Origin: Marsupella aquatica
Lineage: Eukaryota; Plantae; Marchantiophyta
Direction: 5' to 3'
DNA length: 64,000 nucleotides
NCBI GenBank assembly: GCA_973895155.1
Contig: OZ316892.1
Location: forward strand, 10,458,283 to 10,522,282
The translations under genes and the position numbers were made by a program. Below are positions 1-64,000 of the stretch, piece after piece. The notes under the pieces are model-generated. The model was not told the DNA's origin. It ran no database searches and saw only the letters and a list, made by a program, of their open reading frames with translations. How positions within the stretch are numbered: position 1 is the first letter of the stretch; every line of letters begins with the position of its first letter.

Positions 1-600
1 CGAAAAAGTCACGCCCATGAAGTATCCCTAAAAAATGAGAATTCTGAAAAACTCACCGAGAGATACAGTACCAAAGAAATTACTTTTCAGGCCAAAAGGT
101 CAGTTACCGTAAAGTAGCCCAAAACCTGAGATACAGTACCAGAGAAACCACTTTTCGGGCTAAAATGTCAGCAACCATCAAGTCTCGATAAAACTGAGAA
201 TTCTGAAAAACTCATAAATGTGATACATTGCCCCCACCACAGCAACTGCACCCTGGGCAGCAGCCTGAGGGGGGCACCCAGCCCTCCAGCACGAGTTGAG
301 CAGAACTGAAGGTGGGACCTCCCCAAAGCAAAAAACGAACCTCACCTCTAGTCTCACCCTGTGTACAGGGCCAGGAGACTAAACTGCATTTCACCTTCAG
401 TTTTATACAGAACTGCAGGCCACTCGCCCATAACACCCAACCTTACAGAAACCCTTATGAGCTGATAATAAACTCAGGGTCCTTTCACCTTCAGTTTTAG
501 ACAGAACTGCAGGCCACTCGCCGGTGACGCCCAACTTTCTAGAAAACTTTATGAGCTGATAGAAAACTCAGGGTGGTTTTCCAAAAGCTGGGTCCCCTTC
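1..600. repeat. Degenerate non-coding direct repeats (probable TE remnant)
   Basis: A ~94-bp unit starting TTTCACCTTCAGTTTTA occurs at 389 and 483. GAGATACAGTACC and TGAGAATTCTGAAAAACTCA each occur twice in 1-215. Confidence 0.5.
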
Positions 601-1134
601 AAGGATGTACAATTTCTGACCCCTTTGGCCAATTTGCATAATATTATAACCAAAATAGTTTCGACAAGGAGTCGGGAATGCAGTGATATAAGAAACTTGA
701 AACGTGGACTCCAAGCTCTCTGTCTCTGCCTAAAAATATTACTAAAAACAAGATTTGAGGAGCCTGAAAAACTTATCTTCCACCTTATGCTAGGGGGAGA
801 TCAAAACTAAAGAAGAGTTACTGTCTGAGAGGACATTGTAGCCTTACACACTACGTCAGACTTTTCACCAGATGAAGGAGGAAGGTTGTTCCTCTTTTGC
901 TGTCCTCCTGGCTCTGACTTGTTCACTAAGTCTCAAGTAAGCTCGGTTGCAAGGAAAATTACAATTCCAAGGAATAGCTCTGAATGAACTGTGTTTACAT
1001 AACAGGAGGTGATTCTACCACCTTCCATATCTTCGATCCTTCTCTAGTGGGAATGATATAGCACAAGTCATGCAGCTCACCATAAACTTGACCAGGTTCA
1101 TCCTGAAATCTGATTGAATTAAGATGAGATTGAC

Positions 1135-4100
1135 TCAAGGGGTTCTCGGCAGATACCTGATGGGCTGTTTCCTAAGGGATCTTCTCCGTCTTACAAGAAG
1201 AAAGAGGACAGCCGCCACGACAATCACAAGCGTCCCAGCACTGATTACAACGAAGTGCTCCACATGGACTCCTGAGACCATGTCCTGACGATCAAATGAT
1301 GTCACCAACTTCCTTGGCAGCCAAGGGCCAATGCCTGTTCCACTGCCAGTCCTCAATTTGGCACGAGGAAGATGTCCGGCACAATGATAGGCAAGTTCTT
1401 GCCGTGCACAATCAACCTGTATTGGACTACCAAATTTGCTTTCAAGCACAAAGTCCAGAGGCGTCGCCTTCCAAGGGGAAAGAACCACGGTGGTCTGACG
1501 GCTCACGAACCCTGGAAACTTGGCTGTCACTGCACACACATTCAAACAAGAAAGAAGCCAATCCACAAGTTCAGCAAATGCCGCAAAACATTAAATCCAT
1601 AATTTCTTCTCGCCCCATTTTGATGAGTAGCTATTTCCAGTTCTAGTTACTCTGTATAGGTCATTTAAGAGGAAAACTACGAAGGGACCGACCCAATATT
1701 TGCTAGCCTCCCTCATGGAAGGGTGGCCAAGGCAATGTAAGCTACTGCAAAAGGGAATATGACAAAAGTATAGGAGATATTGAGAGAGAACCAATCATGA
1801 GGACACTATTCTCTGCGACTTTCATATTAGACCCAGGACTGGTAAATAATGCAAAAGTATTAAAATAGCAAAGATTGGCTTTTGGGATCATAACTCCAGC
1901 TTCAAGGATCTCCCAAAAAATCCTTATTGCTAATAAGTTAACGAGAATTGCAGAGTGAGGTGAGATGGGTCAGAAAAATGAGGCACTTGCATTCATAATT
2001 TTTCCCAGGAGGAAGAATTCGGTGATAATCACCAAGTGTTGTGCTAGCGTTTATCTGCGAAAACCAGATCGAAACACCAGGTGAGAATTAGCTTTTATTT
2101 GTTTGCTACCACCCATATCCACAGTACTACCCTCAATTCTACCTGCACTATGTGAAACCATTATTTAGTATTGAATTTCATGTTCAGCATAAATTTCCTT
2201 TCAAAGGCCCGTTTTTGGAGCTGGTGGTGAGATTATCAATTGAAAGGTTCTATTAGCTCAATCACCTGTTCGACAAGGTAACAACGACTTTTGATGTTCT
2301 CTACACTTCCTGGTGTACATCCTTTTCTAGGTCAGTGGGCACCAGAGCAAACAAGATCTTTGGTCCAGGCTCCCTTCAGAGAATTGAGAAATCTAGGGGC
2401 AGGTAATTCTCACCTACTGTTACAGGCTTCACAGACCTGCACAGGTACCAGTGTTTGAACACATTTCCACCACTTTTCTTGTCTATTTTGGCTTGTCTTA
2501 TATTTCTTTACCAAGCATGAAAATTGGCTTCAATCTACTTTGAGAACCGATTGGTTTCACGGAGTTCGTGAAGTCTCCTCGGGCTTCTTGAAAATGGAGA
2601 GGCAGAATACAAGGGAGAGGCAGAATACAGAATAAACTGTATATGAAGCAATAAAACATACCACGTGATCATTTCCCTTCACGACTATGCTGGCTGGTAA
2701 AGGGGTCCCTTCTGCTGACATCACTCTTCCATGTATTCCTGTCTATCGAACAGAAGAGAAAGAAGATTTAGATATGCCAGCACTGATTATAAAACTCCAA
2801 AAAAGGCAAAAAAGGAAGTTGCCGGAGTCAACTTGCAGCAAACGGAATATGCAACTATGTCAGATGCACGTACATCAGATTGCAGTCACTGTGTTCACTG
2901 AAATCAATATCGGGTAGACATTCCGGATTCATTCAGGTGACTCACCTTGCCCATACTGGCCACAAGCTCTAGCAAGCTTTGCTGGTGTTGTTGCCACATT
3001 TCAGGTATCTGTAGAGCCAGTGAAACAACACACGTTCATTTACTTATACCAAGTTTTCTATCTGTGAGTTTGCAGCCTCTGAGTCGACAACCATGTGCTC
3101 ATCAGCCTCCCAGCATTAGATCGACCAGTAATATGAACCAAAACTGATTATATTCCATCTGCAGGTTTGTAACCGTGGAAATGAAGACGGTACCAGTCAT
3201 AAACCTATTCCTGCTAGAGATTAAATAACACTTGTTGTCAAAGATGGCGACGAGAGCAAGAAAGATTCGGCCACAATTGATAAATCTACCTAGTCACAGA
3301 TGGAATGCAAAGATATAATCTTGAATCCTGACAAGGCACCCACAATTAGGCAGGATTTAATGTGTTACATCCAGTGAGAGACCAATGTTCTCAACACAGA
3401 ACCTTAGGAAACCTTAAATTAAGATTATTACTGGAGGATCCGCAAGTGATTACACTGTCCACTAGAAGGAACAGATCCAAATACCTTGCTGATGTCGGGC
3501 CACTTCTTTTCACTCATCTCAATAGTAATTTCCATACAGTTACCATGAATATAGTTCCAGTCCTGCATACCACCATAGAGTGGGTACCTGGTTTGACACA
3601 GGCAACAGTCTAAATAATCTTTAAAAATACATAAAACAAGAATAACTTGAATCGCTCATCTTCAAACCTATCACTACGAGCCTTTACTTCAACACCAAGA
3701 AGTACGTAGCATGGTCCTACCAAGCTGCTCCGTTGGTAATTCCGCCAAGGAACTCCGAGCTAGTCTTCATCAATGGGTGATTTTGAGAATATAACGAAGC
3801 CATGTGTCGAAGACCAGCATCATCTGGAGTCTCAGAATAACCACTCCTGTTACATTCAAAATATTACAAACATTACCAGACCTTCTCGACGTCCAAAACC
3901 AAAGAAGACTATTTTCAGCTAGAAGGAGATGGACCAGGCTAGAGGACATCAATTTACAGGCATATGAGATTTTTCAGCAATACCTTCCAGTCATAGTCCC
4001 ATCCCACCCATAACTTGCGACCAGCGCTCCCTAAGCCACCAAAATCCACCAAATTAAAGTCAATCACAACCACACCGTCTGTCTCCACCCACTATTTACA

Positions 4101-6243
4101 TAATGCCCGGGAGTCAACATTGGAAGCTAGTCAATGCCATCAACAACAATGATTTCATGAGGATATTTTTCGATTGATTTCAATCTTCCACAAAAACACG
4201 TAAAAACTTGGGAGCTTTTCTAAATTTTAGTATTTCCAAATGAATGAGGGACCTAAGTTGAAAACTAGAAGAATCTCACTTCTGCAGTCAAAGATATCAA
4301 CATAAAAACCAATGCCAAATACATTACTAATACCCAATCTGCGACTCACAAGTCACCTGACTCTTACCTCATGCAGACTCGCTGATCCTGTAAAGGGAAT
4401 ATTTCTTATCCACTGCATAATTGCGAGGGTCTCAGGTTGTCTCCCAGACTCATCATTGTTTATTGGATAATACTGTAGCACCACTCAAAATGAGTCAGCT
4501 ACAAGAATTAAGCCACTTTAATCTTACATTGCAGAGTAGGTGAACAAGTTGAGCGGCAAATATCTCTGACAATGGATATCTACGATCAGCAAATGAACGC
4601 CGGTAAAACACACCTGATCGGGAAAATCACGATTCAGATCAACATCATTAGCGTTATTGCGGGTTCTGTTTTCATATCCGTCAGGATTCATGGACGGGAG
4701 AAGGTGAAGGTGAATATTTTGGACAATAAAAGTTGCCTGCACATTCCAAGCAGGCCAACAAACTCATCTTATACTTGGAATTTGCACATGGTAATGGATA
4801 TCCTGAATAGATGCCATGAAAAGTAACTGCTTAGTCCATCGAGTCAAATTCGGAGTCAATGTGCTTGGCTCCTAAAAACTCCCCAGCCGAGCGATGGAAA
4901 GACCCATTTGAAGTCTCAAGCTTCCCACAAAATAGAGCATGATCTATGACTTTACAGCCTACAATACCAATCGCAGATCAGAAAATAGATTTTAGAACTT
5001 ACCATAGGATCTTTCGGCTCTTTGAGGTAGTTAACGCAGAGCCACTCTGCTAGATACAAAAGCAGTTCACGACCTGAAGGTTCATCTCCATGCATGTTCC
5101 CCACGTACTGCAGAGATCCACACAAACAAACAGAGCGTCACGAAGAACGCTAAGACATATCTGGAGAAGCAACAAATGCTAAAGTTATGGGTTGGGAATC
5201 ACTACTTGAGACAGTTATTCTTCGCGTTTGAATAATCAGTGACTCAATTGTCTTCACCTTTCAACACGTTAATTTGCCAGAACGAGACGAAGCAAAAAAA
5301 TCCGTTTTTCTTGGCCCCCTGACACTCAAATGAACATTCCTGTCATAGCTTTCAGCTTGATCGGATACCTCAAGCGACCTTATATTCCTCAATTGATCAA
5401 TTCAACGCGTGTAACGGAATGGGGGCATGGACTACTAGCTGACATGATTATGATTGGATGTCCCACAAGCGCGATGGATGGGCATCAATGATCCTAAATA
5501 GGGCTCTTGTAAGTAATAAAGGAAGCTGCAAATACCAAGTTTCAAAAGACTCCTACCTTGAAAGCAGGCTCTGGTTCAAGTTGTCCAGGAAAATCTGATA
5601 TTTCAAGCACCATCTGCATTTTAAAGCACGGATCAAGACCTTAACTTCATTTACATCTCAGAGGAGAGAGAAGCGATCAACGTAAGCAATTTAAGCAATT
5701 TAGGGATATCTTGTGTCAGTAATGGGCTGGACAGCCAGGTCGATAAGAAAAAGATCCCAGACATCCAGAGAGCTGCAGACAGCCAACAGGCTGATGTCAT
5801 ATAAACATCCACATCTTCTCTGGTGATTAACAGTCTGTCGTAACCTCATAGTGTTGTGAAATATAGATTTCAGGTCTAATTTGAAGAAAAACTCACCAAT
5901 GGAACTCCTTTTACGCTCTTTCCAATTCTGCATCAACATACACAGGACAAAGGAAGGGATAAGGGAAGCTGCTTTAGGATTTAACCTAGTCTCCCAAATT
6001 GGGACTCGTGATAATCTAATAGTCCACGGAAGATGCACCTTCAAATATCAGTCCCAACAGCTTGTATTGACTCGACCAGAATGGACCTAAATCAACTTAA
6101 CAATTAATCAAATCGATAAGTACAATCATTCCCCGGAGCTGGGAAGAGAGCGTACGTGTAAAGTCTTGATATTTTGCTGCATCTTGACTGATAGCCTTTC
6201 ATTGCTGCCAAAAGCTCTGCATTACTTTTATAAGATTGAGGTG
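1135..6243 (-). CDS. SOL1: M14 zinc carboxypeptidase (carboxypeptidase D/SOL1-like) with C-terminal TM helix; multi-exon, N-terminal exon(s) not resolved
   Basis: Exons read by hand: ~6156-6243, 5897-5927, 5557-5613, 5003-5107 (GNMHGDEP), 4614-4736 (NPDG..RNNANDVDLNRDFPDQ), 4368-4472 (SASLHE), 3984-4030, 3721-3846 (GGITNGAAW), 3485-3587 (YGGMQDWNY..EITIE), 2946-3008, 2662-2742, 1991-2054, 1135-1529 (TM helix then RRRR). The order is colinear with Arabidopsis SOL1 as I recall it. Confidence 0.92.
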
Positions 6244-9200
6244 CTGGAAAGTTCCTCCAATCAATAGGAGTTAAGCAAAAGAAACTATATGAACTTTCTT
6301 TTTCATTCATATGCATGAAGTGGACACAGTACCACATTGAACAAGTGTCCGTGGGTAGACTGGTCCCTCCTGACAAGTTCCTAAGAAACTGAGACAACCT
6401 AAGAATGTAGTGTCCTGAAATCCAATGCCAAAAACACTCTCAGCGCTTCATGGACAAGCATAATAGACATCAACAAAGAATCCAAAAATTCTCACAATAG
6501 TTCTCGAATAACTGTTGCAGGGTGTAGGAAGTATTCTTCTGAGGATGAATCTCATTAAATTGACATTCCAGATCCACAATCCTCATGAACATTTTGTCAT
6601 CCGATGACAAGAGTTATTCTCACGAGTGCAATAACTGGGACATTGTACCACGGGTGCACAGAACTTCATGCTAGAGTGCTGTGGGAGCGTTCAATTTCCT
6701 CTAGCACAATGTGTACAAATTTGCTGGTGGGATATGACGGGAGATCGCACCATGTGAAATGCAAAACAATTGCGACATGCCGATCCATCTGAGAAGTAAC
6801 GAAAAATGTATTTTCTTGGTGTGGTAGGGGAGGATACTGTTCATCCAGTGAAGTGGACTTGCGATCATCATTCTTCCGTGGGTTGGAAGCTTCTGCGGTC
6901 CGTCCTCCAGCTCCTGTACATACAACGGCAAGTGATCACGTCAAATATTTGCAGTCACCACGACCTAGCAACATTTAAGCTAAAATTTACTCCAAGTCTG
7001 ACTACTTCACAGCAGCTACCGCACTTCTTCGAGCGATGGCTACAAATCCACACCGGATCCACCGTGTTTGTTTTTCATCTCAATTCCAAAACTTTGTATA
7101 GGTGCATGAATCTAAATCCACCTTCTGGTGCCACCCCAAAATCTTGCACAAATGGGGAGCAATATTCCATGGCTCCGTGAATCTCTAAGAAAAGAGAGGA
7201 ACGATACTACTGACTGTGTAGAGCTGCAATTGACCTTCTTCGAGCGAGCACAAACTTCTACATAGTTAATTTCCCTTTTACAGAAAATTCGGAGCAGGGT
7301 CTGATCCAGCTCAGTACTTAACGGCTTCAAGGACAGGACCCTCATGAGTCAAACTAAATCATTTCATCAAAGTCCCCTTGGGTCAAATATCTCAATTTGA
7401 GCTCCCAATGGTGAAAGTAATTATCTTCATGAAAAGCTAAACTCCGATATCGGCTGAAATCGGTGAGATCGGAACAAATATGTCTTTCTTAGCAAAATTT
7501 GACAGCTCTCTGGAATCGAATTGATTCCATTTGTAAGGGCTCATGCGAATATTCAGAGTACCAAGGGTTTTCCGCTTTAAAGCGTTCAATCGCAACAACT
7601 TGTCAAGCGATGGAACCATTAAATTGAAATTCGCTTAGGACAGGTACTCCGCTATCGACCAGCCTAGAGGGCCAACGACAAATGAGGCCGGGTGGACAAA
7701 ACAGGCGATGACGGTCTTTCACAAAACCTGTCTTTCTCGTACCAGTTCCTCTCCCAAGACGACCCAAAATTGTGGACGTAAGACAACGCTTGACAGCGCA
7801 CCAGAGCTGTGGAGTAATAGAAACCCAAATCGAAAGCATTTCGTAGAAGTGAAGCAAGATTTGGTCAGAAAAGTCGTCACGTGGCAGTCAGGACGTACCG
7901 GAACGGCCTGCAGCAACGTGGAGATGTGCAAAATCTTCAAGACAGATCACAGTTATGATTGACAATATTAGGAGTAACACCGGACTGTGCATATGGTCTC
8001 CCATCGCCGCTGAATGCTCAACCCTTCACAATCCAACCTGTTTTGCACCAGCAGACAGCAGCTCTGGAGATTACTCAACCCTTAAAGATTGACCCTTCCT
8101 TTGTTGTACCGGTAGCTCAGCTAGCTGAGACCTTCAAGATTCACCCTCCCTTGGTGCTGCTGCACCAGCAGCTCCAAGAGATTATTCACCGCCTCACAAA
8201 TCAGCCCTCCCTGAGTGTTGTCCAAAAGCTCTTCAAGAATGATCTGGTTGCTCAAACCTTCATGATTCCCTTCCTCCGTGTTGCATCAGCGGCTACAACA
8301 GCCTGTATGACTCCCAATTATGATGGAGTCGCAAACCCAAACAGAGCACCACAAAAGGAAGAAGACAATCTCAAGTTTGTGGGTCTCTTCTCTCTATCAG
8401 CTCGGATTTCATTTGGAGACTTTTTGTCGGGGAAGGGAGGGGGAATGAAAGGAGGATCCGCCTTCAATATTTTGCCTCTACTGGCCTCCCGCAAACTACA
8501 ACAATTACCCGCGGAGAAACTGACGAAAAACTCCCACTTCTCGATTCACTCCCACCTTTCCCCCCTCGCACTATGTACATCTAAAGCTCATTTTGCGCAT
8601 TCCAAGGAGGCAAATTGAGGTCAGCATTCGGCTTGCAAGTGAATTAGCTAGTTTTGGCAGCCTCAAAATGCTTCGTCCGGCCTGTCAGCTTCCTCTTTCG
8701 GCGTTTTTTCTGTGAGAGGTCTCCGGGCTCTTTGACGGGACGAAGAAAATCCCTCTGCAAAGAATCCAGGACAAGCAATCACGGGAGGTGCATGATTTGA
8801 AAACAAGAATCTATCAACTTACTTCTGCTTTTCTCAGTTTTCCCCCTTTCACTGTAGGCAAGTCCGAGGAACAGGGTCTACGGAGAGTCAACAGTCAATC
8901 TCACAACGACTCCAGCAGCTGCTGCCTGTTTTGGCCTCCTTTGGCGCTCTCTGTCCTGCACTTGGCGATGACTGAGCCAAACACGGACCCGCTAGAGCCG
9001 CCGGCCTGGCATACGACACCGCCACCAACAGCTAATCTCATTATGATTATGAACTCCGAATCCGTACTTGAAGATCCACCTGATGGTGCTAATGAAAACT
9101 ATAAACTCTCAATTCCCCAAATTTGCTCCCCTTGATTCCTTGAACGACAATCAAATAGATCTGCTGTCTCGAGTCTCGATATCCGTGTTTCAAATTGGTC

Positions 9201-12200
9201 GATTCGGGGAAACTGGGAAAGGCATGAGCGGACAGGGAGGTTTGACGGCTTGCCTACCACTCTACCAGAACTGGTCTCCTGGTGGAACACGACACCTACC
9301 TCTACACATGAGCTCCGTGTCACGGTGTCAGTCAGCTCAGTGAAATTTCCGTACATTCGAGAGTGGTCGGTGTCCTCAGAGAGATTAGACCTGACGGCGT
9401 TATATCATAGTATTTTTCCTTGACTGGGTTTATTGATGAAAAGGCCCTGACGATGTGCAGAAGTCTTTTTCTGATCGCACATATTGCATCTTCATGCTCC
9501 TGTCCTCGCCTGCTCGGAGTGGTAATTTGATTCTTACTTGTTTGGAGATTCGGTCCTCATGTGGGCAGCTCATTGTAAAGTTTTTCGTTTGGAGAAGGTT
9601 CAGTCAGTGCATGGGAAAGGGTCCTTTTTGAGCTCCCGTAGGCTCACTAGGAGTACTCAATTTATTTTTGTCTCTGTCTCAACTGAAGAATGCACTCGGA
9701 TCAGACAATTTAACGACTTATTATCATACACAATGCCTCGTTTTACTCTTAGCCAGAACAACGTCAGATGACTAAAAGCAGAAGCAGTGAGGTCACGTAG
9801 TAGACTTTTGTGTTGTGCTTGACCTCAGTGCTTCTGCTTGGAGCTAGATCGGCTTGACCTTTCTGTTCAGCCAAGATCTACGACTAATAGCAGAGCCATA
9901 CTACTCATCCGTTGTTAGACAACCATCACAAAGAGATTTTTTAGGTTTTGGTTTGTCCTCTCTGGACATTTTTCTCAGCTTTTCTGTTTGCCTTGCTTTG
10001 TCAGTAAATTTTTTCGTTTTGTGTATCACTGAGAGATTCCTGCTCTGTACTAAAAGTCGTCGACTAAAAGTATGCTTAGTGAGCTGTGTTTCAGTTCCTT
10101 AACTCCAGCCTCTACAGCATGAGTAGGAGGGTAAATTTTACTGTTGACTTGACCATCCGATTGGGGAGGGGTAATCGCCTGGTCTTTATTTGGGGTCCCT
10201 TTTCTCTTCTTGAAACTAATGTCTGCTCGAGGCGTTGCTTTTCTGGTCTTCGCCTCCATTATGTGCTGCGGGGATCTCGTTCGTATTAAATGACCTTCCA
10301 CAATCTGCAATTCTGCATGGGTGCCGCTGTATACCAAGTCTTCTACTCAATTATTATAAGGTGCAATTATTTTAAGCTCTGGGGCACTGTTGACTGTTCC
10401 TTCTCTTTCTTGCCGCTCTTGAACTGCTGTAACGTTTTGGGGGCCTAGTTTTTCTCTGGCCTTCACCAACATGCCCGGCCAACATGCCCGGCCAACATGC
10501 AATGCTTTTAATATGTTCATGAATTAAATGGCTTTGCCTTGGGGACTGCTGTACTTAAAACTCCTGCAGTTATGCGGACGCCGTTCTTGGATGCCGGTCA
10601 AGCACGTGAGAGCTACAGTCCTTCTACATCGGCCTCCAAAGCCTGTTTAGGTGCCAACTATTGCTCTTACACAGATTGCTGGACTGTTACCGTCCGGTAT
10701 CTGCTTCGGACCTAACTTACTGATCAGCCAATTTGAGCTTCTGTACTCTTCAACCTCCCATCGCTGCTTAGGGGATGCACTGGGCTGCTGCTCTGAAATA
10801 GCTGCGACATCAGACTTGGATGCCTTCTTCAGAGCATCTGTCTAAAGCCCAGAGGCAAACTGTGTTGTCTGAATCAACGTCTTTTCAAAATACATGAGTA
10901 AAGCTCGTCTGTCTTTACTGTCAAGAGTCTGTTCTTTGACCAAGGAAAGAGATTGACTAATTCCGGTGCTCTCTTCACTATAAGAGATCTGTTGGCTTGA
11001 CGACAGGGATTACCTGACTTGGTCCAGTAATAGATGTGGATCTCATTATCCAACATATTAGATCCCTATTTCGGTGATATGGTAGATTTGGACCTCTTTA
11101 TCTATTATGGCAATTCCGCTTAATAGCCAGAAAAAATTCGTAGACTTTCAATCTTTGTCAGCTTAGAACCTTTCTGTCCTGAAAAACCGGATAGACTTAG
11201 ATCCCCGTCTCAGTAATATTTTATTTGACCGACAAGGTTCTTCTTCCCCTTAAAATCCTTTTCTGCTCTCAGGGATAGATTTGGAGGACTGCAAGATTTC
11301 CCATTCGTGGCTCAAAAGCAGACTTGGATCCGGCCATCACATCATCTGTGTCCCCGCACAAGAAACAGGCCTCCGGTGTTTGTAAGCTTGTCCATTCCCA
11401 ACAAGAGAAGAGATCCGGTATTTGCCTTCTGTAGGAGCTTCCTTTGTCCAACCAAACGTCATACCCATGTCTGTACCGGACCTTTTTTGATCTGGCCGTG
11501 TGTTCATGCCAGGAGAAACGAGCAGAACGTAAGACTCGAATCTTCTCCTGTTTTAATCCATTACATCTGCAGAGTATCACAAGGCCACCCCAACATTTTT
11601 CCAGCTGTTTCAATGTGGAGATTTTGACACAAGTACCAACCAAGGCCTTGCAGGAAAATCTCCAGATGACCTTGCGACGATCAAACTTAAAAACAGTAAA
11701 ATAGTGTCAACGACGCTGCGTTTCCTCATAATCGTCAAGAAAATATAAAACCCCAGTGAAAAAGATTAAGACACCCGAAAGATCCTACTCCTACCCATTT
11801 TCCTTAAACAGCTCTACATGTGTTCTTCTCAACAACCCTGTGAACATTACCACGAATCCATGCTTCGACTAACACAACTCTTACAATGACAATTCCGTTG
11901 TGGGTTATACAGTTTTATACAGGAATGGAAGCAGTTATACACCAACAACTGTCCATTGGACATAAGAAGCCGTATTACTAAGCCCAACTAATTGGAACTA
12001 GGCGTGATCATGTCGAGCAACAAGGTACTCCAATACAGAAGCTTGGGCAGTTTTGGACGCAAATTCTGCATCGTTCTCCCTCCCGCAACTGGCTATAGCT
12101 CGGGGCAAAAGGTTCACGCACAATTGGGAGACACTCAGAAAGCTTGTCGATCCTTTTCGAAAATTAAAATACAGAGGTTCTATAAGATTTAAATGAGAAG

Positions 12201-12427
12201 TGGACCGATTTTCAGTATGATTGCCCAGTGAGACCCCTAACAACCCTTGATAATTACAGTGGACATAGCAATACTCTACGTTGTCCATACTTGGGCTCAT
12301 AATGTGCCCTCCATAAGTTTCTTTGAGAATGTGAGACCAATTCGGCCTTGAGATGGCAAGCAATCACACCTACACTGAGAAGACGTCCACATTCATTTTA
12401 TGAAAAAACCCAATCACCGCTTACACA

Positions 12428-15420
12428 CTAAGCGCAGCACATGCTGGACTTCGAAGTAGGTTGGGGAGCACGGTCTGCAAATGAAATGCCTGCTGCCTTG
12501 GCTGCTGGTTGGAGCTTTGGTAATCTCTTAGCTGCAATCACAGTTTTTTCAATTACAGTTAGGAGACATCTCTAACCAGTCTTCAAGGTTGCCTGTTCGC
12601 AACAAATTTGACAGATTTTAATATAGGATGTACACTCAGTTAACAAGTCACGAGATAAGAAGCCAAATTACGCACTCGTCCGTACATATTGTAACGTCAT
12701 TATTCTCCCGTCAGCTCCACAACGTCTCTTTGAGACAATTCTAAAGCCCTGATGCTCTGGATTGAATCCAAAAATTAAAGTGGCTCGTAGCTACAAACTT
12801 ACCAATCTCATAGAAAAGCTCATTGACATTCTGGCCAGTCTTCGCCGATGTTTCCATGAAAAAGAGGCCATTCTCATCCGCATACGCCTGTGCGTCCTGC
12901 AAAGGTCATGTAAAAGATGTGCAAGCTTAGCAGAAGGCATAGTCTCATCTATCATATTGGCTCTGGATGCAATTCTTGCCGCCAGCAGATAGTAGCGGAC
13001 CCTCAAAAGGAATGTTCAGACAAATATGGTCCTTCGGAAAATCATATATGCTCAACATCAGATAGTGAACGATCATCCAACCGGAGAAGAATAATTTGAT
13101 CTAAAAAGGTATGAGCTTTTGTTTTGATTAGAAATGTATTCACTATCCTGGAAAAAACTCCTCACCTCCTGCGAGATACTTCTCTTTGCATCAAGATCAG
13201 CCTTGTTTCCAGCCAGAGCCATCACAAGGTTTGCATTTCCTGCAGCAGAACCATTATCAAGAAATTTAGCCACGAAGATCGGGACAGAAACGCCTCCAGC
13301 ACTACTAAAGCCTGTACAATTGCTTGGCAGCAGAACCCATATAAACACTGCCAGGGCTCACGCTGGTGAAGGTTTGAGAAAGCCGCATTTTCTCGATAAA
13401 ACGCAAAATTGGAACCGCTCATGTCAAAAGCATCAATTCCAAGCAGTCGAAAGAAAACTCCATGACAGTTCATATACTAAAGTGGTTCTCCGAGTTCGCA
13501 GATTGCAGACAGTTACCGATGGAGGTCAAATCACGGACAAAGTCTTGCCATGGCAAAAACCGTTTTATCACAGACTTGACTATATGAATTTGAACTAAGA
13601 AATAAATTGATGTACGAATGCTGACCGACTACAGATTTGATTCTATTACAGGAGCACGGTTTCCTTGGATGAGTTGACAGAGGAATGCATACCTTGACTT
13701 TGCAGCTCTGCCACCCACTTCTTGGCTCGGGCAAATGATTCCTGTCATACATGTAAGGTGAGCATTTTGCTGTAGCATCGATAAACCATAACAGGGCAAA
13801 CCTTCGCTACCCTCGGTGACAAAAGATTCCGGCCCAAAATTCTTAACTATGCATATTGACAATATCTCCAAAAGTAATTTCCACCTAAATGGAGTTCTCG
13901 TTACAGAAGATACCCAACCTGCTATTGGAAGCTTCAGGGCCTCAAAGTGAAGACTACATCCAATCTGGCCAAAAAGAGGAACACGACTTCTGACGAACGG
14001 CGACAGACCAGGACTTTCCAGACGTCCGGTAGGAAAGACAAACCCGAAGAGTCCACAACTACTACTGCAAAACTTTCATCGACTTAACATGAGAGACAAT
14101 CATTTTACTTCTTTCCTAGGACTTAACATGTGATCCACGAAAGGATGGTACTGCCACAACTCACAGCATTGGAAATGTCATAAACAATGATGGCAGCTGC
14201 CGCCCCACGGTAATACATAGGAGCCAAACTGTGATATCTCTCTTGGCCGGCCGTATCCCATATCTCAAACTTGATGGTTGCATCATTGACTGCCAAAGTT
14301 TGCGTGAGAAATGCTGCCCCAATGGTAGATTCCTGCAGGTCCAATGATGAATTAGGGTTCAATCCCTGTTTAATTGAAAGAAAGAAACAATAACGGCAGT
14401 AAAGGAGAATGTTCGACTGACATCAATCGACGCAGGAAGAACGTTATTGTAATCGAAGGCACATCCGGAAATCAACATCCCTAGACGTCAAGAGTATAGA
14501 ATAACTTACGAAACAGGGCAGACAGAGTGCTGTGCACAATTCCACAAGCACTGAGGTTAAATCGGGTTTAGTACCTGATAATCGAAAAACTGGCCTTTGG
14601 TGAAGCGCAAGACAAGACTGGATTTGCCAGCTCCCATGTCGCCAAGCAGTACCTGGAGGGAGGGGAAAAAAAACATTAGGGTCTCCCGCTCTCTTTCTCT
14701 CTCTCGAATCACCTTTCAGCAAAACCAAGATACAGCACGAATTCTTAATACCGCCCAATCGGAGACAAAATCCAGAGCTCAGATTCACCTAGAGGATGAC
14801 TAGCACAGACCATCACGTCATCGAAGTCTAAAGGGTAAAACTGCGGCCCCTCGGTGTTCCATATCGTGAGCACAATACTGCTAAATTTGCTAGTCGAATT
14901 AGCTACCGTCGGGACGACTAGCAGACAATCTAATCAGTCTGAGAATCCGAGGACCAGCCAACTTGGTTCACGCGCCGAGGAAGCGGGGCGGGATTGTGTC
15001 AAAATGCATGAACACAGAATATGACGACGCCATAGGAATTCAACCGCTGGCACGGACTTAGCCCTCCAAAACGGTACAGGAGGGGCCGCAATCAACTCCA
15101 CACTAGGACAAAACGTGCCGCCCACTCCTCCGAGTCTAAACGAGTGCCAGAAAGGTTTCCGTGACACGGGAGTCTAAAACCTCTCAGACAGGGAAGGAGA
15201 ATTCCCGGAACAACAACGAGATCGACCTTGAATTTCATGAACTGCCTCAAACCAAATCAACGCACACAAAACGCACGGAGCCTTTCTATCGTTCGTTCAC
15301 AGAGCTGCTACTGTAGCAGCTGCCGCTCGTGGCATCATAAGCCATACCAATCCTTAACAAATGGATGGAACGACCACCTACCAGTTTTGCCTGCCTCTGG
15401 TTTGTCCCGACGGTCGCCAT
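12428..15420 (-). CDS. RABF2: Rab5-family small GTPase (conventional RabF2 type), 7 coding exons
   Basis: Exons 15382-15420 ([13 protein letters not shown]), 14575-14652 (GDMGAGKSS), 14165-14332 ([15 protein letters not shown]), 13693-13741, 13166-13239 (GNKAD), 12803-12896 (ETSAK), 12428-12531 (ends SMCCA-stop, a prenylation motif). All introns are GT-AG. Confidence 0.95.
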
Positions 15421-15597
15421 CCGGCTTAATTCCAAAACAGAAAAGCCCTCTTCCTACACAAAACACCGACGCCGCGAAGGGCGTCCTTCTTCTGCTAACG
15501 AAGAAACCCTTTCCTCCTCCTCCTCTTTCAGACACCACACGCTCGTCCCTGCTTCTCTGTCTACCTCTCTCCCCTTCGTTCAGCTCTTCTCCTCCGT

Positions 15598-16596
15598 GGC
15601 CTGATCACTTTCCTTCCAGTAACGTCCTGAGCGCCACGCGACCTCCGAGGAACTCCTGCCTGCCTTCTTGCCCGAGGCAAATCAACCAATCAATCAATCA
15701 AGCAGTCAATAGTACCAAATCAAACTAGAATCCAAGGCGGTCTAGCCCCGTGACCTGATCACTTCCGTCTCTTCCAGTTCCTTTTCTTCCAGTACCGTCC
15801 CAATCACTTCTTCACTTCCCTTCCCTTCCCTTTCTTCCAATACCGTCCTGAAGGACAAGACCTGAACGCTGTGCAACCTCCGCCGACGAGAGCACTTACT
15901 GCTTTGCTTGCCGAAGAAATCAAATCAAACCAAATCAATCAATCAATCAACCAATCGATGGTCTCTCTATGTGTTCGGAGTCCCAATGAATCGAAAAATC
16001 CCGAGAGGGTCTACAGTGAGTAGTGGTAGCGTCGCGGTGACGTTCTCGATGACCAACCCACCTCGCACCACCACGGCCGAAGGCTGACTGATGGGAGTAC
16101 AGCAGCAACACCGCAATTCCGCAACAATATAGTAATCAAGAGTGCAAGACCTTCGGGAAAGATCGCGGAACACGGACCTCCGTCCTTCTTTCGTCTTTTC
16201 GTCTTTTCGTCTTTCCTCGTTCCTCTTCTTCTCGTCTTTTCTTTCCTTTTCCCTCTGACGAGTAGCCTTACATTACCTTACCTTACCTGACATGTAGACT
16301 GTAAAGTGTAGGAGCTGTAACAGCATGGGTACCATAGGTGACTCGTTTCTCACTAGGGCGTGCTTGGCTGTGACTCTCCTTCTTGTCTCCTCTATCCTTT
16401 CCCTCTCAGCCTTACGTTACCTGACTTGTACTGTAATTTTTTGAAGTGTAGAGCTGTAATAGCATGGGCACAAAGGTGTCTCTGTTCTCACCAGGGAGTC
16501 TCAAGGCTGGACCATGACTCAAAGTTATAGTCTATCCTGTAACTCTCTTTATGGGACCATGACTCAAAGTTATGGTCTATCCTGTAACTCTCTTTA
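15598..16596. repeat. Local tandem duplications and (AATC)n microsatellites upstream of the Rab5 gene
   Basis: A diverged duplicate CCTGATCACTT..(AATC)n lies at ~15600-15700 and ~15755-15955. A second duplicate lies at ~16264-16358 and ~16408-16496. A 44-bp tandem pair lies at ~16509-16596. Confidence 0.6.
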
Positions 16597-19156
16597 TAAA
16601 AATGCTCTATTAGGGTCAGACCTTTTACATGTAACCATTCAAAATCCATGGAATCTCTCTATACTAGTTCCCAAAAGAACCTTAGCTTTTGGATAGGAAA
16701 AAAAACTTATTGGTGTATAGTTATTTCTAGTTCAGGACACTATTCTCATAATCTTTTGCCCCAAAAGTTATAGTCAGATAATCTTTTTCAAAATTAAAAA
16801 ATATGAACTAATACCTATGTCTCGCTGGGATGGGGTTCTAGTTTATAATCCTGCATCAAGAATGTTTGAAAAAGCTGCCAGTCACCTGTAAAGACACATG
16901 ATTACTACCCCCCGCCACCCCCGCCAACACACACGCACGCACCTCTATTATCCTATACTTTACATGTGAATTGTAAAGTGTAAGTAATGGGCAAGCTCTC
17001 AAGTGTAAGTAATGGGGTACCGTCTTGGGACCTTGACGCTTGCCCTACGAAGGCAGAGCGAAAAGTACTTTTCCGAAGCAAGCAAGCCAGGTCAGGAACG
17101 AACGGGGCACCACGTGGACCCTCGCGATTTGGAGCGAGTTGGCCACGCGACGATCTACGAGACACCTGCTTTGGCTCCACGCATGGAATACCGGTAAATA
17201 ATTATGCTGTCAGAGCCCCTCATCCAATGTGATGGGGGCCCAAAACAAAGCCCCCAAGATACTTTTGTCAAAAATACATACAAACTGCAATACTGGACTG
17301 CAATACTGGACTTCTCTACAGTTTCCCTTGTTCTCTAGAGACCGAAACAAAATACAATGTATTTTATATAGTATTATATTCAGGCAAGATCATGATGTCT
17401 TACGTAGGCAGAGGAAAGAGATGAGGGGAACATATGATTTGTCTTTTGTTTTTACTTCATTCTTTTCCACTTTGTTTGTCTTAAGCTAACTATATTTAAT
17501 ATTTGCTCGTTTAAGTTCAGCCTAATGTGACCAATCCCCCTTTGGTCATGGGCCTGGTTTTATGAAGTCTTCCTCAGCAAGAGGAAGAGTAACATGAGGA
17601 TTGCTCCCCCTCTCAGCCATGCACTTGTGAGTTTGTCTACACATCACACTATAAAGTATGTCCATTGCTTAAAATGTTTCCATGCTTATGGGTTTGAAAT
17701 CAATTTGTGCCAACTAAATAGAGAGCTGCTAGAAGTATAGCAGGCAGTACACTCAAGATGAGATCCTGCACCTCTCTTTCACCTGGAAAGTATCTATGAC
17801 TATTATTGTATTGTCCACCATGTCTAAGTGCAGTGACTCAATTACAATTGTGTGAATAACTGCAGGCCACTTATGTAGTCATATATATCACTGCCACAAA
17901 ACAAAAACACTGAATGGGAGACAAGGACGCAAAGGCAAAGCAACCCAAGCAAGGGAAAGGAGAATGGCCCCTACTATTAGAGCAGTTTCTACATTCACTA
18001 AAGGACAAATATGTAATTAAGTGCATGTTTTGTCTTTAAATGTACAATCATTTGCATTTATCAGATACTGTAAAAGAGTTCCCAATATTGTTTTTTAAGA
18101 GCTTGGACTACTACATAGAGTACTTACATGCACTTATCCAGTTCAGGTGCAGTACATGGATTTAGGGTACAAGGACTTCAGGGCGTGGGACCTTACAGCA
18201 GGTTCACCACAACATGACAATTCCAGATTGTGTTGGCAAACATCTTACTCAAGTAACTGAGTGGGCACGGCATTGAGCATGGAGGCCGGGCTTAGGTGGA
18301 GGTGGTCAAGCGGTAATTTCTTTCTTTAAGAGTTTGAACTGCATGTATGTAGTCATGCACATACCCAGAAGTGCATAACCTTAACTCCCTGCATTTGCTG
18401 GGTAGTGCATATCATGGATAAGTGCACGCTTGGGCGTCTCTCTGGGAGCCTCCACTAGACACAATACACTGTATCTCTCTTTCAAGACTGTAACTTTTTC
18501 TACTTACTTTTCAACCTTCATGCGTGAAGACAATAGGATAATTTTTTGTGACTATGAATAAGTTAATTAGTGTTCGTCTTGGAAGTGGCCATGCATATTC
18601 GTCTTGGAAGTGCCCATGCATATCCATATGGTGACCTGGATCCACCAAGGATTCAAAATGAACACTTGCAATGGTAAATTCTGTCCCCAAGTAAAATGGT
18701 TGCTGATTGTTCATTGTTTTCTAGATCGCTGGTTAATTTAGAACTCTAAACAAGAATATCCAGGTTGAATTCTAAACAACATGAATTAGAAACTATAATA
18801 AAGGGTTGCGCCTTCATTCAAATTTGAAGAGTCTTTTTGAGTGAAAGAAAAGCAAACTGGAAAAAGAGAAAGGAATAAGAAGAAAACAATTATGTTTGGT
18901 GTGAACACCTTTTTCCAAGCAAGAAAAGTACAAATTATTCACTTTTACAGTTTTACCCTCCATGCTACACCATGCTCCTCCCTCTACCATCCATGCCATA
19001 CTATGCTCCAATCATGCCATATCATCCATGCATAGGAAGTAGAGGAGTTTAATTACAAATATTAGGTGATCAATAAAGTAGTGCACAATCTAATCAAAAA
19101 GACAAGACAAGAAAACTAGTGAAAAAGAAGGAAAATAAAAGGGAAAGGGGGGGTTG

Positions 19157-20999
19157 TGTTAAGTATTTACTCAAGGTCTAGGGTTACGACATGTAACCAT
19201 AGTTAGGCTAACCATAGTCGGAGACGTGGTTAGGTTAACTAGGATGCACACTATATGCCAAGCGGTGTTTGCTTGGATAAGTGGAACTTAGGCTCATTGT
19301 TACGGAGCCACTTGAGAGATGAGGAGAGCTTACACTGTGGAGACTTGGTTTAGCTGACGGGCTTAGAGTTCAGTAAAGCTCTCTTGTGTGTTCCTGTGGA
19401 CGTAGCCTGGAGGAGGTGAACCACGTATCTCTTGTGTCGACTACTTGCGCATTGGATGTGTCATGTGCTTACCGTTACGAGTGTCGTAGTGGTGGACCTT
19501 GCCACCCAGCGCCCTCACCAATCCCAGCACTTGCGCCTAAGTGCCCTTGGTGCCCAAACGCCTCCATGGAATACCTCGAGCAAGCATCCAAGTGCCTCTA
19601 GCACCGCCAGCAGCCACGCCCATACGAAGCCGCACTTGTTCTCCTACACGACCGCTACTCAACGGTCCTCACTGTCTGCACAAACAACCAAGCACCTCGG
19701 TAAGTAACCCCTCCGGATCTAGAACTTGCCAAGTCTAGCATCCTAACTCAAGCTCAACAGACGTTGGTAAATAGGTCAGTGATAGGTCCTCTCGATGCCA
19801 TAAGCCGGAACTAGAACCCACGCCCACTGTCCGTCCAGGACAGCTCCTTCCTTGGGCGCGCCCCGGGTTCCCCCTCGTACCCATCCATCACCAACTGACC
19901 ACCCTGACCTCAGGACATGCTCATGGCCCAAATAGCGTAGCTTGTCCTAAAGCTTGTCCCAAGCTTGTCTCAACACACCGGGACCAGAACGGCCCCGACT
20001 CTAACATCGACTCCCGGTTTGCCCCACTGATGGTCTAGGGACCGAGCGCCCTTGGGACTCAGCCTCCATACCTACTTGGTCTTGCCTCCCCAATGCAAGC
20101 TCCCTTGGGAGGCTGAACGCGGTTTGGCTGCTGTTCGGCAGGATTTGGCAAACGGGCAAGCTAACACCCGCAAACCACGAGAACCCATGGCACCCCCAGA
20201 CCCAGCTAAGCTCAGGAGGGTGTAGCCCTCCTCAAGAGCTTTCGAACGCACCTAAGAAGTCCTCCAACGGACTTCCCGTCGGGAAGATATCGCCATTTCC
20301 ATTTGACGGTTTCCCATAGTGTCGCGATCGCCGCGGCTCACAACTTTGGCTCGCCCTTAGCCCCCAGGGGGACACCATTCCCCTCATATATGCTTCTGGG
20401 GACCTGCCACCCCCGGACCAGCTTTGGTCCCGAAACATTTGGCCCCCAACCCGGATCCCATCGCGCATAATGGGCGCGCCACCAACTGGCAACGCCCATA
20501 ACTTTCTTGATAGGCATCCGCAAGCGGATTGCCTTAGCCCGTTGTGATCGGGCTGACCCAGTGCACCTGCCTAGGCCCTCAGGTCTGATTGCCGCTCGGG
20601 GCCCCTGACCGGCCCAACCCGGCTCGGGCCACAACTTGCGCCCCAAGCGTCCGTTGCCAATGGCATCAACTCCATTGGCCTTGGACCCAAGAGGAGCTCA
20701 CTCCCAAGCCCTCAGAACTCAAAGTCCATCCGATGGTCCGGATGGCCACCCTTGAGCCCGGCCCATTTCCTCTTGATCCCAACCAGCCATAGGCTAGTCC
20801 AAGTCCTTAGTGCGTGTCCCCAGCTTGGCCCCTTGCCTTGCTAGTGCCACGTCTCATTGCCCACAAGTCTCCCCATGCTAAGTCCTCCCCGGATGGCCTA
20901 TCCGGGTCTGGACCATAAGGGAGCTCGGCATCGGAGTCAGCAACGCTGGAGCTAAGTGTTAAAGTAGTCGAGTTCCACGACTATCGTCTATGTTCAACA
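19157..20999 (+). repeat. Copia 5' LTR (19157-19486 plus 20987-20999), interrupted by a 1.5-kb insertion
   Basis: Matches 55973-56315 once the insert and its duplication are removed. Confidence 0.92.
19487..20983. mobile_element. 1.5-kb non-coding insertion (non-autonomous TIR element, or solo LTR with atypical ends)
   Basis: Absent from the 3' LTR copy. Imperfect inverted termini TAGTGGTGGACC / GTTCCACGACTA. Flanked by a duplicated TCG(T). Confidence 0.8.
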
Positions 21000-21001
21000 A
21001 T

Positions 21002-21013
21002 TGGTATCAAAGC
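21002..21013 (+). other. Primer-binding site (initiator Met tRNA) of the copia element
   Basis: TGGTATCAAAGC two bases after the LTR-terminal CA; the canonical form is TGGTATCAGAGC. Confidence 0.85.
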
Positions 21014-21477
21014 ATGCCTGGGAGGTGACATTGTTCGTGACGGGATTTCGTGACGGTTTTTTCCAGCGTTAAGTGTTGGTGGATTTCCCGGAGTTCCATC
21101 GCATGGAACTTGGAGTTTATGGGCTCAACGGATAGATCAGGGCAAGGGCTTTCTAACGGTGCAAAGAAATCGTTGAACAGAGATTGTGGTGCGGAGAGAT
21201 CTAAGTTTTCGTCATTCTGGAATTTGTGAAGAAAGTTGACAACATTCGTGTTCGACAATTTTTTCAGAGGAGGGACCAGAGTTTGTTCACTCGACAGTGT
21301 GAGCTCTACGGCAAAGGAGACGTCACATACTATAGCTTCGCTTGTAGATCGGGACGAGCTGGTTGTTTTGGTAGCTAATTTGTTACCAAGTGAGTACCGT
21401 GTGCGACGGGACGAGAAAAAGAAGCGTTCTAATTTTCTCACCGGCTATGGAGTCTTCTTTTGCCTTGTAGTTTGCTA

Positions 21478-22806
21478 TGAAGAACCAAAAACACACTTAA
21501 AGGTCTTCAAACTCGGTATTCGTTCCCGTAAAGAACAAGATGGGGTTGGTTTGATAGATTTAAACAATAATAAAGAACTAAAGATGTTTTCCACACATAG
21601 TAATCAAGTTTGATTACTTCACTAAGGTATTTTGAAGATCGCTCCACAGCGGTGAGTAGTTTTCAATGATAACTCAGCATCAGGTAACCATAAATTAATG
21701 AAAAAGGAATGATTAACAAAACACAAGAGAAAATAATCTCAAAGTACGCTAAGGGAGTTTGGAATAGACCAAGGTTACTCCTTAGACATAAGTCAAAATG
21801 AAAAGACTTAAGGATTCAAATCCATATTGTTTTTCAGATCTAAACTGCTTACTAGAGTACCTTTTAAAATGCCGTCAACATGTCTTATCCTTTCTTTCTA
21901 AGTGGTACTCAGATAAGATCTAAAAGGTAGCTACTTCAACATTTAGATGGTACTAAGCAACATGAAAGAAAATCCATCAATTTCAATGAGACTTAAACTC
22001 AATGAGTTAACTTCAAGAACTCAAGAGATTGTAATGAGTCACCAATAAGGAATCTATCATTACAACTCAAAAGATTTGCACAAAAGGAATTTTACTTCCT
22101 GTGTTTATAATCATAGGTAAAAACACAAGAAGGAGGTAAGTCTCTCCAAATGTTAAACCTGATCTCGAACTCATAGATTCATGATCAACTAGTTTAACAC
22201 AAGGAAGAGGCAGAAATGCATAACTTAACCATAAACTACACTAGTGGTGGAGGGGTCTTATAGTAAAAACCTACAGGGTAAGAGGTCATAGGGTCGAAGA
22301 GACATGCCTCTTCATACTCCTCAAAAAGTCAAAACAGTGATTCAGTAAGTGAAAAGCCGAGAAATGGCTAAGTAAGAACCCGTAAAAGCGTAAAAGCGTA
22401 AAGACATAAACTCGTAAAAGCATAAAAATGTAAAGGCGTAATCTGGTAAATGCGGTAGACTTAAAGACTTACCGAATTCAACTATTTTTAACTTTCTACT
22501 CCTGGCTTGGAAAACTCTAAAATTTTGCCAGTGAGTTTCTCTACGTATAGACTATGTACTAAAGGAGTTTCATAGCTTTTAAAGCTCTATAACACATTTT
22601 GAAAAATAGGGAAAGATGCACTACTCTTAAAACTAATTAAAACACTTAGATTTTGCCTCAAGCTTGTTGTCGGATGTCGTCTGGTTCGAGTAGCTCCACT
22701 GCTGTGACAGTTCGATTCTGTGTAACTTCCATCAGCTCAGCTTGGCGTGAGGATCCTTGAGAGTAGGGTAGGCATCTCAATTGCCTTTCAGGATACATCA
22801 GGGGCA
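21478..22806 (-). repeat. Probable 3' LTR of a minus-strand gypsy-type element (boundaries approximate)
   Basis: Purine tract AAGGAGAAGAA then TG on the minus strand, directly after the 22835 ORF stop. Non-coding. CGTAAA-type repeats are shared with 25260-25400. No second copy in the window. Confidence 0.45.
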
Positions 22807-22834
22807 TTCTTCTCCTTAGATAACATATATCTAT

Positions 22835-23425
22835 TCAAAGAGCTTCTCTATATATCCCAATCACGTCATAATTATTGCAAGTAGCAACATATACTTGGGG
22901 ATAATGGTATAGAAATTCATCAGAGTTCAGCATCCTGGAATAGAAAGGGTGAAGCCTCCATTTGACATCTCTGAAATACCGGTTGACGTTGGCTAGAGTT
23001 TGAGAGGTGACATTGTTCCAGATCCTCTGTTTCTCAGCTAATGAACTGGTTGAAACAAGGGTAACCTTGGGCTCTCGAGGAAGGTAAGCGTTCTGGGGAG
23101 AAGTAGATTTCTTACTCTGCATGAGAAAAGAAATCACAAAATCTAGGGCATAAGCTGCTAAATTTCCAAAATATGCTAGGGCTAAATCTGGATCCTCCAC
23201 CTCTACATCACCCTGAAGTAGCATCACAGCAAGAATGGGTCGGAAGTAGAGAGAGTAAGTCCAAAACTCGTCGAATTGTGCCATCTCCACTCTGGAAGTT
23301 CCAAAACACCTGAGGTCGAAGATATAACTGGCCTCTGTCTTCTTGAGATAGTAGTATTTCCAAAATTCTCCAACCGGTGGTCTGTTGGCCTGCATAATCT
23401 TACAGGTCTCCACATACCTGTGCAC
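22835..23425 (-). CDS. Retrotransposon accessory ORF of unknown function (3' region)
   Basis: 196-aa ORF ending just before the putative PPT/LTR. Probably the C-terminal part of a longer broken ORF that starts at 25087. Confidence 0.45.
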   Translation of the reverse strand: MHRYVETCKIMQANRPPVGEFWKYYYLKKTEASYIFDLRCFGTSRVEMAQFDEFWTYSLYFRPILAVMLLQGDVEVEDPDLALAYFGNLAAYALDFVISFLMQSKKSTSPQNAYLPREPKVTLVSTSSLAEKQRIWNNVTSQTLANVNRYFRDVKWRLHPFYSRMLNSDEFLYHYPQVYVATCNNYDVIGIYREAL

Positions 23426-23758
23426 TTGGGACTCTGGATGTCTCGGGTATCTACTCTCGATGGTGGCATTCCGAGGTGTTTGAGTAGATGAGGTGACAAC
23501 TGCTACTAAGTTTGGATGGGATCTTAAGGCAGTATCAACATCTTCAAATCCCTGCCTTGGGGATGACTCAAGAGAATTATCATAAGATCTATAAGTTTCA
23601 CCATCTGAGGGTGGATCGGAGTCTTCAGGTATATCCTCTCTGACGTAAGGGTGTTCATATTGTGTCCGATTGTAGGTGGGTCCTTCTGTGGGTTCGTAGT
23701 TGGAATCAGGGCTGTAGGGTTGCGAACCTGGGCTAGGAGTGGGACTAGCAGTTGGACA

Positions 23759-25087
23759 TTATTGGATCAAGTTACGGACCACAGATGCTATCTGTCGAGG
23801 TTCACACTGTAGTAGTTCTAACAAGTCATCCACAATGGCCACACAGCTGATACTATCTGTTACTGGAATAGGCTCACTTGTTTCTAGGGGAGGGGGCTGT
23901 ACAGTGACAGGAGTACAGATCACAAACTCCATTGGTGCTGGTTCTCTTGGGGGAGAGGTTATTCTGACAGGGCTTAGCTGATCATGAAATGGTGATCCCA
24001 AACTAACAGCCTCCATTCTCAAATTAGTAACAGCATCATATAGTCCATCATCACTGCAACTGAGGAGAGATATCAACTTATCAATAAGCTGCTAATTCAA
24101 CTCTGCCTTCGAAGGAGTGGACCTGGTGACCTCATGAGGAGTAGCATCAGTTGGTGTAGCAACATCGTCTTGTTGATGAATGCTCCTTACTTCTTCAGCT
24201 TCTAGTGCATCTGCATCCATAGTCCGGCTAGGGAAATTCTCATTACTTATTGATTGGCAAACAACTTCCCTGCTATGCATAGGGGAATGTGTAGGGATTT
24301 CTAATGAAGTATCCTCCATAGGAACATCAGCATTCTCCTCAACGTTCTGATCATTCGAATTCAATGGGGTGACATGTACAATGTCCTCCATATGAATTTC
24401 TTCTTCATTACCCAAGTCAATCAGGAGTAACCCCCTCTCTGTCTCTTCCTCCAGATATAAACAGTCATGAGTATAATAGAGCTGAGAGAGATAATTCTGT
24501 AAACAAGTGGTCCTCCCTGCTTCCAAGCTCCTTACTTGATCCTTCATTACATTAAACAGAAGTAGGGCCCAATTTACTTTTATAGCTCCACTATGAGCAG
24601 CTACAATGGTGTTAGCCAAGGCCACAGGACAGAGAGTTGGCTTTTTCGGATGAAGAATGGGTACCAGAAATTCCATGAGCACTCTCAATTCAGGATAAGT
24701 ACACTGGCACAAGTTCCAACCATTCTTGGCATTTTGAGTTCCTGAGAAGTATGGAGCAGATAAGTCCTGCTTTTTGGAATATAACGCCTCTCCTTCTGAC
24801 GGGCATCCAAAGGCGTAAGCAATTTGCTCAACAGTCCACAGGCTGGGATGAGCTCGAATTGTTTGCCTGAATTCAATCGGGATGATAGTCCCCTTCACAA
24901 AATCCTGCAAGTAGGAGTCGAGCTCGACATTCCAGGGGATCCTGAGCAAGCGCTCCAATCCTAAGTGCTGTAAAGAGTCTTGTAAATTAGAAAGACTAGC
25001 AGGCGCTCGTGGTATACGAGCTGCCACTACTTTTGAGACTGCTAGAGCTTCAATTTGATACTGTTCCTCAGCACCCAGGTTTGCCAT
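23759..25087 (-). pseudogene. Gypsy accessory ORF (PMD/transposase_32-like extra-ORF family), broken by a stop at 24092
   Basis: LGLERLLRIPW..TIRAHPSLWT..KNGW..EFLVPILHPKKPT..LANTI..VNWA resembles repetitive hypothetical proteins I recall from liverwort retroelements. An acidic low-complexity tail continues in 23759-24076. Confidence 0.6.
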
Positions 25088-27193
25088 AGCTGCAACGGTG
25101 ATTTGCGTGCTGCGAAGTTTGCTTTCAAAGAGAAAGAGCAAGTGAATAGGGGTGGTGAAAATACAGGAGTGAGCGCCTGATCTCTATGCTTGATTCCTAT
25201 CAAGGTATGAAGTCCCCAATCCGTTTCTAAGTCCTGTTGCGAAGTTAGCCGTAGCGACGTAACGTGAACTTTCCTTAAACGCGTAAGGCGTAAGCCGTAA
25301 TCCTGTACTAGCGTAAACTTGTAACAGCGTAAACCCGTAAACCTGTAAACCCGTAAACCCGTAAACCCGTAACGCTCTTACGCGTAAATGTGTAATCCCG
25401 TTATAAAGTATACCCGTAGTTTACACTTGGCATTTTAACAGCAACAGCAGGCTTAAATACTGTAAAAAGTTTAAATTTTTCAGTAATTTCAGGTTTTTGG
25501 TATTACCCAATACTCACATGCCTGAGCAGGATTTCTCGTCATTGCGCTCGACTCGAAGGGAGAGATGTGAACTTGGGCTTAACGGAGAGATCACGAAGAG
25601 GTGATCGTTTTGAGTCCAAGATTGACGATTTTGCCCACGGGAGGAAGGAGTTCTGAGTTTTTGCCACAGATTGACCAGAAACGGTGCGGGTGCGCAAATC
25701 TTTCCAACCCACCGACATCGGTTTCTGATTCCTCACCTTAATCCGAACGTTACAAGGTGCAAGCTCTTTTTGTTTGATGTCCACAAGCATTTTTGGATTT
25801 CTTACGGGCAAATTTTTTGTTCAAAAAACTCTCTCTCTCTCTCTCTCTCATAAAATTATGGGGAGAATTTTTTTTAAATGGCTCATGAAGATCAGTAAGC
25901 ATAAACAGTCTAGAGGAATCTATAACCCTCAACCGTGCTCGCACTATACATTACACCACATATGGGACACGCTCTGGTCACTAATGGAACAAATAAGGAC
26001 AACCATCAGATCAAATACATCGCAACCGTCCAGGTATACCAGAAACAATAGCAAAACCTAAAGTGGGCCGCAAGACATATGAGCCGCCAGCTCTGGCACT
26101 TCTGCTAAAAGAAGAGACACCCCTACACACATTACCAGACACATCACTGCACATCGCGTAAGATTTTGAGAACTTGACACAACAGTGTCCAGATGCTGCT
26201 CGGGACGTGTGGAAGCTGACAGACCAGAGGTGCTGAAGAGGATCAAAGAAACATTGTGAGACCATGCAGAGAGCATCCCGTCCACACATGGGTAACCAGG
26301 ATCAGGTGCCAAAATCTTTTCTATATCAGTTATCTCTGCTCTCTGTTTTACATTCGATTGACTCCATTTGACAGTAACTCTACGAATAAATTTATAAATC
26401 CTAAATGCCACAACTAGCCTTCTCCTGGCCCACGTCTCCCCGCAGCCGTCTAGACAATCACTGTAGAAACGTGGGATTAGAAATCAAGTAAAAAAATTGC
26501 TTGGCTTCAACTCAATGGCGGGGGCTGAACGAAGACATTGAGTGCTTGAATTGATATAGTCTGTCAATTCCCAGGACGAGATGATGGTTTATGCTCGATG
26601 GTGTGGACTCACCACCAGAGCATCACCGTTGTGAGTCATTGTAGACAGGAATACCCTGTTTATCAAGAATACGCATAGTCAACCAAACAAAGTTTAGACC
26701 GGGATAATAACCACGGAGCACGCGCCTTAGGAAGAAATTGGGTTTCCTAGATTGACATTGTATTATCTATTTGTGATCTGTTGTTTGCGCATGATTGTCG
26801 CCTACCCTATGTTGCGTTGTGATGCCTAGCCAGGAATCACTCGGCCAGTGAAGTAGGTAAAGCAGGAATGCACCCTAGAAACACCTTAGTATAGGGACAA
26901 AACAAGGAAAATATAAACAATTAGGGGCGACTATGGAACCAAGGCCGAGGCCGGAGGTAAGGACGCTGGGGGTGAAAACTTGATTAGGGTTAGGGCGTGC
27001 TAAGCATCGACGGCTAGGAAGGATCAACGGGAGGAAGGACCAGAAGAGGAGAGGGGTAAGGAGCGCTTGCAGGAGATGGTGGCTCATTTGTGAGCACGAA
27101 CTAGGCAGACGACTACGGGAGGCCAACTACTGACAGCTGCTTAGGCAAGCACTTGGGGAGAGAATAGATACTGACGATCGACCTAAGGAGGGT

Positions 27194-30100
27194 ATGAGCA
27201 ACGTCAATCAAGCGGCACATTTCTGGGGATGCCTGTTCGAACGGGCAACTGAGTACATCAAGACTTACGAGGACGAGGAATCAGAAAGGGCAGCTCGAGA
27301 ATGGCAGGAGCTCGCTCGATTGTGGAAGCTGCAGAAGACGGCTTTCTTAGGAGGCAAACTCATCAAGGACGAGTTCTTGTGGACTCCTACTTCCAATCAG
27401 CTCGACGATCTTCTGTTTTGCAAAGACAACGTCGTCGGCATCCGAGAGGCCATCAAGAACTGCAATGACATACACTGGGAATTGAAGGGTAGCACGGAAA
27501 GGTGGACCCAGGCAACGGTGCTAGGAGAAACCTCCACGGCAGCAGAGATGAAGAGGAAGGGAGCCGTCAACGATGAAGCCACCCCGGCGAAAAGAACGAG
27601 GTCGGCGGCACCAAAGAAGCCAGCCGAGCAGCAGAGCAGGAGGCAGGGAGAAGCCGAAGAGGAAGAGGTTGATCCCATCAAGGCCATTCCAACCAGGGAT
27701 GACACCTGGAAGGGCTGGGCGGCAACCCTACCAGTGGAGGTGCAACTACATTTTGCACGGGAGGAGGATGCATGCTTTACGGCCATGCAGACCAAGAAGT
27801 ACCAAGGCTTCATGGCCGGATCTGGCTTAGAGGCCTTTGTAAGATTACCATGGCTGAAGCCGGAAGTACCGGATTCAGACCTATTAGAATTCGTGGGGTC
27901 ATGGGAACCCGAGACCAATTGCACGAGGATATATGGGAAGGATTTCTATCTTACTCCCAAAGTGATTGCCGAAGTGTTTGGCTTGCTGATAGGCAATAAG
28001 ACCAAAGTTGATACCAGGAAGACCTTGCCTGACAAGGAGTTTCGGTTGTTCCCCGGGCCATCAACAAAGAATGGCTTCTTCCGGAACACCTGCACCAACC
28101 CGCACATAGGAGAGATGATCGACTTCTTGAGAGTGACCATGCATTGTAACTTGCCGAGGGCAGAGATCGGCAAGGCACAGGTCTATCTGGCAGAGAGGCC
28201 AGACCCAAGCCGGGACTACAACGGGTACCTCCTCAACCAATTGAAGAAGATCTTAAAGGAGGAGCAGTAGGTAATCGGCATGGGGAGCGTGTCGCGGCTT
28301 GGCTATCACATGCCGCTGTTGTGCCGGTATGCCAGAGGTCAGACTTTTGCCCCAGTACTTCCCCTGCAGGTAAGGGCACCCGAGGAAGCTCCAGCACCGA
28401 GGCCGGTAGTAGAGAAGCCTCAACCACCTGTTAGCCCTACAATCGAGCAGGTGTTTAGGCCAAGGAAGGAGGACTTGCCGATGCAGCAACCAGGCATGCA
28501 GAGTCTGCTGAAACTACTGGAGAAAGAAAAGAGATCGGCATCGGCAACGACAATGGCAACGGCAACAATGCAGGACACTACTCCAGAGGTAGGCCTACAC
28601 CGGCTCACAAGAGAAAACCCCTTTGCTGGAGACAAGGAGAGAATCAGGCCGGAATCCAAGCCAGGTGTTCGAATGTATGTGGGAGTCTCAAGCTCTGAAT
28701 CTGAGGCTGAATTGCCTGAAGCTCCTACCGACAAAGAGGAGAGGGAGAAGCCGGATGTCCAAGAAGTAGAGGAGGCAATGGAGGACTTCACCCATGATAA
28801 CTCCGGCTATGGGTCAGACCATCACGTTCCAGGAGTAAGGACCTGTGGCCGGTTTGTCCCCACACTTCCAAGGGTAGTACGAGGGGACCCCAACTAGCAG
28901 AGTAGCCCTGAGTCTCCCCCACCAGATGTTGCTCCCCCGAGCTTTGACGGCATAAAACGGACGGCGCAGGAATTTCAGGAGCGAATCAGGCAGGAAGAGG
29001 AGGCAGCCCTGGCTAGAGAAAAGGATTTTCCAGGAGGAGATTGGCCAGAGGACATCAGACGGCTAGCCGAAAAAGGAAGCAAACCTCTAGCCACGATTGA
29101 AGAGATCCACAAGATGGCTTGGGAGCAGAGGCCGCGATGGGCGATGCCGATCACTTCTACTTACTCCACCTACGCTAAGAATAGAGCCATGGAGTATGGT
29201 GAGATGTGTGGGGAACTTGCGCTCGGCATCTTTGGAGAGGAGTTGGAGGTAGGACCCTTTTTCCATAGGGAGCAGTTGGAGAAGCACCAATTAGAAGAAG
29301 CGGTGGCTTTAGAGAGAAGCAAGAAGGATGAGGTCATTCGGCGGCTTAGGAGGATGGAAGCCAAGATTGAAGATCTAAGGGCGGCCAAGAAAGCCCAAGA
29401 TGAACTGCGGATTAAACGGCATGAGCTGAACATCATGCAGGGGCAGTTGGACACCGCGTAGGCTAATAATCAGAATATCAAGGATAAACTGACTCAGACG
29501 CAGGGAGAGTTGGCCGATATTATCAAAGAGAGGGAGAAGTGGAAGCGAGAGCTGAGGAATGCAGAGGAGGCCCACATAACAGCCAACAGTCGGGCCATGG
29601 CGGAGACCCAAAGAAAGGAATGGGCGTTGAAAGGGGAGCTTGAGAAAATCCGCGGAGCCCTTGAGCAGAAGGAGGCCGAGTTAGGAAAATCCTATCAAGG
29701 AATTATGGCGCTGCAGCAGGAGCTTGCGTCCCTGACGGCCAGCTTCAAGGCCAACCTAAGGGAGAAGGACGAGATGCTCGATCAGACTTACGCCAAGATG
29801 AATCAGATGGAGTCTGTCATCATTGCAGAGCTCGACAAGGAGCTAAGAGCAACCCGGGAGGAGAGGGCTACCTTGAAGAAAGAACGGGAGGAAGCCCAGA
29901 AGGAACTAGAGGAGGCGTGCAAGGACCTGGATGAGACACAGGAGGAGTTGGAGGAGATCACGAGGAAGATGGAGAACCTCCAGCGGCGGGCCGATAACCA
30001 AACAGAGCGGCTGAAGAAACAAGCCGCAGTATTTAAGTGCTTGTCTTCATCAGGCCCAACTCCAATTGGGGCAACCAAGTTACCAGGAGTGGTACTGGCC

Positions 30101-30574
30101 GAAGAAAAAGCCGCGCCACCTGCACCCGTGCCGGAAGTAAGTGGGAGGGGGAAGGGACCAGCTGCCAAACCAGAATAGAAGAAGAAGCAGAAACCTTCAG
30201 GGTCAAGGAGTAATACGACTCCACTGGCCGTGGTGACCAAGGAGGAAGACCCAGCACCAACCTCCGGCAGGAACACGGCAATAGATCCCGCTATCACCAA
30301 GGGTGGGGAGGGTGCGGCCCAAGCCGAACTACTCAATCATGAGGCCGGTATCCCAGATCCGCCTCTTGAGCAAGCCGGGGAAACCGTAGCCGAGGCTGAG
30401 GCCGTAGCCGATAATGATTCCCGAGCCGATGCCGACGCCGATGGTGGACCCAGTCAGGCCGATGGAGAGTTGACTCAGTCAAGGGCAGGTAATCTGTCAG
30501 AAAACGAACCTACGGCAGTGGCTGAGGAGGAAGCGTTGGGGGCGTCCATTGAGGATCCACCACCGGTGTCGTGA
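27194..30574 (+). pseudogene. Large accessory ORF (~1100 codons, in-frame stops): PMD-like domain plus long coiled coil
   Basis: ORFs 27194-28270, 28280-28897, 29114-29461, 29510-30178 and 30230-30574 share one frame and are separated by stops. GLEAFVRLPW..IAEVFGL..KNGF resembles the 24092 ORF. E/K-rich heptads at 29300-30020. Confidence 0.7.
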
Positions 30575-31486
30575 CGGTGCAAGGGCGCCGTTCCTTTCAG
30601 GAAGGGCGGACGTGGAGGGAGGAGGCGTGAGTGGGCAGGGCGGGCGCTGATCTCCAAGTTTAGGATCAGGACTAGGAGCGGCCCTGACACTTAGCTTAGT
30701 GGGATTGCGGTTCCACTGGTAGGAGCAACATTTGTGCTCCTGCCTTGCTGTACAGGTAGATCCAGGCAAGTAGATTACTGTTAGGTAGATTAGGCTTACG
30801 CTGCAAAGACTTAGGCGGATCCACTACCAGGATAAGTACCTGGGCAGCGGGGAGCTCAGGGCCTCTTCTTTAGCAAGTTTTTAGTTTGCACCAGCCGGGC
30901 TGGGATCAAGTAGTAAGAGAAGCTCTCGGTTAGTCATACAGTGACCCTTGTGTATATTCATGTTTCCTCATGCCTAAGAGCTGAATAGAGTTGGCCTCAC
31001 GGCTTAGTTCGCAGAGCTTGTGTATGAGATGTACTGTTTGTATGGCAAGTGCATGGTATGACTCAGTCAGAATGAGTCATTTTGCTATTTGTGTGTCGCA
31101 TTAACTTGTGTGAAGAGTGCCCACATCAACTAATAGGTGAAGGAAAGTAAGCAGGGGAGTGAGAGTTGGATGTGTCGAGCTGAGAGAGGTCTTAGCGGCT
31201 TAACCAAGCCTATTGGGGATCATTCCGGCGGAGGAATCCAAACATACCTAACAAGACGGAGGGGAAGACGAGGGAAGGCCTAGATTAGGCCGGCTATGTA
31301 TCTCATGACCCGATGAAGGATCTGTCCAGTATATGTGTGTAAAATGTTAATAGTAGTAGTAGAAGGTTAGCAGCGTCCCATGCCGCTAAGCCGCGGAAAC
31401 GGCCTCGCCAAGCGCGAAACCTGTGGGAATCGGCTTGAGCTGGGGGGTTTCTTGGGTTTAGGGAGCCATGGGACGCACCACATTTT

Positions 31487-31505
31487 TGGCGCTAGATGGA
31501 GGGGG
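31487..31505 (+). other. Primer-binding site of the Tat-like gypsy element
   Basis: TGGCGCTAGATGGAGGGGG after a CA end; resembles the TGGCGCTAGAAGGAGGG PBS I recall from plant Tat-lineage elements. Confidence 0.7.
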
Positions 31506-31551
31506 CATTTCTTAAGCCGTGAGATATGAAGTTAGAAAGGAAGCATAGGTA

Positions 31552-33125
31552 ATGACTGACCTTACGCCGAGGGAAGAAAGAGTGATTCAAAGGGAGAGAG
31601 CTCGACTGCAGCAGCTCGCCGGGTGGCATGATACACAGCGACTGAGAGGGGCAGAAAGAGCTGGTAGCTCCGAAACTGGAAGTGGCGTCGAAGAAGACAT
31701 ACCAGAAGAAGAGTCGGTAAGGAGAAGTGAGTCTCCAACCGACATGGGGGAACCAGAGGCACGGCCAGATGAGAGGCCAGGGACCAGACTGAGCCAACGG
31801 TCACGCATACATTACAAGGCATTTCATGGGAGAGGGATGAGGATCCGGACGAATGGTTGGATGATTTCGAGGGAACCGCTGCAGCAAATGGAGAATCGGC
31901 CATCAAGATGCAGATTCTTCCCGGCCTGTTCAAGGGTGAGGCTAGGCCTTGGTACAGAGCATTAGATGTGGAAGATCAAGCCATCTGGGATATCTTCAAA
32001 ATACTCTTTGTGAAGGAGTTTCGACCCATTGGAACTTCAGAACTAGCAGTGCTGAAGTTGGGACGACTTCGGTTCAAGGAAAACAAATCCTTCAGGAAGT
32101 TCTTGCAACGCTTTCAGAAACTGGTAAGACGTACAAAGACCAATGCATCTGAAGGTATGCAACTTCAATGGTTGGTGAATGCTTTGCCGCAGAAGATGAG
32201 TTTTGCAATTAGGAAGGAGAACCCGGAGACTTTAGCCGATGCAATTAAGGATATTCAATTATACATTAATGCAGATATCACAAGCCGGAAGAAACAGCTT
32301 AAGTCTGAGAGTTCCTCATCGGAGGAGGGATCACCCCATAAGAAAAAAGATAAGAAGAAGAAACATTCTAAGAAGTCAAGAAGTGATAACTCAAGCTCGG
32401 ATAGTGGAAGTAGCAAGAGTGAGTCATCTTCTAGTTCTGAAGAAGAAAAAACTAGGAAACGGAAGGGCAGAAGGAGAGGGAAGACGAAAGTCAAGCTGGA
32501 GGCTAAGCCACCAGATAACATCGTAGCCCTTACCGAGCAACTTAAGGCTATAATTGCAGAGGTAAAGCCGAAGAAGAAGGCAGTACAGGAGGATAGCTCT
32601 ATATGGTGTGCCTTATGTTATAAAACCAGACACCATAAAGATGCGTGTCCTAAACTTAATACTAATCATGTTCGGCATGTGGCCGAGATCAGACCATGTC
32701 AGGGAGAAGTAGAGTACTTTTTAGGGGATGCCGCTGATAGTGTTTTCGGCATCAGTGAGACTGGAGCACGAGACCTATCCAACAGACCTGCATCCCTGTG
32801 GTCAGGATTAAGGAACAATCCAAGAGAGATGTATCCCCGGATTATTCAGAACCCGTCAGTACCTCCTAGGCCGAATGTGCAAAGATTTGCGGCATGCTAT
32901 AATTGTGGTCAACCTGGGCATTTTGCTAGAGAATGCCCGAATGCACGCAAATAGTGTGATGGACAACCAGCTCAGCTATGTATGGGATGCCGACAGGAAG
33001 GTCATATGCTAGGACAATGTCCTACTTGGTTGGCAGGCCTGGCCGCAAATCATAAACTTTTGCCGGTCAAGGTCTTGCCACCAGGTACTACCCCGGAAGA
33101 GTTCAAATCAATCACATCGAACTAG
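31552..33125 (+). pseudogene. Retrotransposon gag (frameshift near 31830, stop at 32954)
   Basis: EDPDEWLDDFE..GEARPWY..FVKEF capsid-like motif. CCHC knuckles CALCYKTRHHKDAC, CYNCGQPGHFAREC and CMGCRQEGHMLGQC. Confidence 0.85.
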
Positions 33126-34494
33126 GATGGCAAGAGGATCCCGAGGCAGAGTTCGTACCATCTAATGATGAAGCCGAAGCCCTATCAACCTTCTCAGAAG
33201 AGGATTTAGATCTTGATTGCTACCGGGTCTCTACTCGATCTACCAGAAGGAAGGAAAGGTGGGATGGGCTGGCCAAAAATAAAGGGAAGGTTATGGAGGA
33301 AAAGATCGACTCTTTGTCAACGGAAGGAGAAGGGAGGGCTCCGGCAATACAGGTAAGCCATGAGCCCACCAGTGAACCCAATCCTTCACAAGATAGCGAC
33401 TTCAATCGAGATCATCCTAAGTTGTTCTACCCCTCTGTTACGGCTAGTGTTAAGGAACAACTGAGAGAATTAGAAACGTTGGAGGCAATAATAATAATAC
33501 TTCATATATTACAATTTGTATTGAGTGATAATGCTTAATGCTGCCGGGAATGCTGCAATCTTTATATATGTAATCAAGTATGTAACTGGAGAGTTTTTTT
33601 GAAGACCAAGTTACCACTGGTCATGTATGTATATAACCGCTCTATAAAGGAGATGAAAATGGTAAGTCTTTATACATCTAAAGACTGATATTGAATCAGC
33701 TAACCCTGCAGCTAACCTAAGACAATACAAACCTAAGACTCCTGCCCACTGTCATGCCTTCCAATGCTGGTCTGCTTCATAAGTGAATAGTCACTTATGT
33801 GTACAGGCCATTCTGCTTGCCAAAAAATATGATTGTAAAAATGGGAAGGGACAATTGCAGGCAAATCATATGATTTTCAAATAGAGATCACACTCCATAG
33901 CCCCTCCACACCTGCCTCTACTTCAGGAATCACAACATCTATGATTCCTAAAGTAACCACAACCTCCAGATCTCTCTTTAGCTATCTCCTTGTTGCTCCA
34001 CTCTTCTTTGCTGTAATCAGGGCTGCCTTTCCCCTGTGCCTTCCTTGACTTTGGAACTCTGGAATAAACCACAACAGCTGCTGCAGTTGTCAGACCTCCA
34101 GTACTAGGTCTGCTTCTCCTCCTGCTCAGTCTAGAGCATTTCTTCATCACTGTTGTCCCCACCTTAGTCATCTCGAAGTCTCCAATACACCTGATCCACA
34201 AATGGACCAACACCATGAATGAGTATTATATTGAATACAACCAGATCTACAAGGTTTACAGATTACATAACATCAGAATACGCTTAGGATGTTTTCAAAT
34301 CTTGCTACCTTCACTCCTCTGGAGAATGTGTAACCCCGGTGTGTAACTGATGAATGATAAACATCAGGCATGGAGTGTACCTGCCCCAAATACAGGTCAT
34401 CAGTCTATGTTGTTCTTTACAAAATTGTCGAGGGCAGTCACATCATCTGGAGGCAACTTAAAAATAGTTGGATAGAGAGGATCCACTGTAAAAC

Positions 34495-37400
34495 TCACAG
34501 TTGATATGACAAGTCCAAGTCAATGGTCTGTGGATCACACATATTATAAGCAAATTTGTTCCTACTAGACCCAACCGGTGTAAACCAATTGAACACTACT
34601 TGACATGCAGCTTCGGAACTAGGTCTATCAAGTAGATCCAAAGGTTCTCTAGATCTGCAAACACTGTTACCATACTTTCGGTGGATGCTTTGCACCCTGC
34701 CAATCCACCAAACATACTTTGGCCCAGATGCAGAACACACTACTACCGGATCTCCTCTTGGCTTCTTTGGATTGGTCACATTTTGTTTTGATTTCCTTCC
34801 ACCTGCTTTCCCTTTGGATGCTTTTGCTACAGCCTCTGAGTTTCGAGTTGCCCTGACCTCATGTTGAGTTTCATCAAGGAAGAAAACACCACAGTCAGTG
34901 CCCATTGTCATGAACATAGTTGGTACACCCTCTCTATAGTTGGGTTTGTCCACTAAATTATTGAAGTACACACTCTGTTTCACACGAGTCAATCGGTCCT
35001 TACTCAAGTGGGGGTTTCCAATCAGCTGGCTAACCAATGTACTTTTGTAGATTTGTCGCTCTTGAAAACACACAGTTGGCTTCACTTGCTTAATTGGTGC
35101 ACCATACAACAAGTCTGAATTCATGATATTCATTGTTGCAGACAATTTGGAGGCAGCTTCCTCTACATGAGTGTCTACGTAACGGACAGACATCCCAGGG
35201 AAGGAACTCTCAGTCTCAGTCTCAGCGCCAGCTACAATCCCCAGGGTGGTAACAATAGGTGAAGCTTCCAAAATCATTGTATCAGTCTCAATGATAGTTT
35301 GAGGTTGGGCTTCACCATTCAAAGCAGGTCACACATCTCGAATGTCCAAAGTATCTCGTACATCTACAAGTGTATCCACATTGATGTCACACCATCCACC
35401 AGACTTCACCCCTTTTGACTCAACTTTCCACGGTGAGTTCCACCATAGCTTATCCTTGCAAGATGTTGAAGGATTCATTTCCAGCTCAGTTGCAGCACAT
35501 TGTGCCAAACTTAATCCCTCCTGCAATGCAACCACGATCGCTGCATTTGTCTCTATCCCTGTATAATCTGTCTGATCTGGACAGACATGAACTGCCTCTG
35601 AATCTAATTGAAGATCCATCCAAATGTTCAAATGCTTTTTATGGCTCTTTCCAGCACCCATCAATCCCTCTGATACATCCATTGCAGCCAATCTGTTAAG
35701 ATTAGTGGCGCACTCCACTAATTCTGACAAGTCATAGCTTCGCTCACGACCGTTCATGCCCCTACTTTTGAGAAGAATTGCTCACACGCATCTGAGCCAG
35801 TCAACTCTAGAGGCACTGGAAGATGCTTGAAGTGGTCTCGGAATTGGATTATCAACAGAACTATAAAATGGACTGACATTTGAACATCGAGAAAGGTTTG
35901 CATAGGGATACAGTTCCGCATGAAAGTAATTGGTTGTGTATTCCCCCCTACAGTATGGTTCCCATGGAAGCACCATAGGCGCCACACTCTGAAGAAGAAA
36001 CCCACCTTCCCACAAAGTACAACCCTCTCCCGTAGAGTGAGCCGAGGGTTCATGAATATATCCAGATAATCTCCACATATACAAACAAACACCTCAATTC
36101 CAAGTGCGAGCTCCACCCTTGCATCCTTCCGCAGACGCAACATCCTCATCGTAGAACCCACCTTACGACTACAAATCCTTTGTGCACTAGCCCAATTCTG
36201 CCTATCATTTCGTGTTACATCATCATGGTTCAGCCCATGAAGGTCATGGTCATATAAACCTAACAGGAGTCTCAGATGACTCAGGTTGGCCACTTGAGTC
36301 CCTAGTTTCAATATCCGAGCTAAAGAATCCAATGGGTTCACTAAGTTCTTCCCATTGTGGATATAGTCTTGGTCATGTAGCCCAATAGCGTGGGTCAATG
36401 GCCCATCACCTATCATAGAGTGGCTCAATTGCCAGCCTTCCCACCCAAGGCTAAATCTTGGCCCTGCCTTCCGACAGCCAGTATAGTCCTCCAACATTAA
36501 CTTCCTCCTACGTGCATCACCATCACTTGCATGGCCGAGTAAAGGCCCCACACTCTCCAGACAATGAGTGTTCCACAATGACTCCAGGATATCCCACTGC
36601 TCTCTAACCCAAGGAGCTTTAAATCTATTACATGTACCTGTAGCTAGTATAAGCAACCGTGGGAACCCCTCTGCAAGGGGATTGACTACTATACAACGAG
36701 CCATCTGCCCTACCACATTGTTGTCAAAAGCATCAACGATGATGTGGAAGCCAAGTTCTCCTTCGCCCACTTCTATCTCCCACCCAACAAGGCATACATG
36801 CCCTGTTTGGGTGACGCAAAACCCAATCATGGTGTCATGTTTTGGCAGCCACCTGCAAGAAACCAAAACTGAGTTCTTGGTTTCCAGATGGAGCCTACAT
36901 AATAGTTGAAACAAAGATAAAGGTGAAACTAGGATCCAACACCATGACATGACTAATATCATGCGTGAGGGCCTGAAGTACAACATCATGCATGAGGGCC
37001 TGAAGAAAGTACCTTACTGTTTTTTTGACAGTGGTCTCATCTTCTGCCAAATAACAGGGAACTGGCCCTTTGATGTTGAGTCTCTCTTTCAGTTTGGAGT
37101 ACACTTGAGAGACAAACATAAATTGTTCAGCATGGATTCCTGCTCGGAATACTGCCATCCCTCTTCTGTCCCGTTGAAGGGTGTTTATGCTTGGCCCTAT
37201 CCCATTACTTGCAAGGCAGTCAACAACATGTCGACCACCATGCAAGAAGAGTGTTTGGCAGAGAAGCTTTGTTCCAGCCTTGAACCTATATCCCTCCTTT
37301 GTCGTATTCAAGTTTGAAGCTATATCAAATAACATATCCCACAATGCACCTCTCCCACCAAATGCACCCTTCCTGTGCGCAAGGACTATGGACTGACAAA

Positions 37401-39143
37401 CCTTAAGGATAGATTCCTTATTGGGGCCTTGATAGTCAAGACAAACTTCCTTTATACTAGGGATCCGAGACTTCAGCATCAACAGTTTGTGACTTAGATA
37501 TTTCTGCAACTTCCTCTCTCTCAAAATTCGGTTTCTGTATACTTTAGCTTGGTTTTGGACCTCAGGAATTGTGAGGCAACCTAGCCGCCTGCCCTTGCCA
37601 GTCCCTCTCTCTCCTCTTTTCTCATAGGCCTTGACCTCTCTTGCTACCCGAAGTCTGAAGTCCTTCATGTTCTTAATGGAATAACACTTGAAACACGTCA
37701 AATCATCAAACCCACCCCCCCAACTGTGACATTCGACTACATTCTTTATGCCTGGAAAGGCCCTTGATCTCACAAGCTTCTTCACTATACATAGAGAACA
37801 CCTCTGCCATTACTAGGGGCGCTGCATACCACGCACCACCCACTTTCACCTAGTCATGTAGGTGACTTTTGATAGGCCTAAGTTCTGACCCTACTTCTAT
37901 CTCATCCCGCCACAGACCCCAACACAACAATGACAAATTATCAAAAGTACCTCTATCATCATCTCGTGCTGACATCCTTGACGAGCTACTTGATGCACCT
38001 GCAGTCGAGGTGCGAGTCAAGAACCCCTGAATTTTTCTTTGTTTCTTATCCCTCCCGTCCACAGTACGGGGTCTGCCAGGGTGCCCTGACAAAACTGGCT
38101 CGTTTCTTGTAGGCCTCTGACTTTTGGCCACATAATCAAGATGGATCAAGCCAGTACAATGGCTTGTCAGATTAGCCTCCAAGTTTTGTTGTTTGGGTAC
38201 CAAAGTCAAATGGTGAAGACAAAAATTGCAGAACAGTTTCAAAGTCTGGAACTCCACTGGTTCCTTATGGACATCCCCCTCGACTGTAAACGTCTCGCGA
38301 CCAACTGTCTGCAACTCGTTGATCTTTGCTACAATCTTCAAATGCTCTTCAAGTATGGCTCTATCAGTCAAAGTATTTGACTGCGCCCTCCTTGAAATCT
38401 CCACAGGCCCAACTTTCTCACCCCTGTTCCTAGCCACCCGAGCTGCATGCTTTGATGATCGCAAATGCGAATTTTTGAAGTTGGTAAATGCATTATTGAT
38501 GGATGATTTATCCATCAATGTACCTTTTGCTAGCCCTTCCACCCGCTTGTCACACTCACAACACTCGATATGCCCCCAGGGCATGTTGTCTTTGTCCCAA
38601 GTTCTCACTTTCCACTTGTGGTGAGCACATTTAATGGATTCCATGTGAGTCTTCAACTTATCCGCAGATGCTTTCCATACTGCCTTTAAAGTATTACTCA
38701 TAAGAGTGGACATGAACGTGACTTGTTGTTCAGGCTCTGGCAAGGGGCAACCAGAGTGTGGATCAGCTTCCACTGGAGGCTCCCATTCATGGGAACATCG
38801 ACATCATCACTCTCTGGCAATGAAAGGCCATTGGAAGCATTGCTACTCCCGAGGGCTTGCCCTGCGCCTCCAAGGCATTTTTGGGAATGATAACAATCTT
38901 TCCCCCACAATCCTCCAAAAGATTGCAGATCTCCCATTTCTCCGGCATCCGAGTGGCGAGATTGACATCAATAAAGTGGAAGTCAAAATCGAGTAGTGCC
39001 TCCAACTTCAGTCGGGCATCAGCATACGATTCCCCTGCTTTGTAACTATATGACGATATAGGTTTTCTTTCCCCACCTTCTTTGTCTACTTGAAACAAAG
39101 TCGCAGGCGACATTCTCTCACCCTTTACTGACAACCTATCCAC
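34495..39143 (-). pseudogene. P-element/THAP9-like DDE transposase with N-terminal C2H2-like zinc fingers, frameshifted; one clear intron at 36853-37012
   Basis: Ordered motifs GPSINTL, YLAEDETTV(R/W)LPKHDTMIG, HASDGD, QDYIHNGKNLVNPL, RQNWASAQRICS and SDACEQFFSKVG parallel the P-superfamily D, D, DxxH and E motifs. The GT-AG splice restores the frame. Confidence 0.7.
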
Positions 39144-39349
39144 CTCTCATGGGCCTGCGCACAGTCCACATGACAAAGGGAGCATCAACATAGGGATTGC
39201 TCAAAATAGGATAGGTTCATTTCATTCTAACCACATATTCACCCAAAATGCAACTTTCTTGGGTGGCATGGCGCAACAGCACACAATGTGGACATCATGT
39301 GCACCAATTCTTCTACTAGAGACAGGTTACAAAGATGTTAGGCAGATTG

Positions 39350-41731
39350 ATGATTGCTGGCCAATGCGGGAAACAAGCAACCTGGCCTATTAGAATGGGA
39401 CAACATCCAAAGGAAGTCTATGGAGAGCCTTCGTGCGACAGGTATTAATCTGAAAGTTTAAACAAACAGCCCCAATTCTCATTTCAACTCGATCAGTGGC
39501 AAGTGGATCCCTGAGCTCATTGATAACATCTTGGATGTCATCAAGAAGGAAGTGGTACTCATTCAAGCCACACGGAAAAATGAATATGGCTTTCGCCCGA
39601 GCAACAATGAGACTGTAGAATGTGATCCAGCCTTTTGACCTCTACCGAAAGGCCTCCAAAGCCATGCCAATTGCATTCTGTTGACTACGTATAAGACAGG
39701 TTGGATCTTTACCGTTGCTTGTTGAAGGCAATGGAATTGTGTGAGAGAGATAGAAAGGAGGACAGAAATTCATGATATCAAAGCAAAGTAGGCTACCAAG
39801 ATTGGTTATAAGGCAATATTAAGCAACCCACACGTGGAGACCGCATCCACTGGACCAATCCCACGAGAGCCTTGCCCCATCCCGACCATTTCTCGTTAGG
39901 ATTGGCTAGTTACAGATCCATTGCTGCTTTCTCCGACATGTGTCGGGTGGGAAGGGCGTACCCTTTGCATGCAAGGACTCCAGATTCAGCGTAAAGCACA
40001 AGAGGGACAGGGATCTGCACATGGCCATTTCAGCTTGCCCAAGTTTAGCTTGTCCCAATTCAGCTTGTCCCATATGTGCTTGGTCCATGTACAGTCGGGG
40101 CCAGGCCCACACTCCAATCCTTCTCCTCCACAGTTGTGAGGGCCACAACAGACTATACATGACTTAAGGGGCTGACAGCAATGACAAGTGACAACCATGG
40201 ACACAATAATGACAGGCTCTAATCACACACTCCCCCAGGCAACCTGCTTCGAAATTACAAGGAGCGCTAGACTGCCAGCGGCTAAATCCAGCAGTCACCA
40301 ATGGGGGCATGACTTCCCCATGGTCTCCTTGAACTCGATGGGCCCTGCAAATTAAACGAGTCCTACATGTACAAAAAAATGACAAAACTGAACTGACATC
40401 TTACCTGAGCAAGATACAAAGCCCTGTGCATTAGCAGCTTAAAACATATGAACTATATAAGAAGCGGTAAATAATGGAGCACAATTGAAAGAACCACAAA
40501 GTCCAGAATATGTACATACCTTGGACTAGAGTTTTTGGACCTCTGATAGAATGGTCCGCCAAGTAATGCAGCTTGAGGGGGCCGGGCCGGTAGCAGCTGC
40601 GTTGGGCACAAGCTGGTATGTTGCGTGATGATGTTCAAACGTTAGCTCAGACGTTTCAAAAAACCAATGATGCAGGGGTCACAACACACAGCAACATTTT
40701 CTTTTGAACACGATGGCAAAAAGGAAATGACTACCTTCCTAGTTGGGGGATAGCAGTTGCCTTGTACCACACCTCTGTCAATACCCCTCCTTCAATACCA
40801 AACTCTCGTCCACTGGACATCACCGCTACCACAAGATCCATTTCCAAAAAGAGCGTTAGTTGACAATCTTTGAAAGGCCACCAGCATATGTATGTGTTCG
40901 TGCCATGCCTTTGGGTCATATGGCAGAATAGTCATCATCGAATCCCTTAAAAGAAACTCAGACTGCCAAGGCCGAGGCTGACATACAAATACATAATGTA
41001 CTGATGATAGGTGATACATAATGTACCTATGATAGGTGATACATAATACATAATGTAGGCATAGGTACATGCGGGGGTACATGCATAGGTGATTACTGTT
41101 GGCATCTGCTCATACACTCTTACAAAATGACCATTCAAGAGGTCATGTGAACTGCTAACTTGGCTATCATCCCTGCACAAACTAATCTCCTGCGTAGACT
41201 AACAATCTGTGCAATTTAACATCCCTATGCATGTACCCCCGCATGTACCTACTCGCCATCTTGAAGCTCTACAAGGCCTAACACAAAAGGGTCCGTGTTC
41301 CAGAGATGACACACTTTCCAGGCCCTCTTTTTTGCAAAAACCTCATTGTACTTAACGTCCGCATCTGGATCTACATCACATGCTGGACACCGAGCATCCA
41401 AAGCATGTACACACCCTGCACCAACAGTGATCTGAACACCATTCATCGTCTGAGTGAACATAATGGATTGTGGATTGACATACTTTTCCCACATGGTCTG
41501 GCGGGTCATGCAGGATGGACGATTAGAACCAAACATAATGCCAATAGGCCAAGTCTCTCTCAACATGCCTAATGCCTTCAGCTTACATTGCAACCTCACT
41601 GCTTTCTCATAGAGAAGGCCTACAGATTGGCTTCGGGTGGTTACCATGGTGTCTTTTGCACCGTTACCTCTGTAGAAGGCAAAGACAGAGGGTCTGACAA
41701 TCAAGCCTATCAAAGCTGGTCCACACGGCAA
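39350..41731 (-). pseudogene. Decayed multi-exon gene of unknown function upstream of the transposase
   Basis: 160-aa ORF at 41249-41731 plus several exon-like blocks with splice signals (e.g. ~40734-40960, ~40520-40630). No motif recognised. Confidence 0.35.
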
Positions 41732-44152
41732 ATCCTCCTACAACAACATCGTCCGGCGTGTCACTCACTGTACTATAAAAAGGGACAAACTGAGCATCAC
41801 AAATTGCAAACAGAGCGAATGTTTAAGGGATTTGGCTAACTTACTTGGCCTCTAGAAATCGACAAAACTTCCCGCTCCCACAACTTTGTGTGGAGCTTTG
41901 GATTTGTTAAATGAAAGCTCCTTGAGATCCACCTCTCCCCAGCCTTGATGATTCACCTAAAGTTTGCTGCAGAATTTTGGGCAATGGTAGCCATCCCAGA
42001 TTAAAATTTGTTTATCAAACTCAACTGCACAAACTGCAAATGAATACCTTGTGGCCTTAACCCTTGACGCAATACAAGTGACCAAGGAAGTTCATTCCTG
42101 ATTGGTGCGTACCTCAGTCTCCTTTGTCCACTGATCCTCTGGTCGTGACCCGGGTCCTCAAAGCTAAATCTTCCTCAAAGCTGAATCTTTCAACCTCCAC
42201 TCTGCTCAACTAAGCCCGATGGATGATCACTGCAGCTGCTTACAAATGTCTGCGACCAAACCAGGAAAAGCGTTACTTACAGACCAACACCCTAGCTAGT
42301 GAAGGAGCTGCAAATGGAGTCCAAAAAGTGGTGGAAGATTAAGTATGAGAGCAGACCTAAGGCAATAGCAGAAGGCAAGAGCAGAATAAAATAAGACATA
42401 GGAAGCCGGGGAGGAATCAGAAGAGAGCGATGGCAAGCGCTTCAACCTAAGCGCAAAAATTAAGAGCTTAAGAAGTCCTAGAGACGGTTGCTAAAGGAAC
42501 TCGAGAGCAATTGCAACATCCGAGGCAATGCCATTTGGCGATAGTGAATGCAATATCGTCAACCAAGAAATGCAGTTCACTTGAGGGACTGTCACTACCT
42601 TCAGGACTACATCGCGTGGGTTTTGTTCAATCTAATGCAGGGAGAGGGTTACCTTGTTGCACCAAACCGGAAGGTGATCGCTCCTTAGCCTTCTAGGGGG
42701 TATCCTTCGATGATATCTGAAAAGGCCCACAGGCATCATCTAAAAGCATGTAAACTCTGCATCCATCCTTCCATTGAAAAACTCTCTCAATGTTGAAAAC
42801 CAGATGGCTTACCGTGCTCAATTGATGTGTCCACTCCCAGAAGAGTCAACACGCAACACTGAAGCTTTCACTATCTCCTTCGATCACTGGGTTTCTCAAA
42901 AATGATCTGCAAGCAAAACATCTCCACAATGAAGCACTCAAGCTGGCAGCGTTTGAAAATCCAATGAAATGTCACTCATGTCAATCGCATCAAGATCTTA
43001 AGGATAGTCACAATGACTTAGAACAATCCATTGAAATCCAGCCAAATGCATTGGCAGTCAAAGGCACGTAAATCCTACAAATCACAATGTAGTGGCGTGC
43101 AAATCCGCAAGTTGGCACAGTTACAGCCAAATCCAAGAAACATTGAGGCAACACAGAGAACATTGAAGACATAACCGGGGAGATAACAATGCATGCCAAA
43201 AATGTGGAAGGTTCACAGAGCATTTGAGTGGGTGAGATTGAGATGACCTTGACAATCGCAGTGTCGGGGAAGACCTTCCAAACTAAGGACCTTCAAAGCG
43301 AGCACTCAGCGATGCTGGGCAAGAGCAAGAACTAGCAAACAAGGGCCAACTATGCCGGATGCGGATCGACAATGGTGGACAAGGCCAAAGTAGCAATGGC
43401 AGATGAGGAGCAGCAATGGCGGACAAGGAGCAGCGATGGTAGAGGATCGATGATGGTGGGCGAGCAGTGATGGCATCCGAGCAGCGATGGCGGACGAGCC
43501 AGGAGCAAGCACAAGGCATCAGGGAGTGCGAGCGGGAGCGCGAGGCAAGGTGAGACCGAGCACAAAGGAAGAATAAGGAGCAGGGATACGAGGGGGGGCT
43601 AAACCCGGGCGGTGACAATCTCACGACTAAACCCTAAACCTTAGGGTTCATAACGCAAGCGAGGCCATGGATCGCCGATTCAATGGCTTCGATTCGCTCT
43701 CCCCCTAATCCAACGGTTTTAGTCATCCCCGATGTGTTTTCTTAAATTCTCCACCAAAACCCCCACCACTCCACACACCTGGTCCATCCCCCATCGCCCC
43801 CGGGATTGCCCCCAATCCTCCCTTCAAAACTTTTCTAGCTTAGCATAGCCAGTATTAACATTTTAATTTAATGAAGGAGATATGGATACTGTAAGGATAA
43901 TACACGTGTACCAATTATAATTTGACATGTGTACCAATAATATGATGCCGCGTGTCGCTACCTATTGGTTTACCCTTCCGCAAAAGTAAGAAGGATGTCA
44001 TTTCAAGGGGTCTTACGAAATTACAAAGTGGTTTTGGTATATATGCGGAGGTTGCGGAATTGTAAGCAAATTATAAAAATTACCGCCGAAGGAATAAAAA
44101 TGACCCTTGAACGGTTCTCACGTCCTCCCCGTATTAGAAAGGAGTGGGGGCC

Positions 44153-45983
44153 CAGGGGATAACTCGCCATCTCACCATAGTTTATACTCCGCAGCAAAAT
44201 AGTGTCGCTGAGAGGCTCAATCAAATACTATTGGAGCGATCACGGAGTATGCTGAGCCAATCAGGTTTACCATAGGAATTTTGGGCAGAAGCTGTCAATA
44301 CTGCAGCTTATTTGGTAAATCTTTCTCCTTCTAGTGCCATCAATTTCAAAACGCCGTTTGAAATGCGTTATAAGTGGCAAGCAGACTATCATGGCTTGGT
44401 AGTTTTTGGAAGTGATGCATATGCTCTCACACCAAAGCAGAATAGGACCAAGTTGGATACTATGTCCAAGAAATGTATTTTTCTTGGGTATCAGAGTGGT
44501 GTGAAGGCCTATAGGCTATGAGATCCTATTGCGTGTAAGCTCGTTGTCAGTAGGGATGTTTCCTTCAATGAATCCAGATTATTGAAGGAGGAGGAGAATA
44601 CTCAAGTCTCCCGTACTCACAAAGGAAAATCTCCTATCCCGGATCTCGTTGAGGGGGAGATTGATCATGAAGTGCATGATCAAAGAGAAGGAGATGCTCC
44701 AAGCATGGAGCTAGTTCCTGTGCCAGAGGAACAAGAGGAATTTATTGATGCCGGTGAGCAGCAAGTGGATGCTGCTGAGCTTCAAATCGTACCAGTAGAT
44801 GCAATTCAACCAGAGTCATCGGCTAGAAGAATATCTGGTCGTATTGTACGTGCTCCACCTAGGTATGGACAATGGGTTGATTCATCTCAACTGCAAGAGG
44901 ACGATTTTACAACTGATGATGAGAGTGATACGTTAATTTTGGAAGAAGAGGAACCTTCTTCATTTCATGAGGCAAGTGCTTCAAAGGAGAAGCAGAAATG
45001 GACTGTAGCAATGCAAACGGAGATGCAATCGCTGAAGGACAACAAAACTTGGGAGCTTGTTAAGCTGCCTAAGGGTCAGCAAGTGGTGGGCAGTAAGTGG
45101 ATATACAAGCTAAAGGATCAGTCTACGAGAGGTGGATCAAAGGTCTACAAGGCTAGGTTGGTAGCCAAGGGATTCACACAGGAAAAAGGTGTGGATTACA
45201 AAGAGGTCTTCTCACCAGTTGCTAAGTACTCAACAATACGGCTATTGTGTGTGCTTGTTGTAATGTTTGGTCTGTTGCTAGATCAGATGGATGTTGTCAT
45301 AGCTTTCCTCTATGGCACCTTGGAAGAGGTGGTTTTCATGAGACAGCCGCTAGGTTTTGTGAAGAGAGGACAGGAGGAACTGGTTTACAGATTGCTAAAA
45401 TCCTTGTATGGGTTGAAGCAGTCACCAAGATAGTGGAACAAGCGGTTTGACGATTGGATTCGATCACAAGGTTTTCACAGGAGTGTGTTTGACCCTTGTG
45501 TATATTTGAAACCGGTGAAGAATGTTGTCTTTGGGTTCATTGTTTTAGTACTTTATGTGGATGACGTGCTTATTGCGGCCAAGGATAGGTCTGAAATTGT
45601 TAAGCTTAAGGCACTACTTAGTGCAAAGTTTCAGATGAAGGACCTAGGGCCAGATAAGAGGATTTTGGGTATGGAGATCACTAGGGACTTGGAGGCTGGT
45701 AAGCTATGGTTGACACAGAGCAGTTATGTGAGGAAGGTAATTGCTAGGTTCAACATGGAGAATAGTAAGCCAATAATACCCCTTTGGCTGCATACTTCAA
45801 ATTGTCATCAGATTTTTGTCCCACAGATGTGACAGAGAAGGGGCTGATGTCAAAAGTTCCTTATGATAAGGCAGTGGGAAGTCTCATGTATTTGATGACT
45901 TGCACTAGACCTGATCTTGTCATGGCTATGGGCAAGGTGAGCAGGTACATGTCAAATCCAGGGAAGGTACACTGGGAAGCAAT
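44153..45983 (+). pseudogene. Copia pol, part 1: integrase C-terminal half and RT
   Basis: TPQQNSVAER, KCIFLGY, AMQTEMQSL..NKTWELV, YKARLVAKGFTQ, QMDV..AFL, KSLYGLKQSPR, LYVDD. Several stops and frameshifts. Confidence 0.95.
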
Positions 45984-46313
45984 TGTCACACCATTCTAGG
46001 TAGTGTTAGAGTGTATCATACTATCTAGCTCCGTATGTTTGGTATGTGTGCTATATGAGCCGATAAGGTTCCGTCAGGTTTGTGTGAGAGGGTACTTCTC
46101 ACTTGTGAGGCATTGAAAGGTCATCTTTCAATGTTGAGTCTTGGAGAGAAAGGAGCTTGAGTGGCTATGGTGGCTGTGAGCTCCGCTTGTGTAACGTGGA
46201 TTCCTTGAGTAGTGCAAGGTGCGTTGGCTTGACATACGTGTGTGATCGGATCGGTGCGGGATCGATGGGGTATTATTGACCGGGATCGTTGTGCCGATTG
46301 TATTGAGATTACA
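45984..46313 (+). repeat. Repeat A1 (TGTCACACC..GAGATTACA)
   Basis: Matches 54759-55086 with about 7 substitutions in 328 bp. Confidence 0.95.
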
Positions 46314-47629
46314 TTGAAAGATCGCTCGAACTCTATTGCTGTACGGACAGAGCTTCGATTGGAGGTTGTGTATTGGCGACGGTTTGTGGTAGTTCAAATC
46401 GATCGTGTTGTGTTGATTCGGATCTTATTGTTGACATTGTGTTGGAAGATCTATTCTGCCAGGGGGCTATTGTTTAAGCTTTCGACAGTTCCCGAAGGGC
46501 TCTGAGATGTGTTGATCGAAGGGCTGATCACAGCAAGGTCGACTACACCGTCCGGACCCTATCCAACAGATCTACAAACACGGGCATAGATCCCTCTGCT
46601 GTCGATCTGTCCCGAGTTGCGATCTGTGACAGTAGCGATCGGATTTGATAAGGCCGGCTGTGGCGCTGCTGTTTTGATGAAGGAAACGGAGATCAAACTT
46701 TGAATGCTGCATTTTGCGTCACTACTGTTTCCATTCAATCATGTGTATGTTGCCGTCGCCAAGCTGCGATTTTGCGTGAAGGGAACCAGCAGCCACGAAG
46801 TCGATGTTTTGTGAGGGAAATTGAGTCTGGATGTTGTGAGATCGAACTGCTGTGTTTCCGTCGGACTGCTACTGCGATCTGTAATTCTGCGAAGGGAACC
46901 GAGGGCAGAACCTGAATGTTGCCGAATCCGAAACTCGATCCGACGTAGCGAAGCGTTGCGGGCGTGAAGGGCTCACCTCGGCGTTACTCGGGATGAGGGG
47001 CGTGAGGGCGGAGCAAGAGCGGGCCAGCAAGCCAGCTTGCTGGTACGTGAGGAGTAGTTGCAAGTGCTGCCATTTTGGAGTGGCAGATTTGGTGAATAAT
47101 GACAAGTGAGAGGTCACCCATCCCAAAGCTATTCCTCCTCTCATGAGCTTAACTAGCAAGTTTCTATGTGGCGCATTGTACATGCTTCCTTCCATATTTG
47201 ATGTCCAAGGAATGAGGCCCTAGGGGTTTTATGCACTTTTGAATTCATCTAGATACTCTGTTTTAGCTAGTTTGCGATGGATTCTTGAATATTTGACGCG
47301 GGATTCTAGAGGCCTATTATGAAGGCCCTACATTGAACTATATGCACATTATTTACATGTATTTTTGATTGATTGGTGTGGAGAGTTGTGGTAAATCCTC
47401 TTCTTGTTGTTGGATCCTCTCCACACATGCTTCCTGTTTATGCGCCATGTTAGTTTGGCGTGGGCGCTTGATTCTATAGGAGTGATCCGGGTTTGCAACC
47501 GGACATTCTAGTTGTGCTACGTATTTCTCTCCTGGTGATGTTGGAGTGATGCTCAACACACCATGGTGAGTGCTTGTGTTGTTGACAGGGACAGATTGCC
47601 CTTAGGGTTAGCCTATAGATTAGGTTAGG

Positions 47630-49269
47630 TTGGTCACCACGGATTCTTTTGGCGCTGCTGGGTTACCCGATGGACGACGGACCGGTTTCACTCGGAGTGG
47701 GGTGCAGTTTCGGCCAGCGACAGTGGTAGCAATCAACAGCACAGCTTCAGACAGTGATTCTGACGAGGACTCTGTGAGCAGTTCTCCTCGTCATCAGGTG
47801 ATTGCACCATTGTTGTGGGATATGGAAGAGATGTACGGGGCTACAAAGGGCCCACGACGATACTCTGGTGCAGTTGGCACGATTGATCTGGATGACTTCA
47901 TCCAGGAGTTTGATACATGGTGCGATATGCAGACATTGCGTAACGCCACGTTGTTTACCCCTTTCATGGCATGAAAGGGATTATTTCAGCATTTGGAGGG
48001 GCCACCCATGGATGACTACCATGAGTTTTGGAAGGCTCATTTGGTTGAGATTGAGGCATGGAGGCAGCATTGGTCGCCTAATTACGTGTCCATCACCTAT
48101 GGCACTAGTGCGGCTGCCCAACCCATTGCCACAACTGCTGCTGCTTCTTCTAGCAGCACTAGCTAGAGTGACACGCCATCCACCAGCAGCACTCTAGCAG
48201 CATCCACCGCTACTCCTGCCGGTGTGATTATGACAGGAACTGGAGTTGCGCCAGCATTTAACCCTGTGGTGGAATTCTTTGAGGTACTGAAGCAAAACTA
48301 TCAGGGTGTGAGAACTGATAAGTTGAAGGGTCTCCAGGAGTTCCAGCGCAAGACTGGAGAGAGTCTACGTGAGGCATACACTCGTATGCGCAGATTGATC
48401 ACTGTCACCAAGGGAGTGACAGAGGCTCAGGCAGTCCAGTTTTGGTATGCAATTTTGGATAGAGAATTGCGACGTAGAGTGAGAGATGTCACTCTGCTTA
48501 GGGATACAGATCCCATATTAGCAGTTGTTTTTACTCTTTCTGAGCGTATTGAGCTCAATATGGTGAATGAGAAGGTGGTGACTTCCGGATTTGCCAAGGA
48601 AGCACCAAAGGCTGCATCTACATCTACACCACAGCCTACTGCATGGAAGAGCCAGAGGGAGAAGCCTACTGCACGAGAGTCTACCAGCCAGAGACCTGTG
48701 CCCTCTTATGCTGGACAGCAGTCAGGATGTTGGACCTGTGGTGGGGATCATGCACAGAGATATTGCCCAGATCATAGAGGATCAGGAGGAGCAGCAACAC
48801 CTGATCAGCGACAGTGTGATCATTGTGGAGCTCCTGGACACACCAAGGATAGGTGTTTCTCACTCCATCCTGAGTTACGGAGAGGAGGATCCCGTACACA
48901 TGATCAGGGAAGAGGAGGAGGAGGTAGACATGGTGGATGTGGTCGTGGCATGCCACATGCAGGGATCAGGGAGGTGACGCTGCCCGTGCTGTAACCATAG
49001 ATCCAAAGGATGCTAAGATTGCTCAATTGGAGCAACAGCTAGCTGCCATGGCTAGTTCCCAGGTGAGACCTACTTCTGGTGATGGGGCATCTACATCCTA
49101 TGGACCTTCCACATCCCATGGTCCTTCCACATCTTATGGAGCTGATGGAGAACTTGCCACCATGGGATTCATGTGTGGCACTGCACATATTGATGCATCA
49201 GCAGCTTTGAGACGTGGGGCAGCCAAAGCTCTTAAGCCCCGAGGAGCAGTAGTGGAGCTAGATCCATAG
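47630..49269 (+). pseudogene. Gypsy gag with two zinc knuckles
   Basis: YSGAVGTIDLDDFIQEFDTW, QRKTGESLREAYTRM, CWTCGGDHAQRYC and CDHCGAPGHTKDRC. Stop at 47972 and a frameshift near 48970. Confidence 0.85.
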
Positions 49270-49314
49270 AGGGGGGATGCATGTCGGCAGACAAAGCTTC
49301 CTCAGTCTTTTACA

Positions 49315-50484
49315 TTGTCAGAGACAGTTCAAACTGCCTCTATGAACCCGGTTCGGACAAACCCTAGCATGGGTAAGTTGGTAGAATCAGGTAGTGATGC
49401 AGCAGGGATGACAGGTACCCTGCTGGGGGTGGCTACTACCATGGTACGCACCCCATTATTTTCAGCGACAGACATGCTAAACTTGGGAGTTGGTCCTGCA
49501 GAAGTGTTCAGATTGGCAGCTACACTCTGTAAGGACACTCCACTGGTTGCTTCCCATGCAGAAGCAGCTTGCAGTGTTGAAGCAGTGAAGACCATGCCAC
49601 CTACTACTACTAGTGAGACATGGCATGCAGTAACAGTGAGGTTGGTGCATTTACCAGCATGCCCTGCATTTGAGAGGACTAGGTTTAAACCTAGCGTTGT
49701 GTCATTGGATAATTGGAGTGGTATCTTCCGATTAGTTGGGCCTTCTGGAGCAGTATACCAGCCAGAGAGAGTGTTACTGGATACTGGTGCTCAGCCCTTG
49801 ATGTTGAGGAAGTCTGCCATACGTGGATTGGGATTGCGTCCAGAGGATTTGGAGGATTGTCCCTTTCCCATTCAGACTTCATTGGGGGGACCTACACCTA
49901 CACAGCATATCACCAGAAGACCACTTGATTTGAGAATTCAGGAAGGTCATACCACAGATAGCTCACAGATACAGGCGCGAGCTATTCTGACTAAGGCAGA
50001 TTCATATGATGTGTTGGTGGGATGTACAGTGCTCTACCCCATGGGATTTATTCTTGATTTTTGGGAGGAATCAGTGTCATATAGACCTGATTGGCAGTCA
50101 GGAGATGCTCGATTGAGAAAATTGCCAGTGAGATTTAGTGGACCTCTGGGAGGCCCTAAATCCACACCATTGTCTTTGGCAGTATTCAGTGGTGTAATTG
50201 CTGGACCCGATGATTTGATTGAGGGTAATGCGCATGCAGCCGATGTTCCACCATTGGAGGAGTCTCATGAGGAGCACATCATGCAAGGATTACCTGTTGG
50301 CAGTGTTGTGCCACCAGTGTGGGGCACTGCACAGGCCTTGCCACAGGTAGCAGCACGATTGGTACATGATGCATGGTGTCATGCTTTTACACCACAGTCA
50401 GGAGCAGAGCAGTCTCTTGCAGATGGACCTGTGACTCTTTCACCATTGGATACCACTCTTATTGCTTGGCAATATCCACCGTAG
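49315..50484 (+). pseudogene. Gypsy aspartic protease region
   Basis: VLLDTGAQ active-site motif (~49771) and a downstream YDVLVG motif. Confidence 0.85.
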
Positions 50485-51260
50485 GGTATCTGTTTGTTGG
50501 ATCTTTTTGGTGGGATTAGCACTGAATTGGCTGCTGTTCTTCAGGCAAGAATTCTTGTGCATCGTTATTTGTATGTGGAGACAGATGAGACAGCACGGAG
50601 GGTCTCATTGCGACATGTGGCTATGTTGGTGGATAGATATCCATAGTTGCTACCAGTGGATGTTGTTCGTGGTTATCAGCATGCACTACCTGCTGATATT
50701 TCATTGCTGGGGGCGGATCATCTGCATCGTGTTGGCCCCATTGATTTGGTGATTGCTGGTTGGCCATGTCAGGGCCAATCTAGAGCTGGCGTTGGGCATG
50801 GACTTCATGATCCACGCTCTGCATTGTTTTGGGAGATGTTACGGGTGCTACGTCATCTCCAGCTACATCAGACACAGTCTCCAGCATACATTTTGGAGAA
50901 TGTGCCATTGTTAGGTGATGATTGTAGTCGGATTGTTGCCAGTGTTCATCAGGTGAGGTCTTGGATTGGACCTGCTGTGTTATTGGATGCTGCACGTGTG
51001 GGTTCTCGTGCACATCGTCCACGCTTGTGGTGGACTAATTTGATCCCATGTGAGGTGTTGAAGCATGCATTTGACAGCATTCCACGCTCACCAGCCTTAG
51101 TGGTGGATGATATTTTGGATCCAGGGCGTCGTGCACAGGGTGTGACCCAACCTGATAGACCTCCATTGGCAATGGTCAATGTAGTTGGGTGCCCACGTTG
51201 TGCATTACCCACTCTTGTAAGCCACTCTACTTCATATGCATTCAGACCACAACTAGGGGC
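50485..51260 (+). pseudogene. C5 cytosine DNA methyltransferase domain (DNMT3/DRM-like) within gypsy pol
   Basis: In frame with the protease: LLDLFGGIST (motif I), YVETD (II), DLVIAGWPCQGQS (IV, catalytic PC at 50764-50769), ILENV (VI), RAHRPRLWWTN (VIII). TAG stops at 50482 and 50644. Confidence 0.9.
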
Positions 51261-51394
51261 GAGCAGACAGTCCATGGACCTATGGCAGGATTGGCCAGGC
51301 TGGACAGATTGTTGAGCAGGAAGGGACTGCTCAATCTACTGCTAAATAGCAATCATCGGCTATCTCTTCTACCCTACAAAGAGATATTAGGGAT

Positions 51395-54300
51395 TTGGTG
51401 GAGAGTTGGGAACCACAGCTTGGCTCTAAGTTAACAGGGGAGGAGAGACGTCGCATGCATCGATTCCTGAAGAGTTATTGGAATTGTTTTGCATTCAGCA
51501 TGAAGGATTTGGGGACATTGAAGGGCCCTGGTATTCAGATTGAATTGGCTAGTGATGCGCCAATCTTTCGTAGACCATACCGCTATAGTGACATGGAGAG
51601 AGCTCTGATTCAAAGTAGAACTCAAGATTTGTTGGAGGCTGGATTGGTGGAGATTTCATATGGGGAGTATGCATCTGCCACAGTGATGCCAGCCAAGAAG
51701 GATGTGCATGGCAATTACACAGATAGGCGCATGTGTGGTGATTACAGACCTATTAATCGCCAGACAAAATCTGATCGATATGCCATGCCCACACCTGAGG
51801 AGATCTTTGATGTTGTGGGGCATGCAAAGGTTTTCAGTTCATTGGATCTGAGGGCAGGATACCATCAGCTTCCAATTAGGCATGCTAACAGGTCCAAGAC
51901 AGCATTCTGGGGGATTGATTCTTATGGGAAAGATCGTTTGTATCAATGGTTATTCTTACCATCCAGAGAGTCATGGATCGAATCCTTGCAGGTTTGGATT
52001 TTGTCAGATGTTATATTGATGATATTTTTGTCTATTCTTCTACTGTGGAAGAACATCAGCAGCACTTGCAGATTGTGTTGGAGAGATTGAGAGCACATGG
52101 GTTGAAGCTCCATCCTGGCAAGTGTAAGTTCTTCCAAGACCAGATTGAGTATTTGGGCCACACTATATACCCAGGGGGATTGGGTGTACAGCAGACTAAA
52201 GTGGAGGCCATACACAGATTCCTCATCCTACTGATGTGAGCAGAGTTCGTGCATTCTTGGGATTGGCGAGCTACTATAGGAGGTATGTTAAAGGATTTAG
52301 CCAGCTTGCTAAACCTTTAACGATACTCACTAAGTTGGATCAGGAATGGACTTGGGGTGATGACCAAGAGCATGCCTTTCAGGAGTTGAAGCAAAGGTTG
52401 GCATCATCCCCTATTTTGAGAAGACCCATTTCAGGCAGACCATTTCAGCTACACACTGATTGGAGTGGAGTAGGATTTGGAGCAGTGCTAACTCAGAAGG
52501 ATGATGAGGGGAATGAGTTTGTTGTGGCTTATGCCAGTAGATCAAACAATGCAGCAGAGGCTAAGTATAGCTCTTATGAGGGAGAGTGTTTGGCAGCAGT
52601 GTGGGCTGTTGCACACTTTCGTTGCTACTTGTTTGGTAACCCCTTTACCTTGATCATTGATCATCAGCCTCTTAAGTGGTTAATGGAGTCTGACAAACTT
52701 ACAGGGAAGCTTGCACGATGGGCATTGTTGTTACAGGAGTATGATTTCCAGGTGGTGCATAGGCCTGGAAAAGTGAACTTGGATGCAGATGGATTAAGCC
52801 GCAATCCATGTACTAGTCAGCAAGATGAGACTAGAGCTAGATGGCATGATGAGTCAGATAAGGAGATGGTGCCAGGATGGCATGCATCTGCCTTTCTTTG
52901 TTGGGTGCCAGCATACAGTGGATCTGTGGACTCTACCTCATTGGATGGAGTGGATGATGAGTCTTCAGATGTGGATGTTGGTGAGGTAACTTCTGGACAA
53001 CAAGATATTCACAATGATGTGAGAGTGTTGGAATATTTGCGCAGTGGTTCTATTGTTGGCAGTGTTGATGCCAAGGAACGTGACAGGGTTCTACAGAGAG
53101 CCAAGAGATTTCGATGGGAGGGAAACCATCTTTTGAGAGTACTGCATGATGGTAGGATGTTGGTGGTACCAAAACCATCACAACGAGTACATTTGGTGCG
53201 ACATGCGCATGAGGAGTTGGGTCACTTTGGTGTGAAGTGCACTTACAGCTTGCTACAGACACAGTATTGGTGGCATGGTATGCACACTCATGTCCAGCAG
53301 TTGATAGCTAAGTGTGTGGTATGTGATAGAGTGAGAACATCATTTAATGCTCCCACTCCCTAGTTGCACCCGTTGCCGATCATGGGTTTGGGATATCGTT
53401 GGAGTTTGGATTTTGCTGGTCCATTACCTCTTACCCAATGTCATAATCGGTATGTTTTGGTCATGGTGGAGCACTTCTCCAAGTGGATTGAGCTAGTGGC
53501 GTTGCCAGATAAAGCCAGTGGAGGAGTTGCTGCTACATTTTTGGATCGTGTACTCAGTCATTTTGGAGCACCAGCTGAGGTGTTGACTGATCAGGGAACT
53601 GAGTTCCGTGGAGAGTTTGAGAGTTTGTGTGAACAAGCTCTGATTGATCATCGTACTACCTCTCGTGATCATCCTGAGGCAGATGGATTAGCTGAGAGAG
53701 TTGTGCAAACTGTGAAGAGAGGATTGCGTAAGTATGGCTTGCAGGTTGGTCATCTGGGAGATTGGGATCTCTAGCTACCTTGGTTAGCTATGGGCTACCG
53801 TTTCAGTCGGCAAGCATCACTTGCATCCTTCTCACCTTACTTTTTGCTCTATGGTAGAGAGCCAAATTTGCCAGCAGCTATTCGTCGTGATGCTACATCA
53901 GTTGTGAACTTAGATGATCCTGATGTTTGGGTCAAGGTGTGTTCAGAGAGAGCACAGGTATTTCAGCGAGTGATGCCCATGGCTTTTGACAACCTTGCCA
54001 TTACCCAACATCGTGATACTTTGAGGTATGCCACTATTCGTGGAGGAGGTTACCGTGCAAGCATTCGACGATTTCATCCTGGTGATTATGTTTATTTGCA
54101 GCAGACAGCACCCACCACACTTGATGTGACCGCAGGCCGGACAATCTTACGTGTGCGTGAAGTGTTGCCTTCTGGTGTCCTAATATTGGAGGGACGCGAT
54201 GGTATGGTTTGGAAGGATCATGTGCGCAACTGTGCACCATGTCACCTTTCCAACATTGATGGTACAGTAGATCCAAGCTTGGCACATGTTCGTGCTGGCT

Positions 54301-54446
54301 TGAAATGTATGTTGTGTGGATCTACTCAGGGAGCAGCTACTATGTTGATTTGTGATCAGTGTTCTAGAGGATGGCACATGTCATGTTTGACACCACCATT
54401 GCAGGTGATTACTAGTGGATCATGGTTGTGTCCTCAGTGTCGGTGA
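51395..54446 (+). pseudogene. Gypsy RT, RNase H, integrase and C-terminal PHD finger
   Basis: RMCGDYRPIN, LDLRAGYHQ, YIDD (52012), TDWS..YEGE..DHQPL..DADGLSR, HEELGH..CVVC, SLDF / TDQG / AERV, then a C4-H-C3 PHD at 54306-54440. Small deletion near 51960; stops at 53361 and 53772. Confidence 0.95.
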
Positions 54447-54610
54447 AGCCGACTAGTTATCATTTGTGTTCTGTTGGCAGATATAGATTGCAGGTAGGTG
54501 ATCGATGGGGCTCACTTGCACCCGACCTCTTGATCTTCACACCTAAAAAGGTGTATATCAACCTTGTAGAACTCATGGCTAGCTAGAGTTAGGGGACCTT
54601 ACTCCCAGCT

Positions 54611-54620
54611 AGGGGGGCGA
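54611..54620 (+). other. Polypurine tract of the gypsy element
   Basis: AGGGGGGCGA, one base before the TG that starts repeat B1. Confidence 0.75.
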
Positions 54621-54621
54621 T

Positions 54622-55223
54622 TGTGGGGTTGGACATGTGTGGACATGAGTTCCACTTGTATTCCATTCTCTTGTGTTTGTGATGTGGCAATGTGACTATG
54701 TCTGGATGTATGTGACAAGCGATGTATGTTGTGTAGTGATGTGTATGTGCACGACAGCTGTCACACCATTCTAGGTAGTGTTAGAGTGTATCGTACTATC
54801 TAGATCCGTATGTTTGGTATGTGTGTTATATGAGCCGATAAGGTTCCGTCAGGTTTGTGTGAGAGGGTACTTCTCACTTGTGAGGCATTGAAAGGTCATC
54901 TTTCAATGTTGAGCCTTGGAGAGAGAGGAGCTTGAGTGGCTATGGTGGCTGTGAGCTCCGCTTGTGTAACGTGGATTCCTTGAGTAGTGCAAGGTGCGTT
55001 GGCTTGACATACGTGTGTGATCGGATCGGTGCGGGATCGATGGGATATTGTTGACCGGGATCGTTGTGCCGATTGTATTGAGATTATTGTGGGTTTTGGA
55101 CATGTGTGGACATGAGTTCCACTTGTATTCCATTCTCTTGTGTTTGTGATGTGGCAGTGTGACTATGTTTGGATGTATGTGACAAGCGATGTATGTTGTG
55201 TAGCGATATGTATGCGCACGACA
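54622..55223 (+). repeat. Right-hand repeat block B1 (54622-54756), GC, A2 (54759-55086), B2 (55088-55223)
   Basis: B1 and B2 are ~135-bp near-identical copies ending GCACGACA; A2 matches A1. Confidence 0.95.
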
Positions 55224-55780
55224 CAATGAAGTGGATTATCAGGTATTTGAAGGGTACCATGGATCATGGTCTTTTATTTGATGCAAATGCAAAGAATGCG
55301 AGATCATTGATTGGCTATGTAGATTCTGACTATGGACAAGATCTAGACCGAAGGAGATCAACAACAGGGTACGTGTTCACACTTGGCGGTGGATGCATAA
55401 GTTGGAGGTCTACTTTGCAGAAGTGTATTGCTTAGTCTACTATAGAAGCGGAGTATGTTGCAGCAGCGGAAGCAGCGAAGGAAGCGATTTGGTTGGATAG
55501 ACTTATCATTGAAATGAGATTGCCACAAGGGAATGTGAAGCTCCATTGTGATAGTCAAAGTGCGCTCCACCTTGCTATGAACCAGGTGATGGACAGTAGA
55601 GTGAAGCACATAGATGTCAAGTACCATTTTATCAGGCAGACTGTGTCTGATAATTTGTTTGAGCTAGTCAAGATAGACGATAAACTCAACCCAGCTGACG
55701 CATTTACCAAAGTGATTCCTTCGGAAAGTTTCTCTAGACATCGTGATGTGCTACAGGTTTTGCAATTGCGTCACAAGTAA
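55224..55780 (+). pseudogene. Copia pol, part 2: RT end and RNase H
   Basis: MKWIIRYLKGT, YVDSDY, RRSTTGY, EAEYVA, CDSQSA, KHIDVKYHFIR, NPADAFTK. Confidence 0.95.
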
Positions 55781-55972
55781 GGGTTTTTCTTAACATTCGC
55801 TGTAATTATTGATATATGCTCTTCTTCACTCCTAGTAGTAGGCTACAGCTTAGTTTTGGTTTGCTCTAGTTAGAGAGGGGAAACCATGTTGGTTTTCGTC
55901 CAGAACTTCCCGCTGAGGAATCATATAGGTTAGCAGTATTACCCTCCCCTAGACCAGAGTCAAGGGGGAGAT

Positions 55973-56315
55973 TGTTAGGTATTTACTCAAGGTCTAGGGT
56001 TACGACATGTAACCGTAGTTAGGCTAACCATAGTCGGAGACGTGGTTAGGTTAACTAGGATGCACACTATATGCCAAGCGGTGTTTGCTTGGATAAGTGG
56101 AACTTAGGCTCATTGTTACGAAGCCACTTGAGAGATGAGGAGAGCTTACACTGTGGAGACTTGGTTTAGCCGACGGGCTTAGAGTTCAGTAAAGCTCTCT
56201 TGTGTGTTCCTGTGGACGTAGCCTGGAGGAGGTGAACCACGTATCTCTTGTGTCGACTACTTGCGCGTTGGATGTGTCATGTGCTTACCATTACGAGTGT
56301 CGTCTATGCTCAACA
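55973..56315 (+). repeat. Copia 3' LTR, preceded by PPT AAGGGGGAGA
   Basis: TGTTAGG..CTCAACA, matching the 5' LTR. Confidence 0.95.
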
Positions 56316-56333
56316 GGCTGCAGGGAGGATTTT

Positions 56334-56817
56334 CCTTGGAAATGTTTTTTCTTAATTTATTAGTGACCACAAAAACCCCGTGGCAAGGAAAACAGGAAAG
56401 TGACCCGCAACACACAATCAACCACCCCGCCATAAGAGCGGAAACAACAACATGCGATGAAAGCCCAGAGACCAGGCGGTCCACCATGAAAACAGTGATC
56501 CACGCCAGGTGAAAGCAGAGCTCAAGTACTGCATTCCCCATTGGCCAGCATATTTCCTATCTAGATGTAATCCAAGTCTGCCGGCTGTTCAGCCACACTA
56601 ATCTTTCCTGGATAAGGATCTCCTTCACTCGTAACAGTCGTGTGTGTCGTCTGCCCGAGGGTAAACACAGGCCCACCACCGATGCATGGTCAACAGCCTC
56701 TGAGAGGGTAAAGCGAAGATCAAATGTCCTAAAGCCATTGGCCTGAAACATGTGTACATTCCTACTCTGCCATAAAGACCAAAGGATCTGATAGAGAATA
56801 AATAGTTTGGCTACTGT
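56334..56817 (-). mobile_element. 5'-truncated LINE fragment with an 18-bp TSD
   Basis: GGCTGCAGGGAGGATTTT at 56316-56333 and 56818-56835. The minus strand encodes LWSLWQSRNVHMF (an ORF2 C-terminal WxxWxxRN motif) and has AATAAA plus an A-rich end. Confidence 0.75.
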
Positions 56818-56899
56818 GGCTGCAGGGAGGATTTTATGGTTTAAAATATATAAATCTTTTTTGCTGTACTTTGGTGGTCAGTGGTTGTCGCCTCTCTTT

Positions 56900-57330
56900 G
56901 TGTCATGACGTCTTTCACTCGACAAATTCTTTTTACGCAATGAGATCTTTCTAACAAATATATCTTTTGCACCATGATAATTTTTCAATTACATCTTTAG
57001 CACAACATCTTTTACACATTGACAGACGTCTTTTGCCAAACAATATCTTTTAGTAAACTACATCTTTGCGCAATGACATCTTTTGAGCAACCACATATTT
57101 TACTTATTAATGACATCTTTTATTTAACAACATTGTAAATGCAATGACATATTAACGCAACAACAACTTTTGCGCAACTGAGACAACATATATGACTAAC
57201 GACATCACTTTACTTAATATGGACCATTTTGTACTTAACAACAACTTTATACTAACAACATCTTTTCTATTAACAACATCTTGGGCGTCATGACATATTT
57301 TTTTTCACGACATCTTTTGTGCAATGCACA
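56900..57330. repeat. Degenerate minisatellite (ACATCTTTT-type units)
   Basis: Many variants of (G/C)ACATCTTTT at roughly 20-bp spacing. Confidence 0.65.
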
Positions 57331-57620
57331 GATATTGAGCTCGTTAGGTATGAAACAAAGGTGTGTAATTATTTTGGAGGCCCCTCCTATATCCATAACC
57401 TCTTGTCTTAAGGTCACACTTGTTATCATTTTTTTGGACTGTATCTACCTACCACAAGGGCTGTCCAAGCTGGGGCTTTGGTCTGAATCTTGCTCACAAA
57501 TTGTTCAGAAAAGCTTCTTGGCTACCATCAATCAGTTTTTTTTCACTTTCTAGTCACAGGATTATAGCCTAGTAACTGCCCAGACAATCATTATCCTGTA
57601 CAATATATACAATATGATGA

Positions 57621-57837
57621 CTACATGAGCCCTATGCCCATGCGTTGCACGACACAGGGCTAGCCCATAGGGAGTCAGGCCGGGGCATTTATGGGGCAGC
57701 GGGAAGCACATATGTGCCAGAGGTACACATGTCCTCCATCAATGGCTAGGGAAAACAGCCAATCGAATCCAACGGTTGTTGATCTTTCTTGCCTAGGAAC
57801 TTTTTTGTATTAGGATGAAGGAAAAAAAGGGCGGAGA
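57621..57837 (-). mobile_element. Possible short non-autonomous Helitron
   Basis: The minus strand starts A/TC and ends with the imperfect hairpin CGTGCAACGCATG then GTAG/T (canonical end is CTAG). Confidence 0.3.
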
Positions 57838-58758
57838 TATAAATATTTACATGCGGGGGAGGGGGGCTGTGAGAACTGGGAGAACTGACGGAGCTGTGAG
57901 AACTAGGGTTTGGGGTTTTTGGTGTTCCGGAGGGTGAGGCGTTCGATCTTTGTGTATTGTGTTATGTTTGTGATGATTATCGTGATAATGGCAAGGATTA
58001 CTTCGGATTAAGACGACTTTGAATGGATTTGACCATCAGGATGATGGTCCACGGACAAGCTATCTAAACTTCGCTTACTCTGACGCGCGACGGAAGCTGA
58101 CGCTGTAGATTCAAGCTTTTTCCCAAGGATTCTAACATCTGAATGACGGGAATGCATCTGGGAGCAGACAAGAAGTCCGACCGTGCTCGTGCTGTGGGCT
58201 GTTTCTCTGGGTAGGGTGAAATTGCGTCACAGTCGAAAGGAGCCGCGGGGCTAATCTCTTTGGCCTTTATGCTGAAAGCGCTTTCAACTTTACTGGCATT
58301 CAAACAACGTTACGACATCTTTGATTGGGTAGTGCGGACACTGCCACTGGTGTACTGCATTGCATGCGATCACTAGTACTGGTTTATGTTGCATATTCCC
58401 TGAGGTGCTGCTCTTGCGGCTTCTCACTTTCTGCCTCCAATTCCTGGGGTGACTCTACCATCCCTACGGCTCACTCGGTGATTCTGGCAAAATTGGCTTG
58501 CTGGTGACTCCCTAGACCTCCTTTGGGGATCTCGGTGCTGGTCTCGTGCTGGTGGACATTCTCCTTTCTGGTGACCAGGATTCCAGGTGAGATATTGTCA
58601 ACATCCTGCGCTATTAATTTAGGTCTCCCTTTCACAAAGTTCATGCATTGGTGACTGGGAATCGCCTGCTTCGTCTTTGAGGTGCGTGCTCACTGTATCC
58701 CGGGTGCTGGACTGGTGCCCCCTGCCATTTACCTTTCTTTGATTTTGTCTCGATCAAC

Positions 58759-60933
58759 TTGATATCTATGTCGATATATCGGAGGAACACTTTGGGACAC
58801 GGAGGACGCGGGGCTCTCATGGCGGGACCTGCCTTTCTACGCGACGGGGCTGCACAGAGGGATGCGGCACGGAGGGATGTGGAAGGAGGTGCTGGCCATT
58901 GGCATCATGTGGATTCTGGTGGCCCTCGCGAGCGCGAGTTTTCTGCTCCTAGCAGGGGTGGTTATGTCAGCAATTTTTCGGGACAGGATGCCCGATCCGA
59001 TTTGATAAGAAACCAATGTCCACTTGATAGGGAGGCAATCACTGCTCTTCCCACTGATCAACCATTGCAGAGTTGGTTCGGTTTGAAACCTTCTGGTGAT
59101 AATGTTGATGGATTCGCAAGATGGGAAGCTCATCGTGCCCTTGACACTGTTTCTATGGATGTTTTGGAAGGCCGTGAGCAGCCCTCCTACATTGAAACCT
59201 TTCAAGATGACATTGGTGAACGATCTGGTAGGGAAGACATGAATGTGGACGGAGTGTCTGAGCAGGATCGCAGTGATCGCAGCCATTTTCACTCAGCTGG
59301 GCCTGCTGGTCCTCCAACTTTGGGTGCAACGGGAGAGGGCGCGCAATCCTCAACTGAGGCAAGGGCGGAGGAAGCTGAGGCTTGCATTCCGCTTTTAAGA
59401 AGGATCTCAGATCTCACGATACAAAATTGGCCCTCCCAGCTTCACACTACAATTACTTGGTCCCTTGAAGAGGCGGCTGAGACTGTTCGGGGGCTATTCA
59501 ACTGCTCAATGATGTGTTATTTCACTGATCGTGCACCTATGCTTCCGACGTTTAAATTCTGGGTGGAGAAGACTTTTGTTAACGAAAGGAAGTGGCCAGT
59601 AACACAAGTGAAATTCGTGGGGAAGAGCTTCTACATGGTGGCCTTCAAAAATCCTGAGCACCGGGACCTGGCTTTGGCAGAGGCACCCTGGTTTCTGGAA
59701 CGGAAGTATGTTTTTACCTTCCCTTGGGACCCGTCCTTTGATATCATGAATGAGTCCTACACTCTCTTACCTGTTTGGATTGAAATCCCTTTTTGCGCAT
59801 TGCTATTGGAACCCTGTCGTCGGAAGCTGGCTGCTTCTCTGGGAGATATTTTGCATTATATTCAGGGCGATGATTTAAGCTCCTACCCCCATGATCGTGT
59901 TTGTATACTCTGGGACACTCAGCGGGAGGTCCCGCGCAGTGTTGAAGTCCAAATTCAGGCTGATCTCTCCATCTGGCAACCAGTCATTTTCAAAAATATA
60001 CCCTTCCACTATTTTATCTGTAATCGCAAAGGCCACTTGGCCAGGGATTGTCGATCACACGAGGAGCAGGCATAGGAGGCCCCCCTGGCCGCTCCTCCTC
60101 TTAATACTGATCAGGGTGAGGTTATCCCTGCGGAAATTGTTACTGCTGTTGACATACCTGCCCCTCTTGAGTCTGAAACCATGGCGGCTCCTTCTCCTCC
60201 CGAGGGCATCCTCGGAACTACGACTGCTGTTGAGCATGATCCTGGAGGGAGCTCTTTATTTGGCGCTGCACCGGTGCTGGCTATTGATTCCTGGCCAGTT
60301 GTGATTGCATCGGTAGTGGATGAATCTGCTGAATTGGGTCCCCAAAACCCTCTGGTTAACTCTGTTTCTATGGAGAACGAGGTTCCTAGGATTTTTCAAG
60401 ATCTACAAGCTATGAATGACGAGCCTAAGCTTCTGTTGGCAGCACCTGAGATTACTTTGATGCCGTCTAGGGAACTTGAACCCCCTTTGGCACCTTCACC
60501 TGCCGAAGGAACTCAACTGGTTGCTATTGGGGAGGGATCTGAGGAAATGGTGGACGACCCCTCTGGCTCTGAAATAAATTCTGATATGGAGCTATCCAAA
60601 TATGAGGGATTTATATCCCGCTCTGCTCAAAAGAAACACCGAGCTCGTAAACTGGCACGCAGATCCCCACCTGAAGAGAAAAGGAAGGATAAAGGCAAAA
60701 AGAAAGCCAAGAATCAACGATCCTTACTTTTCTCCCCTGATTCTACTGTGCAGGATGCTGAGGGCTGGGTGACTCCAGGACGGAAGCTGACTCGGGAGCA
60801 AAATCGCTCCAGCACTGCGCTCCCTGTCCCTGTGGTGGAGGTGCAGCCTATTGCTGAACGGGATCCCCCGCCTATCCTTATGGGTGGTGCGGTGGGGGTG
60901 GTTGGTGGGAATGCTGCCCCTCTGACCTGCTGA
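58759..60933 (+). pseudogene. L1-type LINE ORF1 (DUF4283-like plus degenerate zinc knuckle), stop at 60073
   Basis: PWFLERKYVFTFPWDPSF..LPVWIEIP and YFICNRKGHLARDC. Confidence 0.85.
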
Positions 60934-61009
60934 ATATTGAGGCATAATTTTGTCTATTTGTTGCTTCTCCTAAAGCTGCTTTGCTGGCCCCCTGGAGAAG
61001 TGGAGCGAT

Positions 61010-64000
61010 GTGACACTCCTCAATTTTGCATCATGGAATGTCTGCGGCTTATGTAATCCGGATAGAAAGCATGTGGTGTTGAAATGGGCTTCTTCAATCC
61101 GACCTCCGCTCGACGCCCTGGCTTTGCAGGAAGTAAAGGCTGATGAATTTCGATTGGATAATGCATTGAAGACCATCCTACCCGATTATCAGCATTTTTA
61201 CTCGGCCCCCGTTGACGGCAGGGGAGGCACAGCTATTTTACTGCACCCGTCACTTAAGGTACTGTCATCAGGTACGCTGGACCTGGGCAGAGCGGTTTGG
61301 GCCCAACTGGAACACGCCGAGGGAACCTTTGGGCTGATCAGTGTGTACACGCCCAACTCTCCAGGAGAACGAGCAATTCTCTGGAATGATTTGAAAAACG
61401 AATTACCTCAGGGTCGATGGGTGTTCACTGGAGATTTTAACATGACTGAGCTCCGATGTGATTCCACTGGCTTGACCCCGTTGATCCGCGGGAGGGAATT
61501 GGAATTCTGGAGGTTTTTGAAGGTTCGACTTGACTTGCAAGACGCACTCTCTATTCTTGGTCAGGTATCGGGATCCAGGTTTACCTGGCGCCGGATTCGT
61601 AACGGCATGTTGACTCAATCCCGCCTTGATAGGTTCTATTTCAGTGAGAAAGGCCAGTGGACGGAGGAACTGGTGGAACTCAAACATGATGGCACATCGG
61701 CACTATCGGACCATGACCCTGTGCTGATCTCTTTCCGCATTGCCCCCTTGCTCACGTCTGCTTCTGATCAATGACGCACTTCTTACTTCAAAGCTAACCC
61801 TGCTGTGGTGAGGAACTCTGCAAACTTGGGACTTCTGGAGGCTGCCTGGATTGGAGATGCCGCTCCCCTTGCTGAACCTCATCTGCGCTTTTCTTTGGCG
61901 TATCAGCGTCTCCGCCAATGCTACATGACGCTACAATCGTCACCACTGCCCAAGGCTGCAGAGGCTGCACTACTGCGTGACAAACTTCGACTTCTGAAGG
62001 TAACCATTATGGAGGACTACTCCACTGACAGTATCACAGAGTTTATGGATACTGAAGATAATGTACGTTCAATGGAACTTGAAGATGCTCACCACTATCG
62101 CCGGCTATCTAGGATTAAATGGTTGGGCCAAGGCGACGAACCCTCTAAGTTCTATTTCTCCACTATTAAGGCCAAACGGCTCAGAGAAAAGATGGAATAT
62201 CTTGTGGTTGATGATGGCACGGAATTAAGGGAGGAGCGACTCATTGTTGGAGAGGTACAACGTTTTTGTGCGGAGCTGTACTCACCGCCATTACTGGATG
62301 GAGAAGAATTGAGGAAGCAGAGAATAGCACGCAGGACTCTGAGTAGGAACACACATTTTGTCCCTACTGCGGCTGAGGTTAGAATGCTTGAAGAGCTGCC
62401 TTCTATACGTGAATTGCACGACACTTTGTTACTTCTTCCCAGTGACAAAGCTCCTGGTATTGATGGCATGACTGCGGAGACCTTCAGGGCTTGCTGGGAA
62501 TTCATGAAGACTGACTTTCATGACATGATCTGTGATTTCTGGAGGACAGGACATCTAGCTTTCAACATCAAAGATGGGGTTATTCGTTTTATTCCTAAGA
62601 AAACTGATAAGCGAAGACTGGGGGACTGGAGAGCATTAACCATGTTAACTATTGTGTACAAGCTCTTGGCTAAGCTGCTAGCCCTTCGTCTAAAAATGTT
62701 ACTACCTAAGCTGATCTGTCCACAACAGACAGGCTTTATCCCTGGGCGGCACATTCTGGAAAATATCTCTCTCACCTGGCTGGTTAAAGACTGGATTAAC
62801 TTCACTAGGACCCCGGCTCTTTTCTTGAAACTGGATTTTGAGAAGGCCTTTGACAGAGTGGATCACTCTTACATATGGGAAACTATGAACCTGTTAGGCC
62901 TCGGCTCACATTTAATTTTTCTAGTAAAGTCTCTGATCAGCAATGCCTACTCTAAGGCTCTCGTCAATGGCATCTGGACTGAGGATGTGAAGATGTCCAG
63001 GGGTGTGAGACAAGGCTGCCCTCTCTCACCTCTTCTCTTTGTCATATCTACACAGCCCTTGATGGATTTTCTTACAGCGGAGATTAATGCTGGTAGATTA
63101 CAGGGTTTGCAGATCTCCAGTTCTCTACACATATGTTTTAGACTTTTTGCGGATGACTTAGGGTTGTTCATCCCGGCCTCAACGGCCGCCTTTGAGCAAG
63201 CCAGGAGTGCTCTCACTTGCTACGAAGATGCCACAGGTGCTAAATTGAACTTAAACAAGTCAGTTGTTATTCCCCTTGTTGTGGAGGTGATCCCGAGCTG
63301 GCTTCTAGCTACTGGATGTCTGATTAGTGAAAGAGGAGTGGTACAGAAATATTTGGGTGCTCCCTTTGGCTTGGATCTTACTGAAGCACAGTTGCATGAC
63401 TTTTGCCTTGACCGGATTGGAGCCAGACTCTCATCTTGGTGTACCCGTTTTCTATCTTTCACTGGAAGGGTGCTGTTGATCAAACATGTTTTACTTGCCA
63501 TTCCTGTATATCACATGATGTTTCTGCGATCCTCTGCTTCTCTGGCAAAGAAGCTGATTGCACTCAGTCGTGTTTTTCTTTGGGGGATTAACAAACAGGG
63601 GGGGAAGCGAATTCCACTGGTGGCCTGGGCGAAGCTGGCACGACCTAAGGTGGATGGTGGCCTGGGATTGAAGGACTTTCGTAGTCATTCTGATGCTCTA
63701 CTAAGTAAATGGTTTACTGGGGCGCTTGATAGACCGGAATCGGAATGGGCCAGGATGTATGCGGAGAATCTAAAGCTAACTAAGTGGCGCAACTATAAGA
63801 CGGTACACAGGAACAACTACTCGATGAAGGATAAGGTCCTGCTTAGTACTCCTCGCTCATTTGGGAAGCTCTGTTATACTGGCCAACTTTGGTGTGCTTG
63901 GACCTTGGTTCGGGAGAACCTGGTCCTTTGTCCTGGCACTGCGACCATCCCCGGACACTGGGGGATTGAAGATGTTTTGCGCTGTCTATTGGATTTTTAC
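61010..64000 (+). pseudogene. L1-type LINE ORF2 (AP endonuclease plus RT), stop at 61772, runs off the window
   Basis: SWNVCGL, LQE, GDFN, SRLDRFY, SDHDP; then KAPGIDG, LDFEKAFD, GVRQGCPLSP, LFADD, KYLG. Confidence 0.93.

Follow-up and report, generated by a model that had tools for sequence, protein, structure and literature searches.

A split-repeat gypsy-like retrotransposon of Marsupella aquatica that may integrate through a palindrome within its LTR

Described systems with comparable repeats or substrates

The repeat layout studied here is by itself already known: for KnitGypsy-Dnmt3 of Klebsormidium nitens, de Mendoza et al. (2018) describe repeats arranged as in DIRS elements (Fig. 4c legend), i.e., A-coding-B-A-B (Fig. 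1e legend), and the element at our locus shares with it both this arrangement and a polyprotein in which a cytosine methyltransferase accompanies the gypsy domains (PMC5890265). In the portions of that article covered, the words “circular” and “palindrom” are absent from the main text, where nothing is stated about the termini, duplication, priming or mechanism of KnitGypsy-Dnmt3; an A-body-B form is likewise absent. A 2026 preprint (10.64898/2026.05.21.726589) names Gypsy-DNMT3 and, in the parts covered, gives no mechanism. Overall, across the open-access article texts and preprint main texts covered, only PMC5890265 reports the layout, and no published mechanism was found.

Other systems share single features. 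As described in the covered part of PMC7192593, PAT-like and Ngaro elements have A1-body-B1-A2-B2 split direct repeats and a proposed circular intermediate, but rely on a tyrosine recombinase, whereas the present element has a DDE integrase, a polypurine tract (PPT), a primer-binding site (PBS) and 4-bp duplications. Tf1/sushi and Tcn1 chromoviruses self-prime, a 5′ primer pairing with a PBS immediately downstream of the 5′ LTR, as is predicted here from sequence (covered portions of PMC6317226 and 10.1101/2022.12.06.519325); these elements differ in having a chromodomain instead of a PHD finger and ordinary paired LTRs instead of split repeats. Phygy (REXdb) has a tRNA-Trp PBS and NCGN 4-bp duplications, in contrast to the predicted self-priming and the duplications CAAT, TGTT, ACTA, CATA and TCAT found here.

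In retroviruses, the substrate accepted for integration is linear cDNA, and 2-LTR circles, once proposed as precursors, were not substantiated in that role and are as a rule presented as dead ends (PMC1180852, in the portions covered). The same portions report that foamy virus integrase cuts a palindromic 2-LTR junction in vitro after CA, leaving a 2-nt 5′ overhang, and the cleavage proposed here would likewise follow CA on both strands of a palindrome. In prototype foamy virus, however, the palindrome arises only on ligation of att-bearing tips, and the enzyme normally acts on linear DNA (PMC1180852). In the present element, U3 instead contains the palindrome permanently, and the predicted tips are without att. 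Bacterial IS3/IS30-type insertion sequences also use a DDE enzyme that acts on an abutted-end junction, with a 2–3 bp spacer, in a circle; these are DNA transposons whose transposase itself makes the junction, unlike the present element.

Architecture, coding content and priming of the Marsupella element

The window, i.e., the whole 64-kb stretch of Marsupella aquatica DNA analyzed, contains an element with the layout A1-body-B1-GC-A2-B2 and the ends TGTC...GACA (Table 1; A1 and A2 compared over 328 nt, B1 and B2 over 138 nt). A single 4-bp duplication encloses the whole unit, which lies in a copia reverse transcriptase with sequence on both flanks and an RVT_2 match upstream. Alignment thus bears out the layout, ends and CAAT duplication given in a preliminary description of this DNA, with the repeat limits now redrawn as in Table 1. 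Insertion-free contigs span the site in 4/4 runs, with joints from 45979/45981 to 55227, and probably represent sister copia copies. None of the contig pieces among the matches listed spans the whole stretch, and the element family reaches high copy number in those runs in which it occurs. The palindrome GACAGCTGTC occurs once within the window.

Table 1 Features of the element, in positions of the 64-kb window
Feature	Position	Strand	Basis
Left target-site duplication, CAAT	45980..45983	+	Sequence comparison
A1, beginning with palindrome right half TGTC; predicted distal U3, R and U5 of the RT-defined LTR	45984..46310	+	97.9% identity to A2
Predicted transcript start and self-primer ATCTTTCAATGT	46123..46134	+	Exact complement of 46311-46322
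Self-priming primer-binding site ACATTGAAAGAT	46311..46322	+	Complementarity; pairing covaries across relative families
Gag-like region with CCHC knuckles, interrupted by one stop and one frameshift	47802..48991	+	Translation; matches relatives; no Pfam match
Aspartic protease region, LLDTGAQP	49270..50481	+	Homologous region in L016/L018: Asp_protease_2 below Pfam cut-off
C5 cytosine methyltransferase domain, in-frame stops	50485..51312	+	PF00145, E 7e-11; 45% identity to Klebsormidium protein P0044
Reverse transcriptase, RNase H, integrase zinc finger; frameshifts	51350..53360	+	PF00078, PF17917, PF17919, PF17921
DDE integrase core and C-terminal PHD finger; in-frame stops	53364..54443	+	PF00665, PF00628
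G-rich polypurine tract adjoining B1	54611..54619	+	G-run ahead of B1 in both relative families
B1, predicted proximal U3, terminating in GACA	54620..54756	+	94.9% identity to B2
Palindrome GACA-GC-TGTC, putative internal attachment site	54753..54762	.	Sequence; kept in relatives
A2	54759..55085	+	Comparison with A1
A2/B2 join GAGATT/ATTGTGGG: predicted right cDNA end flush to predicted left cDNA end	55080..55093	+	
B2, terminating in palindrome left half GACA	55086..55223	+	At least 36 run X4 contigs exit B at GACA into dissimilar sequences
Right target-site duplication, CAAT	55224..55227	+	Sequence comparison

The element encodes gag, protease, cytosine methyltransferase, reverse transcriptase, RNase H, DDE integrase and a PHD finger, and the order gag, then protease-RT-RNase H-integrase is that of Ty3/gypsy, as are a PBS behind the 5′ repeat, a PPT before the 3′ repeat and a short target duplication. 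For the relative L018, the best solved RT match is Ty3, while the best-scoring solved integrase is that of PFV. The spacer between the catalytic D and E is usually 35 residues in integrases; it is 34 in all 34 homologues in which the motif was found (46 examined). The DDE integrase and 4-bp duplication are as the preliminary description had held. For a tyrosine recombinase, no Pfam match was obtained in 58 scanned ORFs (window element ORFs ≥90 aa and the long ORFs of L016, L018 and L063). An extra 794-aa ORF in L063 has no Pfam match and no Atlas match above 0.78. In pairwise comparison, the K. nitens protein KFL_009030040 agrees with the element in domain order and is 60% identical to it across the integrase core; we infer that Klebsormidium protein P0044 is the KnitGypsy-Dnmt3 of PMC5890265. 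Homologues also occur in Marchantia, Riccia and Calypogeia. Absent from the preliminary description were the methyltransferase domain, the PHD domain, the more frequent A-body-B form and the earlier mention of the layout for KnitGypsy-Dnmt3.

Priming looks Tf1-like, i.e., the transcript would prime its own reverse transcription. The predicted primer and PBS are exact complements over 12 nt, a length reached in 0/500 shuffles, and in five families the primer/PBS sequences differ while their complementarity is kept. The primer is paired in the predicted 5′ RNA fold, but the whole-fold z-score is only −1.0 and non-significant; the case for self-priming is built on exact complementarity and covariation. 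A TATA box lies 29–32 nt upstream in 3/5 families and was not found at the expected place in the window copy. In L001, the order PPT-B-A is followed by exactly the 12-nt PBS, after which the sequence folds back and terminates at an inverted att half. Given the primer/PBS complementarity, a tRNA-type PBS with TG..CA cDNA tips was rejected: the ACA after A1 is the start of the self-priming site rather than the LTR end. The predicted cDNA ends are therefore ATTGTGG...GAGATT, joined flush with no CA lost, and not TGTGGG..ATTACA with loss of the terminal CA; this part of the earlier reading is not supported, whereas its layout, ends and integrase are.

Termini, forms and joins among relatives

Relatives were drawn from short-read metagenome contigs (the best 80 of 414 matches), which include many duplicates and may represent few hosts. 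Among these, 21/80 loci had no plus-strand B match to either of the two reference families, being short contigs, members of other families or rearranged, and 12 of the 21 were read by eye. In two related families, all 38 distinct flank-joined right ends lie at GACA (36) or AACA (2), a count that leaves out four groups with incomplete B, L039 (whose contig ends in A) and L001; the first base beyond them is mixed (A15/T14/C5/G4). Distinct left ends begin with TGTC in 10/11 cases, the remaining one being eroded, and B is upstream in 0/11. Ordinary Ty3/gypsy termini, i.e., two complete LTRs ending at the cDNA tips, were found at 0/38 right and 0/11 left ends among these best 80 of 414 matches. The element is thus gypsy-like up to cDNA synthesis and departs at integration. 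Of the outcomes that the preliminary description named as overturning its reading (ordinary copies elsewhere, a misassembly shown by long reads, AB as an independent small element), none was encountered in this contig-based analysis.

In nine elements with both ends on one sequence, target duplications were exact over 4 bp in five, matched at 3/4 positions in two and were lacking in two; L031 and L025 are complete elements without duplication, and one further exact duplication was obtained from two overlapping contigs. All 16 distinct B1/A2 junctions (best 80 of 414) read GACAGCTGTC or variants by C>T/G>A changes only. The palindrome or a C/G-transition variant occurs in six other families with 48–77% integrase identity. 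L016, L018, L032 and L063 carry it, with L018 and L032 reading PPT-B-att-A-PBS on contigs without flanks. In run X4, at least 36 contigs exit B at 54756 (flank agreement 0.37) and at least seven enter A at 54759. Integrated ends are hence the palindrome halves inside the RT-defined LTR, as first proposed for the window copy. A protein scan of viral contigs returned no relative; a 14-nt pattern gave 78 matches in viral contigs, none with element proteins by tblastn, and these were taken as chance.

Two integrated forms were distinguished in the two relative families (best 80 of 414): A-body-B-A-B at 15 loci and A-body-B at 23. The latter could partly reflect assembly collapse or later B1/B2 recombination, and a weak age comparison detected no difference between the forms (p 0.85 and 0.37). 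The mirror form A-B-A-body-B was seen at 0/11 left ends (best 80 of 414; P ~0.004–0.03).

At the A2/B2 join, the 12 loci of the distant family comprise four flush joins, four that lose 2 nt at a shared AT, one that loses 1 nt, one that gains 2 nt and two larger deletions, while the near family (4/4) and the window copy are flush and invariant; five contig joints ending ≤16 bp from the join were left out as possible diverged A variants. Variation between copies, which the preliminary description had said would imply NHEJ circles, is as end-joining would give. In 11 loci, the distance between a copy's own B1 and B2 (transversions and indels) is 0.012 versus 0.030–0.032 for cross pairs, and own pairs share diagnostic indels in L034, L046, L072 and L073. 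Class distances (B1-B1 0.032, B2-B2 0.030, cross 0.031) delineate no separate B1 and B2 lineages. B2 is, as read from own-pair versus cross distances, apparently renewed from B1; the copy closest to it is its own B1 at no more than 5–6/11 loci, and three near-family loci were uninformative on this comparison.

Candidate routes of integration

The layout, ends, 4-bp duplications, palindrome conservation and primer/PBS complementarity can be seen directly in the sequence, from which the whole mechanism below is read. Since the element and its relatives end at palindrome halves and not at the predicted cDNA tips, the integrase likely cuts the palindrome, and we consider it probable that A-body-B-A-B copies derive from a 2-LTR circle cut there. 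Transcription would begin inside A1 and is predicted to stop in A2, the first ~12 nt of the RNA pairing with the site just behind A1, and ordinary LTR-type reverse transcription would then yield linear DNA with B-GC-A at both ends. The tips of this DNA would have no TG/CA signal and hence would not be integrase substrates; they would be end-joined, flush or with small losses, into a 2-LTR circle. In the PBS-side LTR, the integrase would nick each strand of GACA^GCTGTC behind its CA, generating CA-3′ ends with 2-nt 5′ overhangs that would be inserted with a 4-bp stagger, the central GC being lost. A-body-B copies may come from 1-LTR circles or from cutting of both sites and, having no 3′ R repeat, would be dead ends, so that only A-body-B-A-B would continue the lineage. 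Several observations count against this reading. A circle has two identical palindromes, and A-B-A-body-B would therefore be expected as often as A-body-B-A-B, against 0/11 observed; an added asymmetry would be needed, a candidate being that the PBS-side LTR becomes double-stranded first. Others are the invariant flush joins of the near family and the window copy, the limited number of loci in which B2 is nearest its own B1 and the two complete elements lacking a duplication.

An unlikely but credible alternative uses the same att site and no circle: the PBS-side palindrome would be cut in linear cDNA, both pieces inserted together, and the A2/B2 join made by host repair of the chromosomal break, with cutting of both palindromes giving A-body-B. 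Its products would be identical and its joins equally variable; the commoner A-body-B form (23/38, best 80 of 414) would arise without a circle, and the route fits L001, whose right end is the inverted A-side half, so that two ends need not derive from one palindrome. However, it demands a repaired chromosomal break for each productive insertion, joins are mostly flush or ≤2 nt off (10/12 and 4/4), and end-joined 2-LTR circles are established in retroviruses (PMC1180852, in the portions covered).

Head-to-tail joining of two linear cDNAs cut at equivalent palindromes, with B2 from the second molecule, would give topologically the same products and would suit the loci in which B2 is not closest to its own B1. 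This route is improbable given the diagnostic indels shared by own pairs and an own-pair distance less than half the cross distance; tandem full elements were also seen in 0 of 80 loci, few of which are long enough to show one. We regard as about equally improbable a PAT/Ngaro-like replication, in which RNA from A1 to B2 would have its ends rejoined on an internal B1-A2 template and the A2/B2 join would be inherited. The repeat layout is the same (PMC7192593 and PMC5890265, in the parts covered) and the near-family join is invariant, but the join coincides with the PBS and PPT boundaries and differs among close copies, B1 and B2 are not separate lineages, A-body-B copies are without the internal junction, and 4-bp duplications are present with no tyrosine recombinase in the scanned ORFs. 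A chance event confined to this locus, an assembly error or a separate A-B mini-element beside a truncated LTR element is almost certainly not the explanation, even though the locus is without a covering long read and the ~600 bp behind A1 have ~0.3% of the body's summed contig depth, because the same layout and ends recur at 15 distinct loci of two other families (best 80 of 414), the layout is found in Klebsormidium (PMC5890265, in the portions covered) and one duplication encloses the unit.

Returning to the 2-LTR circle cut at its internal palindrome, a broader reading that we hold to be fairly probable is that of an old LTR retrotransposon lineage, from charophyte algae to land plants, whose integrase att would have moved from the cDNA tips into U3; a 2-LTR circle would then be the obligate precursor of every re-replicating copy, and 1-LTR circles would yield the abundant repeat-less A-body-B copies, invisible to LTR-pair searches. 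If true, a natural lineage whose integration runs through an internal palindrome would stand as a lasting exception to the linear-cDNA rule, and a defined 10-bp substrate together with an integrase of lineage-specific active-site spacing would open the question to direct testing. For genome annotation, surveys whose criteria include paired LTRs, a duplication and TG/CA termini (PMC6317226, in the portions covered) would be expected to miss A-body-B copies and to mis-bound A-body-B-A-B copies.

Layout and coding content of the window element

Repeat alignments confirmed the permuted layout proposed in the preliminary description, A1-body-B1-GC-A2-B2 with split direct repeats A and B, with small changes of boundaries (see table). 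The GC between B1 and A2 yields a palindrome, GACAGCTGTC, present as a single copy in the whole window. The element starts with TGTC, ends with GACA and has CAAT on either side, its insertion point lying within a copia reverse transcriptase (RT) sequence. Contigs from all four sequencing runs examined spanned this site without the insertion, probably representing sister copia copies, and a 343-bp direct repeat probably represents both LTRs of this host copia. Behind A1 (46311–46935), summed contig depth was far below that of A and the body in 4/4 runs (750–8,500 vs ~200,000 in run X1). Most family members seem to have a different 5′ leader.

Coordinates of features in the window
Feature	Position	Remarks
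A1	45984–46310	97.9% identical to A2
A2	54759–55085	97.9% identical to A1
B1	54620–54756	94.9% identical to B2
B2	55086–55223	94.9% identical to B1
Palindrome	54753–54762	
343-bp direct repeat	19145–19487 and 55962–56303	97.4% identity; ~36 kb of nested insertions inside
LINE-like element	58681–61774	DUF4283, endonuclease
Several long ORFs	27134–33538 (+), 22835–25183 (-) and 34495–38803 (-)	No Pfam match, or coiled-coil-type only
Gag-like ORF with zinc knuckle	31773–32951	Inside 27134–33538 (+)

Translation and Pfam searches identified in the body, in this order, a gag with CCHC knuckles, protease, C5 cytosine methyltransferase (PF00145), RT, RNase H, DDE integrase and, C-terminally, a PHD finger; stops and frameshifts have degraded the copy in the window. 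A Pfam scan of 58 ORFs from the window and three relatives returned no tyrosine recombinase. Named homologues came from Marchantia, Riccia, Calypogeia and Klebsormidium, and among solved structures the RT of one relative (L018) was matched best by Ty3 and its integrase by foamy virus. Integrases usually carry a YHPQ motif and a D-to-E spacer of 35 residues. Among homologous proteins P0001–P0046, the spacer was 34 residues in 34/34 with the motif found, accompanied in most by SRDHPEADGLAE. In a distant relative (L063, 1368–14223) the methyltransferase instead follows RNase H and precedes integrase, as it does in P0033, P0036, P0037 and P0042; a 794-aa ORF with no Pfam match lies after the polyprotein of L063, and the same palindrome occurs at 14205.

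Integrated ends across relatives

We evaluated the best 80 of 414 confirmed relatives from a metagenome contig scan, 59 of which carried the B repeat of two families, near and distant, whose integrase C-terminal regions showed ~75% and ~48% identity. Merging duplicates by flank gave 44 groups: 14 B-A-B, 23 PPT-B-flank (PPT, polypurine tract), 4 with incomplete B, and one each with A-B whose B1 is deleted, ending inside A at a contig end, or folded back. Within these best 80, all 38 flank-joined right ends stopped at GACA (36) or AACA (2) with mixed bases beyond, and 10 of 11 distinct left ends started with TGTC (one was eroded), none with B upstream. Where both ends were available, the 4-bp duplication was exact in 5/9 elements, retained at three of four bases in 2/9 and absent in 2/9. 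All 16 distinct B1/A2 junctions were GACAGCTGTC or C>T/G>A variants, and the palindrome or such a variant also occurred 3′ of a G-rich tract in four more families (L016, L018, L032 and L063); L018 and L032 continue into primer-binding site (PBS) and leader, i.e., have no flank-joined end. In run X4, at least 36 contigs exited B at 54756, with unlike sequences beyond it, and at least 7 entered A at 54759. Given these shared ends, palindrome and layout, the arrangement is a property of the lineage rather than a one-off, with two integrated forms, A-body-B-A-B and A-body-B.

Separately, one element covered by two overlapping contigs (L069 and L075) appears internally inverted and has an exact duplication, ACCC, and in L033 the B end is joined to an inverted piece of its own family's A repeat.

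Predicted self-priming and proposed tip joining and integration

The 12 bases behind A1 (46311–46322) are the exact complement of 46123–46134, a match reached by 0/500 shuffles, and the predicted RNA fold pairs the two segments (overall fold z-score -1.0). Primer/PBS pairs in relatives, AGTTCTTTGAGT in the near and AGTTTTTCTAGA(ATT) in the distant family, differ in sequence while keeping complementarity, with further pairs in L018 and L032. This pairing matches self-priming as outlined in passages on Tf1/sushi and Tcn1 elements (PMC6317226; 10.1101/2022.12.06.519325). A TATA box lay 29–32 nt upstream in 3/5 families, and none was at the expected place in the window copy. Self-priming would thus produce a B-GC-A LTR with predicted tips ATTGTGG and GAGATT, which are not TG/CA and not kept between families. 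In the window element, A2 and B2 meet flush at these predicted tips, and the terminal CA loss initially proposed there was not borne out. Relative L001 (1166–1796) supports this placement of the cDNA ends: PPT-B-A is followed by exactly the 12-nt PBS and then a fold-back, in which the initial 180 bp of A are repeated in inverted orientation up to an inverted palindrome half plus flank. It looks like an integrated folded-back plus-strand strong-stop product, or could be a chimera.

Counted on transversions and indels at 11 distant-family loci, B1–B2 distance within an element was 0.012 vs 0.030–0.032 for B1–B1, B2–B2 and cross pairs, and diagnostic indels were common to B1 and B2 of one element; the nearest neighbor of B2 was its own B1 in only 5–6/11, and the near family was uninformative. 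Joins were flush in 4/4 near-family loci and in 4 of 12 distant-family loci, the remainder being 2 nt short at a shared AT (4), 1 nt short (1), 2 nt long (1) or carrying larger deletions (2). These patterns fit B2 being copied from B1 every cycle and the join being remade by end-joining better than the inherited join that a PAT-like model would require. L055 and L065 lack ~210 bp of A2 up to the start of B2, with 3 nt of shared sequence at the deletion, a pattern expected from resection at the join.

The simplest reading of these sequences is that the attachment site moved from the cDNA tips into U3, and we are confident that it is internal throughout the lineage. Integrase would cut the palindrome after CA on both strands, removing the central GC and leaving processed ends insertable by a DDE enzyme; foamy virus integrase is reported to perform the same chemistry on its own 2-LTR junction palindrome in vitro (PMC1180852). 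Cutting a 2-LTR circle at the PBS-side palindrome would give A-body-B-A-B, and a 1-LTR circle or cuts at both palindromes would give A-body-B, which should not replicate because it has no 3′ R repeat. The mirror form, A-B-A-body-B, was found at 0/11 left ends (P ~0.004–0.03 under equal use of both sites), and the two sites thus appear non-equivalent, possibly because the PBS-side LTR becomes double-stranded first. We lean towards cDNA tips being joined before integration, in a circle; their joining afterwards, by repair of the chromosomal break, seems unlikely, and the two orders leave indistinguishable sequences. The feature itself is real and shared across the lineage, and the core idea of the preliminary description holds up once its boundaries and the supposedly lost CA are corrected.

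Relationship to described elements

KnitGypsy-Dnmt3 of Klebsormidium was described by De Mendoza et al. 2018 (PMC5890265), with a figure legend noting gypsy domains yet a DIRS-like repeat arrangement, as in the window element. Domain order is shared with the K. nitens homologue, whose integrase core is 60% identical, so the two very likely belong to the same lineage. Main-text passages and supplement text of that paper gave no ends or mechanism for KnitGypsy-Dnmt3, and the literature searched (few subscription journals, no figures) held no description of the palindrome, self-priming, A-body-B form or integration route. The lineage and layout had been noted once before, in that legend. No earlier description appears to exist of the internal attachment site or of the circle-based integration that it implies, both of which can be tested directly. 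Membership in Phygy was rejected on PBS and target duplication, in PAT/Ngaro on the lack of a tyrosine recombinase in the window element, and in chromoviruses on the PHD finger in place of a chromodomain.

Follow-up and report, generated by a model that had tools for sequence, protein, structure and literature searches.

The role of DNA methyltransferases (DNMTs) borne by retrotransposons has been a standing question since 2018, and the published carriers, dinoflagellates and the alga Klebsormidium, are hard to work with. In Klebsormidium nitens the carrier is KnitGypsy-Dnmt3, an element with a Gypsy domain set, an unrearranged and intronless Dnmt3-type domain and DIRS-like repeats in the order A-coding-B-A-B; the available text of PMC5890265 assigns the DNMT to Pol, within the ORF that also encodes reverse transcriptase (RT) and RNase H, reports purifying selection on it (Ka/Ks about 0.2 or less) and regards the element as having been acquired in the K. 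nitens lineage. The same source describes SymbioDIRS-Dnmt3, which shares the Dnmt3-type domain and the A-coding-B-A-B repeats, uses a tyrosine recombinase, and has de novo CG methylation activity in yeast. EpiLTRs of Cymbomonas and Euglena (bioRxiv 10.64898/2026.05.21.726589) are LTR elements that combine a cytosine DNMT with a chromatin reader; their DNMT is sister to DNMT4 and is accompanied by DAM and a chromodomain, and the preprint sets apart from them "streptophytes (Gypsy-DNMT3)". There, as in PMC12344493, the carriers are given as "streptophytes", with no land plant named in the available text.

Other gypsy elements are relevant for single features. Self-priming from LTR sequence complementary to the primer-binding site (PBS) has been predicted for the Tcn1/Tf1-Sushi elements, a non-seed-plant lineage, according to the available parts of PMC6317226 and PMC4600332, and Tcn1 belongs to the chromovirus clade (PMC6317226). 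A PHD finger is carried by two green-lineage gypsy elements: Gypsy-7a_cRei of Chlamydomonas, with a near-ordinary LTR pair and no DNMT mentioned in the available text of PMC9940879, and, going by its title, REM1.

We analyzed a stretch of 64,000 nucleotides from the liverwort Marsupella aquatica (hereafter the window), in which a Ty3/gypsy element of 9.24 kb (45984-55223) carries a DNMT3-like domain within its polyprotein. By its domain order, its position in the DNMT tree and its A-coding-B-A-B repeats it belongs to the published KnitGypsy-Dnmt3 family, with which it also shares the intronless, unrearranged DNMT. In contrast to the K. nitens element it resides in a land plant and has relatives in liverworts, mosses, Closterium and Mesostigma. 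It differs from SymbioDIRS-Dnmt3 in having a DDE integrase, a protease and 4-bp target duplications, and an assignment to the DIRS/PAT tyrosine-recombinase class was rejected on its rve integrase and these duplications. Unlike Tcn1 it has a PHD finger, no chromodomain match and split repeats, a comparison made by features. It shares predicted self-priming with the Tcn1/Tf1-Sushi elements, the PHD finger with Gypsy-7a_cRei and REM1, and the pairing of a DNMT with a chromatin reader with the EpiLTRs.

No report of a land-plant Gypsy-DNMT3 was found in the full-text literature searched, a scope that left out most subscription journals and Repbase; the available text of PMC6338049, PMC6673714, PMC9940879 and PMC11982613 contains no land-plant case, and the three supplementary text files of PMC5890265 gave no match to Marchantia, Sphagnum or KnitGypsy. 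The first-pass annotation of this DNA had taken DNMT-bearing retrotransposons to be known from dinoflagellates and a charophyte alga and not to be a standard feature of LTR elements in land plants; the published family is that of Klebsormidium, and close relatives occur in mosses and liverworts. A leaky-stop-like frame end, a likely self-priming site, the PHD finger and 4-bp duplications with ends at an internal att joint appear to be new details, since they were not found in the accessible description of KnitGypsy-Dnmt3 (PMC5890265).

Domain layout and the methyltransferase

The element is inserted in the RT-coding region of a copia element, and CAAT stands on both flanks as a 4-bp target-site duplication (45980-45983 and 55224-55227), the copia RT frame restarting at the second; empty-site contigs join 45979/45981 to 55227 in 4/4 runs. 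The host copia pol is split by the insertion into 44276-45983 and 55224-55780 (RVT_2 E 1.9e-41) and is itself broken. All features of the gypsy element lie on the plus strand, and its domains follow in the order Gag, protease (PR), DNMT, stop, RT, RNase H, DDE integrase and PHD finger. Gag (47822-48889), which has zinc-knuckle-like Cys/His motifs, is 59% identical to residues 1-358 of the Marchantia protein P0125 and has a weak Retrotrans_gag match (E 0.022); the aspartic protease (49690-50130, DTG at 49780-49788) is 82% identical to P0122, with an Asp_protease_2 match of E 0.0025 that is below the curated cut-off. RT (51500-52200) matches RVT_1 on its first piece (E 0.0016) and Marchantia P0126 with 78-79% identity. 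RNase H (52200-52820; RT_RNaseH E 2.2e-36), an integrase composed of an H2C2 finger and a DDE core (53160-53900; Integrase_H2C2 E 2.5e-15, rve E 9.7e-15) and a C-terminal PHD finger (54306-54440; PF00628 E 5.8e-11) complete the polyprotein; Pfam gave no chromodomain match on the integrase, only the PHD finger.

The DNMT occupies 50485-51246. The first-pass annotation had recognized a C5 cytosine methyltransferase here by five motifs in the protease frame, and all five were located as claimed: I (LDLFGGIST, 50497-50523), II (YVETD, 50572-50586), IV (GWPCQG, 50758-50775), VI (ENV, 50896-50904) and VIII (RAHRPRLWWTN, 51007-51039). An HMM search with stops read as X bore out the identity, matching PF00145 with E 9.6e-11 and 42.1 bits, above the cut-off of 22. 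Of the proposed DNMT3/DRM class only the DNMT3 half stood. Among 50 PDB sequences matched, DNMT3A is the top one (E 2.7e-9), followed by DNMT3C and DNMT3B; M.HaeIII has E 3.5e-5. An intact relative, P0002 (71% identical), has a predicted fold with a pLDDT of 93.8 (58-row alignment), and Foldseek listed for this model nothing but DNMT3A/B/C structures, the best with E 3.4e-18 and a TM of 0.83 over the target; the class assignment is one by PDB ranks, in sequence and in fold. The human DNMT3A catalytic domain (PDB 6f57, 6brr) is the best match in both respects at about 22% identity; unlike human DNMT3A, the domain here has no PWWP or ADD match and lies inside a retroelement polyprotein. A DRM identity was rejected, because motifs VI-X do not precede I-V and DRM2 reaches E 0.87 with motif IV alone matched; the order in the window and its relatives is the unpermuted I-IV-VI-VIII-IX-X, this copy being without IX-X. 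Identity and membership taken jointly, 50485-51246 is almost certainly a C5 cytosine methyltransferase of the Gypsy-DNMT3 (KnitGypsy-Dnmt3) family.

This copy is decayed, as had been noted at first pass from two TAG stops and an apparent loss of motifs IX-X near 51250. The stops are at 50482-50484 and 50644-50646, and similarity to intact relatives does break at 51246: the alignment to P0122, the closest relative (86%), ends there at residue 601 and restarts near residue 697, the P0206 alignment stops at the same place, and the junction (51246-51247) lacks about 91 codons that include motifs IX and X, which P0122 and other intact relatives retain; the frame also changes there. Gag, RT and integrase are also broken: the Gag frame by stops and a frameshift near 48966, where sibling copies differ, RT by a small deletion near 51962 and a frameshift near 52210, at which sibling contigs show a loose end and insertion rows, and the integrase by two stops.

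Sibling copies were read from contigs of 4 of 20 listed runs (2 studies) aligned to 50440-51440, with 575-3087 variant contigs per run; depth was summed over contigs, and neither copy number nor a ranking of domains was drawn from it. The first base of the stops is another letter in 95-100% (50482) and 82-91% (50644) of summed depth in the four runs, and loose contig ends occur at 51245-51246 in 4/4 runs. Since most sibling depth differs at the stops and at the 51246 junction, these lesions are not common to most copies. A further change, at 50525 in the motif I loop, is private to this copy, at least 99% of summed depth having another letter. The copy at 45984-55223 is a dead member of an abundant family, and the DNMT domain is family-wide, not a private insertion.

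Relatives in streptophytes and selection on the domain

Searches with the DNMT returned 147 homologues of near length (120 listed) and 81 longer ones, many of them fused to gag, PR, RT or INT, and a profile search gave 521 clusters at E<=1e-30. Among the matches listed, Marchantia relatives reach 72% over 98% of the query, and the named homologues are from Marchantia, Calypogeia, Sphagnum, Riccia, Closterium and Mesostigma; vascular plants are not among the named matches listed, most matches carrying no name. Judged by sequence, close relatives are present in Marchantia, Calypogeia, Riccia and Sphagnum, and distant ones in Closterium, Klebsormidium and Mesostigma. Two architectures are found in the best 150 of the 521 clusters: 18 are of type A, with the DNMT after gag/PR or before RT, and 83 of type B, with the DNMT after RNase H or before integrase, the other 49 showing the DNMT only. 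A further homologue search with a wide alignment, covering only proteins of 3486-5000 residues, gave three matches.

When names were looked up for 30 proteins, one type-A row proved to be GAQ93235.1 (P0326) of K. nitens and seven to be Closterium. GAQ93235.1 shares the Gag-PR-DNMT order, can be aligned with the window over both PR and DNMT (E 1e-38) and ends, marked as partial, 12 residues past the DNMT; we infer that it is one of the KnitGypsy-Dnmt3 elements of PMC5890265, as far as the available text of that paper goes. The Gag-PR-DNMT order is common to Klebsormidium, Closterium, Mesostigma, Marchantia and Sphagnum, and its occurrence from Mesostigma to mosses speaks against an acquisition confined to Klebsormidium.

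Three trees were built, all quick, unrooted and with SH-aLRT support only. In a DNMT tree of 46 hand-picked rows (25 type A, 21 type B) a single branch (support 100) divides the two types, and the window is grouped with liverwort and moss rows, also with support 100; a 96-row DNMT tree agrees (supports 85 and 99). In the RT-RNase H tree 9/10 type-A rows stand together (support 99), and P0198, of the PR-DNMT type, falls instead with a DNMT-less long branch. The short branches between Marchantia and Sphagnum would be compatible with horizontal transfer between the two. A scan of viral contigs gave 31 pattern matches and 0 confirmed relatives, and the ESM Atlas returned generic C5-MTase clusters only, mostly viral, a result uninformative on gene transfer.

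The type-B proteins form a sister group with the order RT-RH-DNMT-INT-PHD (P0152-P0204 and the 83/150 representatives), mostly metagenome proteins, which is separated from type A in the DNMT tree as well as in the RT tree and was not found described in the literature searched. One protein labelled as coming from a bacterial MAG (Obscuribacterales), P0145, sits inside the element clade and is likely eukaryotic DNA in the bin.

The dN/dS ratios, computed pairwise by the Nei-Gojobori method on 13 chosen pairs without a family consensus, are well below 1 between families. DNMT values are 0.13-0.22 in the 8 pairs whose dS could be measured (1.5-2.3, close to saturation; one pair is fully saturated), similar to the value published for KnitGypsy-Dnmt3, and RT values are 0.05-0.08. 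One unsaturated pair (loci L024 and L026) gives 0.13 for DNMT, 0.19 for PR and 0.08 for RT; in three close, decayed pairs the DNMT has 0.36-0.60, like their RT and other domains. Moreover, over 96 family domains, gapped rows excluded, the catalytic Cys is kept in 89/90, Glu in 93/96, Asn in 95/96 and the motif VIII Arg in 88/94 and 89/93; the motif IV Pro is kept in 68/91 rows. The ratios indicate that the domain is under purifying selection, which contradicts neutral evolution across the family. Intact copies likely encode an active DNA methyltransferase.

These data bear on the simplest alternative, namely that a fragment of a host DNMT3 or DRM was captured recently or by chance, or that the assembly is chimeric, with no role for the element. 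This copy is broken, with two stops and a deletion, and DNMT-less copies exist: among 15 of 369 joints shown, one contig of run X1 leaves out 50263-51280. Against such a capture stand the many homologues fused to gag, PR, RT or INT, the 521 profile clusters, the shared order from Mesostigma to Sphagnum, the low dN/dS and the number of variant contigs on the region in each run, and the unpermuted motifs exclude a DRM source. Capture or chimerism is thus very improbable and is refuted by family-wide presence together with selection; the close relatives in mosses and liverworts indicate that the element is not a one-off.

Several Marchantia "hypothetical proteins" (P0124-P0139, for example Mp4g09160, Mp8g17980 and Mp2g26090) are Gag-PR-DNMT frames of the element, and six gene identifiers of this set had no match in the full-text literature searched. 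Such gene models can distort counts of host DNMTs. Marchantia polymorpha is a standard genetic model, and with open Gag-PR-DNMT frames among its annotated genes (Mp4g09160, Mp8g17980) the role of element-borne DNMTs becomes testable in a land plant.

The Gag-PR-DNMT frame and the proposed role of the enzyme

The first-pass annotation had described the DNMT as lying between protease and RT in one polyprotein. The order holds; the DNMT in fact closes a Gag-PR-DNMT frame whose terminating TAG (51347-51349) is conserved in the family, and RT follows in the same frame behind it. PMC5890265 gives the DNMT of KnitGypsy-Dnmt3 in one ORF with RT and RNase H; in intact loci here DNMT and RT lie in the same frame with the conserved TAG between them. 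Seven natural proteins (P0125, P0128, P0144, P0146, P0149, P0150, P0207) are likewise Gag-PR-DNMT and end before RT; in some relatives (P0198, P0252, P0347) DNMT and RT are in one frame.

The context of the stop, TAG CAA TCA (51347-51355), fits the CAA UYA consensus given in the available text of PMC2754532, where this is the type I leaky context and readthrough in TMV is 6-10% in stable plants, and no majority difference is listed for it in sibling contigs. We surveyed 24 metagenome loci with both DNMT and RT, plus the window (n=25, many loci being near-copies). Read in frame towards RT, the first stop encountered is TAG-CAR-YYN in 16/25; TAA occupies the site in 2, and a nearer stop is present in 7; TAG-CAR stands at the frame-end site in 22/25, across four distinct sequence groups. 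L024 and L026, whose DNMT is about 49% identical to P0002, have TAG CAG TTA. The commonest context is TAG CAA CCC, and strict CAR-YYA occurs in 6/25 only. In the element interior 2/76 TAGs have this context, that at 51347 among them. The position of the DNMT in the Gag frame before a likely leaky stop suggests that the enzyme is made with Gag and packaged in the particle, probably at high copy, with RT and integrase scarce. The first-pass annotation had suggested both packaging of the enzyme and a pre-methylation of cDNA or insertion site; the former gains indirect support from this position.

From these features we propose that the window holds a decayed Gypsy-DNMT3 copy whose intact relatives probably make the DNMT together with Gag and protease, package it and methylate their own new cDNA. 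Most ribosomes would halt at TAG-CAR and a minority would read on into RT-RH-INT-PHD, so that the DNMT would be about as abundant as Gag; the protease would then release it inside the particle. After reverse transcription the DNMT would methylate cytosines of the cDNA, and new copies would arrive pre-marked, the PHD finger helping to choose the target chromatin. Methylation of cDNA by the element's enzyme has been proposed in the discussion of PMC5890265, and we lean towards new cDNA as the main substrate.

The enzyme could instead be nuclear and target the insertion site or the family's genomic copies, as self-restraint or, together with the PHD finger, in a reshaping of local chromatin. Any active role would be compatible with purifying selection and with intact catalytic residues, the PHD finger on the integrase is in keeping with a nuclear one, and both insertion-site chromatin and a slowing of transposition are raised as options in the accessible discussion of PMC5890265. 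A place in the Gag frame before the stop, however, better suits an abundant particle component than a partner of integrase, and a nuclear role would better suit the type-B architecture, where the DNMT lies beside integrase in 83 of the best 150 representatives. We regard it as unlikely.

A role other than DNA methylation, such as binding or methylating RNA, or binding CG-containing att sites and thereby steering integrase, seems quite improbable. The Klebsormidium enzyme gave no methylation in one yeast assay, called inconclusive by its authors (PMC5890265); the motif IV Pro is replaced in 23/91 rows; and the B end of the element has a CG near the att site (CACGACA). Nor is there CpG loss specific to the element: its observed/expected ratio is 0.33, and other segments of the window range from 0.34 (the host copia) to 0.62, one of them having 0.37; CpG depletion was rejected as a footprint of self-methylation. 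What speaks against such a role is the conservation of the catalytic Cys, Glu, Asn and Arg at 94-99% across the family, and the methylation of CG in yeast by DIRS-borne Dnmt3 domains, reported in the same paper. Methylation of the element's own cDNA remains the function that we prefer.

Split repeats, priming and integration

There is no plain LTR pair. The element starts with repeat A1 (45984-46311, beginning TGTCAC) and, behind the coding region, ends with B1 (54621-54756, ending CACGACA), the dinucleotide GC, A2 (54759-55086) and B2 (55087-55223, ending GACA). A1 and A2 are 97.9% identical (7 differences in 328), and B1 and B2 about 95%. Such split repeats likely escape LTR finders that need paired TG...CA LTRs, judging from the LTR-FINDER settings in the available text of PMC6317226, and this failure may explain the absence of the family from plant LTR catalogues.

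Directly behind A1, the 12 bases at 46311-46322 are an exact reverse complement of 46123-46134, a length that 0/260 control 28-mers reach (maximum 10). Similar matches of 10-17 nt occur in 8/12 5' ends, none of the 260 controls equalling them in any case; in the other 4/12 the match is 6 nt only. The former segment is the likely PBS and the latter the likely self-primer, at the predicted 5' end of the RNA, and reverse transcription is likely to be self-primed in the manner of Tf1. The LTR also contains a short hairpin (46110-46134): the PBS sequence recurs in its left arm, and the likely primer is its right arm. In repeat A of locus L027 a TATAAA box precedes the right arm by about 30 nt; the window family is without this box.

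A polypurine-tract (PPT)-like site (54607-54620) lies directly before B1, and not before A2, with the core CAGCTAGGGGGGC common to L005, L012, L013, L024, L027 and L030. With this PPT-like site before B1 and the likely PBS behind A1, standard reverse transcription would place a B-NN-A LTR at each end of the cDNA. The internal B-A joint GACA-GC-TGTC (54753-54762) is a head-to-head copy of both element ends with a 2-nt spacer, and this GACA-NN-TGTC form has a 2-nt spacer in 5/5 joints (window, L005, L024, L027, L030) and matches the genomic ends of the elements. Target duplications are of 4 bp in 4/4 fully bounded insertions (window, L013, L021, L027). B-A-B 3' ends recur in L027, which is a whole A-coding-B-A-B element, and in L030 (3' end), and are rearranged in L021.

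The 4-bp duplications, together with ends at the internal CA-NN-TG joint, suggest integration from circle-joined cDNA. Self-primed and otherwise ordinary reverse transcription would produce a cDNA whose true LTR is B-NN-A, the cDNA ends would be joined, and integrase would cut the CA-NN-TG joint of the upstream LTR, leaving A-coding-B-A-B. We consider this route through end-joined cDNA evenly balanced between true and false. The A-coding-B-A-B form might also arise by extra strand transfers or by copying of the parent, with integrase using ordinary linear cDNA end to end and no circle, which is a real possibility, somewhat short of even. Cutting of a circle at either joint at random would give half of the insertions as the mirror form A-B-A-coding-B, and this form was seen in 0/10 distinct 5' ends; symmetric cutting of a two-LTR circle was rejected for this reason, and the circle route needs an asymmetry, the absence of the mirror form speaking for linear integration. 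L012 and L013, of the form A-coding-B, were not accepted as integrations of a one-LTR circle, because L013 and the B-A-B locus L030 have the same 3' flank; the L013 form is likely due to later recombination or assembly collapse. On the other hand, with the PPT-like site before B1 and the PBS-like site behind A1 standard reverse transcription cannot copy B2 from RNA, and the A2-B2 joints have a variable number of extra nucleotides, as end joining predicts: 0 in the window, 1 in L027, 1 in L030 and 16, with PBS-like letters, in L021 (n=4 joints).

If end-joined cDNA is the substrate, the needed asymmetry could come from the enzyme itself. In this tentative and rather unlikely picture, the element represents an old streptophyte gypsy lineage, abundant in bryophytes, that would combine Gag-level packaging of a DNMT3 through a leaky stop, self-priming, and a DDE integrase cutting inside its own LTR on end-joined cDNA resembling a two-LTR circle; the packaged enzyme may put its mark on the first-made LTR duplex and thereby choose which of two identical att joints is cut. 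Such marking would explain why only A-coding-B-A-B insertions are seen. Two-LTR circles are as a rule dead ends, and integration of end-joined cDNA, if true, would be an exception.

The remainder of the window contains other repeats. A pair of 300-nt repeats (19148-19447 and 55964-56263), 97% identical and 36.8 kb apart, likely represents the LTRs of the host copia, either as one element with nested inserts or with one of them as a solo LTR. An L1-type LINE on the plus strand (58681-64000) has a DUF4283 ORF1, an endonuclease and an RT, with few stops; this LINE and the named homologues nearest to the gypsy element would by themselves indicate a land-plant host, most simply a bryophyte. A second gypsy-like gag (31773-32954; Retrotrans_gag, zf-CCHC) lies within 27134-33538 on the plus strand; upstream of it is a long stop-broken frame with a coiled-coil-like stretch, whose first ORF has no Pfam match. 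On the minus strand, ORFs of 277-419 aa at 34495-38803 and 22835-25183 (five tested, no Pfam match) are possibly decayed DNA-transposon genes. Short tandem duplications of 68, 94 and 44 nt are present at 60-576 and 16509-16597.
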